Source of the DNA: Macrostomum lignano
Taxonomy: Eukaryota
Length of the DNA: 64,000 nt
NCBI GenBank assembly: GCA_002269645.1
Contig: NIVC01000797.1
Coordinates: forward strand, 124,001 to 188,000
Direction: 5' to 3'
Positions 1 to 64,000 of this stretch are shown in pieces. The stretch's first letter is position 1. Every line of letters starts with the position of its first letter. Both the position numbers and the translations under genes were made by a program. The notes below the pieces were generated by a model. The model had not been told where the DNA came from. It saw only the letters and a program-made list of their open reading frames with translations, and did no database searches.

Positions 1-1629
1 AACTGACCATCACTGTATCCGACCATCAACTGACCATCACTGTGCCGAACCATCAACTGACCATCACTGTGCCGAACCAGCAACTGACCATCACTGTGTC
101 CGAACCAGCAACTGACCATCACTGTGCCCAACCATCAACTGACCATCACTGTGCCCCAACCATCAACTGACCATCACTGAGTCCGAACCATCAACTGACC
201 ATCACTGTATCCGACCATCAACTGACCATCACTGTGCCCAACCATCAACTGACCATCACTGTGCCCAACCATCAACTGACCATCACTGAGTCCGAACCAT
301 CAACTGACCATCACTGTATCCGACCATCAACTGACCATCACTGTGCCGAACCATCAACTGACCATCACTGTGCCCAACCATCAACTGACCATCACTGTGC
401 CCAACCATCAACTGACCATCACTGAGTCCGAACCATCAACTGACCATCACTGTGCCGAACCAGCAACTGACCATCACTGAGTCCGAACCATCAACTGACC
501 ATCACTGTATCCGACCATCAACTGACCATCACTGTGCCGAACCATCAACTGACCATCACTGTATCCGACCATCAACTGACCATCACTGTGCCGAACCATC
601 AACTGACCATCACTGTATCCGACCATCAACTGACCATCACTGTGCCGAACCATCAACTGACCGTCACTGTGCCGAACCAGCAACTGACCATCACTGTGTC
701 CGAACCAGCAACTGACCATCACTGTGCCGAACCAGCAACTGACCATCACTGTGCCCAACCATCAACTGACCATCACTGTGCCGAACCATCAACTGACCAT
801 CACTGTGTCCGAACCAGCAACTGACCATCACTGTGCCGAACCAGCAACTGACCATCACTGTGTCCGAACCAGCAACTGACTATCACTGAGTCCGAACCAT
901 CAACTGACCATCACTGTGCCGAACCAGCAACTGACCATCACTGTGCCCAACCATCAACTGACCATCACTGTGCCGAACCATCAACTGACCATCACTGTGC
1001 CCAACCATCAACTGACCATCACTGTGCCGAACCATCAACTGACCATCACTGTGCCGAACCAGCAACTGACCATCACTGTGTCCGAACCAGCAACTGACCA
1101 TCACTGTGCCGAACCATCAACTGACCATCACTGTGTCCGAACCAGCAACTGACCATCACTGAGTCCGAACCATCAACTGACCATCACTGAGTCCGAACCA
1201 TCAACTGACCATCACTGTATCCGACCATCAACTGACCATCACTGTGCCGAACCATCAACTGACCATCACTGTGCCGAACCAGCAACTGACCATCACTGTG
1301 CCCAACCATCAACTGACCATCACTGTGCCGAACCAGCAACTGACCATCACTGTGTCCGAACCAGCAACTGACCATCACTGTGTCCGAACCAGCAACTGAC
1401 CATCACTGTGCCGAACCAGCAACTGACCATCACTGTGTCCGAACCAGCAACTGACCATCACTGAGTCCGAACCATCAACTGACCATCACTGTGCCCAACC
1501 ATCAACTGACCATCACTGTGCCCAACCATCAACTGACCATCACTGTGCCCAACCATCAACTGACCATCACTGTGCCCAACCATCAACTGACCATCACTGT
1601 GCCCAACCATCAACTGACCATCACTGTGT
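1..1629. repeat. Minisatellite, 27-28 bp unit (AACTGACCATCACTGTGCCGAACCATC and variants), running off the window start
   Basis: Direct tandem copies visible throughout; ORFs 234-1697 are just translations of the unit. Confidence 0.97.
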
Positions 1630-1749
1630 CCAACTACCAATCGAAGCTCGAGAACTTTGCTGGCCATTGGGAAACAGGGATTGGAGACATCCACTGAGGC
1701 CTTTGACGTGCAAAGAGTTCTGTGCGAGTGCCTTTCGCCATTCGATTGA
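1630..1749 (+). pseudogene. 3' end of a C-type-lectin paralog with a 2-nt deletion
   Basis: Aligns to 4082-4202 (NYQSKLENFAGHWETGIGD...DVQRVLCECLSPFD*). GACATCCACT--GAGGCC versus GACTTTTACTATGAGGCC shifts the frame and creates an early TGA. Confidence 0.85.
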
Positions 1750-1768
1750 GTGGACCTGGTCTGTACAA

Positions 1769-2034
1769 AGCATATAGGGTCTAAGCATAGGGTCTAAGCA
1801 TAGGGTCTAAGCATAGGGTCTAAGCATAGGGTCTAAGCATAGGGTCTAAGCATAGGGTCTAAGCATAGGGTCTAAGCATAGGGTCTAAGCATAGGGTCTA
1901 AGCATAGGGTCTAAGCAAAGGGTCTAAGCAAAGGGTCTAAGCAAAGGGTCTAAGCATAGGGTCTAAGAAAAGGGTCTAAGCAAGGGGTCTAAGCATAGGG
2001 TCTAAGCACAGGGTCTGAGCATAGGCTCTGAGCA
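1769..2034. repeat. 13-bp tandem repeat (TAAGCATAGGGTC)
   Basis: About 20 direct copies just downstream of the lectin fragment; the same unit follows the second lectin copy. Confidence 0.95.
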
Positions 2035-2502
2035 CCAAACACTTAAAGGGAGAAATTTTCAGTAAAAATACAGAAATGCTTGCGTTATTTCTAAAAATAA
2101 AATAAAATTGAAACACATTAAATCTTTTCGGTTGAAATCGAGTCGAGTGCTAAATTCAGTTATTCATCAGTAAATTTTTGCTCTCTAATGACAGAAAACG
2201 CAGTTGCTAAAGCTTAAAACTGATTGATGTTTTCAATTAAAAAATTACTTAGGAATCCATTGCTTTAGTCAATGGTTTCAATCTGAAATTTAAATTCACA
2301 ATATAACGCGTCAATTTGCTATAGGCAACTGAGATTTTGCTACAAATTTAACGGCAAGAGGTCTGTTGACTAGAAACATTGAAGGTCTGCTGCATATATT
2401 TCTGCAGATTTTTCTGTAAGCCTGTGGCTGACCCTGTCCCTCGAAATTTTGCCTTCGATGCCAGGGAATCACTCTGATCAGTGATTCAACAAAATCCATT
2501 GA

Positions 2503-2560
2503 TACCTGTGCATCAGGAGCGACTTCATTGAGACTCCAGATGGCTCGCACTCTGAGATCG
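2503..2560 (+). pseudogene. Isolated 58-bp fragment of the lectin gene PAN-domain region
   Basis: TACCTGTGCATCAGGAGCGACTTCATTGAGACTCCAGATGGCTCGCACTCTGAGATCG is nearly identical to 3534-3591. Confidence 0.85.
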
Positions 2561-3437
2561 CGAGCCATCTCCCAACCTCCCAACGGCAGACTGGGAACTG
2601 TCAGATTGGGACCAGTGACAAGACGTCACAGAGATTAGCAAACAAAATGATTCTTTGACATGTTTTTTTAGCAATAATCGCCTTAAACACTTAATTGCGT
2701 TACATCTCAACGTCGCTACAAGAAACATATTCTGTAGCATTTTAACCCCCCTTTCAGAGGTAGCTGAGACTAGCTGTCTGCTTTTCACTGAGATTTAAGC
2801 AACAAATTCATGCCAATCTCAGCTCAATTTCAGCTCACTTCTGTCGCATTTTCAATTGTGCTGAAAATCTGCATGGATTAAAAACATTTATCCTGTCAGT
2901 TGAGTCAACCCGCTTGAAGGCTATTCGCTCACGAGAAACAGCCACCCACGGCTTCATTGTCAAATATCTTAGACAGTCAGCCGCAGCTAAGGCAGCTAAG
3001 ACGATTAAATTCATGCATTCAGCTCAGTAGAATGAATTCGCAGACAAAACAAAATAGCTGCAAAAATACTGCTTTTAGGCTGATAGCTGATGGCGTGTGA
3101 ATGTGTTAAGCTGGCTGCAATATCTCAAATATTCCACATCTAACGCGCAAATTTGTTTCATAAAGACGGCTCTGAGCTAAAATTTCACTTCGAAGGGAAT
3201 AGCTTTGATAAAGCAGGTACTCGAAACAATAAAAGCACTTAAATAATCCCTACTAAGTGCTTTGGTTTAATTGGAAATTGATTGCAAGGAAAACATTTTT
3301 TCATTGATCAACGGTTGCCTCTAGTAGCTAGCGCATAAAAATTTCTCGATTCATCGAGTTATCGATAGCTCAGTAAAAGAGCCGCCGAAAGAAGCATAGT
3401 AGAAGAGCTGCTAGAAGCACTTTGGCTTGAGACAGAC

Positions 3438-4202
3438 ATGTCGCTGGGAGTCCCGCTATGTCTGCTGGTCCTGCTACTCGCTGCTCTGCCGCCGCTGGGC
3501 AACGCATCCGGCTCCTTCAGCCTCATCGAAGGCTACCTGTGCATCAGGAGCGACTTCATTGAAACTCCAGGTGGCTCGCACTCTGAGATCGGCTGTGCCG
3601 CTCTGTGCAGCCGCAACCCGCGCTGTCAGGCGTTCGGCCTGGCTGACGGTCCGTGCCAGCTGTTCGTGTTCGACAAGTGCAGCAAGTCGGTGAGGGACTG
3701 CGGCTGCTCCAGGAGAGGCCGGGTGTTTGTGAAGCAGCAGCCGGGACTCGAGGCGGGCGCGCTGTGTCCGTCTGGCTACGGAGACGACCTGTGCGGAGTG
3801 AAGTACAAGACGCATCATGTTACCAGCCCGGCAATCATGAGCTGGTACAATGGCAGAGACAGGTGCAACAGTGACGAAGGCTTAGCGATGATGTCGGACA
3901 TTACCAGCGAGACGGAGAACCAGCACATGCAGTTGCTGTTCGCCAAGTACATGACAGGAATCGGAGGCATGTTTCTCGGCGGAGCTCAGGCTCCTGGCAG
4001 TGCTGAACCGGCTGGCGGCTGGAGCTGGCAGCCCTGCAACATCTCCATCGATGCCAGTCTGTGAACAGCTGGTCAGCCTGGAAACTACAAACCGGAATTC
4101 GAGAACTTTGCTGGCCAGTGGGGAACAGGAATTGGAGACTTTTACTATGAGGCCTTCGACGTGCAAGGAGTTCTGTGCGAGTGCCTGTCGCCGTTCGACT
4201 GA
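3438..4202 (+). CDS. Intronless secreted PAN/apple + C-type lectin-like protein, interrupted by an in-frame TGA at 4062-4064 (possible pseudogene)
   Basis: Hydrophobic signal peptide; PAN-like CAALCSRNPRCQAF...CQL; CTLD motifs CPSGY, WYNGRDRC, FLGG, WSW. The frame continues past the TGA as TAGQPGN...EN...VLCEC to a TGA at 4200-4202. Confidence 0.8.
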
Positions 4203-4221
4203 GTTGACCCGAAGCATTGAG

Positions 4222-4625
4222 CCTGAGCATAGGGTGACAGGGTCTGAGCATAGGGTCTGAGTAAAAGGTCTGAGCATAGGGTCTGAGCAAAAGGTCTGAG
4301 CATAGGGTCTAAAATTTCTCGATTCATCGAGTTATCGATAGATAGCTCAGTAAAACAGCCGCCGAAAGAAGCATAGTAGAAGCTGCTAGAAGCACTTTGG
4401 CTTGAGACAGACATGTCGCTGGGAGTCTATATGCATAGGGTCTAAGCATAGGGTCTAAGCACAGGGTCTAAGCATAAGGGTGTAAGCATAAGGGTCTAAG
4501 CATAGGGTCTAAGCACAGGGTCTAAGCATAAGGGTCTATATTAAGCATAAGGGTCTCCTAAGGGTCTAAGCATAAGGGTCTAAGCATAGGGTCTAAGCAT
4601 AGGGTCTCAGCATAGGGTCTCAGCA
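4222..4625. repeat. 13-bp tandem repeat (AGCATAGGGTCT[A/G]) interrupted by a captured 117-bp segment
   Basis: Copies at 4222-4310 and 4430-4625; 4311-4427 duplicates 3338-3452. Confidence 0.92.
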
Positions 4626-4927
4626 CCCGCATGTAACAATATGCATGTACGAACTACACTATATTCAGTTTACCGAAGAGGTAATGCAGATTATGAATTA
4701 CTTACTAGAGGCCTCGCCCTTGATACATATTGCAGTGCCCCGTTTTTATCTTCTGTTGTCAGTACGTGCTTGCAATCTTAATTATAGTTTTGTTATTTCT
4801 GTCTAATTCATTCTATCCTATTTAACAATTTATTCTTGTTCAAATATTGATGTCTCTCTGTGACAAAAAATTTATAAGAATTGTTTCTAAGTCTAAATTT
4901 GAGATTTGAGATTTGAGAATTTGAGAA

Positions 4928-5145
4928 GTCGATACATATCGGCTTTGTTTCTGCAATTTTAATATTTTCGATACATATCGGCTTTGTTTCTGCAATTTTA
5001 ATAGTTTTCGATACATATCGGCTTTGTTTCTGCAGTTTTATTTGTTTTCGATACATATCGGCTTTCTTTCTGCAATTTTATTTGTTTTCGATACATATCG
5101 GCTTTATTTCTGCAGTTTTACATTTTTCGATACATATCGGCTTTC
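4928..5145. repeat. About 39-bp tandem repeat (TTCGATACATATCGGCTTTGTTTCTGCAATTTTA...), about 6 copies
   Basis: Direct copies beginning about 16 nt downstream of the M6PR-like stop codon. Confidence 0.92.
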
Positions 5146-5160
5146 ACTAGTTAAATACTA

Positions 5161-8100
5161 CTAGATGCTATCGTAGGACTCTCCGCCGCCTCGCCTGCAC
5201 CTGCCAGCCAGCAGGCGTTTCAGTTCGAGAAAGGTGAAAACTGCGCCATCAGCTGCCAACCCGGGCAGTGACATCCAGAACTCCAAATTGGGCACCATCT
5301 GGAGCCCGGATCGTTGTCTCGAATAGCGGTTGAACAATATCCCAGCCAGCAAGTAGACGGTGACCAGACAGAAGAAAATGATAAGTAGTACATCTCCGCC
5401 GCTCATGCCTCCTCCGTTTGACCCGTCTGTGGCTGTCGGACAGGCATAGCGGCTTCTCAAATCCATAGTTAGCTGGTTGCCGGAGGCGCCCTGCGTGCTC
5501 ACTGACGACTCTGCTGAGTCTGCAGAGGAAAATTATCAAAACTTTATGCCAAGTTTTATACATTCAGACCAGTCGCAAAGAAGGACGCTTGCAATTGCGA
5601 TTGCTTTCTCTGCACTGTTTCTACCACTGCAGGGGGCTAATTGTAGCCTAGTGGTTGGAGCGTCGGTCCCACGACTGAAAGGTCGGGAGTTCGATCATCG
5701 ACCCACTCGGAACTATTTTGTGTCCTTAAGCAAGACACTTAACTCTGCATTGCGTCAGTTCACCCAGCATTAGCTGGGATAATTGAGGGTGTGTGCGTGG
5801 CGACCCCCCCCCCCCCAGTCCTTAGACTGAACAGCCGTACGCAGCCTTAGTCAATTAGCCTTAGTCAATTAGGGCAGCTGTAGTCAATTATTATTAATAA
5901 TAATATTAATATATTCTAGCACCAGATTTACGAGAACAATATCCTCGCATTCAGAAGTTCCGAAAGTCTCAGCTGCAAATTAATCCAAAATGAATGAGAG
6001 TCAGACGAGAAAAAAATTAGGGTCAGACTAATAAAGAATGAGAGCTATACAAGTGGATTGAAATTACTCACTTTTATCGCAAACCAAGTTAACAGTTGTA
6101 GTTCGGGTCGAATCTCCACTGAGATAGCGGAGGTACAACTGACTGTTGGTTGGGTCGATACCAAACTTGGCAGACTTTTGCGCTCCAAAGTCTGTGTATG
6201 TCTGTGTAAATCCGAATGTGAATAGGCAGGTGGCTCATTTGAAATGAACTGAGAAACCCACTGAAGACACCTGAAAGGAACTGGGAAGCACGTTGAAGAC
6301 ACACCTGAACTGAACTGGGAAAACTCGCTGAGTACACACCTAACATGAATTAGGACACCCGCTGAAGACACCCCTGAAGAGAACTGGGGAAACTCGCTGA
6401 AGACACCCCTGGAGAGAACTGGGGAAACTCGCTGAAGATACCCCTGAAGAGAACTGGGAAACTCGCTGAAGACACCTGAAGTGAACTGGGAAACCACCTG
6501 AAGACACCCCTGAAGAGAACTGGGAAACTCGCTGAAGACACCCCTGAAGAGAACTGGGAAACTCACTGAAGACACCCCTGAAGAGAACTGGGAAACTCAC
6601 TGAAGACATCCCTGAAGAGAACTGGAAAACTCGCTGAAGACACCCCTGAAGAGAACTGGGAAACTCACTGAAGACATCCCTGAAGAGAACTGGGAAACTC
6701 GCTGAAGACACCTGAAGAGAACTGGGAAACCCGCTGAAGACACCTGAAGAGAACTGGGAAACTCGCTGAAGACACCTGAAGAGAACTGGGAAACCACTGA
6801 AGACACACCTGAAAAGAACTGGGAAGCACGCTGAAGACACACCTGAAAAGAACTGGGAAGCACGCTGAAGACGCACCTGAAGTGAACTGGGAAACCACCT
6901 GAAGATACACCTGAAGAGAACTGGAAAACTCGCTGAAGACACCCCTGAAGAGAACTGGGAAACCAGCTGAAGACACACCTGAAGAGAACTGGGAAGCACG
7001 CTGAAGACACCTGAAGTGAACTGGGAAACCACCTGAAGATACACCTGAAGAGAACTGGAAAACTCGCTGAAGACACCCCTGAAGAGAACTGGGAAACCAG
7101 CTGAAGACACACCTGAAGAGAACTGGGAAGCACGCTGAAGACACGTGAAGTGAACTGGGAAACCACCTGAAGATACACCTGAAGAGAACTGGGAAACTCG
7201 CTGAAGACACCCCTGAAGAGAACTGGGAAACTCACTGAAGACACGTGAAGTGAACTGGGAAACCACCTGAAGATACACCTGAAGAGAACTGGGAAACTCG
7301 CTGAAGACACCCCTGAAGAGAACTGGGAAACTCACTGAAGACACCCCTGAAGAGAACTGGGAAACTCACTGAAGACACCTGAAGAGAACTGGAAACTCGC
7401 TGAAGACACCCCTGAAGAGAACTGGGAAACTCACTGAAGACATCCCTGAAGAGAACTGGGAAACTCGCTGAAGACACCCTGAAGAGAACTGGGAAACCGC
7501 TGAAGACACCTGAAAGAACTGGGAAACCACTGAAGACACACCTGAAGAGAACTGGGAAGCACGCTGAAGACACACCTGAAAAGAACTGGGAAGCACGCTG
7601 AAGACGCACCTGAAGAGAACTGGGAAACCCGCTGAAGACACCTGAAGTGAACTGGGAAACCACCTGAAGACACCTGAAGAGAACTGGGAAACCCGCTGAA
7701 CACACCTGAAGAGAACTGGGAAACCCGCTGAAGACACCTGAAGTGAACTGGGAAACCACCTGAAGACACACCTGAAGAGAACTGGGAAACCCGCTGAACA
7801 CACCTGAAGAGAACTTGGGAAACCCGCTGAAGACACCTGAAGTGAACTGGGAAACCACCTGAAGACACCCTGAAGAGAACTGGGAAACTCGCTGAAGACA
7901 CCCTGAAGAGAACTGGGAAACTCGCTGAAGACACCTGAAGAGAACTGGGAAACTCGCTGAAGACACCCTGAAGAGAACTGGGAAACTCGCTGAAGACACC
8001 TCTGAAGAGAACTGGGAAACTCGCTGAAGATACACTTGAAGAACTGGGAAACCGCTGAAAACACCCTGAAGAGAACTGGGAAACTCGCTGAAGACATCCC

Positions 8101-8828
8101 TGAAGAGAACTGGGAAACTCGCTGAAGACAACCCTGAAGAGAACTGGGAAACTCGCTGAAGACACCTCTGAAGAGAACTGGGAAACTCGCTGAAGATACA
8201 CTTGAAGAACTGGGAAACCAGCTGAAACACCCCTGAAGAGAACTGGGAAACTCGCTGAAGACACCCCTGAAGAGAACTGGGAAACTCGCTGAAGACACCC
8301 CTGAAGAGAACTGGGAAACTCGCTGAAGATACACTTGAACCGAACTGGGAAACCAGCTGAAGACACACCTGAAGAGAACTGGGGAAACTCGCTGAAGACA
8401 CCCCTGAAGAGAACTGGGAAACTCGCTGAAGATACACTTGAACCGAACTGGGAAACCACCTGAAGATACACCCTAACCATAAAGCAAGGATTTTCACTCA
8501 CATAGATAATGCGAAGCATTTCCTGGCAAACTGCGGCATCAGTTTGGCCAGAGCCGCACTGGAACGGCAGGCAGGGATTAAACTGATAAGTATACCCATC
8601 TGCCGCTTTATAGTTAAACGCCGGACCAGGTGTTGACTGTAGCGGTGACAAATCAATAAACTGGCCGTCCGTGAGTCGACACGAGCAACTGCTGAGCTGC
8701 TCAGCGCACACCGCCGCAGCTGCCGATACTGTTGGCGGCGAGGCCTTTGATGTGGCTGTAATTAATACTGCCATCAACTGCGTAGCCAGTAGGCGCAGGT
8801 TGAAATATAAAGGATTCATGACTATCAA
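5161..8828 (-). CDS. MRH-domain type I membrane protein, M6PR/ATG27-like; exons 8828-8502, 6201-6072, 5519-5161
   Basis: Signal peptide; YQFNPC...AAVCQ; exon 2 YTDFGAQKSAKF...LYLRYLSGDSTRTTTVNLVCDK; DLRSRYACP; TM GDVLLIIFFCLVTVYLLAGILFNR; VPNLEFWMSLPGL; C-terminal YDSI. Donors GTGAGT (8501, 6071) and CAG acceptors give consistent phases 0 and 1. Confidence 0.88.
5632..5910 (+). mobile_element. tRNA-derived SINE in intron 2 of the M6PR-like gene
   Basis: A-box TAGCCTAGTGG (5644-5654), B-box GGAGTTCGATC (5686-5696), CORE-like GTGTCCTTAAGCAAGACACTTAACTCT (5720-5746), tail of TTAGTCAATTAG repeats and (ATT/AAT)n. Confidence 0.75.
6240..8472. repeat. About 33-bp minisatellite (GAAGAGAACTGGGAAACTCGCTGAAGACACCCCT) filling intron 1
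   Basis: Continuous tandem copies; source of the many SSQFSSGV-type ORFs. Confidence 0.97.
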
Positions 8829-9204
8829 ATACAGTATGTCGTCACCTTTGAATGCCCAACCATTTAAATGGACTTGGCCCTTAATCAGTTCATTTTAAAT
8901 CTCATGCCAGATAAGAATTTGGCTAATATATTTATTTACCTGTGCTAACTTGTACAGAGCCAGAGCGCGGACAAGGTACAAGTAAACTTTCAGTGTACAG
9001 TATCGATAAAATGTGCGTCATGCAGGTGCATGCATGCAGTAGATGAGCCTCCCTTTAGCAATCTATTAATATAGCATTTTCTGCCGAACCTTGCACACTC
9101 ATCTGATTTACATGTACATCATTCTGAACAAGTATATTTTACTGCACACCGGATGTGAGCTTCTAGGTTTACCTTGCAAACCATTTTCCATGCTGAGGAC
9201 CTCA

Positions 9205-9565
9205 AACATCTGGTCTACCTTAGAACCCAAACCTTAAGCACCTGGTCTACCTTAGAACCCAAACCTTAAACACCTGGTCTATCTTAGAACCCAAACCTTA
9301 AGCACCTGGTCTACCTTAGAACCCAAACCTTAAACACCTGGTCTACCTTAGAACCCAAACCTTAAGCACCTGGTCTACCTTAGAACCCAAACCTTAAGCA
9401 CCTGGTCTATCTTAGAACCCAAACCTTAAGCACCTGGTCTACCTTAGAACCCAAACCTTAAGCACCTGGTCTACCTTAGAACCCAAACCTTAAGCAACTG
9501 GTCTACCTTAGAACCCGAACCTTAAGCACCTGGTCTACCTTAGAACCCGAACCTTAAGCACCTGG
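9205..9565. repeat. 32-bp tandem repeat (ACCTGGTCTACCTTAGAACCCAAACCTTAAGC)
   Basis: About 11 direct copies, period 32. Confidence 0.95.
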
Positions 9566-10658
9566 TTCACTTTGGAACCTAGGTCAGTTCCGAATAACTA
9601 TTTTAAATATTCAATATTCCGAAGTCCTCATAAAATGATACACGGGTACTCGTATGATTAAAAACTAACACGCAAAACATAGATTAGCCAGCCATATATA
9701 ACAATTAGGATTTTTCGAACTTATTGAGTCATCAATAAAACAGGAATTATTTATTCATTGATTAGAAAACATAATAAATAAATTTATTAAATATACTTCA
9801 TTCTCTGATATTAGCAACGAATTATAGGTAAAACTGGGTGGAATAGGCTTGAAAATCTTACTTTAAAAAAGCACTGTGTAATGCGACAACGCACCGAAAA
9901 GACTTAGAAAAACTGAGATTTTTTCTGTTGCCCACAAAGTACATGTAGACTATGACATACCGACAGATAGACATGCTAGAGAGTCAGCGCATTGTTGATA
10001 TTGAAGCAGGGCGGCGGCGGCGGGGGCGGCGCAGGAAAGAGACGCGTTAAAACAAACGATATTTTCTAAGAAACCCAAAACCGAACTGATATATTCTATT
10101 TAATATTAATTTATTTAAAACAATCATTTTCTTATTAACCAATGCAGCATGATCGACAAATACTACTCGAAAAAACATTGTAAAACTAGCAATTCAGTAG
10201 CAATATTAGAAAATCAGATGATGAAAGCCAAAAGAAAAATTATTTATTGGGCAAATCTGGCGAAGCTACTTAAGCAGAACTTCGAGAAAAATTGCAGATC
10301 AGGCAAATCACTTAAACGAAATTTATAGTGTGCAAAAATATTCAGCAGCACGTTTTCAGTGCAAAATTGAAGTTCAATAATCATTACTTTGGTTATATTA
10401 TATGCATAAAATAACATGCAATCAGAATTGGGAATCAATAGGGCAGGACAGCACCTGGACACGGTTTTAGTGAATACAAACTAGCTAATTAATTATGCGT
10501 AGCAAAATTACTCGGATAATTAACTGTCGAAATGAAATAAAAAATATTTACGAACAGCTTTAATAGTTTGATAAGCAAATTTATCCGTATTGAAAACTCA
10601 ATTAAGATATGATTTTAATTTTAGCACAGTGGCATTTGACGTTCACAGATACTGGAAT

Positions 10659-11086
10659 AACTAGATTGGCCACTCAGCACATTTGCGTGTAAGCTACTTT
10701 CAGTTCAGTAGTAAGTTAAACAGAAGCATTTTATTGTCTTTTTAAAGCCAAGGCTCATTTATTGGCTCTACCACCCCCAGCCCAGCTTAAACCCTCCAAC
10801 CGCGCCTTTCCACTCTACCCCCCGCCCCGCCGGCTCCAATTTTATTGCCTTTCTCGGAATTCCAGCCTAAAGCTGCCATGTACATTTCAGTGGACTGGCC
10901 AATGTACATTATTGCTGAACCAATTAGAAAGCTGTTTACGCCTGGAAGGTTGGGCTTCTAAACTTATCAAATTCATTACAACTGCCTTTATTTTTATAAA
11001 ATAACTTTATTCTTTCTTTGCTACTGAACTACTGAAAGTAGAAAGCTGTTTTACTAAGCATACATGCCCGAGCGGCCCATCTAGTT
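10659..11086. mobile_element. MITE-like element, copy 1, with imperfect ~15-bp TIRs ACTAGAT(T/G)GGCC(A/G)CTC flanked by TA
   Basis: Left end TA|ACTAGATTGGCCACTC, right end GAGCGGCCCATCTAGT|TA; an inverted homologous copy lies at about 54000-54405. Confidence 0.7.
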
Positions 11087-11326
11087 ATTTTAAAACCTGT
11101 GTTTCTGACAGGAGGTTTTAAGCAAGAATTGTTCAGTCTGATTCTAGGAAAACGTTTTGAAGGCTGGATTTGATGTCTTTCTCATTAATTTAAGCATAAA
11201 TTTCTTAATGTGAATTAAAAGTTAAATTTCCAGCCTTCAATACGTGTTTTTTCGCACAAATTAAAACAAAAAACTGTTCACTTTAATTTCAATATAATAA
11301 CCGACTGCAGCCGCTGCACATCACTG

Positions 11327-14300
11327 CTAGAGATCGCCGAAGTCGGTCGCGCCCGCCAGGTGTGCAGGCGGCGAGCAGACAAACGGGGCGGTGGAATTCG
11401 ACGACTGTTGAAAGGTATCAACAATGCTGATCAAGGTAGTCAGGGTGCCAATAACAAAGCCCATCAGGCCGAAGGACACGATGAACAGGTTCTTAGCGTG
11501 AGAGCAGGCGGAATTCCGGCTAGACGATGAGGCCGAAGATGAGCCTGGTTCGTCTGTTACGTTGTAATCGTCGGATTCTGTAAACAATGGGGGTTTGGCG
11601 TGCAATATTCGCAAGAGGGCTGTGGGGCCTTCAGCGACATGATCCCACAACCACACAGCGCTAAGGTTATTCTGCACATTCTGCTGACTCGTGAGCACAT
11701 TCAACATACATTCGGAACACCCGGCCGGTTCGGCCGGCTGGCGAAGGGGCCAGCCAAGGTTAAGTCGCAAAAATGTCCGCCCGATAAAACATAACAAATA
11801 TGCACTAATTACTAATTAGATGACGAGGCATTTAGCTTTTAGAACTACAGTTATGTTACTCCTGCCGTTTACCCAAAACTTTAGGTAAGGTTTTGCTTAG
11901 TTTTTTCATTGGTAGCTAAGCTGCATTTTTGATAGCAAAGTAAGTTGCACGGCCGGTATAAATCAGAGGGGGAGTTGCGCATGCAACAAGCCACAAATGA
12001 AAGTGTTTGAGCAGCATGGAATCGAACCAGGATGTCGTGTGGCGCGAGAGTCTAGCCATAAAATCTCATTACAGAGTAATTAACAATCGGTAATAGAAAT
12101 TAATCAATCAAATGTATAATAAAGTACTTTTAAAAGTACATTTAGATCTGGCGTCTCAGAATCACTCACCTACAATGGGGCCGCTAAACACCATGTAATC
12201 AATGATAGGCGGAAAGATCAAAGCCAGACAAGAGCTGCTGAATGCGCCAATGAGAGCAATCATTAAATCCAGGTGAGGCACAACAACGGCGGCCGCGAAG
12301 GTGAACAGCACCAGGCCGATCCTGATGGCGGCTTCGGCAACTTGCCGACGCCATGGGCCGAAAATTCGAGCGTTGGCCCAGCCGACAATGATAACAGCCG
12401 GCACGTAGAACTGCAGCCCGTAGGAGATGTACAGCGAAGCGGCAAACAGCGGCCTGATGAGCTGGTAGACCCACAACTTGTCATTAATCGTATAGGTGAT
12501 GGAGCCTTGCACGCTTTCGTTGAATTTCAAATAGCCGTAGAATCCAACAGCAGTGTAGGAGCACGTCACAATGGTCATGCCCAGCTGTAGTACGCCGGTA
12601 AAGCCGCCAAACTCCTCCGGCCTGTGCATACGGGACTCGATTGGCAATACTAGCGAAATGCCTTCGAATGCGAATATAATTAAACCGAATGCTATTGGCC
12701 ACAGATTGACCGGCTTTATTAACGCGTATTCTCTGTAGTCTGGCAGATCCTGTATAAATAATAAGATCAATTAATTTAATTAAGCTATTAACGCATCAAA
12801 CACTTCGAAAGATACGAATATGCGATTAGCTGTAGCGTGGTTGATAATAATGACACACTGTATGTAGCTAAAAAAAGTAACAAGGGCGTGAGGATGGGCA
12901 ATACAGCACGGGTGGGGTAGAGATTTTAAATTGTCCGACTAATGTACATATGCTTGAGCGGAGGATAATGTACATTGCAGGCTTGGAGCCCGGGGAACGT
13001 GACACGATGGGCAATAAAATAGGGGCAGAGAATTCACAATCTAACGACTAGTGTAGCTCGTACATAGGCTAGCGTGACCGGTAATGTACATTAAGGACGC
13101 AGCAGCTGAAACCCCCCCCCCAGTCTATGCCCAGGGGCCATAAAATTTAGTTGTAGAAAAAGTAGCGGAGCTTGCGTTAGTAGATAAAGTAATAACAAAA
13201 GTAGGAAGCCATACAAAAAAGTATCCTATTGTATTGTATCAAACAAAACTACTGAGTTAAGTAACCTATTACTAGTAGTAGCATATTTATTGTTCGACCC
13301 AATATTAAACAGACAAACTTGCCATCAAGTAGACATGCGATTAAATAATGACATTAGAAATGCAAATCAAACGTGAAATCATATTTAGCTTAGCTTATAA
13401 AATTAAATGTTAGAATACGAGCTGCTTAATAAGAGTATTAATGTCTAACGTGAGTAGATATTAATAGATTAGTAATAAAAATATAAAGACAATCGCGAAA
13501 TTAGAAACGAAAAATCTGAATCATAGAGAGGAAAGCAACAAACAAAAACTGAAACAAGTAGATAAACACGGAGGCAAAAAACACAGCCACAATTCTGACC
13601 TGCAAGCAGTAGGTAAATACGAGGACCAATCCAATAGCGGTCATCACATTAGCCAGCATTGAGAAGTAGCTCAGCAGTCTAAGATTCCGAACGAACACGT
13701 AGGGCAGAAGGCAGACCATCACCAGAACCTTATAGATATTTACATCCCAATTAGAGGAGCCCGGCTGCAGGTTGCAGTCGACTAGCTGGTGCAAATTATC
13801 CGACACGAACAGGATGTACACGCAGCAGAATCCAATTTGCGTTATCAATAATGAAACGTTCACGAATGACCTGAATGCGCCCGAGTTTAGTGGCGTTAGA
13901 ACAATAATTGAAAACGCATGTAGTTAATAACACCATATGAGCATATATATGGCACGGTTAGGGGTAGCCCGGCTCAAAGTCCTTCGTGGGTTAAGCTGCT
14001 AGACAAATAGCAAAATTACAGCAAACTTAAAATGCTACCAATGAACCATTACACAATTGCCTTAGTAGTTTTCCTGGACTCTACTTCAGTACCTGTCTTG
14101 GAGTCTACCTCAGTACCTGTCTTGGAGTCTGCCTCAGTACCTGTCTTGGAGTCTTCCTCAGTACCTGTCTTGGAGTCTGCCTCAGTACCTGTCTTGGAGT
14201 CTGCCTCAGTACCTGTCTTGGAGTCTGCCTCAGTACCTGTCTTGGAGTCGATCTCAGTACCTGTCTTGTAGTCTGTCTTAGTACCTGTCTTGGAGTCTAC

Positions 14301-15861
14301 CTCAGTAAGTACCTGTCTTACATGTCTTGGAGTTCTGTCTTAGTACCTGTCTTGGAGTCTGCCTCAGTACCTGTCTTCGAGTCTGCCTCAGCACCTGTCT
14401 GAAAGTCTACCTCAGTACTTGTCTTGGATTCCACCCTATGCGCTATGAAAAATTCAGCAAACAAATATTTGTATCTCCTAACGATAAACATATTTGTGGT
14501 GATGAAATTCTGAAATATTATTAATATGATAGTGAGATAGTCTCAAGTAACCACTCGTAACTATCAACTCGTAACTGGGTAACAAGCCAAAATAAAAAAA
14601 CGGAAAAGTAAACTGATACCCAATTTGTCCTAATAAAAGTCTTAACCATGCTTAAAAGTCTTAACGATGACAGTGCAGTGACCAGTCTAAAATAAACAAC
14701 TTGGCAATTAATTATTACTGAACAATTCTACAGAATTTTCTTAGAAATAAGTCAAAACGATCATTAAAAAACTCACTTAAGAACATTTGCTAGTTTATCC
14801 CGGCCAGGAAATCGTTGCAAAGTTGCTTCGTACATTACTTGCGAGTAGTCTAAGTAGGACACGCGTTTGCTAAAAACGATAACAAATAAAAATTGGTTAC
14901 CAGACAAGTCGAAGAAAGCGCACTAAGAAGAAGAGGCTTACATTCGACGCAAGTACTGAGCAGACCGCACCAACAAATGCATGCTGTGGGTGGCAATGCA
15001 ACCTATGGCGAGTATTGTCAATGGCCCGAGCTGCAAATTTGATAATAAATCATTATTAAACGGATGAATCATAATATTCCCTAAATATAATATAAACCTA
15101 TAGTAGAACTTACTAAAAAGCCAAGATTTTTAACAGCCACGGGCATGGCAAGTATTCCAGTGCCCAGGTTGCCTTTCAGAACGTTCATTAGGCTCGACAT
15201 GTTGCTGAAATATAATCATATAAATATTATCATATACAAGGTAGATCTGAGTTAGGGTAAATAGGGTCTGGGTTAGGGTAAAAGGGTCTGGATTAGGGTA
15301 ATAGGGTCTGGGCAAGGGTAAATAGGGTCTGGGCTAGGGTAAATAGGGTCTGGGCTAGGGTAAATAGGGTCTGGGCTAGGGTAAATAGGGTCTGGGCTAG
15401 GGTAAATAGGGTCTGGGCTAGGGTAAATAGGGTCTGGGCTAGGGTAAATAGGGTCTGGGTTAGGGTAAATAGGGTCTGGGCTAGGGTAAATAGGGTCTGG
15501 GCTAGGGTAAATAGGGTCTGGGCTAGGGTAAATAGGGTCTGGGCTAGGGTAAATAGGGTCGTGGGCTAGGGTAAAAGGGTTTGGGTTGGGATTTCATATT
15601 TTTATATCAAATGAAAATTTGACATTGCAGATCTAAACCCTGCTTAGCTATGTTTAGACAATAAAATAATCGATTTTTATTTGATAAGAAAGCAACGTAC
15701 GAATTTCTAGAATTGTCCAATCCATGCGGGTCGGACGCTTCTAGGCTGTCGTTATTAATAGACTGACTCATAGCGTTGGGCCTGTCGTCCTGATAGGCCC
15801 ATTCTGGTCCGTCCTCGCCATTGTCTGGCTGACCCGTCAGCAGGGCTGAACGCTCAGACAT
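11327..15861 (-). CDS. Proton-coupled amino-acid transporter, SLC36/PAT (Aa_trans family); exons 15861-15701, 15204-15114, 15030-14942, 14869-14777, 13870-13600, 12749-12170, 11577-11327
   Basis: Family motifs LMNVLKGNLGTGILAMP, TQIGFCCVYILFVSDNL, IFAFEGISLVLPIE, GFYGYLKF, SYGLQFYVP, LIGAFSSSCLALIFPP. All six introns are GT-AG with matching phases (2,0,2,2,0,1). Confidence 0.95.
14072..14430. repeat. 24-bp tandem repeat (CAGTACCTGTCTTGGAGTCTGCCT) in SLC36 intron 4
   Basis: Direct copies that degenerate rightwards. Confidence 0.95.
15248..15588. repeat. 21-bp G-rich tandem repeat (TAGGGTAAATAGGGTCTGGGC) in SLC36 intron 1
   Basis: About 16 direct copies. Confidence 0.95.
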
Positions 15862-16441
15862 GCTTCCTTCTTCGTCGCGCGACCGCAAACTCGTGACTAC
15901 TAGGAATTTGTTAATGAGACTTTTTGGCTCGTAGACGCAGCTGAAGTAAGAGAGGAAAAGGGTGTTCTGTACTTGCACTTTTCGTCCTTTCGTCCCCGCG
16001 CGTGGCTAGTTAATGTTCATTCGTTTATTATCTAATAAGGTAGCTATTTTTAGAACGTACAGTCCAAGGCGGGGATTCCCGCGAGGGAAATTCCAATAAA
16101 ACCTAGCTTGACACTTAAAACATTGAAAAGATTGTCTACACTGTAAAATAAAAACGAATACAGCAAAGTTAATTACTAAGGTTTGTAATTGGCCTGTAAA
16201 ATCACTAATACGGCACCGATTTTATTTACAAAAGATGAAATTAAAATCATTTTAATATTGAGTTACAATAAATAAAGAATGACTTTATTAAAACTGGGCG
16301 GAGTTTTTATGCTAAGCTACTTAGTAAGTAGTATGAAACTAGAATTTTCTCACACCCGTTGCACTTAAGCTTGTAAAAATGGTCCAGTATCAGAAATTTC
16401 GAGCTTTTGAAAAAGCCAAGTGAAAAATCTGAATTTAAATC

Positions 16442-17938
16442 CTACATAGGTGCATCGGAATAGTTAGCCAGGTGCACAACTCGATTCGGTTGGCACTCTA
16501 ATCTGCAAAGCGGGCACCTGCCGGTGAGTTGCAGACAGCGCACAATGCAAGCCCAACAGAACACGTGACCGCAGAGGGCGATTGCGCTGGCCTCAAGAAC
16601 TCGATCGCAGCACAATGGACAGATTCGATTTAATCGGCCATTGTTATTATTGGCTTCGGCTTCGAAAGTCTGCTTCTCCTGCAAAGACATCGAATCTGTT
16701 GGATTATCCGACGGCTCTGCAGTTGGAGCGGCCGCGCCTGCGGCAGCCAATGCCGAGGCTAGGGAGCGCATTTGATTAACTGCGCGCCCAGCTAAGCGCG
16801 CCAAACTCAGCCAGCCAATCAGGCGATACAGAGTCTCGGTCACGTGACCCAGGCCGGGACGACTGCGCAGATAATTAATACCCAGAACTCGCTTGCTTAA
16901 TTGATAATAGGAACCGTTGATGTAGAATAAAGCGCTGTTCAACTCGTACGCGCTGGTTGCTAGGGCGCTTAAACGGCTTAGCAATGCCAGTCGACGTCTT
17001 TGAATAGGTTCTGACAGCGTCAGATCGGAGCGACACCTGTGCTCAGCCCGTCTGAGCAGCCACAGCAACAGGTCGGGGAACAGGCACTGCAGTAGGATTA
17101 GGAATAGGCGAGCTCGACTACCGGGGAGACGGCGGCGACTGCGGTCGACCTGGCGGAGATAGACGAGATTGGTGAAGCCTAGCAACTATAAAGCAGCGGT
17201 ATAGCAACCACGTAGCAACCATAAGCAATTAAAAGAAAGCATAAGCAAGAACAAGCAACTATAAGCAACCACATAGCAATCATTAGCAACCATAAGCAAT
17301 TACATAGCAACCGCATAGCAACCGTAAGCTAGCATATGCAACCACATAGCAACTGCACAGCAATTGCATCTATATCAACCAAAAGCAACCACGTAGCAAC
17401 CGCATAGCATGCACAAGCAACAAACAGCATAGTAACTATATAGCAACGGTATAGCAACCACATAGCAACCGCATAGCAACCATAAGCAACTGAATAGAAA
17501 CCATAAGCAACTGAATAGAAACCATAAGCAACGGCATAGCAACAATAAGCAACCGTATAGAAACCATAACAACCGCTTAGCAACATTCCTAGTTCCTTAA
17601 CCATGGCGTTTGAAACCTTATCTAGAAACTTGTCCAGTCCGCACCTGCACAAGATTGACGTACTCTTCGCCAAGAGTCTGCAAGCACTGCGCAGTGGACG
17701 CCCCGTAGTACAAAGCTTTCGAGGCAACTTGACCGAAAGCAGACAGTCCCGACCTGCAGGCGGTGTAGCGCTCCAATCCCAGAACTGCCAGCGCTAATCT
17801 GTCCAGGTGCTCAGCTATCCTACTAATCCACAATTCGTCCATACGATAAGCTCGGACTAACTCCGCGTGACTTGGCAACAAACTGGATGCTGTAGTAGCA
17901 TTAGACTTTGCCGAAGTTGATGGCTCTTTAGAATCCAT
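16442..17938 (-). CDS. PEX10: Peroxisomal RING E3 ligase peroxin 10; exons 17938-17645, 17149-16442
   Basis: ELVRAYRMDE N-terminus; signature QTLGEEYVNLVQ|VD joined across a phase-0 intron; YQLSKRVLGINY; C-terminal C3HC4 RING CPLC...CGHVFCWACI...CPLCR. Confidence 0.95.
17185..17585. repeat. Degenerate low-complexity TAGCAACC-type repeat in the PEX10 intron
   Basis: Repeated ATAGCAACC/ATAAGCAAC motifs. Confidence 0.85.
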
Positions 17939-18261
17939 GATGATTAGTTTAATCAAAGCCAGTCACCCTTCATAGATACAACCAATTTTGTTGAGCGAAG
18001 CGCAGCAGAGATAAGTTTGTTTAACAATGAATTATGGAAGCCAGCTTAGCATTCAACCGTGTGTAAATTCTAAGAAAAAAACACCATTTTAACCCCTAGC
18101 TTGTCCAATGTTCATTCATTTCCATTGAATATTGGGCACCACAAGAGCCGAGTGAGTTTTCGCAGTCAAAATCTCATGACACCTTTTACTATTCGAAAGT
18201 CCTCCGTTACGATAAGATAGAAATAAAAATAAAAGGCTGTATACACTACTGATGATAGCAT

Positions 18262-18393
18262 CAGTCCTGTCTGTCTGCCGGTCATAGTGTCTGTCATAGT
18301 GTCTTAGTATCTGTCTGTCTGTCTGTCTGTCTTAGTGTTTAAGTGTCTTAGTGCCTGTCTTATCGGTCTGTCTAGCTGTCTGTCTGTCTGTCA

Positions 18394-18453
<60 letters not shown>

Positions 18454-18508
18454 ATCTGTCTGTCTTAGTGTTTTAGTGTCTTAGTGCCTGTCTTATCGGT
18501 CTGTCTAG

Positions 18509-18540
<32 letters not shown>
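18262..18540. repeat. (TCTG)n microsatellite with duplicated TTAGTG interruptions
   Basis: Direct inspection. Confidence 0.92.
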
Positions 18541-18542
<2 letters not shown>

Positions 18543-18730
18543 TTCTAAGAACTTAGAAATAGAAATATTATCGCGATTAAAACAAATGTTGAATATTGAA
18601 AAACCACATTAAAATATTAAAATCGATAGTTGGAAAAGTATATTTTTATTCTTGAACACAGAAGGCACTGGAATGTTTCTATTTCTAAAGTCCAAGTCTT
18701 TAGCTCCCGCAAGGAGATGGTTGTCACCCC

Positions 18731-19366
18731 CTACTGCAGATGCGGCGACCCAGTCGCTCTCAGACATTTGAATTCGTCAGTCTCCATGTAGGCCCGCAAC
18801 TTGGGTCTGGCGGCGAACTCCGTGTAGAATGCCTTCAATACCGGAGTGTTGTCAAGAGATTCCGGCCTGAGCAGTTGCAGGTAGTAGAGCACATCAAACA
18901 GTGCATAGTCGGCAATGGTCAGTTTACCCAGCGCCAGGTGCTTGGCCGAAGCCGGCTGAGCAGCCAGACGAGTTTCAAAGATTTCCAACATATCGGGCAG
19001 CGAGTTCAGAAACGGTTGTAGCAATTTTTCAAAGTCAATGTGCACCACGTTTAACAGACGATTGCGCAAGTCCAAGGTCTGGTCTAGCCACATGTCTACC
19101 TGGGCCTGCTCGATGCTATTAGAACCCATTAGGCCGTGCTCGCGAGCAAGGTAGCGAGCAATGGAATGCGACTGAGCAATCTGGATTGAACCATCGACTG
19201 TGAGCACTGGCAGCTGTTTGAACGGATAGTTGGGCTTGGCAGCCGGCCAATTGGCTCTGTCGTACTCGGTGTACTTGTATGGAATGCCCTGATCGGCCAG
19301 CATCAGGCGGATTAGATTGGCTTTACCCTTGGCTGGCAAGTAGGTCAATTCGTATTTCTGCGACAT
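18731..19366 (-). CDS. Glutathione S-transferase, Pi-like (GST1), intronless, 211 aa
   Basis: YELTYLPAKG (catalytic Tyr position), LMLADQG, PFKQLP, QSHSIARYLAR, LTIADYALFD; ATG at 19366; TATAAAA upstream at about 19486-19492 on the minus strand. Confidence 0.95.
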   Translation of the reverse strand: MSQKYELTYLPAKGKANLIRLMLADQGIPYKYTEYDRANWPAAKPNYPFKQLPVLTVDGSIQIAQSHSIARYLAREHGLMGSNSIEQAQVDMWLDQTLDLRNRLLNVVHIDFEKLLQPFLNSLPDMLEIFETRLAAQPASAKHLALGKLTIADYALFDVLYYLQLLRPESLDNTPVLKAFYTEFAARPKLRAYMETDEFKCLRATGSPHLQ

Positions 19367-19817
19367 AATCAATATTTTCTCCGATATAAGCTTAGTTGTT
19401 ATAAGTTGCTTCTGGTGTTATCTCGTAAGCGACGCAAAAGTCAACTTGCTTTTCGAGGCCAGCAACACGCTCAAGGTGTAAGAGTTTTATAGCTAACCCA
19501 CTTCGATTGAAAAGCCGCGAGTCGCTTTAGTTGATCAAACGTCTTCCAAAGTCCACCCCACAGCTTTGCACAAGCAGCAAAGTGTTATAGTGTTATCTAA
19601 GTGTTTTGTGTGGCAAATTTAAACCTGATAATCTAAACAAAAGTAAAATTTCTACAGTATAAACAAATACAAATTGTTCGCATGGAGACCAGCCATAACG
19701 AAAAAGTTCAAAATGTTGAGCGCGCATCTCGAAAATAAAAATTTCAAATACCTGGTACCTCTGAATTCCGAATCAATCTGATAAGTAGAAATTGAAATAA
19801 AAATTACCAGCAGCTTT

Positions 19818-21570
19818 GACTAGAATCTCCTTACAGAATGACCGACAGTTCTATGACTAGAACCTCCTTACAGAATGACCGACAGCTCTATGACTAGAAC
19901 CTCCTTACAGAATGACCGACAGCTCTATGACTAGAACCTCCTTACAGAATGACCGACAGCTCTATGACTAGAACCTACTTACAGAATGACCGACAGCTCT
20001 ATGACTAGAACCTACTTACAGAATGACCGACAGCTCTATGACTAGAACCTCCTTACAGAATGACCGACAGCTCTATGACTAGAACCTACTTACAGAATGA
20101 CCGACAGCTCTATGACTAGAACCTCCTTACAGAATGACCGACAGCTCTATGACTAGAACCTACTTACAGAATGACCGACAGCTCTATGACTAGAACCTAC
20201 TTACAGAATGACCGACAGCTCTATGACTAGAACCTACTTACAGAATGACCGACAGCTCTATGACTAGAACCTCCTTACAGAAATGACCGACAGCTCTATG
20301 ACTAGAACCTACTTACAGAAATGACCTGCAGCTCTATGACTAAAATCTCCTTACAGAAATGACCTGCAGCTCTATGACTAAAATCTCCTTACAGAAATGA
20401 CCTGCAGCTCTATGACTAGAACCTCCTTACAGAATGACCGACAGCTCTATGACTAAAACCTACTTACAGAAATGACCGGCAACTCTATGACTAGAACCTA
20501 CTTACAGAAATGACCTGCAGCTCTATGACTAGAACCTCCTTACAGAATGACCGACAGCTCTATGACTAGAACCTCCTTACAGAATGACCGACAGCTCTAT
20601 GACTAGAACCTCCTTACAGAAATGACCGACAGCTCTATGACTAGAACCTCCTTACAGAAATGACCAGCAGCTCTATGACTAGAACCTCCTTACAGAAATG
20701 ACCGACAGCTCTATGACTAGAACCTCCTTACAGAAATGACCTGCAGCTCTATGACTAGAACCTCCTTACAGAATGACCGACAGCTCTATGACTAGAACCT
20801 ACTTACAGAAATGACCGGCAACTCTACGAGTATGACTAGAACCTCCTTACAGAAATGACCTGCAGCTCTATGACTAGAACCTCCTTACAGAATGACCGAC
20901 AGCTCTATGACTAGAACCTACTTACAGAAATGACCGGCAACTCTACGAGTATGACTAGAACCTACTTACAGAAATGACCTGCAGCTCTATGACTAGAATC
21001 TCCTTACAGAAATAACCTGCTGCTCTATGACTAAAATCTCCTTACAGAAATTACCGGCAGTTCTATGACTAGAACCTACTTACAGAAATGACCTGCAGCT
21101 CTATGACTAGAATCTCCTTACAGAAATAACCTGCTGCTCTATGACTAAAATCTCCTTACAGAAATTACCGGCAGTTCTATGACTAGAACCTACTTACAGA
21201 AATGACCTGCAGCTCTATGACTAGAATCTACTTACAGAAATGACCAGCAGCTCTATGACTAAAATCTCCTTACAGAAATTACCGGCAGTTCTATGACTAG
21301 AACCTACTTACAGAAATGACCTGCAGCTCTATGACTAAAATCTCCTTACAGAAATTACCGGCAGTTCTATGACTAGAACCTACTTACAGAAATGACCTGC
21401 AGCTCTATGACTAAAATCTCCTTACAGAAATGACCTGCAGCTCTATGACTAAAATCTCCTTACAGAAATGACCTGCAGCTCTATGACTAAAATCTCCTTA
21501 CAGAAATGACCTGCAGCTCTATGACTAAAATCTCCTTACAGAAATGACCTGCAGCTCTATGACTAGAATA
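19818..21570. repeat. 37-38 bp minisatellite (CTATGACTAGAACCTCCTTACAGAATGACCGACAGCT)
   Basis: About 46 direct copies between GST1 and GST2. Confidence 0.97.
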
Positions 21571-21583
21571 TCCTTAACAAAAC

Positions 21584-22173
21584 CAAGGACCACTAGAAGA
21601 AGAAGGACGGGACACTTCGTTTCTTGGAAATTTTATTAAAGGCTGATTTTCACGGAAAAATGCACTAGCGAGCTGGGAACATTTCACATTTTTTACTTTA
21701 AAATGGTGATAGCTTTTTATTGGAAGCAGATACAAAGCTCTTCTTTTGATATAAATTACAAAACATGTTGCTCCAACGGATTTTATAAAGATTTTTTTTG
21801 AATAATTGATCTTCATATTATTTTAGTTACTATAGCTACTTATTTTATATAAAAAGTATAAAACTAAAATGAATAAGCAGTGAATTGGGCAGCCAACAGT
21901 TTTTTTAATGACATATTGCTAAAATAGATGCATTTGATTAATAATATGAAGATCAATTATTCAAAAAAATCTTTATAAAATCCGTTGAAGCAACATGTTT
22001 TGTAAGTTATATCAAAAGAAGAGCTTTGTATCTGCTTCCAATAAAAAGCTATCACCATTTTAAAGTGAAAAAAAAGTGAAAATTTCCTATCTCGCTAGTG
22101 CATTTTTCCGTGAAAATCAGCCTTAATTTCCAAGAAACGAAGTGTCCCGCCTTTCTTCTTCTAGTGGTCCTTG
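21584..22173. mobile_element. Non-autonomous foldback DNA transposon (P-superfamily-like), ~235-bp TIRs, 8-bp TSD
   Basis: Arms 21584-21822 and 21940-22173 are near-perfect inverted repeats starting CAAGGACCACTAG; AACAAAAC is duplicated at 21576-21583 and 22174-22181. Confidence 0.9.
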
Positions 22174-22662
22174 AACAAAACATGAAATCGTGAAGACGTC
22201 ATTATAATAAAATTGAAAAGATGTATTTTTTTAATTTAAAGACTATTGGCCATAGATAAAAGGGTTATTATTAATAATACAAATATGAAAACAGATATAT
22301 GTATTAGAGTAGAAAAAATAAATAACCATTTATCAAAAAGAGGGAAAACTGAGGCTGAAGTTGTTTTCAAGTTGAAGAAAGCGGCTTTTGCAATTTGTTG
22401 ATAACAATAAAAAAATTATAACGGGAAAATATTGCAGGAAGCAAACAGATAGGACTAGGCTTATAAAATATGAAAACAGCCATTATTGATTAGCAATTGA
22501 TAGTAAAAAATAAATTACTCCAACACCTCAACAAAGTGAAATCAATTTTTTTGCGTGCATTGTTATAATGGCAAAATGAATACTTTGAGTAAATTTTATT
22601 AAGCGTCTAGAGACGGTGGTTCAATCAAACTCAAACCACATTCACTACTCAAACTTCACTAC

Positions 22663-23295
22663 TCAAAGATGATCTGTCCCAGTGAACTTGGCCTCCTTAA
22701 TGTCGTCACGGTTGAGGAAGGCGGCGATTTTCTCGCGACCGCCAAAAGCTTCGTAGAACGCCTTGACAGAGGGCAGACTGTCGGAGCAGCTGGGGCTCAG
22801 AGCCACCAGAGCTAGCAGCAGGTCGAAGAAAATGTAATCAACAAGGGTAATCTTGCCAAGCAACAGGTGAGTCCTGTCCTCCTGACTCGCCAGCTGCTTC
22901 TCAAACGGTTCCAGTAGGGCTGGAACAGACTCTAGAAACGGCTGCTTGCCGGCCTCATAGTTTTCGTAGATCATTCGCAAAAACTTCATTCGAATGTCGA
23001 TTGTCTGATCGATCCACATTTCAATTTGGGCCTGCTCGATGTTGTTGCTACCCATTAGGCCGTGCTCGCGGCCAAGGTAGCGAGCGATGGTGTGAGACTG
23101 AGATATTTTAGTTTCGCCATTGATCGTGAGCACTGGAAGTTGGCCAAATGGCGTTGTAGGCTTCACTTCAGCCCAGGTGTCCTTAGTGATTAAGTTGAAC
23201 TTGTACTCAATAGACTGGTCCTCCAAGATCAGACGGATCATGTTGCCCAGGCCTTTCACTGGGAAATAGGTCAGCTCGTAGGTGTTGCTGGACAT
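22663..23295 (-). CDS. Glutathione S-transferase, Pi-like (GST2), intronless, 210 aa
   Basis: YELTYFPVKG, TPFGQLP, QSHTIARYLGR, ITLVDYIFFD; complete ORF. Confidence 0.95.
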   Translation of the reverse strand: MSSNTYELTYFPVKGLGNMIRLILEDQSIEYKFNLITKDTWAEVKPTTPFGQLPVLTINGETKISQSHTIARYLGREHGLMGSNNIEQAQIEMWIDQTIDIRMKFLRMIYENYEAGKQPFLESVPALLEPFEKQLASQEDRTHLLLGKITLVDYIFFDLLLALVALSPSCSDSLPSVKAFYEAFGGREKIAAFLNRDDIKEAKFTGTDHL

Positions 23296-25142
23296 TGCGG
23301 CTGCGGGTTTGCAATAATTTTGTGTTCACTTTATATGCTGGAATTGAATGCGGTTTTTAAAATGTGGTGCACTATAACTAAAACGACACCACAGTCAAAG
23401 TTCACGTCTACACACTTATGGAGACTAAACTTAAGTGGTTACCTGGATAATTTTCTCACAAATTTTTGATATTGTTTCCTATATAGACTAATACCGCAAT
23501 ATCTGTCAGGATAAAACCATTGAAAAAAGCCTGTGAAAACTTACAAGAATGAATGAAGACTTATATTAGAATACCGTCTGTGTAAAAGTTATAGCTCGCA
23601 GAGTTAATAAGTAGCTAGTTTAGAAATCGGCGGCTAGAGTGAGAGAGAGAGAATCTGCCATGAGTCTACCAGCTGCTATATATTTACGGACAACTGCAGT
23701 CTATCCACGTGGTTGAGGTGGGTTTAGACGAGGTAATGATCGATACACTGAATAAGCCTAATGCGCAGTTGGCAGAGCTGTATACGACTCGTAGAAGAAA
23801 CGAAACGACTTGGGACTTGAGTGGCCATTCCAATTCGCTACACAATTTATGATTGGCATAGCAGTTGGAAAGGCAGACATAGTCCATTGCAGCTGCAGCA
23901 GCTGGTTAGTCTAACGTATTTAATATTGAGCTGAGCGAATGAACGCGGACCTGGATTTTTCAGAGCCCTGGTAAGTTGAGCTACCAGAGCATGCAGGGGA
24001 TACGGCTACTCAATAATACTACCCTGGAGCAAAACTAGCTAGATTAAACTAGTCGCGAGTGGGGATCAAATCCAATACATGCCCAGAAGTATAAGACGCG
24101 CAATTAACAATTATGATTTGTACTTTTCTCTCTACAGCTAATTTGTGTTCCTCTGACATTATGTAAACATGTTTCTTGTCATCATTGAAATGTGTTCCAA
24201 ATGAGAAAAATTACATTGTATATGGACTCTATGTCATTCCTTGGTTTCCCGTCCAGATGTTTAACTTAAGACGTCCACCCTATTCAGGTACTATCTCTCA
24301 CGACCAGAGAGAGTTGATTAGATAGTAAGAAACCCGCACTTTGTAGAAAATAAAATGAGTCATTTAGCCTAAAAAGATTATGACGGACAAGCAGACCCCG
24401 TACCGTCTCTAATCGAAAGCATACAATAACCTCCAAAAACAGTTTAGAAGAGACTAACTTCTAGGTTGCTTTACGAAAAGACTTCACTAGTGGAAACTAG
24501 ACAAAATGATTACACAGTGTCACTATTACACGTATCTCCCTTGGCTTATCGTACAACACACGCTACACATTGTAATTCTAAAATCCTAGATCTGAAACTA
24601 ATATCAATTAAATTGACAGACTAATGCTTTTACAATCGGATCGATTTTCTATTAAATTATCTATACCTAACACTGATTAATTGACTCGTAAACATTCTCA
24701 TTCTCTAAGCTGCTTCAAACATAGAAATAAACAGTAAACCACTCTACTAAGAAATAAGTAGAACTAAACGAGTTATATTTAATTACTAGAAATGGTGTGC
24801 AGTTTTTTCTGCAGATAGAATATTTTAACAAATTTTCTGCAACACAACGGTGAAGAAACGAAGTAATTCTAGCCAGAAAAATTGAATTGAATTTTAAACT
24901 AGAAGTGATGCCGTTTGCTTAACATATATATATAAAATGTTTAATCAAAAAGTATACGGAAAAGATGTTCTAAAAGCATTTAGATAAACAGACAACTGTA
25001 ATTGTACTAGGAAAATGTCACAGCTAGGGCTATAGAAGATGGAATGCTAACGATAGTAAACTACAAGGGTTGTTAGCTCTCATATCAGTCATATAGTTTC
25101 AATTTCAATTCCACACTGCTTTCCAAGAACAATCGAGCAAAT

Positions 25143-25769
25143 TTAAACATGCATCGATCCGGTGAACTTCATGGATTTGATCTCTGGCTTTTCCAGGAAA
25201 GCGTGCAGATTCTTCCTGGCACCGAAGCTGGTGTAGAACGCCTTGACGTGGGGCGAGCTGTCCAGACAGGTCGGGCTCAGAGCGGTGAGCACGAGGAGCA
25301 CATCGAACACGATGTAGTCAGCCAGGGTCAGCTTGCCGAACAGCAGGTGAGCACTGTCTCCAGTCAGCTGCTTCTCAAACGGCTCCAGCTGGGCTGGAAT
25401 AGAGTCGATAAACGGCTGCTTGCCGGCCTCATAATTTTCGTAGATCATTCGCAAAAACTTCGTTCGAATGTCGATTGTCTGATCGATCCACATTTCAATT
25501 TGGGCCTGCTCGATGTTGTTGCTACCCATTAGGCCGTGCTCGCGGCCAAGGTAGCGAGCGATGGTGTGAGACTGAGATATTTTAGTCTTGCCATTGATCG
25601 TGAGCACTGGCAGCTGGCCAAATGGCGTTGTAGGCTTAAAGTCAGCCCAGGTGTCCTTAGTGATTAAGTTAAACTTGTACTTGATAGATTGGTCCTCCAA
25701 AATCAGACGGATCATGTTGCCCAGGCCTTTCACTGGGAAATAGGTCAGCTCGTAGGTGTTGCTGGACAT
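25143..25769 (-). CDS. Glutathione S-transferase, Pi-like (GST3), intronless, 208 aa; chimera of GST2 5' and GST4 3'
   Basis: Complete ORF. Residues 1 to about 130 match GST2; the sequence after PFEKQL matches GST4. Confidence 0.95.
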   Translation of the reverse strand: MSSNTYELTYFPVKGLGNMIRLILEDQSIKYKFNLITKDTWADFKPTTPFGQLPVLTINGKTKISQSHTIARYLGREHGLMGSNNIEQAQIEMWIDQTIDIRTKFLRMIYENYEAGKQPFIDSIPAQLEPFEKQLTGDSAHLLFGKLTLADYIVFDVLLVLTALSPTCLDSSPHVKAFYTSFGARKNLHAFLEKPEIKSMKFTGSMHV

Positions 25770-26547
25770 TGCGGCTGCGGGTTTGCATATATATATAAAT
25801 ATAATGGAAGAACTTCTACAGATGTTTTCTATGTCTGTATGCTATGTAAAGCGTAGCTGGGGATCAAGGGGGTGGCTTTAAAAGTGTTGAAAGGAGTCAA
25901 CAGAAATGGTCAGTTAATTGTTGTGGACATCCGGCATGACTTTTGTCTAGTTTTTAGGTGGCTTCATAGGATGGTTGGTGCACTATTGAAAACCAGAAAT
26001 CGACACCACAATCAAAGTTGGCGTCTAAAGTTTTATCGAGACTAAACTTGAGTGGATGCCTGGATCATGGTCTCTCAAATTTCTGCTTTTGTTTCCTACA
26101 TTGACTATACCTCAATATATCTCAGGGTGGCACCATTGAAAACTCTATCCAACGATAAAAACGCTAGTGAAAACTTACAAGAATGAAGACTTATTCTAAT
26201 ACCGTCTATTTATAAGTTAAAGAATTAGTGATAATAACCAGACAAATGAACTGAATCTAAAACCGGATATGATGCCGCATGCTTAAAATATGTATATAGT
26301 GTTGATTATAAAATGATACAAACTAAAATTGTTTATAAATGTTTATAAATAATGTAAATGTTTATAAATAAATAAACACACAACAGTTGTCATAATACAG
26401 CTAGAAAATAGTCATAATTAGGGTTATAGAAGATAGTAGAATGCTAACGATAGTGAACTACAATAGTTTTAAGCTCTCATATCAGCCGTATAGTTTCGAT
26501 TTCAATTGCAGACTGTTTAAAAAACATCATTAATAATCCTAGCCCAT

Positions 26548-27171
26548 TTAAAGATGCGGCGATCCGGTGAACTTCATGGACTTGATCTCTGGCTTTTCCA
26601 GGAAAGCGTACAGATTCTTCCTGGCACCGAAGCTGGTGTAGAACGCCTTGACGTGGGGCGAGCTGTCCAGACAGGTCGGGCTCAGAGCGGTGAGCACGTG
26701 AAGCACATCGAACACGATGTAGTCAGCCAGGGTCAGCTTGCCAAACAGCAGGTGAGCACTGTCTCCAGTCAGCTGCTTCTCAAACGGCGCCAATTCGGTC
26801 GGGATAGATTCAAGGAACGGCTTGAGTCCGTTCTCATAGTCGGTGTAGATCATTTTGGCGAATTTTTTGCGCAAATCGGCGCTCTGGTCGATCCACATTT
26901 CAATTTGGGCCTGCTCGATGTTGTTGCTACCCATCAGGCCGTGCTCGCGGCCAAGGTAGCGAGCGATGGTGTGAGACTGAGCAATCTGGGTCGATCCGTT
27001 AACAGTGAGCACTGGCACCTGGCCAAACGGTGTAGTCGGCTTTACCTGGGGCCAGTTCTCCCCTACCGGCTTGTACTCGTACGGGATGCCCTGATCCTCC
27101 AGGACAATGCGAACCATGTTACCGTAGCCCTTCACGGGAAAGTACATGAACTCGTATTTGTTGCCAGACAT
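26548..27171 (-). CDS. Glutathione S-transferase, Pi-like (GST4), no coding introns, 207 aa
   Basis: Starts at MSGNKYEFMYFPVKG (ATG 27171), where alignment with the paralogs begins; PFGQVP, QSHTIARYLGR, LTLADYIVFD. Confidence 0.93.
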   Translation of the reverse strand: MSGNKYEFMYFPVKGYGNMVRIVLEDQGIPYEYKPVGENWPQVKPTTPFGQVPVLTVNGSTQIAQSHTIARYLGREHGLMGSNNIEQAQIEMWIDQSADLRKKFAKMIYTDYENGLKPFLESIPTELAPFEKQLTGDSAHLLFGKLTLADYIVFDVLHVLTALSPTCLDSSPHVKAFYTSFGARKNLYAFLEKPEIKSMKFTGSPHL

Positions 27172-27491
27172 TTCTAGATTGCTTGTGTTCGTTAGTTTGT
27201 TTTGGTCTGAAATTGAAAGAAATGAAGAATAAAAAACTGTTGTGTAAACTTTCAAAATAAAGTATATTCTCATCAACATTAAAAAGGTCGCCGCCTTTGA
27301 GACTGCGCAGACTGCAAAGATTGGATGGATTGAAGCTCCCGCCCGGTTTTTCATTGTTTTGTTAAACCTTTTTTGAATATCAAAATGGTTGGCCAGGTGA
27401 TAGACGCTAGTCGAAACACACTGCTCACTGGGACGACTTTTCAATGTTGCTGAGTATATAATTAAACAATTTCATTTGTGATTAAACTGCC

Positions 27492-28179
27492 TGTAAAGAA
27501 TTCAAAAAAGTTTCAAGAGTTCAAAAAGCCCTTTTAGGGCCAGTTGACGCTACTGCTAGTAGTATATGAACTATTGCTCAAATATTGGCCGAAACCGTTT
27601 TAAAAATCTGGTCTGAACCAAGAATATATTGATTTGAACATACTTTCACTCGTACTTTACTGAATCACTAATGACATTGCTTAACTTAGTTATATTAATA
27701 AAACAAGTTTTAATAATGACCGTCTTATATATTTGAAACTTACAATAACACAGTTGAGAAGAGCAGATCGCTATGACAGACAGAGAGTGGCAGGAGAATT
27801 GTTACACTTGAGAAGGGTTTATATACAGTACAGAGAAGAAGGAAGGCTTCTATTAACACAACTGGATTTGCGGGGAGGTGAGTTGGATTGAACCGACCAC
27901 CCACCTCTCTCCACCGTCGGGACCACACCCCATGCCCGTCCCCCTGGTTTAAACCAGTTGAGGCACGGAGAAAGTACACGGAATTTTGTAAGAAAAAACC
28001 ACGACCGCGGGAGAGACTCTAGACCGGCTGTATGGCCACCTCAGAACGCCCAGCCAATGAGATATTTGAGCATCAACAGACCCTCTATTCTCTGTACGGA
28101 TAGGTAAATGAGTGTACCTAACCACACCCCACCCATCCACATATACAACAGCCAACCTCTCCACTCCGTCTCTCATACA
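27492..28179 (-). mobile_element. LTR-like block (TG...CA ends, internal TATA) upstream of GST4
   Basis: Ends TGTAAAGAA / TCTCATACA; minus-strand TATATAAA at 27825-27818; GC-richer than its flanks. No TSD found, so it could instead be an ordinary promoter region. Confidence 0.35.
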
Positions 28180-29276
28180 AACGACGTAGAATCAACGTTG
28201 TTCTTGCGTAGAAAACAGGCAGACGCGTGAATGACACGCTGCTACTTGAATTAGCACTCAGTCAGTCGCTTCAATTCAATCCAGGGCAAGAGTAAGACCC
28301 ACCACAAGTCGTACGAACAATGCAAGCTTCCATTTAAAGAACTAATTCTACTTTTTTGTTAAACTTTGATTATCGATTATTTCCATCGATTATCTTCACT
28401 TAACTGGTTAACAGCACAGTGAATGACAAGAGACTAGCACACCCAGTCCCGTTTTTGGGGCTTGCTTGAACTGAATGTATAGGCATAGAAGCATGGGGAT
28501 GCGAGGGTTTTTTAGCTTCGAATTGAGTTTTGACTAGCAACCTGCGCCCCCCCCCCCGTTGGGGAGGCAACAAAGAAAGAAAGAATGTTGAGAATAAGTA
28601 TGTAGGTTTTGACCTTGTACAGTCACTGATGTTAATCTTTAAGGGAAATTATGTTTAAAGCAAAAAATCACCAGCCCTGAAAGCCTAAGATATCAGCATC
28701 TGAACAACCCCCGATGAGAAATTTCAACAATGCCACCATGAGCATCGACATCTCAGAAATTCCCCCAAGCGTCGATTCTTTTCTGGTTGAATTCCTTCAT
28801 CATAGCATTTCAGCAAATCCTCATGAGCTTTTACATTGAGCTTTACATTCAATTTGAGCCCTAAAAATCAAGGTTTAAAAAATGTTTAAAAAACTTTTCA
28901 TTCGAAAAAAAGTTTTCTCAAAATTATAAAATTTCGCAAAGTATAGCCTTCCAAACCTTATTATACTACTATAACAGGCAAGGTAAAAGTAGGCACATAA
29001 GAAAAAGCCAACAAGATAGAACAAAAAACTGAATTATCTGACCATGTTGACTTTACCAAACAAAACTGCTTTTACACATTTTACGTTTTTCGTTTACACT
29101 ATAAGTGAGAGTTGAAGTAACGCACAGTCACGCAAAAGTCTGTGACAAAGTTATCTTCTAAACAAATATGTCTTGGTCCAGTTACAGCAACGTGCAAGCC
29201 AATTTAACGGCGTATTCGTAGATCATCGCAATATGCAACAATTCTTTACGGAATGTTGTTATTCTTCATCAAAGCA

Positions 29277-30310
29277 TGACAGTAACCTCATACCCTGAAG
29301 CAACCAAGGACAGTAGCCTCATACCCTGAAGCGATTAAGGACAGTAGCCTCATACCCTGAAGCAACTAAGGACAGTAGCCTCATACCCTGAAGTGATTTA
29401 TGACAGTAACCTCATACCCTGAAGCAACCAAGGACAGAAGCCTCATACCCTGAAGCGATTAAGGACAGTAGCCTCACACCCTGAAGCAACTAAGGACAGT
29501 AGCCTCATACCCTGAAGCGATTAAGGACAGTAGCCTCATACCCTGAAGCGATTAAGGACAGTAGCCTCATACCCTGAAGCAATTTATGACAGTAACCTCA
29601 TACCCTGAAGCAACAAAGGACAGTAGCCTCATACCCTGAAGCAACTAAGGACAGTAGCCTCACACCCTGAAGCAACTAAGGACAGTAGCCTCATACCCTG
29701 AAGCGATTAAGGACAGTAACCTCGTACCCTGAAGCAACTAAGGACAGTAGCCTCATACCCTGAAGCGATTTATGACAGTAACCTCATACCCTGAAGCAAC
29801 CAAGGACAGTAGCCTCATACCCTGAAGCGATTAAGGACAGTAGCCTCATACCCTGAAGCAACCAAGGACAGTAGCCTCATACCCTGAAGCGATTAAGGAC
29901 AGTAGCCTCATACCCTGAAGCAACTAAGGACAGTAGCCTCATACCTGAAGCGATTAAGGACAAAAGCCTCACACCCTGAAGCGATTAAGGACAGAAGCCT
30001 CACACCCTGAAGCAACTAAGGACAGTAGCCTCATACCCTGAAGCGATTAAGGACAGAAGCCTCACACCCTGAAGCAACTAAGGACAGTAGCCTCATACCC
30101 TGAAGCGATTAAGGACAGAAGCCTCATACCCTGAAGCAACTAAGGACAGTAGCCTCATACCCTGAAGCAACTAATGACAGTAGCCTCACACCCTGAAGCA
30201 ACTAAGGACAGTAGCCTCATACCCTGAAGCAACTAATGACAGTAGCCTCACACCCTGAAGCAACTAAGGACAGTAGCCTCATACCCTGAAGCGATTAAGG
30301 ACAGAAGCGA
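29277..30310. repeat. 31-bp minisatellite (AGGACAGTAGCCTCATACCCTGAAGC[AACT/GATT]A)
   Basis: About 33 direct copies, often alternating two variants. Confidence 0.97.
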
Positions 30311-30771
30311 TATCATTGCAGAAAATCCAGCTAAACAAGTTTTTGATAAACTTATTTATGTTAACTAGGAGATTTGACACAGCTGATTAGTAACAGAATT
30401 TGCAAAGTTAAGACAAACTGACACGGATACCACAAGCTTTAATGAAATGAATTCATAGTTTAAACAGATTTATAAACACAGGGTTTTGTGTCCGTGTGAA
30501 ATTAGGTCCTGTCTTATCTTCAACCAATTTCACATTATACTTATACTGTAAATAAAAATAATACCTGTGTTCAGTATCAATCAAAACATGTGCCAAGAAA
30601 AACGGTGGGTGGTCGAAAGTTAATGCAACATATCATAGATCAATTATTGTATTTAATATCATAATTTTAAATGCAAACAAAAGTGCAGGATAAGGCATTG
30701 AGGATACTATACTATAATTGGCTTGGCCAAAATCCTGATGCAACGAAGCGCGATTAATGACAGTAGGCTTG

Positions 30772-31247
30772 GAGGGGAATTGCTGAGATGTCAAGGCTTA
30801 CAGGGGGAATTGCTGAGATGTCAAGGCTTACAGGGGAATTGCTGAGATGTCAAGATGTCAAGACTTACAGGGGGAATTGCTGAGATTTCAAGGCTTACAG
30901 GGGGAATTGCTGAGATGTCAAGGCTTACAGGGGAATTGCTGAGATTTCAAGGCTTACAGGGGGAATTGCTGAGATGTCAAGGCTTACAGGGGAATTGCTG
31001 AGATTTCAAGGCTTACAGGGCGAATTGCTGAGATGTCAAGACTTACAGGGGGAATTGCTGAGATTTCAAGGCTTACAGGGGGAATTGCTGAGATGTCAAG
31101 GCTTACAGGGGAATTGCTGAGATTTCAAGGCTTACAGGGCGAATTGCTGAGATGTCAAGGCTTACAGGGGGAATTGCTGAGATTTCAAGGCTTGGGAATT
31201 GCTGAAATGTCAAAGCTTACAAGAGGAATTGCTGAGATTTCAAGGCC
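30772..31247. repeat. 29-30 bp minisatellite (GGGGAATTGCTGAGAT[G/T]TCAAGGCTTACA)
   Basis: About 16 direct copies. Confidence 0.96.
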
Positions 31248-32589
31248 AAGAGGATCCACATAAATAATTTTGTCCCTTGCTTATTGGCCACTTCAAAGGG
31301 GGCACTACTCGTAGATGGCAAGTATAGACCTATATATATGTTCAATTATAAGCTAAAAGTTATATATCAAGGTTAGTTATAACATTTATCATTTTCAATT
31401 TTAAATTATTAATAATCTTCTAAAAAATAAATATTTGGGACTATTTTATAAGTATTTTGGATACCTTAACAATCCAAAACTCAATTTATAAGCAATTCTA
31501 TGACTTTGGTCCAGAAACTATTGAATGCCCCTTGTACAATTGAAAGAAATTTTTAGTAAAAGCAAAAACTCTAATTTTTATCTAGTTTCAATATAAATGC
31601 CTTTTTATAGCCTAAAACCAATAATTAAAATAGAGAAAAGAGGGGTTAAGATAAAGAGATTCTTTAAAATACAATGGTTTAATATAACAGTTTATTTAAA
31701 CTAAAATTATTTATAAAATTATTATAAAATTATTTATATTAAACTTATATAATAGATTAATTTTACAAAATGACTATAACATTTTTATTAATAAATAAGT
31801 TTAGTGATTCAGTCACTTGGGGCCTAGTGCATTTTAGAACCAAGATTTTAATATACATTTGCATTGCATATTAGATTTTTATTAGCTATATATTGCATAT
31901 ATTTGCATAGTCAAGGGGGATTCTGAGGATTTACTAAAATAGTTTGTAGCAGTTATTACATATTAGTATTATTACTGTTGTACTCTTTCCTTTGTTGCCT
32001 TTCTTATCAACCATAGACAACATTGTGCTTGGTTAGAAAGCTTTTGTAAAAGCCAAGAAATGTACTCATCTTAGAGTGCATTAATAAAAACAACTTAATA
32101 GTAATCAGCTACAAGTTAAATAAAATTTTATTCCCCAAGTCTAAGCTTTCATTTCATTATGTTATTTATAATATATATTTTATTTAATAAATATATTGAT
32201 TAATATTTAACATTTTATTATTCATTTATTTTGCTTGTTTATTCTAAGCAAATACTTAATAACAAACACTTATTGCTTACACCTTACTTATAGGATAACT
32301 TCAAAACAATCTGCATAAAAATAAAGCAATTTGAAAGTTTTATTCACAGAATACACCAGAATGCTAAATCAAGCTCCCTGCGAAAAATTTTTGAGGCAAA
32401 AACTATTTGCTAGCTACCCTACTTCTAAGGTGAAGTGATTTGAAAGTAGTGCTGGCTTTTTTCATCAACCTGAGTGTATTGAGATTGATTTTGCCATAGA
32501 CAATGTTTTTCCCTTGTCTTTCTATCTATCTATCCTATCTATTTGATGCCTAGTGTATAATAACTCAGCTTAGTTGCCTGTGTTCCTTA

Positions 32590-33150
32590 GATTTATACCC
32601 TTTTTGGCCACTCCAAATAAATTGATGGTCCAAGATGCAAAGAATGGGTGCGCCAACTCTACAGAGCCGACCTGCTTGGCAAAGCCAACGAGCACAAGTG
32701 GGCATGTGCCATCATGTGCAGCCTCCACTTCACTGACGAAATGTACAGTTGCCCAAGACTTTGCCAAAAGCCGGGCACGCAACTAGTGACTATGGCATTT
32801 CCTGCTAGAAATCTGTACAAAGCAATTCCACCAGTCCTGCAATGAAAATCTCTGACTGTCCGAGGTGAACCTTTAGACATGTCTCCAAGAAAGGATGCTC
32901 TGCCAACTACTGTGCCCTTACCCAAGCCTACCAGTCAAAGAGTTGTGACCATGCAGCAGCTAAGGCAGAAACTCAAGGCTGAGAGAAACACTTCAGCATG
33001 ACTGAGATGCCAAAATGATACTCTAAATGGTGATGCGCCACTTCAAGTTTGACTGCTACCAGGCTTAGAAATCTGGCCCAGCACAACTGCGTCTGTGCTC
33101 AGATTGCAAGCATGAGTGAAAGGGCTTACGGCTTCTATCAAGAATGACAA
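32590..33150 (+). pseudogene. Degraded THAP-domain / P-element-type transposase fragment
   Basis: PRCKEWVRQLYRADL...MCSLHFTDEMY...KAIPP fits THAP (W, CSxHF, AVPT-like). It is followed by a coiled-coil-like QQLRQKLKAER and by SERAYGF. Stops and frameshifts interrupt it. Confidence 0.6.
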
Positions 33151-33954
33151 TTAGACAAAAAATCTAATTAGACGAAAGCTGTTGCTACAGCTGCAAATAT
33201 ACAATTGGGACCTTCTGTCCATAAAAATGTTCCCCCTTGAATGGACATACAAAAAGGTGACTACTTCTCTAATTTCAGTACTACAAATCTCTTATTCACC
33301 TCAGGAGTAGTGTCTATGGTTTTATATTTCGGCTTTCAATTTGGAAGCTGATTGAGCATTCTGGTATATTCTATGGTTTTATTCTTTTGTTCAATAAAAA
33401 TTTGGTTAAACAATTTTGTTAGATAAGTCCCTTCTTTTGCCTTAGTTTCAATAAGGGACCTATTTATATTGATACAGCACCATAGTAAAGAAGATGGCCT
33501 TTTTTATAGAAATTCTAGCACAAAAGGGGGTTGAACATGCACTGCGCTATGTAACAATAAGGCAAGGTAGGCCTAGAAAAATCTGGCATAGTATGGCATA
33601 AGACAAAAAATTGGCACAATTTGGTGCAATGTAAAAATTTCTGAGGAGACAAGATTTTCTTTGACAGAAAATTAACATGTAATTTTTTTATTACCACTTT
33701 TTATTTGCTAGTAAATTAATAGCTTTTTAATTACTTTATGTTAACATTGCACTTTCAATGAAACAGATTCAAATACAAGTTTTACTAGTATTTCTCAAAT
33801 GGAAAATTACTGATTTCTGCATTTTTTCAAAAAGTTGTAGTATATGGCATGAGCAATTTTTTTGATAGGAATAGTTCCAGTGCATAGCGCAAGCCAACTT
33901 TTTTATAGGATTTATTATAGTGCACAGCGTAATCAAACTTTTTTGATAGGATTC

Positions 33955-35363
33955 CCACACTCAGGAAGATGTACATTATGGCGGAAAATTCTGGCGCACA
34001 TCAACGAAAAATATGCACAAAGTGGTGCACACGGCGCACAACAAAGGCTTAGCAGCCATAGTCAGGAAGGTGGCAAGTGCACGCGGGAATCAATTTATGG
34101 AAAAATCCTTGGTGCATGCCAATGTACGCCAATTTTTTAAAACCCTTAACATGACGTTTCTGTTGCATGCCAAAAATCTTGAATACCAAAAATCATGTAT
34201 GCTGAAAATTGTGTATACCAAAATCCTGTATGCCAAAAGTGGTTACACCATCTGTTTACCCTACAGTAAATTGTAAAAAAAAATTGTCGATAGACTATTT
34301 ATTCTACGTTGACAATGTATTTGCATTTTTGATTTGAATATTAACCGTATTAGATACTATTTTTAAATAAATTTTCTACTTATGTTAAACAAAGTTTATA
34401 TAAAAAAGGAAATTCGCTACAAAGAACATAGAACAAAGAACAAAGAACAAAGAACAAAGAACAAAAACTTTTTCTTCACATTTCAAGAAACAAATAAACT
34501 AAAAGTCTACAAGAGTCACAAAACAAGAGCATTTAAAAGTTACTGGATATTTTAATTTTAATGTAGGCTGTAGAGTGTAGGCCTGGCTGTAGGCTAGGCT
34601 GTAGCCTCAACTAGTTGGTTTAATCAATATTCAAATTCAATTGTTCACGTTTAACTTTATATATTGTATATATATAGTGTATACATCTATATCTGACTTG
34701 TTGATATACTGTCAGTTTGTAATTGCACGCCAAGGTTATACGCCAAGTAAAAAACTTGTATGCTGAAAATTTAGGCATGGCTTGAGACCTCTATTTACAC
34801 GCCAAAATTTTAGTGTGGCTTGTGCACGCGGGAAAATTCCCGCGTGCAGGCCACCTTCCTGAGTATGGCTTAGCAGAAGTTTTTAGCACACAGTGGCGCA
34901 TAGCAAAACATTATCAGAAAATTTAGCTCACAATGAGTCACCTAAATGTATAATCTGCATATGCAGTGCGTAAAATATGCTTTAAGATTACATTTTTTCC
35001 AAGCATATCAATAAAAAATTGTTGTTTCTTGGTAAGTGAAACGAATAATAAAATTCAAAATGAGATTTTATTGTAAAGTTAAAGCTATTTCTTTTGAGAA
35101 TTTTCTACGTGAGCTAAAAAAAGCAAAAGTTTTGAGTAAAAAAAGCCTACATGAGGTATGAAAATTTATCCGTTTTTTAGTTTTGTTTTGATTGGACTTT
35201 ACTGAGTTTTTAGTGCTACAACGCATTAGTTAGCTATGTATTTGTCAATAAAGAAATGTATACCTTGGCGCACAAATTCATATTTTAGCTTCGCGCACAG
35301 CGCACATTCCAAAAATATGCTGAAATATGTTCCCACACACACGTGACATCTTCCTGAGTGTGG
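33955..35363. mobile_element. Non-autonomous TIR element (outer), TIR CCACACTCAGGAAGATGT, 8-bp TSD TAGGATTC
   Basis: 18-bp perfect TIR at 33955-33972 and 35346-35363; TSD at 33947-33954 and 35364-35371. Confidence 0.88.
34056..34868. mobile_element. Non-autonomous TIR element (inner, nested), TIR CCATA[G/C]TCAGGAAGGTGGC...TGCACGCGGGAAT, 8-bp TSD CTTAGCAG
   Basis: About 34-bp imperfect TIR; TSD at 34048-34055 and 34869-34876. Confidence 0.88.
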
Positions 35364-37730
35364 TAGGATTCATTCTGGTGCAGGTGTGCCATGATCCTGA
35401 TTATGGATATAGCATCCTTCCCTCTAATATACCCCTCTAATGTATTATTATAGGAGGGCCTATTGTATGGCATTTATATACTGAATTTTAGAAACAAAAA
35501 ATTTCTAAACTTAGTTATAGGCAACTGAGATAAAAAAATTCACAGTCCTATGTATGATGCAAATTATTAATACTAGTAGCCATAGTAGGCCTAACTAATT
35601 ATATAAATTAATAAATATAATAATAGTCTATGTATAGATTATTGAAGCAATTAAAGATATAGACCCTACTCTACTCTCATTAAAATTTGCCATGTGTTGC
35701 TTAAGCAAGCATTGTACCGCATTTTGAGTAACTGAGTTACAAAGATAGAGCAGGAGTTGAGTTGCAGTTGGTGATAAGTGGTATTGGTATATACTGTCAT
35801 AAAAAATTAAAAGAGGCAGTGCAAAACAATACATAGCCATCATAAGTGCAAATTAAGTAGGATAAATGTGAAAAAAATACAAATTTAAGCATAAAATTTC
35901 CTTCCTCAATAGATTAGTCATGTTTATAACTTATTGCTTTGTCTATGTCCTCTGACCTCTATGCGACACGACAACAGTACGAAAGAATTGGAGACAAGTG
36001 TAAAGTCAAATAAATAGAGTATACTAGAACTAGAGCTTTTGACATTCCTATACTCTCAGGTTTTTCGCACTACACACGTATTTTACAACAGGTGAAGTGG
36101 CCAACATTGGTCGAATGGTTCCATTTAGAATAACGCGTGCACAGCTTGGTTTGTCTCTCGCTGGAAGTACAAGGTGTAAGAAAAATTATTTCTTTCGAAT
36201 AAAATAAGAGACTTAAAAAAGATATTCCACACAATTTGCCGTAGTTATCATTGTTGTTTTAATTAATTTTTGTAGTAAAAAGCTTTTCAAAGTAATTAAA
36301 TTTTAATATCAAGTAATTTCGTGAGAAATAAAAACATTTCACGCTTACTTTGTTTATATCACCAAAGCCACGAAACTTTAGGCTTACAGTCAATCCGGTG
36401 ACAATGCGATTAGTGTGCAGCTTTTACTGAAAATAAAGAACACATCGATTTAAATGCAGTTTCTTGTTGACATAGCGAAGAAATAGCGATCTAGGCTAAA
36501 ACTGTTGAAAAGTCTAGCTAGTCACCTCTCTGCGCAACCTCTCAGTTGAAAAGATTCGACTTTCGTGAAATTTTTATCTTGTGAAATTTGGAGCTTGAGA
36601 ACAGTCTGGCCAAGGACAACTGTATACTGTACAGTGATCCCGTATCTATAGCTATACAATTGATGGGTTTCGACCTTCGGGCTCCTTGTTAGGGAAGCCT
36701 TCGGGCCTCAGGCTCAGAAATAAATCAATTAGAGACCTGGCCCCCCACTCCTGTCAGATGGTCAGCCCCATGGTAGCTTGATCGTGTGGCGAGCAGTCTA
36801 GGTCCTATAGCTAAGAGAGGGACAGCGAGAGACGAGCAGGGAGAATTTTGAAAGTAGAAATTAGCTAATCCGCAGATCAACTAACTTGCTGCCACCAGCC
36901 CGTGCGCCCTGGCTCACCACACCGGGACTCTCGAAATCGGGCTTCCGACTAGAAGGGGCTTTGCACTTACCTGCCAACTAGTGTCTTTTTGCTGTCAATC
37001 TCGAAGTCATAGCCGATGATAAGGGACACTGCTGGGACTAGATCGCATTGGCCATGCAGGTACAGAGGGGACTTGTGCAGGGGATTCTTGCGGTGGCGAG
37101 TCTATGGGGTAGCTACATGTACTATTATATTGCTAAATACGAAGATATGTACTTTTAGCCTTCAACGCGCCAACTAGCCTCTCATAGCGCTGATGATAGG
37201 CTAACTCGAACTTCAGAGACCGCATGATTCATTTACCCGAGCCGCTTGGCTACCCTAGAGTGCACAAAGTACATCTCTGGCGCCGATTCTGCACTTTTGG
37301 CAGTTTTGCTCACTGATTTGTTAGATTGGTCGACTGAGAACTGCCTGGCCATTGGTCCACTGTGACCGGCGCCTACTAGCTTAGCTACTCATCTGAGCCA
37401 TCGGCGAACAAAGAAATAAAGCCGACAAAGATAACTGTTAGATTTAACCTTCTCCTTAGTTCACTTCACACTTTAGATTGAATTGGAGTCTTAGACTACT
37501 AGCAGTATTATTGAATGATTCCTGCCTCAGCAACAGCACTACTGAACAAAATGAGCAAAAGTGTGCGCCTAATTCAGCTACTGCAACAGGGGACAGAAAA
37601 GGGATCACCCAATCAAGCAAGTCTAGGTAGCCTCTCACCCAACCAATCAGAAACTCAACAGCCAGAGACCAGGTATTCCACAGTGACCGAATCGGCTCGA
37701 TGCTCTGCAGCTGTAGACTCGGGATGATGC

Positions 37731-38113
37731 TGTCACAATCTTCGCTGTTAGCTAGCAGGTGATGCTCTTAACTGGATGTTCGCTGCTGTCGACCGGGGGA
37801 CTCGTCCTTGATGATGATGGGGGAAGTTGCAATCCGGGGATCAAGAAACGACGGTCGTGCTCCGGGAACCAGGAGTTGCGCGCTGGGCCCGAGCCAAAGT
37901 AAGAAGAAGTTGCGTCCGAGCGGGCCGAAAACTCCGGTTTAAATAGCCGCCAACTGGACCGCAGTTTGTTATAACGGAACACGTCGATTCTGATTGGCCG
38001 AGCCGTTTTGTTAAAATGAGCGCCGAATTTTCTGATTGGCTAAGCTCGTTGCTACCCAGAATCACGTGACCGAGAGATCCTATCAGTTCCCACAGGGTCG
38101 TAAAAAGATGACA
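37731..38113 (-). mobile_element. Probable solo LTR (383 bp)
   Basis: TGTCA...TGACA ends; flanks GATGC/GGTGC (5-bp TSD, 1 mismatch); minus-strand CCAAT boxes (about 38037 and 37995) upstream of TATTTAAA (37945-37938). Confidence 0.5.
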
Positions 38114-40246
38114 GGTGCGGCCATAAATCACTCAAAATCGCAACAAAATGATTTATGACTTTTCGCGTAGGATTGACAGAAATGAATGAAAAAATATACA
38201 TTAGAAAGCTCTTATTAAATAGAAAGTGAAGATAATGAAGAGAAATCGCTAATCGCTAATCCCAAGGTACTTTTAGGGGTAAAACGCATAGCTGTCAAAG
38301 CTGTCACACGCTTGAGTGAATCCGAACAATAGGCTCTGACCTCATAAATCTTGATGGCCTGTCAAAATGATGAAAAAAAAGCTACCGCCCGCATCCTCTC
38401 AGACCATCTGGCGCCCGCTTCAACACTGAGTGAGGCGCAGGTGGCTGTCAGATCAGCTTCGAAAGCGATGATTTATGACCCAAAAAGCTGCGCCTATGTT
38501 ATTATGACTACTAGTATGGCCAGACATTATATCTAGTATAGATTCTATGAAAATTCGCAGAAAAAGGATAAAAATGCCCACTGCCCACTGTTAGTAGGCA
38601 AGTAAGTTTAGAGCCCATGTGCTAGCGCGGGATTTGGGAAAAAGTGCGTCCTCATCACAATGTACATGTATACTGTGCACGGTACATGTAGATCAGGTTG
38701 TATGGAGTTTCGCTCCATATAATGAAACAGTAACAAGTAGTAATTTCAGACGATTTAAAGTTTCCAGCAGCTTGCTTATGAATTTTTTGAGTGTATGAAA
38801 TGAATTGAAATTTTACATGTAGTTTCGGTAAATGGCATTTGTTGTGAGCTTCGAGAGCTCCACCTGTTGCTGTTCTGCTATGTTCGACAAATTTAAATCC
38901 GAGCGAATGAAACTCCGAGGCCACGAAAGCAAACCCGCGGCACTTCGTAGGTACAGAATATCTTGCATGGGTTGATTATGCTGAATTATTGCAACCAACG
39001 TGCGTTAGGTTTAATTTACAATGCTCGTATAGTTCAATGAGAAATTAAAATATAGAGAAGGCCGCGGGCTCATATATCACATGCATTATATTTATGTTAC
39101 TAAAACTTAAATAAGCTGCAATATGTTAAAAAAAGCAAACAGTTCAATTAAATAGGCAAGTTCCAATTTCTCTTTTTTACTTATGGACCAAGTTCGGGTT
39201 GCTCTCGCCTTCGTCCGCAAAGGCAAAAACGATCAGGCGTTAATAAATTTTATGGCCATATTCACTATCATATGATCATATGAAAGCCGCGTCTAATAAC
39301 TTTTTTGACGCACTAGGTTGATAGTATTACGCCCGTGAAAGAGAGAACTAGCTGCTTATCAAGTATACTGTATAATGTAATTGGTAAGCTAACAGAAGTG
39401 GCACATATTCGAAGGCTGCGATATAGCAGGCCGACTAAGGAGCAGCTATAGTACTAACTTTACTTTATCGAGCCTTATGGCTTTGCATGTAAATTTTTCT
39501 TTATCTTATTCGCTCAGACTCATGTAAATACATGTGACTCTGATCAATTAGTTTATAAACTGCCACAACAACGGTTATATAATTAACACACTGTACAATA
39601 ATGTTACCACGTGTCCTTTGATTGAACCGCTTCATGCTTGCACCCCATGACCGGTGATAACACGCCGGCTGTCCTGTTTCTTTCCGCATTGTACAAGCCA
39701 CAGAAAAATTCTTATAATAATTCCTTCTGACCTGCCAAATTTCCGGGTTTAATTCCGTTCTTAATTTAAACTGCAAGCCGGTACTTGCAACTTTGCTATA
39801 GTATTTATACGATTTTCGAGAATTTAATAATAACAATCAGAGCCACCGCAAATTTTTAAATAAACTACATATAGCTTGCGACTTCTCAACCTCAACCTAC
39901 GGGGTACAAGAAAAATTCAATTAAATTAAAAGTTTTTGTTTTCAGCAGCACAAATTTAATTGTTTTTGATACTCAGATTAGTATTACGAGCTATTATTTT
40001 TACTATATACTTGTACTACACGTTATACATGTAGAAAAATGTAAACTATTATATATATAACTAATAAGTTTATCAGAATTATCAGAATTCTAAATTCTAT
40101 TTCATTTAGGATTAAATATCCTACAGCTAATCGAATGCTACTTTAAGTAGGGTTAGTTGTAAACATTTAAAATTTTATTGAGAGCATTAATTTTATATAG
40201 GCTCGTAGTCGCAACAAAAATGATCGAAAACTAATAAAGAATGGAT

Positions 40247-45701
<5,455 letters not shown>

Positions 45702-45709
45702 CTGGATGG

Positions 45710-45945
<236 letters not shown>

Positions 45946-46739
45946 CTCGCGCAGTCAGTCAGTCAGCAGTTGCTGACCGCATGCATTCGCATAGTTTCTG
46001 CCTACCCTAGCAAGCAAAGATGGCAGGCGCACTGCAGCAGACGAAACTTCTGGGTGTCAAGGAACTTCACCCCCCCCCCTCTTCACTCGATGCCAGACGG
46101 CAGGCAGCAGCTCTGTATGAACTGGTATATTATAGTAAGACCACCATTTGTCCTGACTGGCGTACAGCGCAGACTTATTACACTAATTAGGGCACTGACA
46201 GCTTTGCGGAGTTGCAAAACGCTACACAGTTTTGGAAGGTCATTTCTCATTATTTCCCTCTCCCTCCCCGGCTGCTATCCACTTTCTTTTCTCCTCGTAT
46301 CTCCCAGTCTGTATTAAAGAATTCTTCTTTGCCTGTATTCTATATTTTTAGCTATTATAGCCCCGTCTTCTTATCCACATTTTCTGCAACAATTGCTATC
46401 GGCTGCTACATTCTGTTTTGGACTCTATAGCGCAGTTAGTAGTCATTGGGTGAATTAGAAGCGACTTAAGTGTAATGGCTTAAAATGCCTCTTCTAATAT
46501 TAAGGTTTCAAACTATTCTGTTTATAATAAAGTAAAATTGGCTTCAGAAATATTTGCTACAGTTGGGGAACTGTGCGCTGTTATTGGTGTGATTGGCTTA
46601 GTGTAGCAGAATTTAGTGTCTGAACTAAACTTATTCGTACGTATTCTGACGAAGAGTTCATATTTTTGTGTAGCCATGTAGGCTTAGACGGTCACGTTGA
46701 GGCTTTCTTTTCTCTCAACAAACCCGAGGGAAAGGTTGG

Positions 46740-47545
46740 TCCTAAAAATCACAGGGAAATGCAATGGCCCCAAACAGATCATTTAATGAACGGTGGTAGC
46801 CCTAAAAGGATCACTAGGAACGGTGGTTGCCCCAAAAATATCAACGAGTGGTGGTGGCCCCAAAAGAATCATAGAAAACAATGGTGACCCCAAAAGATAA
46901 TAAACAGGGAAGGTGGTGGCCCCAAAAGATAATAAACAGGGAAGGTGGTGGCCCCGAAAGATAAACAGGGAAGGTGGTGGCCCCGAAAGATAAACAGGGA
47001 AGGTGGTGGCCCCAAAAGATAAACAGGGAAGGTGGTGGCCCCAAAGAATCACATGAAACGGTGGTGGCCCCAAAGAATTACAGGGAACAGTACTGGCCCT
47101 AAAAGAATCACAAGGTACGGTGGTTGTCCCAAAAATATCAGCAACGAGCGGTGGTGGCCCCAAAAAATTACAGAAAACCGTGATGGCCCCAAAAGGATCA
47201 CAGGGAACGGTGGTGGCCCCAAAAGGATCACAGGGAACGGTGGTGGCCCCAAAAGGATCACAGGGAACGGCATTGGGCCCCAAAGAAATACAGGAAACCG
47301 TGATGGCCCCAAAGATTCACATGGAACAGTGCTGGCCCCAAAAGGATCACAGGGAACGGTGGTGGCCCCAAAAGGATCACAGGGAACGGCATTGGGCCCC
47401 AAAGAAATACAGGAAACCGTGATGGCCCCAAAGATTCACATGGAACAGTGCTGGCCCCAAAAGGATCACAGGGAACGGTGGTGGTCCCAAAAGGATCACA
47501 GGGAACGGTGGTGGCCCCAAAAGGATCACAGAAAGCGATGGCCGT
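46740..47545. repeat. 28-29 bp minisatellite (GGTGGTGGCCCCAAA[A]GGATCACAGGGAAC), array 1
   Basis: Degenerate tandem copies; same family as 50405-51780. Confidence 0.93.
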
Positions 47546-48261
47546 GTCACCAAAGGAACGCTGCTGGCTCAAATAGAAACGGCAAAGTAATTTTTTGGCC
47601 CAGAAAAAGCTGCTTTTATGGCCAGTGAAAAGACGGTGCACTAATATCCCTTTTGAAGGACGACTTTGTAAAGAGTAAAAAAATGACGCGGTCAGGTTTG
47701 TTTTGTAAAAATACAGTCGATTGATATCTTTATTGCAGACATAACTTTAGCCAGTAAATTCATTATAAGCACTCTAAATACAACCTGGACACCAGATGCC
47801 AAACAAACTTTATATACGCTATTTTTTTTTCAGGCCACTTGATAGGCCTGCAATTTCTTGTTTTGGTCCACTACACCAAAATTGCTGACTTTATATAGGG
47901 AAGACAATGTTTATACCGCAGTCAAATCATTGTGGACATTGTGAACTTTTGTTGCCCAAAAAGAAGTACCTGCATTCTTACTAGGTAAAGTATTAGTATG
48001 CCTTGCAAATTTATTCTGTCTAAAGACACTGAAGTAGTTTTGTCGCAGATCTCTTGCATTGGCTTCTGCATGTGCACACGAAACGCTAACTATACATGTA
48101 CATGTGTTCATGTATATGCATAACGCTTAGAGTTCACCTCCAATGTTCTTTTTAAGGATTTTAAACGCCCTGAATTCCAGAGATGGTAAATAGGGTTTAC
48201 AGCGGCCCTGACAGCCTGACTTTCTCGTCATTAAGTCAGCCAATTTGAGTCCTGTTAGCGC

Positions 48262-49204
48262 CTGTCTCTTGGTGGGCGCCCTTGTCTCTTGGTTAGCTTT
48301 CTTGTCCCTTGGTTGGCGTCCCTGTCTCTTGGTTGGCGCCCCTGTCTCTTGGTTGGCGCCCCTGTCTCTTGGTTGGCGCCCCTGTCTCTTGGTTGGCGCC
48401 CCTGTCTCTTGGTTGGCGCCCCTGTCTCTTGGTTGGCGCCCCTGTCTCTTGGTTGGCGTCCCTGTCTCTTGGTTGGCGCCCCTGTCTCTTGGTTGGCACC
48501 CCTGTCTCTTGGTTGGCGCCCCTGTCTCTTGGTTGGCGCCCCTGTCTCTTGGTTGGCGTCTCTGTCTCTTGGTTGGCGCCCCTGTCTCTTGGTTGGCGCC
48601 CCTGTCTCTTGGTTGGCGCCCCTGTCTCTTGGTTGGCGCCCCTGTCTCTTGGTTGGCGCCCCTGTCTCTTGGTTGGCGCCCCTGTCTCTTGGTTGGCGTC
48701 CCTGTCTCTTGGTGGGCGTCCCTGTCTCTTAATTGGCGCCCCTGTCTCTTAATTGGCGCCCCTGTCTCTTGGTTGGCGCCCCTGTCTCTTGGTGGGCGCC
48801 CCCGCCTCCTGGTTGGCGCCCCTGTCTCTTGGTTGGCGCCCCTGTCTCTTGGTTGGCGCCCCTGTCTCTTGGTGGGCGTCCCTGTCTCTTAATTGGCGCC
48901 CCTGTCTCTTGGTTGGCGCCCCTGTCTTTTGGTTGGCGCCCCTGTCTCTTGGTTGGCGCCCCTGTCTCTTGGTTGGCGCCCCTGTCTCTTGGTTGGCGCC
49001 CCTGTCTCTTGGTTGGCGCCCCTGTCTTTTGGTTGGCGCCCCTGTCTCTTGGTTGGCGCCCCTGTCTCTTGGTGGGCGTCCCTGTCTCTTAATTGGCGCC
49101 CCTGTCTCTTGGTTGGCGCCCCTGTCTCTTGGTTGGCGCCCCTGTCTTTTGGTTGGCGCCCCTGTCTCTTGGTTGGCGCCCCTGTCTCTTGGTTGGCGCC
49201 CCTG
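48262..49204. repeat. 20-bp minisatellite (CCTGTCTCTTGGTTGGCGCC)
   Basis: About 47 highly similar copies. Confidence 0.98.
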
Positions 49205-50404
49205 TGAGCGCTCCTACCTCTGTCTCTTAGACGGGTGGATCGTGGATGTCACTCGCATCCAAGAAAGATCTAGCAAAAAGTTTGGCTCCTGTCATTCGTC
49301 GAAAACCTCTGACGAAATGGATGAGCCTGTTTTATTTAGGTGCAATCTGACCCTCAGCATACGCCAAGCTGCTTATACTCTATAATAAAATCTCATATAC
49401 TGTAAATCAAGAATCTAATCTATACGGTAGTTACAATAGTTGACATATATCAGCTCACCGGAACAGCTGTAGGTCAATAGCAAAGTCATTATCAAACCAA
49501 ATAAGCTGGTTACATACACGCAAGTAGTGCCAACAAATGCCGATTGTTGAAACGGCTGCCTGCTGGGCGCCATCAATCAGGTTTTTTAGTTGAGAGTACC
49601 GGTACAACTTGGCTGTCTTGCAAGAAAATAATCTGACAGTAGGTACCGGATCCTCTGGGAGACTCAACCAGAACTGAACGATATAAAAAGTAAAAAGAAG
49701 AAGATGATCCAAGCTTCTAATAGAACAGCGACAGAAAAAGAAGCAGAATGGAGGAGGTAAGGCAGACTTTTCTATCCTATATAACGATTGGTTGTCAGGG
49801 CCGCTGAGAGATGAGGCTTTTCCTGAGCGCCAAGGAGGTCGCTCGCCCTCCCCCATCGGTCGCCCACTTGCACTATGCAGTCAGTCAACAACCAATACGA
49901 ATTGAGTCGGGGCAGGAGAAAAATATAAATCTTCATTTGGAATTTCTTCCAACAGAGAGACTGGTTGGAGGGGGGGGGCTTGAAACTGATATCCCTTACC
50001 GAGAGCTCGAAGCCCGAGCTGCTGAAGGGAAAACCAAGAGGAAGAGCTGCGAGAGAAGATGAGCAATTCCCAGAAAAATGGCTTCAGGACTTTACCAACA
50101 CTAAAATAGTGTATTATATATACTTTCAGTACTGATTTATATAGACCGATATTGGAAGTCAATCGATAAAGAAAGTAAGCTCATAGGATTAACCAATCTC
50201 AAGGCTCAGCTCACACTTCAGTATTTTCATGTGAAAACGCTGCACTCTAACCTTTCATGACAGACGGCGGGTCGCTTGCTGATCCCAAAAAGAAATAATT
50301 CCCCAACTTCCAGTGCATTGGAAACACAAGCGCACAGACCTTCAACCATTAAATTTTATAAACACGAATTGCCTTGGCCCCAACCTAAAAAACTCAAAAA
50401 ATAT

Positions 50405-51780
50405 CAACAAGGAGCGGTGGTGGCCCCAAAGAATCACAGGGAAGGTGGTGGCCCCAAAGAATCACAGGGAACGGTGATAGCCACAAAAGATACACAGGGA
50501 ACGTTGGTGGCCCCAAAAGATAAACAAGGAACAGTGGTGGCCCCAAAGAATCACAGGGAACGGTGTTGGATCCAAAAGGATCACAGGGAACGGCGGTGGC
50601 CCCAAAAGGATCACAGGGAACGGCGCTGGCCCCAAAAGGATCACAGGGAACAGTGGTGGCCCCAAAGAATCACAGGGAACGGTATTGGCCCCAAAGAATC
50701 ACAGGGAACAGTGGTGGCCCCAAAGAATCACAGGGAACGGTATTGGCCCCAAAGAATCACAGGGAACGGTGTTGGCCCCAAAGAATCACAGGGAACGGTG
50801 TTGGCCCCAAAGAATCACAGGGAACGGTGGTGGCCCCAAAGAATCACAGGGAACGGTGTTGGCCCCAAAGAATCACAGGGAACGGTGGTGGCCCCAAAGA
50901 ATCACAGGGAACGATGTTGGCCCCAAAGAATCACAGGGAACGGTGTTGGCCCCAAAGAATCACAGGGAACGGTGTTGGCCCCAAAGAATCACAGGGAACG
51001 GTGGTGGCCCCAAAGAATCACAGGGAACGATGTTGGCCCCAAAGAATCACAGGGAACGGTGTTGGCCCCAAAGAATCACAGGGAACGGTGTTGGCCCCAA
51101 AGAATCACAGGGAACGGTGGTGGCCCCAAAGAATCACAGGGAACGGTGGTGGCCCCAAAGAATCACAGGGAAGGTGGTGGCCCCAAAAGATAAACAAGGA
51201 ACAGTGGTGGCCCCAAAGAATCACAGGGAACGGTGACAGCCACAAAAGATACACAGGGAACGTTGGTGGCCCCAAAAGATAAACAAGGAACAGTGGTGGC
51301 CCCAAAGAATCACAGGGAACGGTGGTGGCCCCAAAAGGATCACAGGGAACGGCGGTGGCCCCAAAAGAATCACAGGGAACGGTGGTGGCCCCAAAAGGAT
51401 CACAGGGAACGGTGGTGGGCCCAAAAGATCAACATGGAAGGTGGTGGCCCCAAAGAATCACAGGGAACGGTGGTGGCCCCAAAAGGATCACAGGGAACGG
51501 TGGTGGCCCAAGAAATCACAGGGAACGTTGGTGGCCCCAAAAGATAAACAAGGAACAGTGGTGGCCCTAAAGAATCACAGGGAACGGTGTTGGCCCCAAA
51601 AGGATCACAGGGAACGGTGTTGGCCCCAAAAGGATCACAGGGAACGGTGTTGGCCCCAAAGAATCACAGGGAACGGTGGTGGCCCAAGAAATCACAGGGA
51701 ACGGTGGTGGCCCTAAAAAGATCACAGGAAAAGGTGGTGGCCCCAAAAGGATTACAAAGAACGGTGGTGGTCCCAAAAAT
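50405..51780. repeat. 28-29 bp minisatellite (GGTGGTGGCCCCAAAGAATCACAGGGAAC), array 2
   Basis: About 48 copies. Confidence 0.96.
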
Positions 51781-52533
51781 CTGAGAGTAGGTCAGCAGCT
51801 TTCAGGCTGATCTGCGGTACGTTGTTGGACCACAAAAATCCATAAGGCTTTCTCTGAGTCTTACCAACATCGGGAAAATAAAGTCAAAGTGAGCTCACAA
51901 ACGGTTAGTCTTGGCGAATTGCCAGTATTCAAACATTATTAGCAGGGCTACACATCACAGCTTATTTAATCTTATTTATTTTTGATTATTAACCATCAAT
52001 CTTTCACCCTCGAAATACTACTTACACTGAGAATGTTAGTAAGTAGTAAATAAAGAAAATATAGAATTTTAAAGCTACATTTGAACTGAAATTGGCCAGA
52101 CAACAGAGCCAAGTGTGATAATAAAGCATAAATAGCTAGATAAAACTTCGTTTGTGTATCAAAGTGTATCAAAGTGGACGGACTTGAAAACATCCCATTT
52201 TGGACACGGATCATTTGAGGGTCAAGAGCGTTTCATAGAAAGCTCTGAAGAGAAAAAAACTTCAACAAGGCAACATCGGGTCCTGTATTTACTAAAGCGA
52301 CAGCGATGTTCAGAAAAACACTACTGACCAACTTGATGCAGCAGTAGCGTGTGCTGCAAATTCATCACCAAAATTTTGAGAAAACAGTTATTTTAACAAA
52401 TCAAAAAAACAACTGCAAAATAACTGAAGGCATGCATTTTTATATGGAAAAGACCGTATTTTATTCAATTTGTTTAGTAATATAATCTTAGGATTATAAT
52501 CATCACACCTGACGGAGATTAATTGTCCACATT

Positions 52534-55500
52534 TCAGTAAAAGTCCTCGCCGTCTTCGGCTTTGCGACGCCGGTACTCGGCGGCCGCTTCCGGGCCGAGC
52601 AGTTCGAGGTCGGCCTCGGACAGAATCACCCCGCGGGGCAGGTAGCCGATGAGTCTGGATATGTTTCAGATTGCAGATTGGAATGAATGCGAATCGGAAT
52701 TTGGGATTTAAGACTAACGAATCCCCAATCCTACTCAAAGATCCCCCAAAATCCCCAATCCTACTTAAAGACCCCCCAAAATCCCCAATCCTACTCCAAG
52801 ATCAAAATCCTCAATCCTACTCAAAGATCACCCAAAATCCCCAATCCTACTCAAAGATTCCTTAAGATCCCAAATCCTACTCAAAGATCCCTAAAATCAC
52901 CAATCCTACCAAAAGATCCCTAAAATCCCCAATCCAGATCCTTAAAATCCCCAATCCAGATCCTTAAAATCCCCAATCCTACTCAAAGATTCCTTAAGAT
53001 CCCAAATCCTACTCAAAGCTTCCCAAAATCCCCAATCCTACTTAAAGATCCCTAAAATCCCCAATCCTACCCAATGATCCCCCGAATCCCCAATACTACT
53101 CAAAGATCCTTTAAAATCCCCAATCCTACTCAAAGCTCCCTAAAATCCACGATCCTACCTATAAATCCTCGAAAATACTCAAAAATCCCAAAAATCCCAA
53201 TTCCTATACATAAGTCCTCACGTCTCTGAGTTATTAAGTATCCCAAATCCAAAGATTCTCAAACTCTAATCAATTATTTGGGGAGCCAAGATCCCAGCAC
53301 AGCCGACCCATCACTTAAAGAAGTTCAGCCGGCTCCCTGGCAACTCACTTGCTGGCGTGCTCGCGCACGAGCCTCTGCCGCTCCTCCTCGACAATGCGAC
53401 GTCGGTACTCCTCCTGCTGGCGCTCCTGCTCCGCCGCGGCGTCCTCGGCCTGGCGCTGCGCCGCGAACGCTGTCCGGCGCTCCTCCAGAAGTCGTTCGAC
53501 CTCGCGCTTGTGCTCCGCCTGTTTTAGGCGCCGTTTCTGCGCATTCATCTGCTCTAACCGGTCGTCCTCGGCAAACTTGGCCAGCATCTGCTGCCGGTAG
53601 CGCTCCTCCTCGGCTCGCTCGGCTGCCAGCCGGGCCTCCTTGGCCTCCAGCTGCTGCTCGTGCTGGGCGCGCATCTCCAGCCGCTGTCGGATTCGACGCT
53701 CGGCCTCATCGCGCTCGGCTCGGCGAGCCCGAGCGGCGGCCTCCTCTTCGACGAGCTCTTGGCGAACCTTAGAATGGTTGCGGTGGGCGTCGATTGAATG
53801 GTTAATTAGACGACGAAGCATATACAGGCTTGGTTACTCTTGCCGTTTACCGTCGAAGTCATATCGGTATTTTGCTAATAATGTGGCGAGGCTTACTTTT
53901 TAGCAACGAAAGGTATAGTTACTCTTGCTGTTTACTTATGCAGACTTACAGCGTTGCAATATTTTGTTGCTTAAACGACTAACGGGATCAACCTGGGAGC
54001 CAGTAAAACAGCTTTCTACTCTCAGTTCAGTAGCAAAGAAGAATACATAAGCTATTTTATAAAAACAAGGCGGCTGAAATGACTTTGATAAGTTTAGAAG
54101 CCCAAGCTTGCAGGCGTAAACAACTTACTAATTGGTTCAGCAATAATGTACATTGGCCAGTACACTGAAATGTACTGGCCAATGAACACTGAAACACGGA
54201 AACTTTAGGCTGGAATTCCGAGAAAGGCAATAAAATTGTGGCGGGTGGGGGGGTAGTGTGGAAAGGCGCGGTTGGGGGTTTAAGTTGGGTGGGTAAGAGC
54301 CAATAAATGAGCCTTGGCTTTAAAAATACATTAAAATGCTTCAGTTTAAATTACTACTGAACTGAAAGTAGCTTACACGCAAATGTGCTGAGTGGCCCAT
54401 CTATTCTACATTTAGTAGCTGTGCCTAAGGGTAAGTGCTAGTCAACCTGGGTCAACCTGGAACGAACGAGTTAATGCAAATTTGTCCTTTAAGCAAAACA
54501 ATTCCAAAGACAAAAGCGTCTCAGAGCCGCCATCTCACGTCTTCCAGCTCCCGTTTGGCGGCCTCCTCCGCCTGGATGCGAGCGTGCAGCTCCGCCCTGA
54601 CGCGATCCTGCGCCTCCTCGCGTGCGCGCCTCTCGGCCGCGACGGCCGCCTCGCGAGCGCCCTGCGACTGAAGGAATCGTTTAATCTTGGCGTTCTCTTC
54701 CTCCAATCGGCGCCTTTCAGCCTCCTTCCAGGCGGCGCGTTCCGCTTGGAACTCGCGGATGTACTGCTGAGTGGCGTGGCGCTTCTCCATCTCGCGCTGA
54801 CGCTCGCGCTCGTCTTCGTCGTGCAGCCGGCGGACAATCTCGTCGATCATGAGCTTCTCTTTGAGGAACTCGGCGTAGGCGGCCTGACGGGCGCGCTCCT
54901 GGTCCTCTAGCTGGCGCTCCAGCTGTGCTTGGTACTCGGCCTTCTCCTTGGCCTGATGGATTGGCGAGGTTAAGGGGCGACATGTAAATTTAACAATCGG
55001 AGCCAGATTAAGAAGCATTCAAACCACGGTGGAACAATGCGAGCAGTTAAGGGGGAGCATCGCTGCTAGTCCATTACACTAAAATCAATTAACTACAGTG
55101 GTACAATGCGAGCAGCCGCCCTTAAGGGGGGGCATCACCGCTAGTCCAATATACTAAAATCAATTAACTACAGTGGTACAATACGAGCAGTCGCCCTTAA
55201 GGGGGGGCATCACCGCTAGTCCAATATACTAAAATCAATTAACTACAGTGGTACAATACGAGCAGTCGCCCTTAAGGGGGGGCATCACCGCTAGTCCAAT
55301 ATACTAAAATCAATTAACTACAGTGGTACAATGCGAGCAGCCGCCCTTAAGGGGGGGCATCACCGCTAGTCCAATATACTAAAATCAATTAACTACAGTG
55401 GTACAATACGAGCAGTCGCCCTTAAGGGGGGCATCACCGCTAGTCAAATATACTAAAATCAATTAACTGCAGTGGTACAATGTGAGCAGTCCCGCTTTCA

Positions 55501-56736
55501 GGGGGATATCGCTGCTAGTCTAAAAATATACAAAAGAAAACAGAAAATATTTCAAACATATTCCGACCTTGATCACCCGGCGCTCTTCGTCAGCCAATTT
55601 GGCGCGCTCCGCCTCCTCAGCCATCTGGCGCACAAGTTCGGCGTCGCCGTGCATCTCGTCGTATTCGCGCGCCCGGCGCTCGGCCATCTGGGCCGCGCGC
55701 TCTTTGGCAACGTAGGCGGCACGCAGTTTGGCTTCAAGCTCGCGGATTTCAGTGCTGCCTTCGCGAATCTGCGCACAATTGATTTTTTTATAAAAATTGA
55801 TGGACATTGCGCCATTTATAGTAATAATACCCCTAATGATCAAATAAAAGTAGTACCCACCTGCTGTCGCATCTTCTCGTCTTTTGTGGCCTCTGCTTTG
55901 ACTCGCTCCAACTGTCTGGCCAGCTGCTCCTCCTGCTCCCGCTGCCGGTCCCGCATCTGGCGCTCAGCGGCCGCCCGGGACAGGCGCTCGCCAAGCTCCA
56001 GCTCCTGGCGCTGCTGCTCAGCTAGGCGGAGTAGGCGCTTCTTTTCAATCTGCGCGCGTTTTTAGGGCGGTTTTTTTAGTGCAAGACTACTTAAAATGGC
56101 AGTTAAAGGTAACTTGAAGCTATTTTGGCAAGACGCTTTAGGACACAAACACACTGGAAGCCCCTAATAAGCACTTCTGAAGGGTGGCTTCATATTTTCG
56201 AAAATAAACTTCCTTTACAACTCCGACATTTTATATCTCCGACACTTCAGTTTACCAGCATCTTTCACAACTCCAAAACCTTATATCTCCATTAGGGTTA
56301 AAGCTTTTCGGAGATATGAAATCACCCTACCTCTGACACTCCACTTTGGCACCCATAACAGCCACGAACTGGCGCCTTCTAAACTTCCATTCTACCTAGT
56401 CTACCAATTTCGCTGACTCCTTGAGCACATACAAGGGCACCAATAATGTACGCGGGCACGCACTCATACAGGGTGCACAGCGGCCCTGACTTTCTAATCG
56501 TCAGGCATGTACACTCTCTGCTGTAAATCGCATGGCCTATTATTGTGCACACAAAATGCAGCAGCAAACCTGCTCTGCTCCCCCCAGACTGGAACCACAC
56601 AAACCTTCTCATCATTGTGCAGGGCCTCCTCCGCCCGCCTGTTATTGAGAATCTCCTTTGTTCGATCCTCGCGAGCCTGCTCTGTGCGCAGCTGCTTTGC
56701 CTGCTGCTCTTGGTAGGCTCTGCGCATTGATGCCAT
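52534..56736 (-). CDS. MNS1: Meiosis-specific nuclear structural protein 1 (TPH/trichoplein-domain ciliary coiled-coil protein); exons 56736-56605, 56049-55861, 55768-55568, 54952-54539, 53767-53349, 52654-52534
   Basis: IREGSTEIRELEAKLRAAYVAKERAAQ, KEKLMIDEIVRR, MLAKFAEDDRLEQMNAQKRR, IVEEERQRLVREHA and LIGYLPRGV match conserved MNS1 blocks; phases 0,0,0,0,2 are consistent. Confidence 0.93.
52720..53170. repeat. About 28-bp degenerate minisatellite (AAATCCCCAATCCTACTCAAAGATCCCT) in MNS1 intron 5
   Basis: Direct copies. Confidence 0.92.
54000..54405. mobile_element. MITE-like element, copy 2 (inverted relative to 10659-11086), in MNS1 intron 4
   Basis: The reverse complement aligns along its length with 10665-11055; it ends GAGTGGCCCATCTA. 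Confidence 0.75.
55030..55515. repeat. 75-bp tandem repeat, about 6 copies, in MNS1 intron 3
   Basis: AAAATCAATT recurs at 55081, 55156 and 55231 (period 75); each unit contains the palindrome CCCTTAAGGG. Confidence 0.95.
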
Positions 56737-59700
56737 GCTGAGATAGGTCAGTGATGCAGACTTTCAGAATTGCAGGCTTTAACTTTCACTATGAATGGAT
56801 TTCTGCTGAAAGAATTTTTCTGAAAATTTGCAGAATAAATGTGCCTCCTATTATTTATTCATAGCATCTTGTATATGATTGTATTTGGATAAACAAAAGC
56901 AAGCATATTCTAGAAGCTATTTATACTAATATTGTAAAAAGAATACATAAAATGAAATAAAACTATTAAAAATTATTTTACTAATGACACTTCTATTTTT
57001 CAATATTTTGAAGCTATCAATGAATAATACAAGGGACTATAACAACATTTTAATTTTTTTAAATAGCTAAAATTTTAAATATCAAAGTATTTTTAAGAAT
57101 ACTTAAAAGTAATAAGAGCTTTAAATTACTTTCATGCCAATAAAACATTTCCAAATTAGATTTACTAATTGTATAATGCTTATATCCAGGGACACAATCA
57201 ATCAGAGGATAAGGGAGATAGTTGCCCTCCCCCTTTTTACAGAAGCCTATAGAAAAGACCAAGCACTTTTTTGAAAATATGTATTCTCATCTTTTGACCT
57301 CTTGGGTCTTCATACTTTTGGCCTACTTTAATGAAATTTTAGTTGTGTCACTGCTTATTTGACATGCATGTTCAAATAAAATATAACAAGTAACTTATGA
57401 TTACCATAAAGCCACAGTATAGGCCTACAGGTCAAGCTAAAAGCTAAGAAATACAATTAAAAAACTATCTTGCTAAAAACAGTAAAAATTGTTAGTAGAA
57501 TTGTTATATAATCAACAAAACGACTCTTTTCTATTTCTCTATTTTCTACCTTAATAAAAACTTTTTAGATTCATAAAATATACTTTATTAATCTAAATTA
57601 TTCATCAAAATTTACTCATAAAAAATTAGTTACATGCAACATGGGCATTTAATTTTTACTATTTTCTTATAGCCCATGCAACATTACTATATAATATATT
57701 TTAAATCTTGTCACATTTTGACTTTATTACATTTTATTTAAAGCAGAGAAGAGATAAAGAATACAAATGCTAATGTTAAGACAATAAAAAGTGATACTAT
57801 CTAGAATAATTGTTGATGGTATAGTACATTATAATATATAACTTATAAGAAACTATAATACGATTCAAAATCATAAAATAAAACTAAATAGATATTGTAA
57901 TAGAATTGTAATAAGAAGTATACACTTGATAAAAAGTTAATTCTAATATGAGCTACACACATTGTCAGGACCATTACTAATTCGTTTAATGCATTCAAGT
58001 TGATGTACTTTAATACGAAATTTAAGATGCAGTACATGTAAGACGACACATACGAGCTAGAACTGATAATTACTAAAGAACGACTGATAAAATCAATACA
58101 TGTTTCCTGCATGTATGTCTCGTTCAGAAAAAAAACATAAAACAAACAACAAATGAAGAAAGCGATCAAGTTATGCCAAAATCATTCGTTTGATTGATTT
58201 GAGCTAGAGTATGTCAATTTTTAGCAGAATAATAAATAAGAAAGCATTCCCTTTAACTTCAATTAAGTCACTAGACTAGACGATCAAACTTATTTTTAAG
58301 TTTTACGGTACAAAAGAGACAGAATGAGCTGAAATTTCCATCTTCAGATAGGCATTTAAAATATTTTAAATGTTTCTTAGTGTTACTAAGGCAAGATATA
58401 AAGATAAAGATTAAAACAAATGAGTTTTGACCAAGGTTTGAAATCTTAAAGTTCCACTTCAAACTGTTATAGGTTACTTTAAGTTTTTTAATCAGTCGAT
58501 AATCACTGTAAAAGCAATTACTTTGAATACAAAATAAACGCTTTTAATTCACTAGCTCGCTATGAAGCTTTTTAAAAGCTAAATTATTAAGAAAAGTGCG
58601 TAAACGTTACTAAATTGACACCTTTCATACATCTTTCTATCGCGCTTCTTAAAACTGAAAGTTGCCTTTTACATAGTACTCGCACTTAATACAGGGAGTT
58701 GTCGCCATGGAATTGACAGTGTATACATGCACATGTACGGGAGACAAAAAACTAAGAATCCATCAAGTGCTGATCTGCACGGAAAGGTAGTATACGACAG
58801 GTCCGTTGCAACACACTTAAAGTGGGGGTCGAACCTAGCTTGCACAGGCAGACTGATGCCGGCTAATTCATGGCTTGACTTTGACAGTTTGCGAAGCCAG
58901 GGAATCCTATTTGTTTTGAATCGTATCCTACGCTGTGGAGCGCAGCGAGCCAATAGGATTCCCTGGCTAAGCCACACGGGTGCGTACGTCTTCCACCACT
59001 CGATGAGTGTTCACAGATAGTGGTATTTCATGCTGAATTTTTATGGCAAAATTTTAATTCGGCTACATGTACATGAATATGAGGATTTTACGATTTAAAC
59101 ACAGCTTTCTTGTTCGTATTTAATTTTGACGCAAAAAATTGCGGCATTGATAGCTTGAAAGTCTAAAAATTTTGCACCGCAAGTCACGTGACAATGCAAC
59201 ATGCCTAAATCCAATTGTTTCTTCATCAAGTGCCAATATCCACCTTCGAAATATATTTTAAACAATCAAACACACAAAACAACCGTTAACCTTTTTGAAT
59301 AGAAAAGCAAAAACAAAAAACTAGTTAGTCGCTACTTACAGTAGCTGAACATAAAAACGAGAAGGAAAAAATAATGGTACAAAAGCAAAAGTAATAATGA
59401 AAAAGAGAAACACTGGGAAAAAACTTTCAACCGGAAACCCGTACACACAACACACGAACAGGTGAAATTAATTAATTTTATAAAATAAGACACGAAACAA
59501 CAGTAAAACAATAAATTATTATAGTAGACTTCACATTAAGGCTGCATTGTTGAAATAAATGAATCGGTCAATTCTACTTAAAGTAATATGAACGAGACTA
59601 CTTAAAAATTTATTGATTGCGCATCAGGAAAACAGGAATAGTGAAAATATAATAAAGTATAGAAATAAGTACAGAGATGCACATACAGTAATAGATTTTC

Positions 59701-60360
59701 ATAAATTTTCGATAAAGACGAGAAGACTGGAAACCAAATCTGATAATGCAATACAACTATAATAAAAATGACACAGAAAGTGTACATTGCCAGGTCTACT
59801 TGTAATGATCATGAAAGTTTAGTTTTATTTACCTAGCAATAGTTAGAACTGACTTATTACTTATAGACTGAGACTCGGCTAAAAATCCGTGCGTAATGGC
59901 CAAATTGTAATTTTTTATATCTAATATGCTCCAGTAGTAAATCATTTATCTGAACAAAAACCACAAATTTTTTCCTATTCATCCAATACAGCAATAAACA
60001 AAGACTCCTGCTTTAACAGAGAACTCTTATTTGTGCAACAACCAAGACTGTTAATTCAAGCATAGCCTACGCTCGAAACAAAGACTCTTAAGTCTTAACT
60101 CAAACATGCCATATCCTTGCAACAAAAAAGATCCTTTTTATCAACCAGCTACTTTCGGAATAAAGACTTTACATTTGACAGATAAATGTTTTTTGGAACT
60201 AAGACTATTAATTCAAGCATCTTCAGTTAAATCAGTCTTAATATCGTAAAGAAATCCCGAGAATTATTAGAAAATACTCCTAAGAGACTCCAGTTCGCAG
60301 CACTTTAATCTAGACGCAAAAAATGAATGTACTTTAAGAGAAAACACATCCAATCCGCGC

Positions 60361-61504
60361 TCACAGATCGCCGCCGTGTGTCTTGCGGAAATACTCTTCC
60401 TTCTTCTCCGGATCCGGGATGATGGTGGCGGCACCTGGACGCCAGCCAGCCGGGCAAACCTCGCCGTGCTTGTCAGTGTACTGGAACGCCTGCACTAGTC
60501 GAAGGGTCTCGTCAACCGAGCGACCAACGGGCAGGTCGTTCATAGTGATCTGCCTGAGCACGCCTTTGTCGTCAATGATGAAGAGGCCGCGGAGACTGTG
60601 ACCGGCTGATTCCAGATAGACGCCATAGTCTTTGGCAATCTGGTAATGATTTGGTTTTATGGTTAGATAGTCTACTTTAATAAGGTAGCCTGAGATTCGA
60701 GAACTGATGAAATCTCACACCTGATATTTGAGAACTCACTCATGGAATCTCACACTTGAAATTTGAGAACTGTTGGAATCTCACACCTGAGATTTGAGAA
60801 CTGATGGAATCTCACATCTGAGATTTGAGAACTCACTCATGGAATCTCACACCTGAGATTTGAGAACTCACTCATGGAATCTCACACCTGAGATTTGAGA
60901 ACTCACTCATGGAATCTCACACCTGAGATTTGATAACTCACTCATGGAATCTCACACCTGAGATTTGAGAACTCACTCATGGAATCTCACACCTGAGATT
61001 TGAGAACTGATGGAATCTCACACCTGAGATTTGAGAACTCACTCATGGAATCTCACACCTGAGATTTGAGAACTGACTCATGGAATCTCACACCTGAGAT
61101 TTGAGAACTGATGGAATCTCACACCTGAGATTTGAGAACTCACTCATGGAATCTCACACCTGAGAGAAAAGATCAAGCTCTCTGATTTATAAATACCTGA
61201 TGGGTCAGATCGGACAGCAGTGGAATCTGCAGATCGCCAAGGCCGCCTTTATCGCGCGGAGTCTTCAGCCAGGCCAGGTGAGTGAACGGACTGTCAACCG
61301 AGGCGGCCACAACTTCGGTGTTGATTTTGCGGAAATCGTTAACCCGATCGCTGAATGCTATGATCTCGGTTGGACAGACAAAGGTGAAATCCAACGGATA
61401 GAAAAAGAAGACAAGGTATTTGCCTTTGTAGTCCGACAGTTTAATCTCCTTCATCTGGCGGTTGATGACGGCTGTACCGCTGAATGCCGGGGCCGGCTTC
61501 GAGA
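60361..61504 (-). CDS. PRDX4: Typical 2-Cys peroxiredoxin, PRDX4-type, 5'-partial; exons 61504-61197, 60639-60361
   Basis: [20 protein letters not shown] (peroxidatic Cys), [36 protein letters not shown] (resolving Cys), TIIPDP...YF. Exon 61504 begins in phase 1, so at least one upstream exon is missing. Confidence 0.9.
60695..61166. repeat. 31/35-bp minisatellite (GAATCTCACACCTGAGATTTGAGAACT[CACTC/G]ATG) in a PRDX4 intron
   Basis: Direct copies of two length variants. Confidence 0.95.
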
Positions 61505-61664
61505 CTAAAAAAATTTGGTGAAGATCCATGTAGAACATGCTCTGCTCTTATTGCTAAGGAGTCATAAAACAATTTTGCTCTTAACGATTATTTTCGAATT
61601 TCGAATAGTTTTAGAATGGTTCTAAGATAATGCTCTAATAGTGCCTCTCACTGATCCGTGAGGT

Positions 61665-62368
61665 GGCACTGCATGCTTCTCCCTGATCCTTCAGCTGGTA
61701 CTGCATGCTTCTCCCTGATCCTTCAGCTGGTACTGCATGCTTCTCCCTGATCCTTCAGCTGGTACTGCATGCTTCTCCCTGATCCTTGAGCTGGCACTAC
61801 ATGCTTCTCCCTGATCCTTCAGCTGGTACTGCATGCTTCTCCCTGATCCTTCAGCTGGTACTGCATGCTTCTCCCTGATCCTTCAGCTGGTACTGCATGC
61901 TTCTCCCTGATCCTTCAGCTGGTACTGCATGCTTCTCCCTGATCCTTGAGCTGGCACTACATGCTTCTCCCTGATCCTTCAGCTGGTACTGCATGCTTCT
62001 CCCTGATCCTTCAGCTGGTACTGCATGCTTCTCCCTGATCCTTCAGCTGGTACTGCATGCTTCTCCCTGATCCTTGAGCTGGCACTACATGCTTCTCCCT
62101 GATCATTCAGCTGGTACTGCATGCTTCTCCCTGATCCTTCAGCTGGTACTGCATGCTTCTCCCTGATCCTTCAGCTGGTACTGCATGCTTCTTCCTGATC
62201 CTTCAGCTGGTACTGCATGCTTCTCCCTGATCCTTGAGCTGGCACTACATGCTTCTCCCTGATCCTTCAGCTGGTACTGCATGCTTCTCCCTGATCCTTC
62301 AGCTGGTACTACATGCTTCTCTCTGATCCTTCAGCTGGTACTGCATGCTTCTCCCTGATCCTTTAGCT
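61665..62368. repeat. 32-bp minisatellite (CTGGTACTGCATGCTTCTCCCTGATCCTTCAG)
   Basis: About 22 copies, period 32. Confidence 0.97.
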
Positions 62369-64000
62369 TGCACTATATACTTTAAGCCTAGGTTTTTTGT
62401 TCAATAGGGAATAGGGATACCAGATAGTATAGCATCCTGACTTTCAAAATTGCATCCTAAAATTAGACCTTGGATGCAATTTTGAATCTAAGCACTAGCA
62501 AAAAAACCCAGCCTACATGTAGGTTTTTTAGGCTTGTTTATACAATAAAGGTGCTATATAATATCCTGCCTTTCCAAATTGCATCCTGAAATTTGACTTA
62601 TGCAACTAGCAGTAGGCATGGCAAAAATTGCTGCAGAAAAAAACAAATATTATACAACAAATAGAAAAATTAGTAAAACAAAATAGGGTATATATATTAT
62701 TGATTGAGGTATATTTTTCCCCAGTAACTGTAAAAAATTTTAGAATATTGTTTGAAAACAAAATTTATTATTGTAATTTTGAAATTAAATTTGCTACAAT
62801 GATTGTTTAGCATAATTTATGCAATCATGACACATATTTCAATGCTTTTGTATGCTGTGCTACAAACTTGAAAACGTATAGTTAAGAATTATAAGCCAAT
62901 GATTATGCTTGTATGCCAGAAAATTATATTTCCTCCTTGTATATAATATTTATTAAAACATTAGCTAAATCATTTATACAGTAGAATTTTCCTGCATATA
63001 CTATACTTACCCTAATATGGGCAACCACTTCCTGTCCTCTCTAATCTAGATTGCTACCCCTATTGTAGCAAAGGTCTAAACCACATTAGACACCCTCTTT
63101 CTTGTGCTAAACTGTGTCAGGATGCCAACAGAATAGTCAGGATCATATTACATTACATGTGCACTAGAAGTTACCCAAAAATCTTTTAGATTGTATGCCA
63201 GGTATATTAGGCAAAATCAATAGTGTGCCAGGTATGCTAGCAATAAGTATATAATCTTCTAGCCCCTAAGCTTATTCTGGCATTATTAAATATATATTTA
63301 TTTAAAAAATTACCTATATTTTTATAAGGCTATTATCATTTTGAGAAAATAATACATTTTTACATTTTACTTTTTTATGCTTATAGTTATACAAGTGGGG
63401 TATAGCCTTTTTAAAATTTAAATAAGTAATATATACAACATATAGTAAAGCCCTATATACAATAATCCAGGCATATATGCACCACAAGACTTTTTAAGAA
63501 AATGTGTGCAACAATAGACTTTTCATAAAGATTGCTTCCAAAACCAGAAAAATTCCCATTCCAGAACCAGAATTAGCAGGAAAATGAAAAGCATCAAATC
63601 TTTTATTGTAAGCTCTTTTTTATTTGATTACATTATTTCTCAAAAGATAAAAACATTTTTATCAAAAATTGAGAAACTAGTATTCTTTTTGAAATGTTTA
63701 AATATTTTTTTTCAAATTAGGGACTTCTTGAACTTTAGGTATGTATAAAATACTTGCAATTTTCCAATTTTTATAAACCTTTTGCCAGAGTCTTGGAGGC
63801 TGTCCAAAATGATAATAAAACAAAGAAAACTGCAAAATATATCTTCAAAGTTAAGCGGAGCTCAATTTGTTAATCCTGTATGTTAGTTTTGGAGAATTGT
63901 ATATTTGAAAATTCAACTTTTATTAGAATCATGACTTTTAAAGATAAATATTTTCCTCAGATTAATGAATTCATTCAAAAAAAACATTTGGAGGGTTAGA

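Follow-up and report, generated by a model that had tools for sequence, protein, structure and literature searches.

Haemoglobin anti-Lepore is the textbook product of unequal crossover, a beta-delta fusion gene that lies between retained delta and beta genes. In humans, anti-Lepore variants are rare segregating alleles, and their parent genes are ~93% identical. Among GST genes, recombination in flanking repeats removes or duplicates whole genes at human GSTM1, and recombinant MdGST-3/-4 genes have reportedly been found in the housefly. Among detoxification genes, the chimeric P450 CYP337B3 of Helicoverpa armigera was formed by unequal crossing-over of CYP337B1 and CYP337B2 (PMC6211633). Our literature searches returned no paper on a GST chimera formed by unequal crossing-over, on housefly MdGST recombinants, or on the Macrostomum lignano cluster that we describe here.

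In this study, we find that GST3, one of the GST genes in a 64,000-nucleotide stretch of M. lignano DNA (the window), is probably a chimera formed by unequal crossover of the anti-Lepore type between the ancestors of its two neighbours, GST2 and GST4. As in the anti-Lepore arrangement, a fusion gene that takes its 5' part from the downstream parent and its 3' part from the upstream parent stands between the two; the parts are joined in frame within identical sequence, and the intergenic spacer occurs twice. Unlike in the human variants, however, the parents are only ~60–70% identical outside short blocks, the exchange would have used a stretch of ~18–20 bp, the fusion is old, with flanks 17–22% diverged, and is fixed in every subgenome, and it has no known reciprocal product of the Lepore type. 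GST3 also resembles CYP337B3, in that tandem detoxification genes gave rise to an intact chimera whose substrate-contacting parts come from two parents. CYP337B3 has a proven new activity, a link to resistance, and several origins, and segregates in populations, whereas the GST3 event looks single and ancient. With the GSTM1 and MdGST clusters, the array has in common that tandem cytosolic GSTs evolve by non-allelic recombination and conversion; yet GST3 is pi-like rather than mu (human) or delta/epsilon (housefly), belongs to a different phylum, and is an in-frame chimera, of a kind that the human GSTM1 events do not include.

The GST array and its protein family

An ORF survey identified four intronless GST ORFs in the window, all on the minus strand (Table 1). 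The array exists in three subgenome copies, namely the window and two Mlig_3_7 scaffolds (L001 and L002), and in each of them the order of transcription on the one strand is GST4 (A), GST3 (B at its 5' end, A at its 3' end) and GST2 (B). This is the A - B/A - B order that the initial annotation of the window had claimed, with coordinates that proved accurate to ~20 bp. Rfam and tRNA scans of 17–32 kb of the window gave no matches.

Pfam GST_N/GST_N_3 and GST_C/GST_C_3 domains scored above cut-offs in all four proteins. In a solved-structure search, the top ~30 matches were GSTP1/pi-class (E 2e-40), with sigma and mu far weaker at 1e-28 and below; the best were GSTP1 (E ~1e-40) and Onchocerca volvulus GST2 (PDB 1tu7, ~1e-36). 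The M. lignano proteins match both over their full length, with the same predicted helix pattern and a conserved catalytic tyrosine: Tyr10 of GST3 aligns with the N-terminal catalytic Tyr7 of GSTP1. Compared with vertebrate GSTP1, however, the sequence similarity is moderate, and the genes are intronless, tandem, and in a trans-spliced unit. By sequence, the family of GST1 to GST4 is pi-class-like, and an assignment to the sigma class was dropped because the pi class was clearly the closest in the solved-structure search. The AlphaFold model of GST3 (pLDDT 93) has the canonical GST fold and order of strands and helices, and the junction falls at the end of helix 5.

Table 1. Positions of the genes, spacers and sequence blocks of the GST array in the window.
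Feature	Position	Strand	Description
GST1	18731-19366	minus	211 aa; more distant paralogue; outgroup; outside the fusion
GST2 (parent B)	22663-23295	minus	210 aa; B-type at both ends, A-type core
GST3 (chimera)	25143-25769	minus	intact reading frame
GST4 (parent A)	26548-27171	minus	207 aa, pi-class-like GST; A-type over its full length
GST3 5' part, codons 1-129	25383-25769	minus	B-derived; N-terminal domain, helix 4, nearly all of helix 5
GST3 3' part, codons 136-208 and stop	25143-25364	minus	A-derived; helices 6-9 and C-terminal tail
Exchange interval, 18-bp block	25365-25382	minus	identical in GST2, GST3 and GST4; encodes PFEKQL, end of helix 5
30-nt stretch adjoining the junction on its 5' side, codons 120-129	25383-25412	minus	I121, D122, I124, Q127
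Core block, codons 65-98 of GST3	25476-25577	minus	A-type in GST2, GST3 and GST4
Core block counterparts	23002-23103 (GST2), 26881-26982 (GST4)	minus	A-type
Spacer GST4 to GST3 (short)	25770-26547	minus	778 bp; one copy of the duplicated A-to-B spacer
Spacer GST3 to GST2 (long)	23296-25142	minus	1847 bp; second copy of the A-to-B spacer
Block from upstream of B	25976-26222 (short spacer), 23365-23594 (long spacer)	minus	homologous pair
Block from downstream of A	26227-26518 (short spacer), 24862-25121 (long spacer)	minus	homologous pair
Extra block, long spacer only	23595-24861	.	1267 bp, exactly between the homologous blocks

Mosaic structure of GST3

The initial annotation described the 5' two-thirds of GST3 as GST2-like and the 3' third as GST4-like, with the switch in an 18-bp block common to the three genes, and our analyses agree on each point. 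Codons 1–129 are 94.6% identical to GST2 (366/387) and 71% to GST4 (274/384); from codon 136 to the end, identity is 96.3% to GST4 (211/219) and 62% to GST2 (135/219). In trees of the two segments, the 5' part of GST3 clusters with GST2 and its 3' part with GST4, each with a bootstrap value of 100%. At 181 informative sites GST2 differs from GST4 and GST3 agrees with one of them; these form a run of GST2-type sites followed by a run of GST4-type sites, with six exceptions on the left and one on the right. A breakpoint test was significant, with a maximum chi-square of 154 for a single switch that was not reached in any of 10,000 permutations (p<=1e-4). The switch lies between 25384, the last GST2-type site, and 25383, the first GST4-type site, adjoining the 18-bp block CAGCTGCTTCTCAAACGG, which recurs in GST2 (at 22891) and in GST4 (at 26770). 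GST2-type and GST4-type sequence meet in frame at homologous positions, inside a stretch of identity, and the reading frame of GST3 is unbroken.

The direction of change can be read from other species, for which outgroup transcripts (these give no array structure) provide full-length A-type and B-type orthologues. GST4 resembles the A-type orthologues of other Macrostomum-like species throughout. Both ends of GST2 are B-type, like the orthologue in locus L003, and the tree of the 3' part joins GST2 to the B-type outgroup with 100% bootstrap support. Because both parental types exist at full length in other species, GST3 is the derived chimera.

Duplicated spacers and the origin of GST3

Under the crossover model, a non-allelic homologous exchange in a tandem array would have joined the GST2 ancestor (B, downstream) to the GST4 ancestor (A, upstream), in or next to the identical stretch that closes helix 5. 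The segment duplicated in this way would comprise the 3' third of A, the spacer, and the 5' two-thirds of B, yielding A - B/A - B. The two spacers have this composition. The block from upstream of B in the short spacer matches its counterpart in the long spacer at 72.8% over 254 columns (E 4e-40), the block from downstream of A matches at 68.6% over 293 columns (E 2e-35), and in the short spacer the two blocks abut. Across the spacers, homology runs at only 65–73% identity with many indels, which counts against the crossover reading; the 18 nt preceding the ATG are identical between GST2 and GST3. Neither spacer matches the 2 kb upstream of GST4 or the 2 kb downstream of GST2. The resemblance of the upstream flank of GST3 to that of GST2, and of its downstream flank to that of GST4, was likewise part of the initial annotation, and is borne out by these matches. 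The anti-Lepore origin that it proposed is also supported: the parents flank the chimera, the junction is in frame within identity, and the spacers are duplicated to the predicted ends. From this pattern we infer unequal crossover as the mechanism.

The spacers are collinear except for the extra block of the long one, and the collinear blocks are found in all three subgenome copies. The extra block is single-copy in the window and is likewise present in all three copies. A test for a transposable element showed neither terminal inverted repeats nor a target-site duplication; the block may be either an insertion in the long spacer or a deletion from the short one.

The same structure, duplicated spacers included, would also be produced exactly by two steps, in which an A-B pair was duplicated to A-B-A'-B' and a Lepore-type deletion then fused B and A', leaving A - B/A' - B'. 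Tandem arrays do expand and contract repeatedly, but this route takes two events where one is enough, and the three subgenome copies hold no trace of a B-to-A' spacer and no extra gene copies, so that we regard it as unlikely.

Gene conversion in the array

Gene conversion is demonstrably also active in the array. The core block is A-type in all three genes, a pattern that points to an older A-to-B conversion. GST2 of L001 has the GST3-like states K61/T103, GST3 of L002 has a 4-nt patch like GST2, and in the window copy only, GST3 and GST4 have a derived C in common. Immediately 5' of the junction, a 30-nt stretch differs from GST2 at 7 sites, compared with 14 in the remaining 357 nt (p=0.0004); A-type states account for three of these, and the three GST3 copies are fixed for all seven. 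Short conversion patches have gone on passing between the paralogues, and because conversion has shaped these genes, the similarity seen today reflects more than the crossover.

The two sides of the junction do not clearly point to one common age. In the 5' part, synonymous divergence (0.145) agrees with the substitution divergence of the upstream flank (0.17, p=0.73). In the 3' part, it is 0.057, below the 0.224 of the downstream flank (p=0.004), while the difference between the two synonymous values has p=0.16. To explain a 3' coding part that has diverged significantly less than the flank beside it, either later homogenisation or conversion, or constraint, must be invoked.

Given that conversion is active here, mosaicism could arise in this array in the absence of crossover. 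GST3 could have begun as a whole-gene tandem duplicate of B or A with its flanks, and then have received a long conversion tract from the other neighbour, covering either the 3' third and ~290 bp downstream, or the 5' two-thirds and ~570 bp upstream. The A-type core of GST2 and GST3, the K61/T103 states, the 4-nt patch, the shared derived C, and the low divergence of the 3' coding part would all fit with such a history. However, the duplicated spacers, together with the lack of homology beyond the array edges, argue against it. With spacers duplicated end to end and their blocks abutting in the short one, the end of the tract would have to equal the boundary of the duplication. In addition, there is no GST2-downstream-like remnant below GST3 and no GST4-upstream-like remnant above it, although either would be detectable at the 20–25% divergence of the other flanks. 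We therefore hold duplication followed by conversion to be quite improbable.

Three subgenome copies of the array

Three very similar subgenomes have been described in M. lignano, with 93% of read pairs mapping to multiple places (PMC10733133). The three array copies agree with the number of subgenomes, and the multi-mapping makes misjoins a real risk in this genome; GST3 could in principle be an assembly artefact that joins GST2-like and GST4-like reads, or different subgenomes. Several observations speak against this. Three scaffold-level copies, ~96% identical to one another (differing by ~4%), all contain an intact GST3 that has one and the same junction along with fixed substitutions and diverged flanks of its own, which bears out the case that the initial annotation had made against misassembly. 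In both segment trees the GST3 copies cluster as a clade of their own, and their synonymous versus non-synonymous pattern is that of a real gene. The chimera is also found inside the UniProt models A0A1I8HV54 and A0A1I8J9W7, some UniProt models wrongly fusing GST3 with neighbouring genes. With the same junction intact in three copies, an artefact is extremely improbable, and GST3 is older than the recent polyploidy.

None of the three subgenome copies lacks GST3, and neither a reciprocal (Lepore-type) product nor an ancestral A-B array was found among them, an absence that counts against the crossover reading. Exact look-up and a back-translated scan of JGI metagenome contigs for GST3 relatives revealed no other locus. 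The event is old and fixed, rather than a segregating anti-Lepore haplotype. Under the crossover model, it would have occurred once the M. lignano lineage had separated from the species of the outgroup transcripts, and well before the genome multiplication that gave the three present subgenomes.

Annotation of the chimera varies between the copies. In L002, GST3 is annotated as BOX15_Mlig001320g2, between g1 (GST4) and g3 (GST2), on the basis of transcripts and trans-splice/poly(A) evidence. On the scaffold of the window it seems not to be called as a gene, and its protein there has no record by exact look-up and is absent from the protein collection.

Selection and possible function

Among the GST3 copies, pN/pS is 0.06–0.13, and judged by these ratios GST3 is under purifying selection and retained as a working gene. 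This selection has kept the chimera since it formed, and the gene is probably transcribed in one trans-spliced transcriptional unit with its GST neighbours; the particular GST3 copy of the window is presumably expressed. A review names 'GST pi-1' as a xenobiotic-responsive M. lignano gene, with the paralogue unspecified (PMC11641670).

By homology to GSTP1, and with purifying selection behind it, a new enzyme with a recombined H-site is a reasonable reading of GST3, and an altered substrate site is plausible. A more far-reaching proposal, which we consider tentative and rather doubtful, is that GST3 is a naturally shuffled pi-class GST with a distinct substrate range. The cluster of fixed changes shortly before the junction (I121, D122, I124 and Q127 in helix 5), together with those in the C-terminal tail (M206 and V208), would then be an adaptive or compensatory refitting of the hybrid H-site and the domain interface. 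The fusion would also have been expressible at once, as an array that is one trans-spliced precursor needs no co-duplication of a promoter.

Implications

Since the mechanism is a textbook one, GST3 leaves the general understanding of it unchanged, and stands as a clean new example of a well-known route to new genes: a natural case in which a new detoxification gene was recombined from two paralogues. GST-pi genes of M. lignano serve as markers in work on stress and toxicology. Long stretches are identical between GST2, GST3 and GST4, and at least one subgenome copy has no annotation for GST3; given these shared stretches and the missing or merged gene models, expression assays and read mapping need a paralogue-specific design. 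Because three independently evolving subgenome copies survive, along with the two parents and both duplicates of the spacer, the array is usable as a small model for asking how a chimeric enzyme comes to be retained, how crossover interplays with conversion in short tandem arrays, and what becomes of such genes after polyploidy.

Gene array and protein family

The window carries four full-length glutathione S-transferase (GST) genes, all intronless, arranged in tandem on the minus strand and transcribed in the order GST4, GST3, GST2. All four proteins contain the Pfam GST_N and GST_C domains, and the solved structures closest to them belong to the pi class (GSTP1, E about 2e-40), with far weaker matches to sigma and mu enzymes. 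The catalytic Tyr7 of GSTP1 corresponds in the alignment to Tyr10 of GST3, and the AlphaFold model of GST3 has the canonical GST fold (mean pLDDT 93). Downstream of GST1 lie a Pex2/Pex12 RING-finger gene and an amino-acid transporter gene. Short-unit tandem repeats fill large stretches of the window and yield long spurious ORFs, and base composition swings strongly along the window. A more distant ORF fragment with a peroxiredoxin-like motif probably represents an exon from a further redox gene.

Coordinates of the features discussed (window positions unless a scaffold copy or residues are named)
Feature	Position	Strand	Remarks
GST1	18731-19366	-	intronless full-length ORF
GST2	22663-23295	-	intronless full-length ORF
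GST3	25143-25769	-	intronless full-length ORF
GST4	26548-27171	-	intronless full-length ORF
GST3 in L001 (scaffold NIVC01000225)	7543-8169		intact ORF, same junction; no gene called there
GST3 in L002	11423-12049		intact ORF, same junction
Codons 65-98 core, GST2	23002-23103		near-identical DNA
Codons 65-98 core, GST3	25476-25577		near-identical DNA
Codons 65-98 core, GST4	26881-26982		near-identical DNA
Helix 4 of GST3	residues 85-110		AlphaFold model
Helix 5 of GST3	residues 113-134		AlphaFold model
Helix 6 of GST3	residues 149-164		AlphaFold model
Antisense ORF over GST4	26554-27177	+	stop-free, 207 aa, spans all of GST4; also open in L001
Antisense ORF over GST3 3' part	25149-25532	+	stop-free, 127 aa
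Amino-acid transporter gene	11327-13863	-	exon-like ORFs
Pex2/Pex12 RING-finger gene	16442-17185	-	exon-like ORFs
38-bp satellite	19801-21576		between GST1 and GST2; about 47 copies, 91% matches
Foldback element	21584-22173		roughly 590 bp, downstream of GST2, adjoins satellite
Tandem array	29278-30308		upstream of GST4; 31-bp unit x33
Tandem array	30765-31246		upstream of GST4; 30-bp unit x16
Short-unit tandem repeats	6045-8828, 40167-44175, 45564-51282		long spurious ORFs, several frames, both strands
2-Cys peroxiredoxin-like ORF fragment	61173-61538	-

GST3 is present in three copies of the locus

The nearest proteins on record come from M. lignano. Two further scaffolds of the same assembly (GCA_002269645.1, Mlig_3_7), here L001 and L002, bear the GST locus, followed in the same order by the Pex2/Pex12 RING gene and the amino-acid transporter gene. 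From GST4 through to GST2 the three copies are 95.8-96.6% identical, with both spacers and a 1267-bp block within one of them counted in. M. lignano has been described as having three paralogous subgenomes over about 85% of its genome, with a SNP rate of about 2% (PMC10733133), and the three loci fit this description. NCBI records the GST4 of the window on a third contig, 442,721 bp in length; the GST3 protein of the window has no database record. Two UniProt entries, A0A1I8HV54 (620 aa) and A0A1I8J9W7 (411 aa), include GST3 sequence, wrongly spliced together with GST4 (and GST2) into one protein. Because an intact GST3 with the same junction occurs in all three copies, it is no misassembly, as the initial annotation had argued, and it predates subgenome divergence. 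No array lacking GST3 was found among the three available locus copies.

In L001 and L002 the satellite occupies only about 600 bp at this position, which means that the copy number of the 38-bp unit varies among subgenomes; the 31-bp and 30-bp arrays upstream of GST4 recur in both, with differing lengths. The foldback element, which has long, nearly perfect inverted arms (e.g., 110 nt at 97%) and may be MITE-like, is present in L002.

A mosaic gene with its switch at a shared block

GST3 had been proposed to be an anti-Lepore-type fusion, with a 5' part like that of GST2 and a 3' part like that of GST4, and both likenesses hold: codons 1-129 are 94.6% identical to GST2 vs 71.4% to GST4, and codons 136 to the end are 96.3% identical to GST4 vs 61.6% to GST2. 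The flanks agree with the claim as well, since the DNA upstream of GST3 (25976-26222) matches that upstream of GST2 (23365-23594; E 4e-40) and the DNA below GST4 (26227-26518) matches that below GST3 (24862-25121; E 2e-35), with the original coordinates accurate to about 20 bp. In an alignment respecting codons, 181 sites were informative (GST2 differs from GST4 and GST3 equals one of them), forming a left run of GST2 type with six exceptions and a right run of GST4 type with one. The initial annotation had suggested breakpoint testing, and no permutation out of 10,000 reached the maximum chi-square of 154. The two runs meet between 25384, the final site of GST2 type, and 25383, the initial one of GST4 type, so that the switch directly adjoins the 18-bp block (25365-25382, encoding PFEKQL) that is identical in the three genes and in which the initial annotation had placed it.

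Parents and age of the fusion were addressed with neighbor-joining segment trees and bootstraps, using transcript-like contigs of other samples as outgroups (two full-length A-type, i.e., GST4-type, sequences, L004 and L008; one full-length B-type, i.e., GST2-type, L003; and a further gene without clear type, L010). In the 5' part, GST2 and GST3 form a clade in 100% of bootstraps, which for codons 1-64 joins the B-type outgroup in 96%; in the 3' part, GST3 groups with GST4 and GST2 with the B-type outgroup, each in 100%. By these groupings GST2 and GST4 represent the parental types, with GST3 as the derived chimera. Each half of GST3 falls within a clade specific to M. lignano, which dates the event after the split from the outgroup species (synonymous differences 0.5-0.75 per site) and before that of the subgenomes (0.01-0.08 between copies).

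Spacers and mechanism

The key evidence on mechanism is the layout of the spacers. An unequal exchange would duplicate an interval made of the 3' end of A, the spacer, and the 5' end of B, and the anti-Lepore product is thus predicted to have collinear duplicate spacers. In line with this, the GST4-to-GST3 (778 bp) and GST3-to-GST2 (1847 bp) spacers are mutually collinear, each running from a downstream-of-A block to an upstream-of-B block and 18 identical bases before the ATG. The two blocks are directly adjacent in the short spacer and separated in the long one by a single 1267-bp segment (23595-24861), which has no transposon hallmarks and no second copy in the window and may be an insertion in one spacer or a deletion from the other. 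The 2-kb regions upstream of GST4 and downstream of GST2 match neither spacer, and L001 and L002 repeat this pattern, including the lack of outer-flank matches. Whole-gene duplication followed by gene conversion could also have made GST3; however, it should leave downstream-of-GST2-like DNA below GST3 or upstream-of-GST4-like DNA above it, neither of which was found, and it requires a conversion tract ending exactly at the duplication boundary, which makes it a very improbable origin.

Gene conversion within the array

Gene conversion has affected the array as well. Codons 65-98, a 102-nt core (QSHTIARYLGREHGLMGSNNIEQAQIEMWIDQ), are near-identical DNA in GST2, GST3, and GST4, with 2.5 synonymous differences in about 20 sites; the synonymous difference in orthologous comparisons is 0.35-0.75, and elsewhere GST2 vs GST4 is saturated at synonymous sites. 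Within the core the B-type outgroup differs in protein sequence too, and 92% of bootstraps place GST2 and GST3 with the A-type genes. The pattern suggests an older A-to-B conversion, which would make GST2 itself a small mosaic. Synonymous divergence between GST3 and GST4 in the 3' coding part (0.057) is lower than divergence of the adjoining downstream flanks (0.224; p=0.004), and that between GST3 and GST2 in the 5' part (0.145) agrees with the upstream flank (0.170). Small patch differences among subgenomes also point to conversion: GST2 of L001 has the GST3-like K61 and T103 (E and M in the outgroup and other GST2 copies), GST3 of L002 has four adjacent changes (GGTT) resembling GGTG of GST2, and a derived C restricted to the window copy occurs in both its GST3 and its GST4. 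The GST3 copies nonetheless cluster together, apart from the other genes, in each of the two segments (99% and 83% of bootstraps), so exchange since the subgenome split has been minor.

Function, constraint, and expression of GST3

The 30 nt 5' of the junction (25383-25412) hold seven differences from GST2 vs 14 in the other 357 nt (p=0.0004); three of the seven are A-type, every one is fixed across the three copies of GST3, and they result in I121, D122, I124, and Q127 in helix 5. The cluster could stem from patchy mismatch repair of the heteroduplex at the time of the exchange, from an end of homology here that kept later conversion from reaching the stretch, or from adaptive or compensatory change where the two domains now join. 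For the substrate site, the H-site residues of GSTP1 were carried over to GST3 through the alignment. On this basis, the B-derived part gives the N-terminal wall (F11, V13, L16) and helix-4 positions L106 and Y110; in GST4 the counterparts of L16 and L106 are Y and A. The A-derived part gives helices 6-9 and the C-terminal tail, in which M206 and V208 are specific to GST3. A recombined substrate site thus seems structurally reasonable.

All three GST3 copies are intact, and synonymous changes among them strongly exceed non-synonymous ones (pN/pS 0.06-0.13). In L002 the gene bears the annotation BOX15_Mlig001320g2 and stands between g1 (GST4) and g3 (GST2), and a shared "Mlig" number denotes one RNA-seq-assembled transcriptional unit, split into genes by trans-splice and poly(A) signals (PMC5730564). 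The 18 nt before the ATG are identical in GST2 (23296-23313) and GST3 (25770-25787), ending ...CCCGCAG/CCGCA-ATG, with an AG 5 nt ahead of the start codon in both genes. Upstream of GST4 (27172-27210), a pyrimidine tract and AG lie 35 nt before the ATG, matching the 5' end of the annotated product. These sites fit spliced-leader acceptors within unit Mlig001320 g1-g3, and together with the annotation they make expression of GST3 likely, with the many-fold mapping ambiguity of this genome as a caveat. The antisense ORF over GST4 is probably a by-product of codon usage.

Relation to known fusion genes

Hybrids arising by unequal crossover are textbook cases, as in hemoglobin anti-Lepore, opsin, and CYP11B hybrids. 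A detoxification gene that arose in this way is the chimeric CYP337B3 of Helicoverpa armigera (PMC6211633), and GST3 would have formed by the same mechanism as all of these. Our literature search found no description of the M. lignano GST cluster or its chimeric member; a review names "GST pi-1" as a stress-responsive gene, with nothing more on the cluster (PMC11641670). GST3 is thus a well-preserved and well-supported case of a mechanism that is already known, and it would be unsurprising to a specialist.
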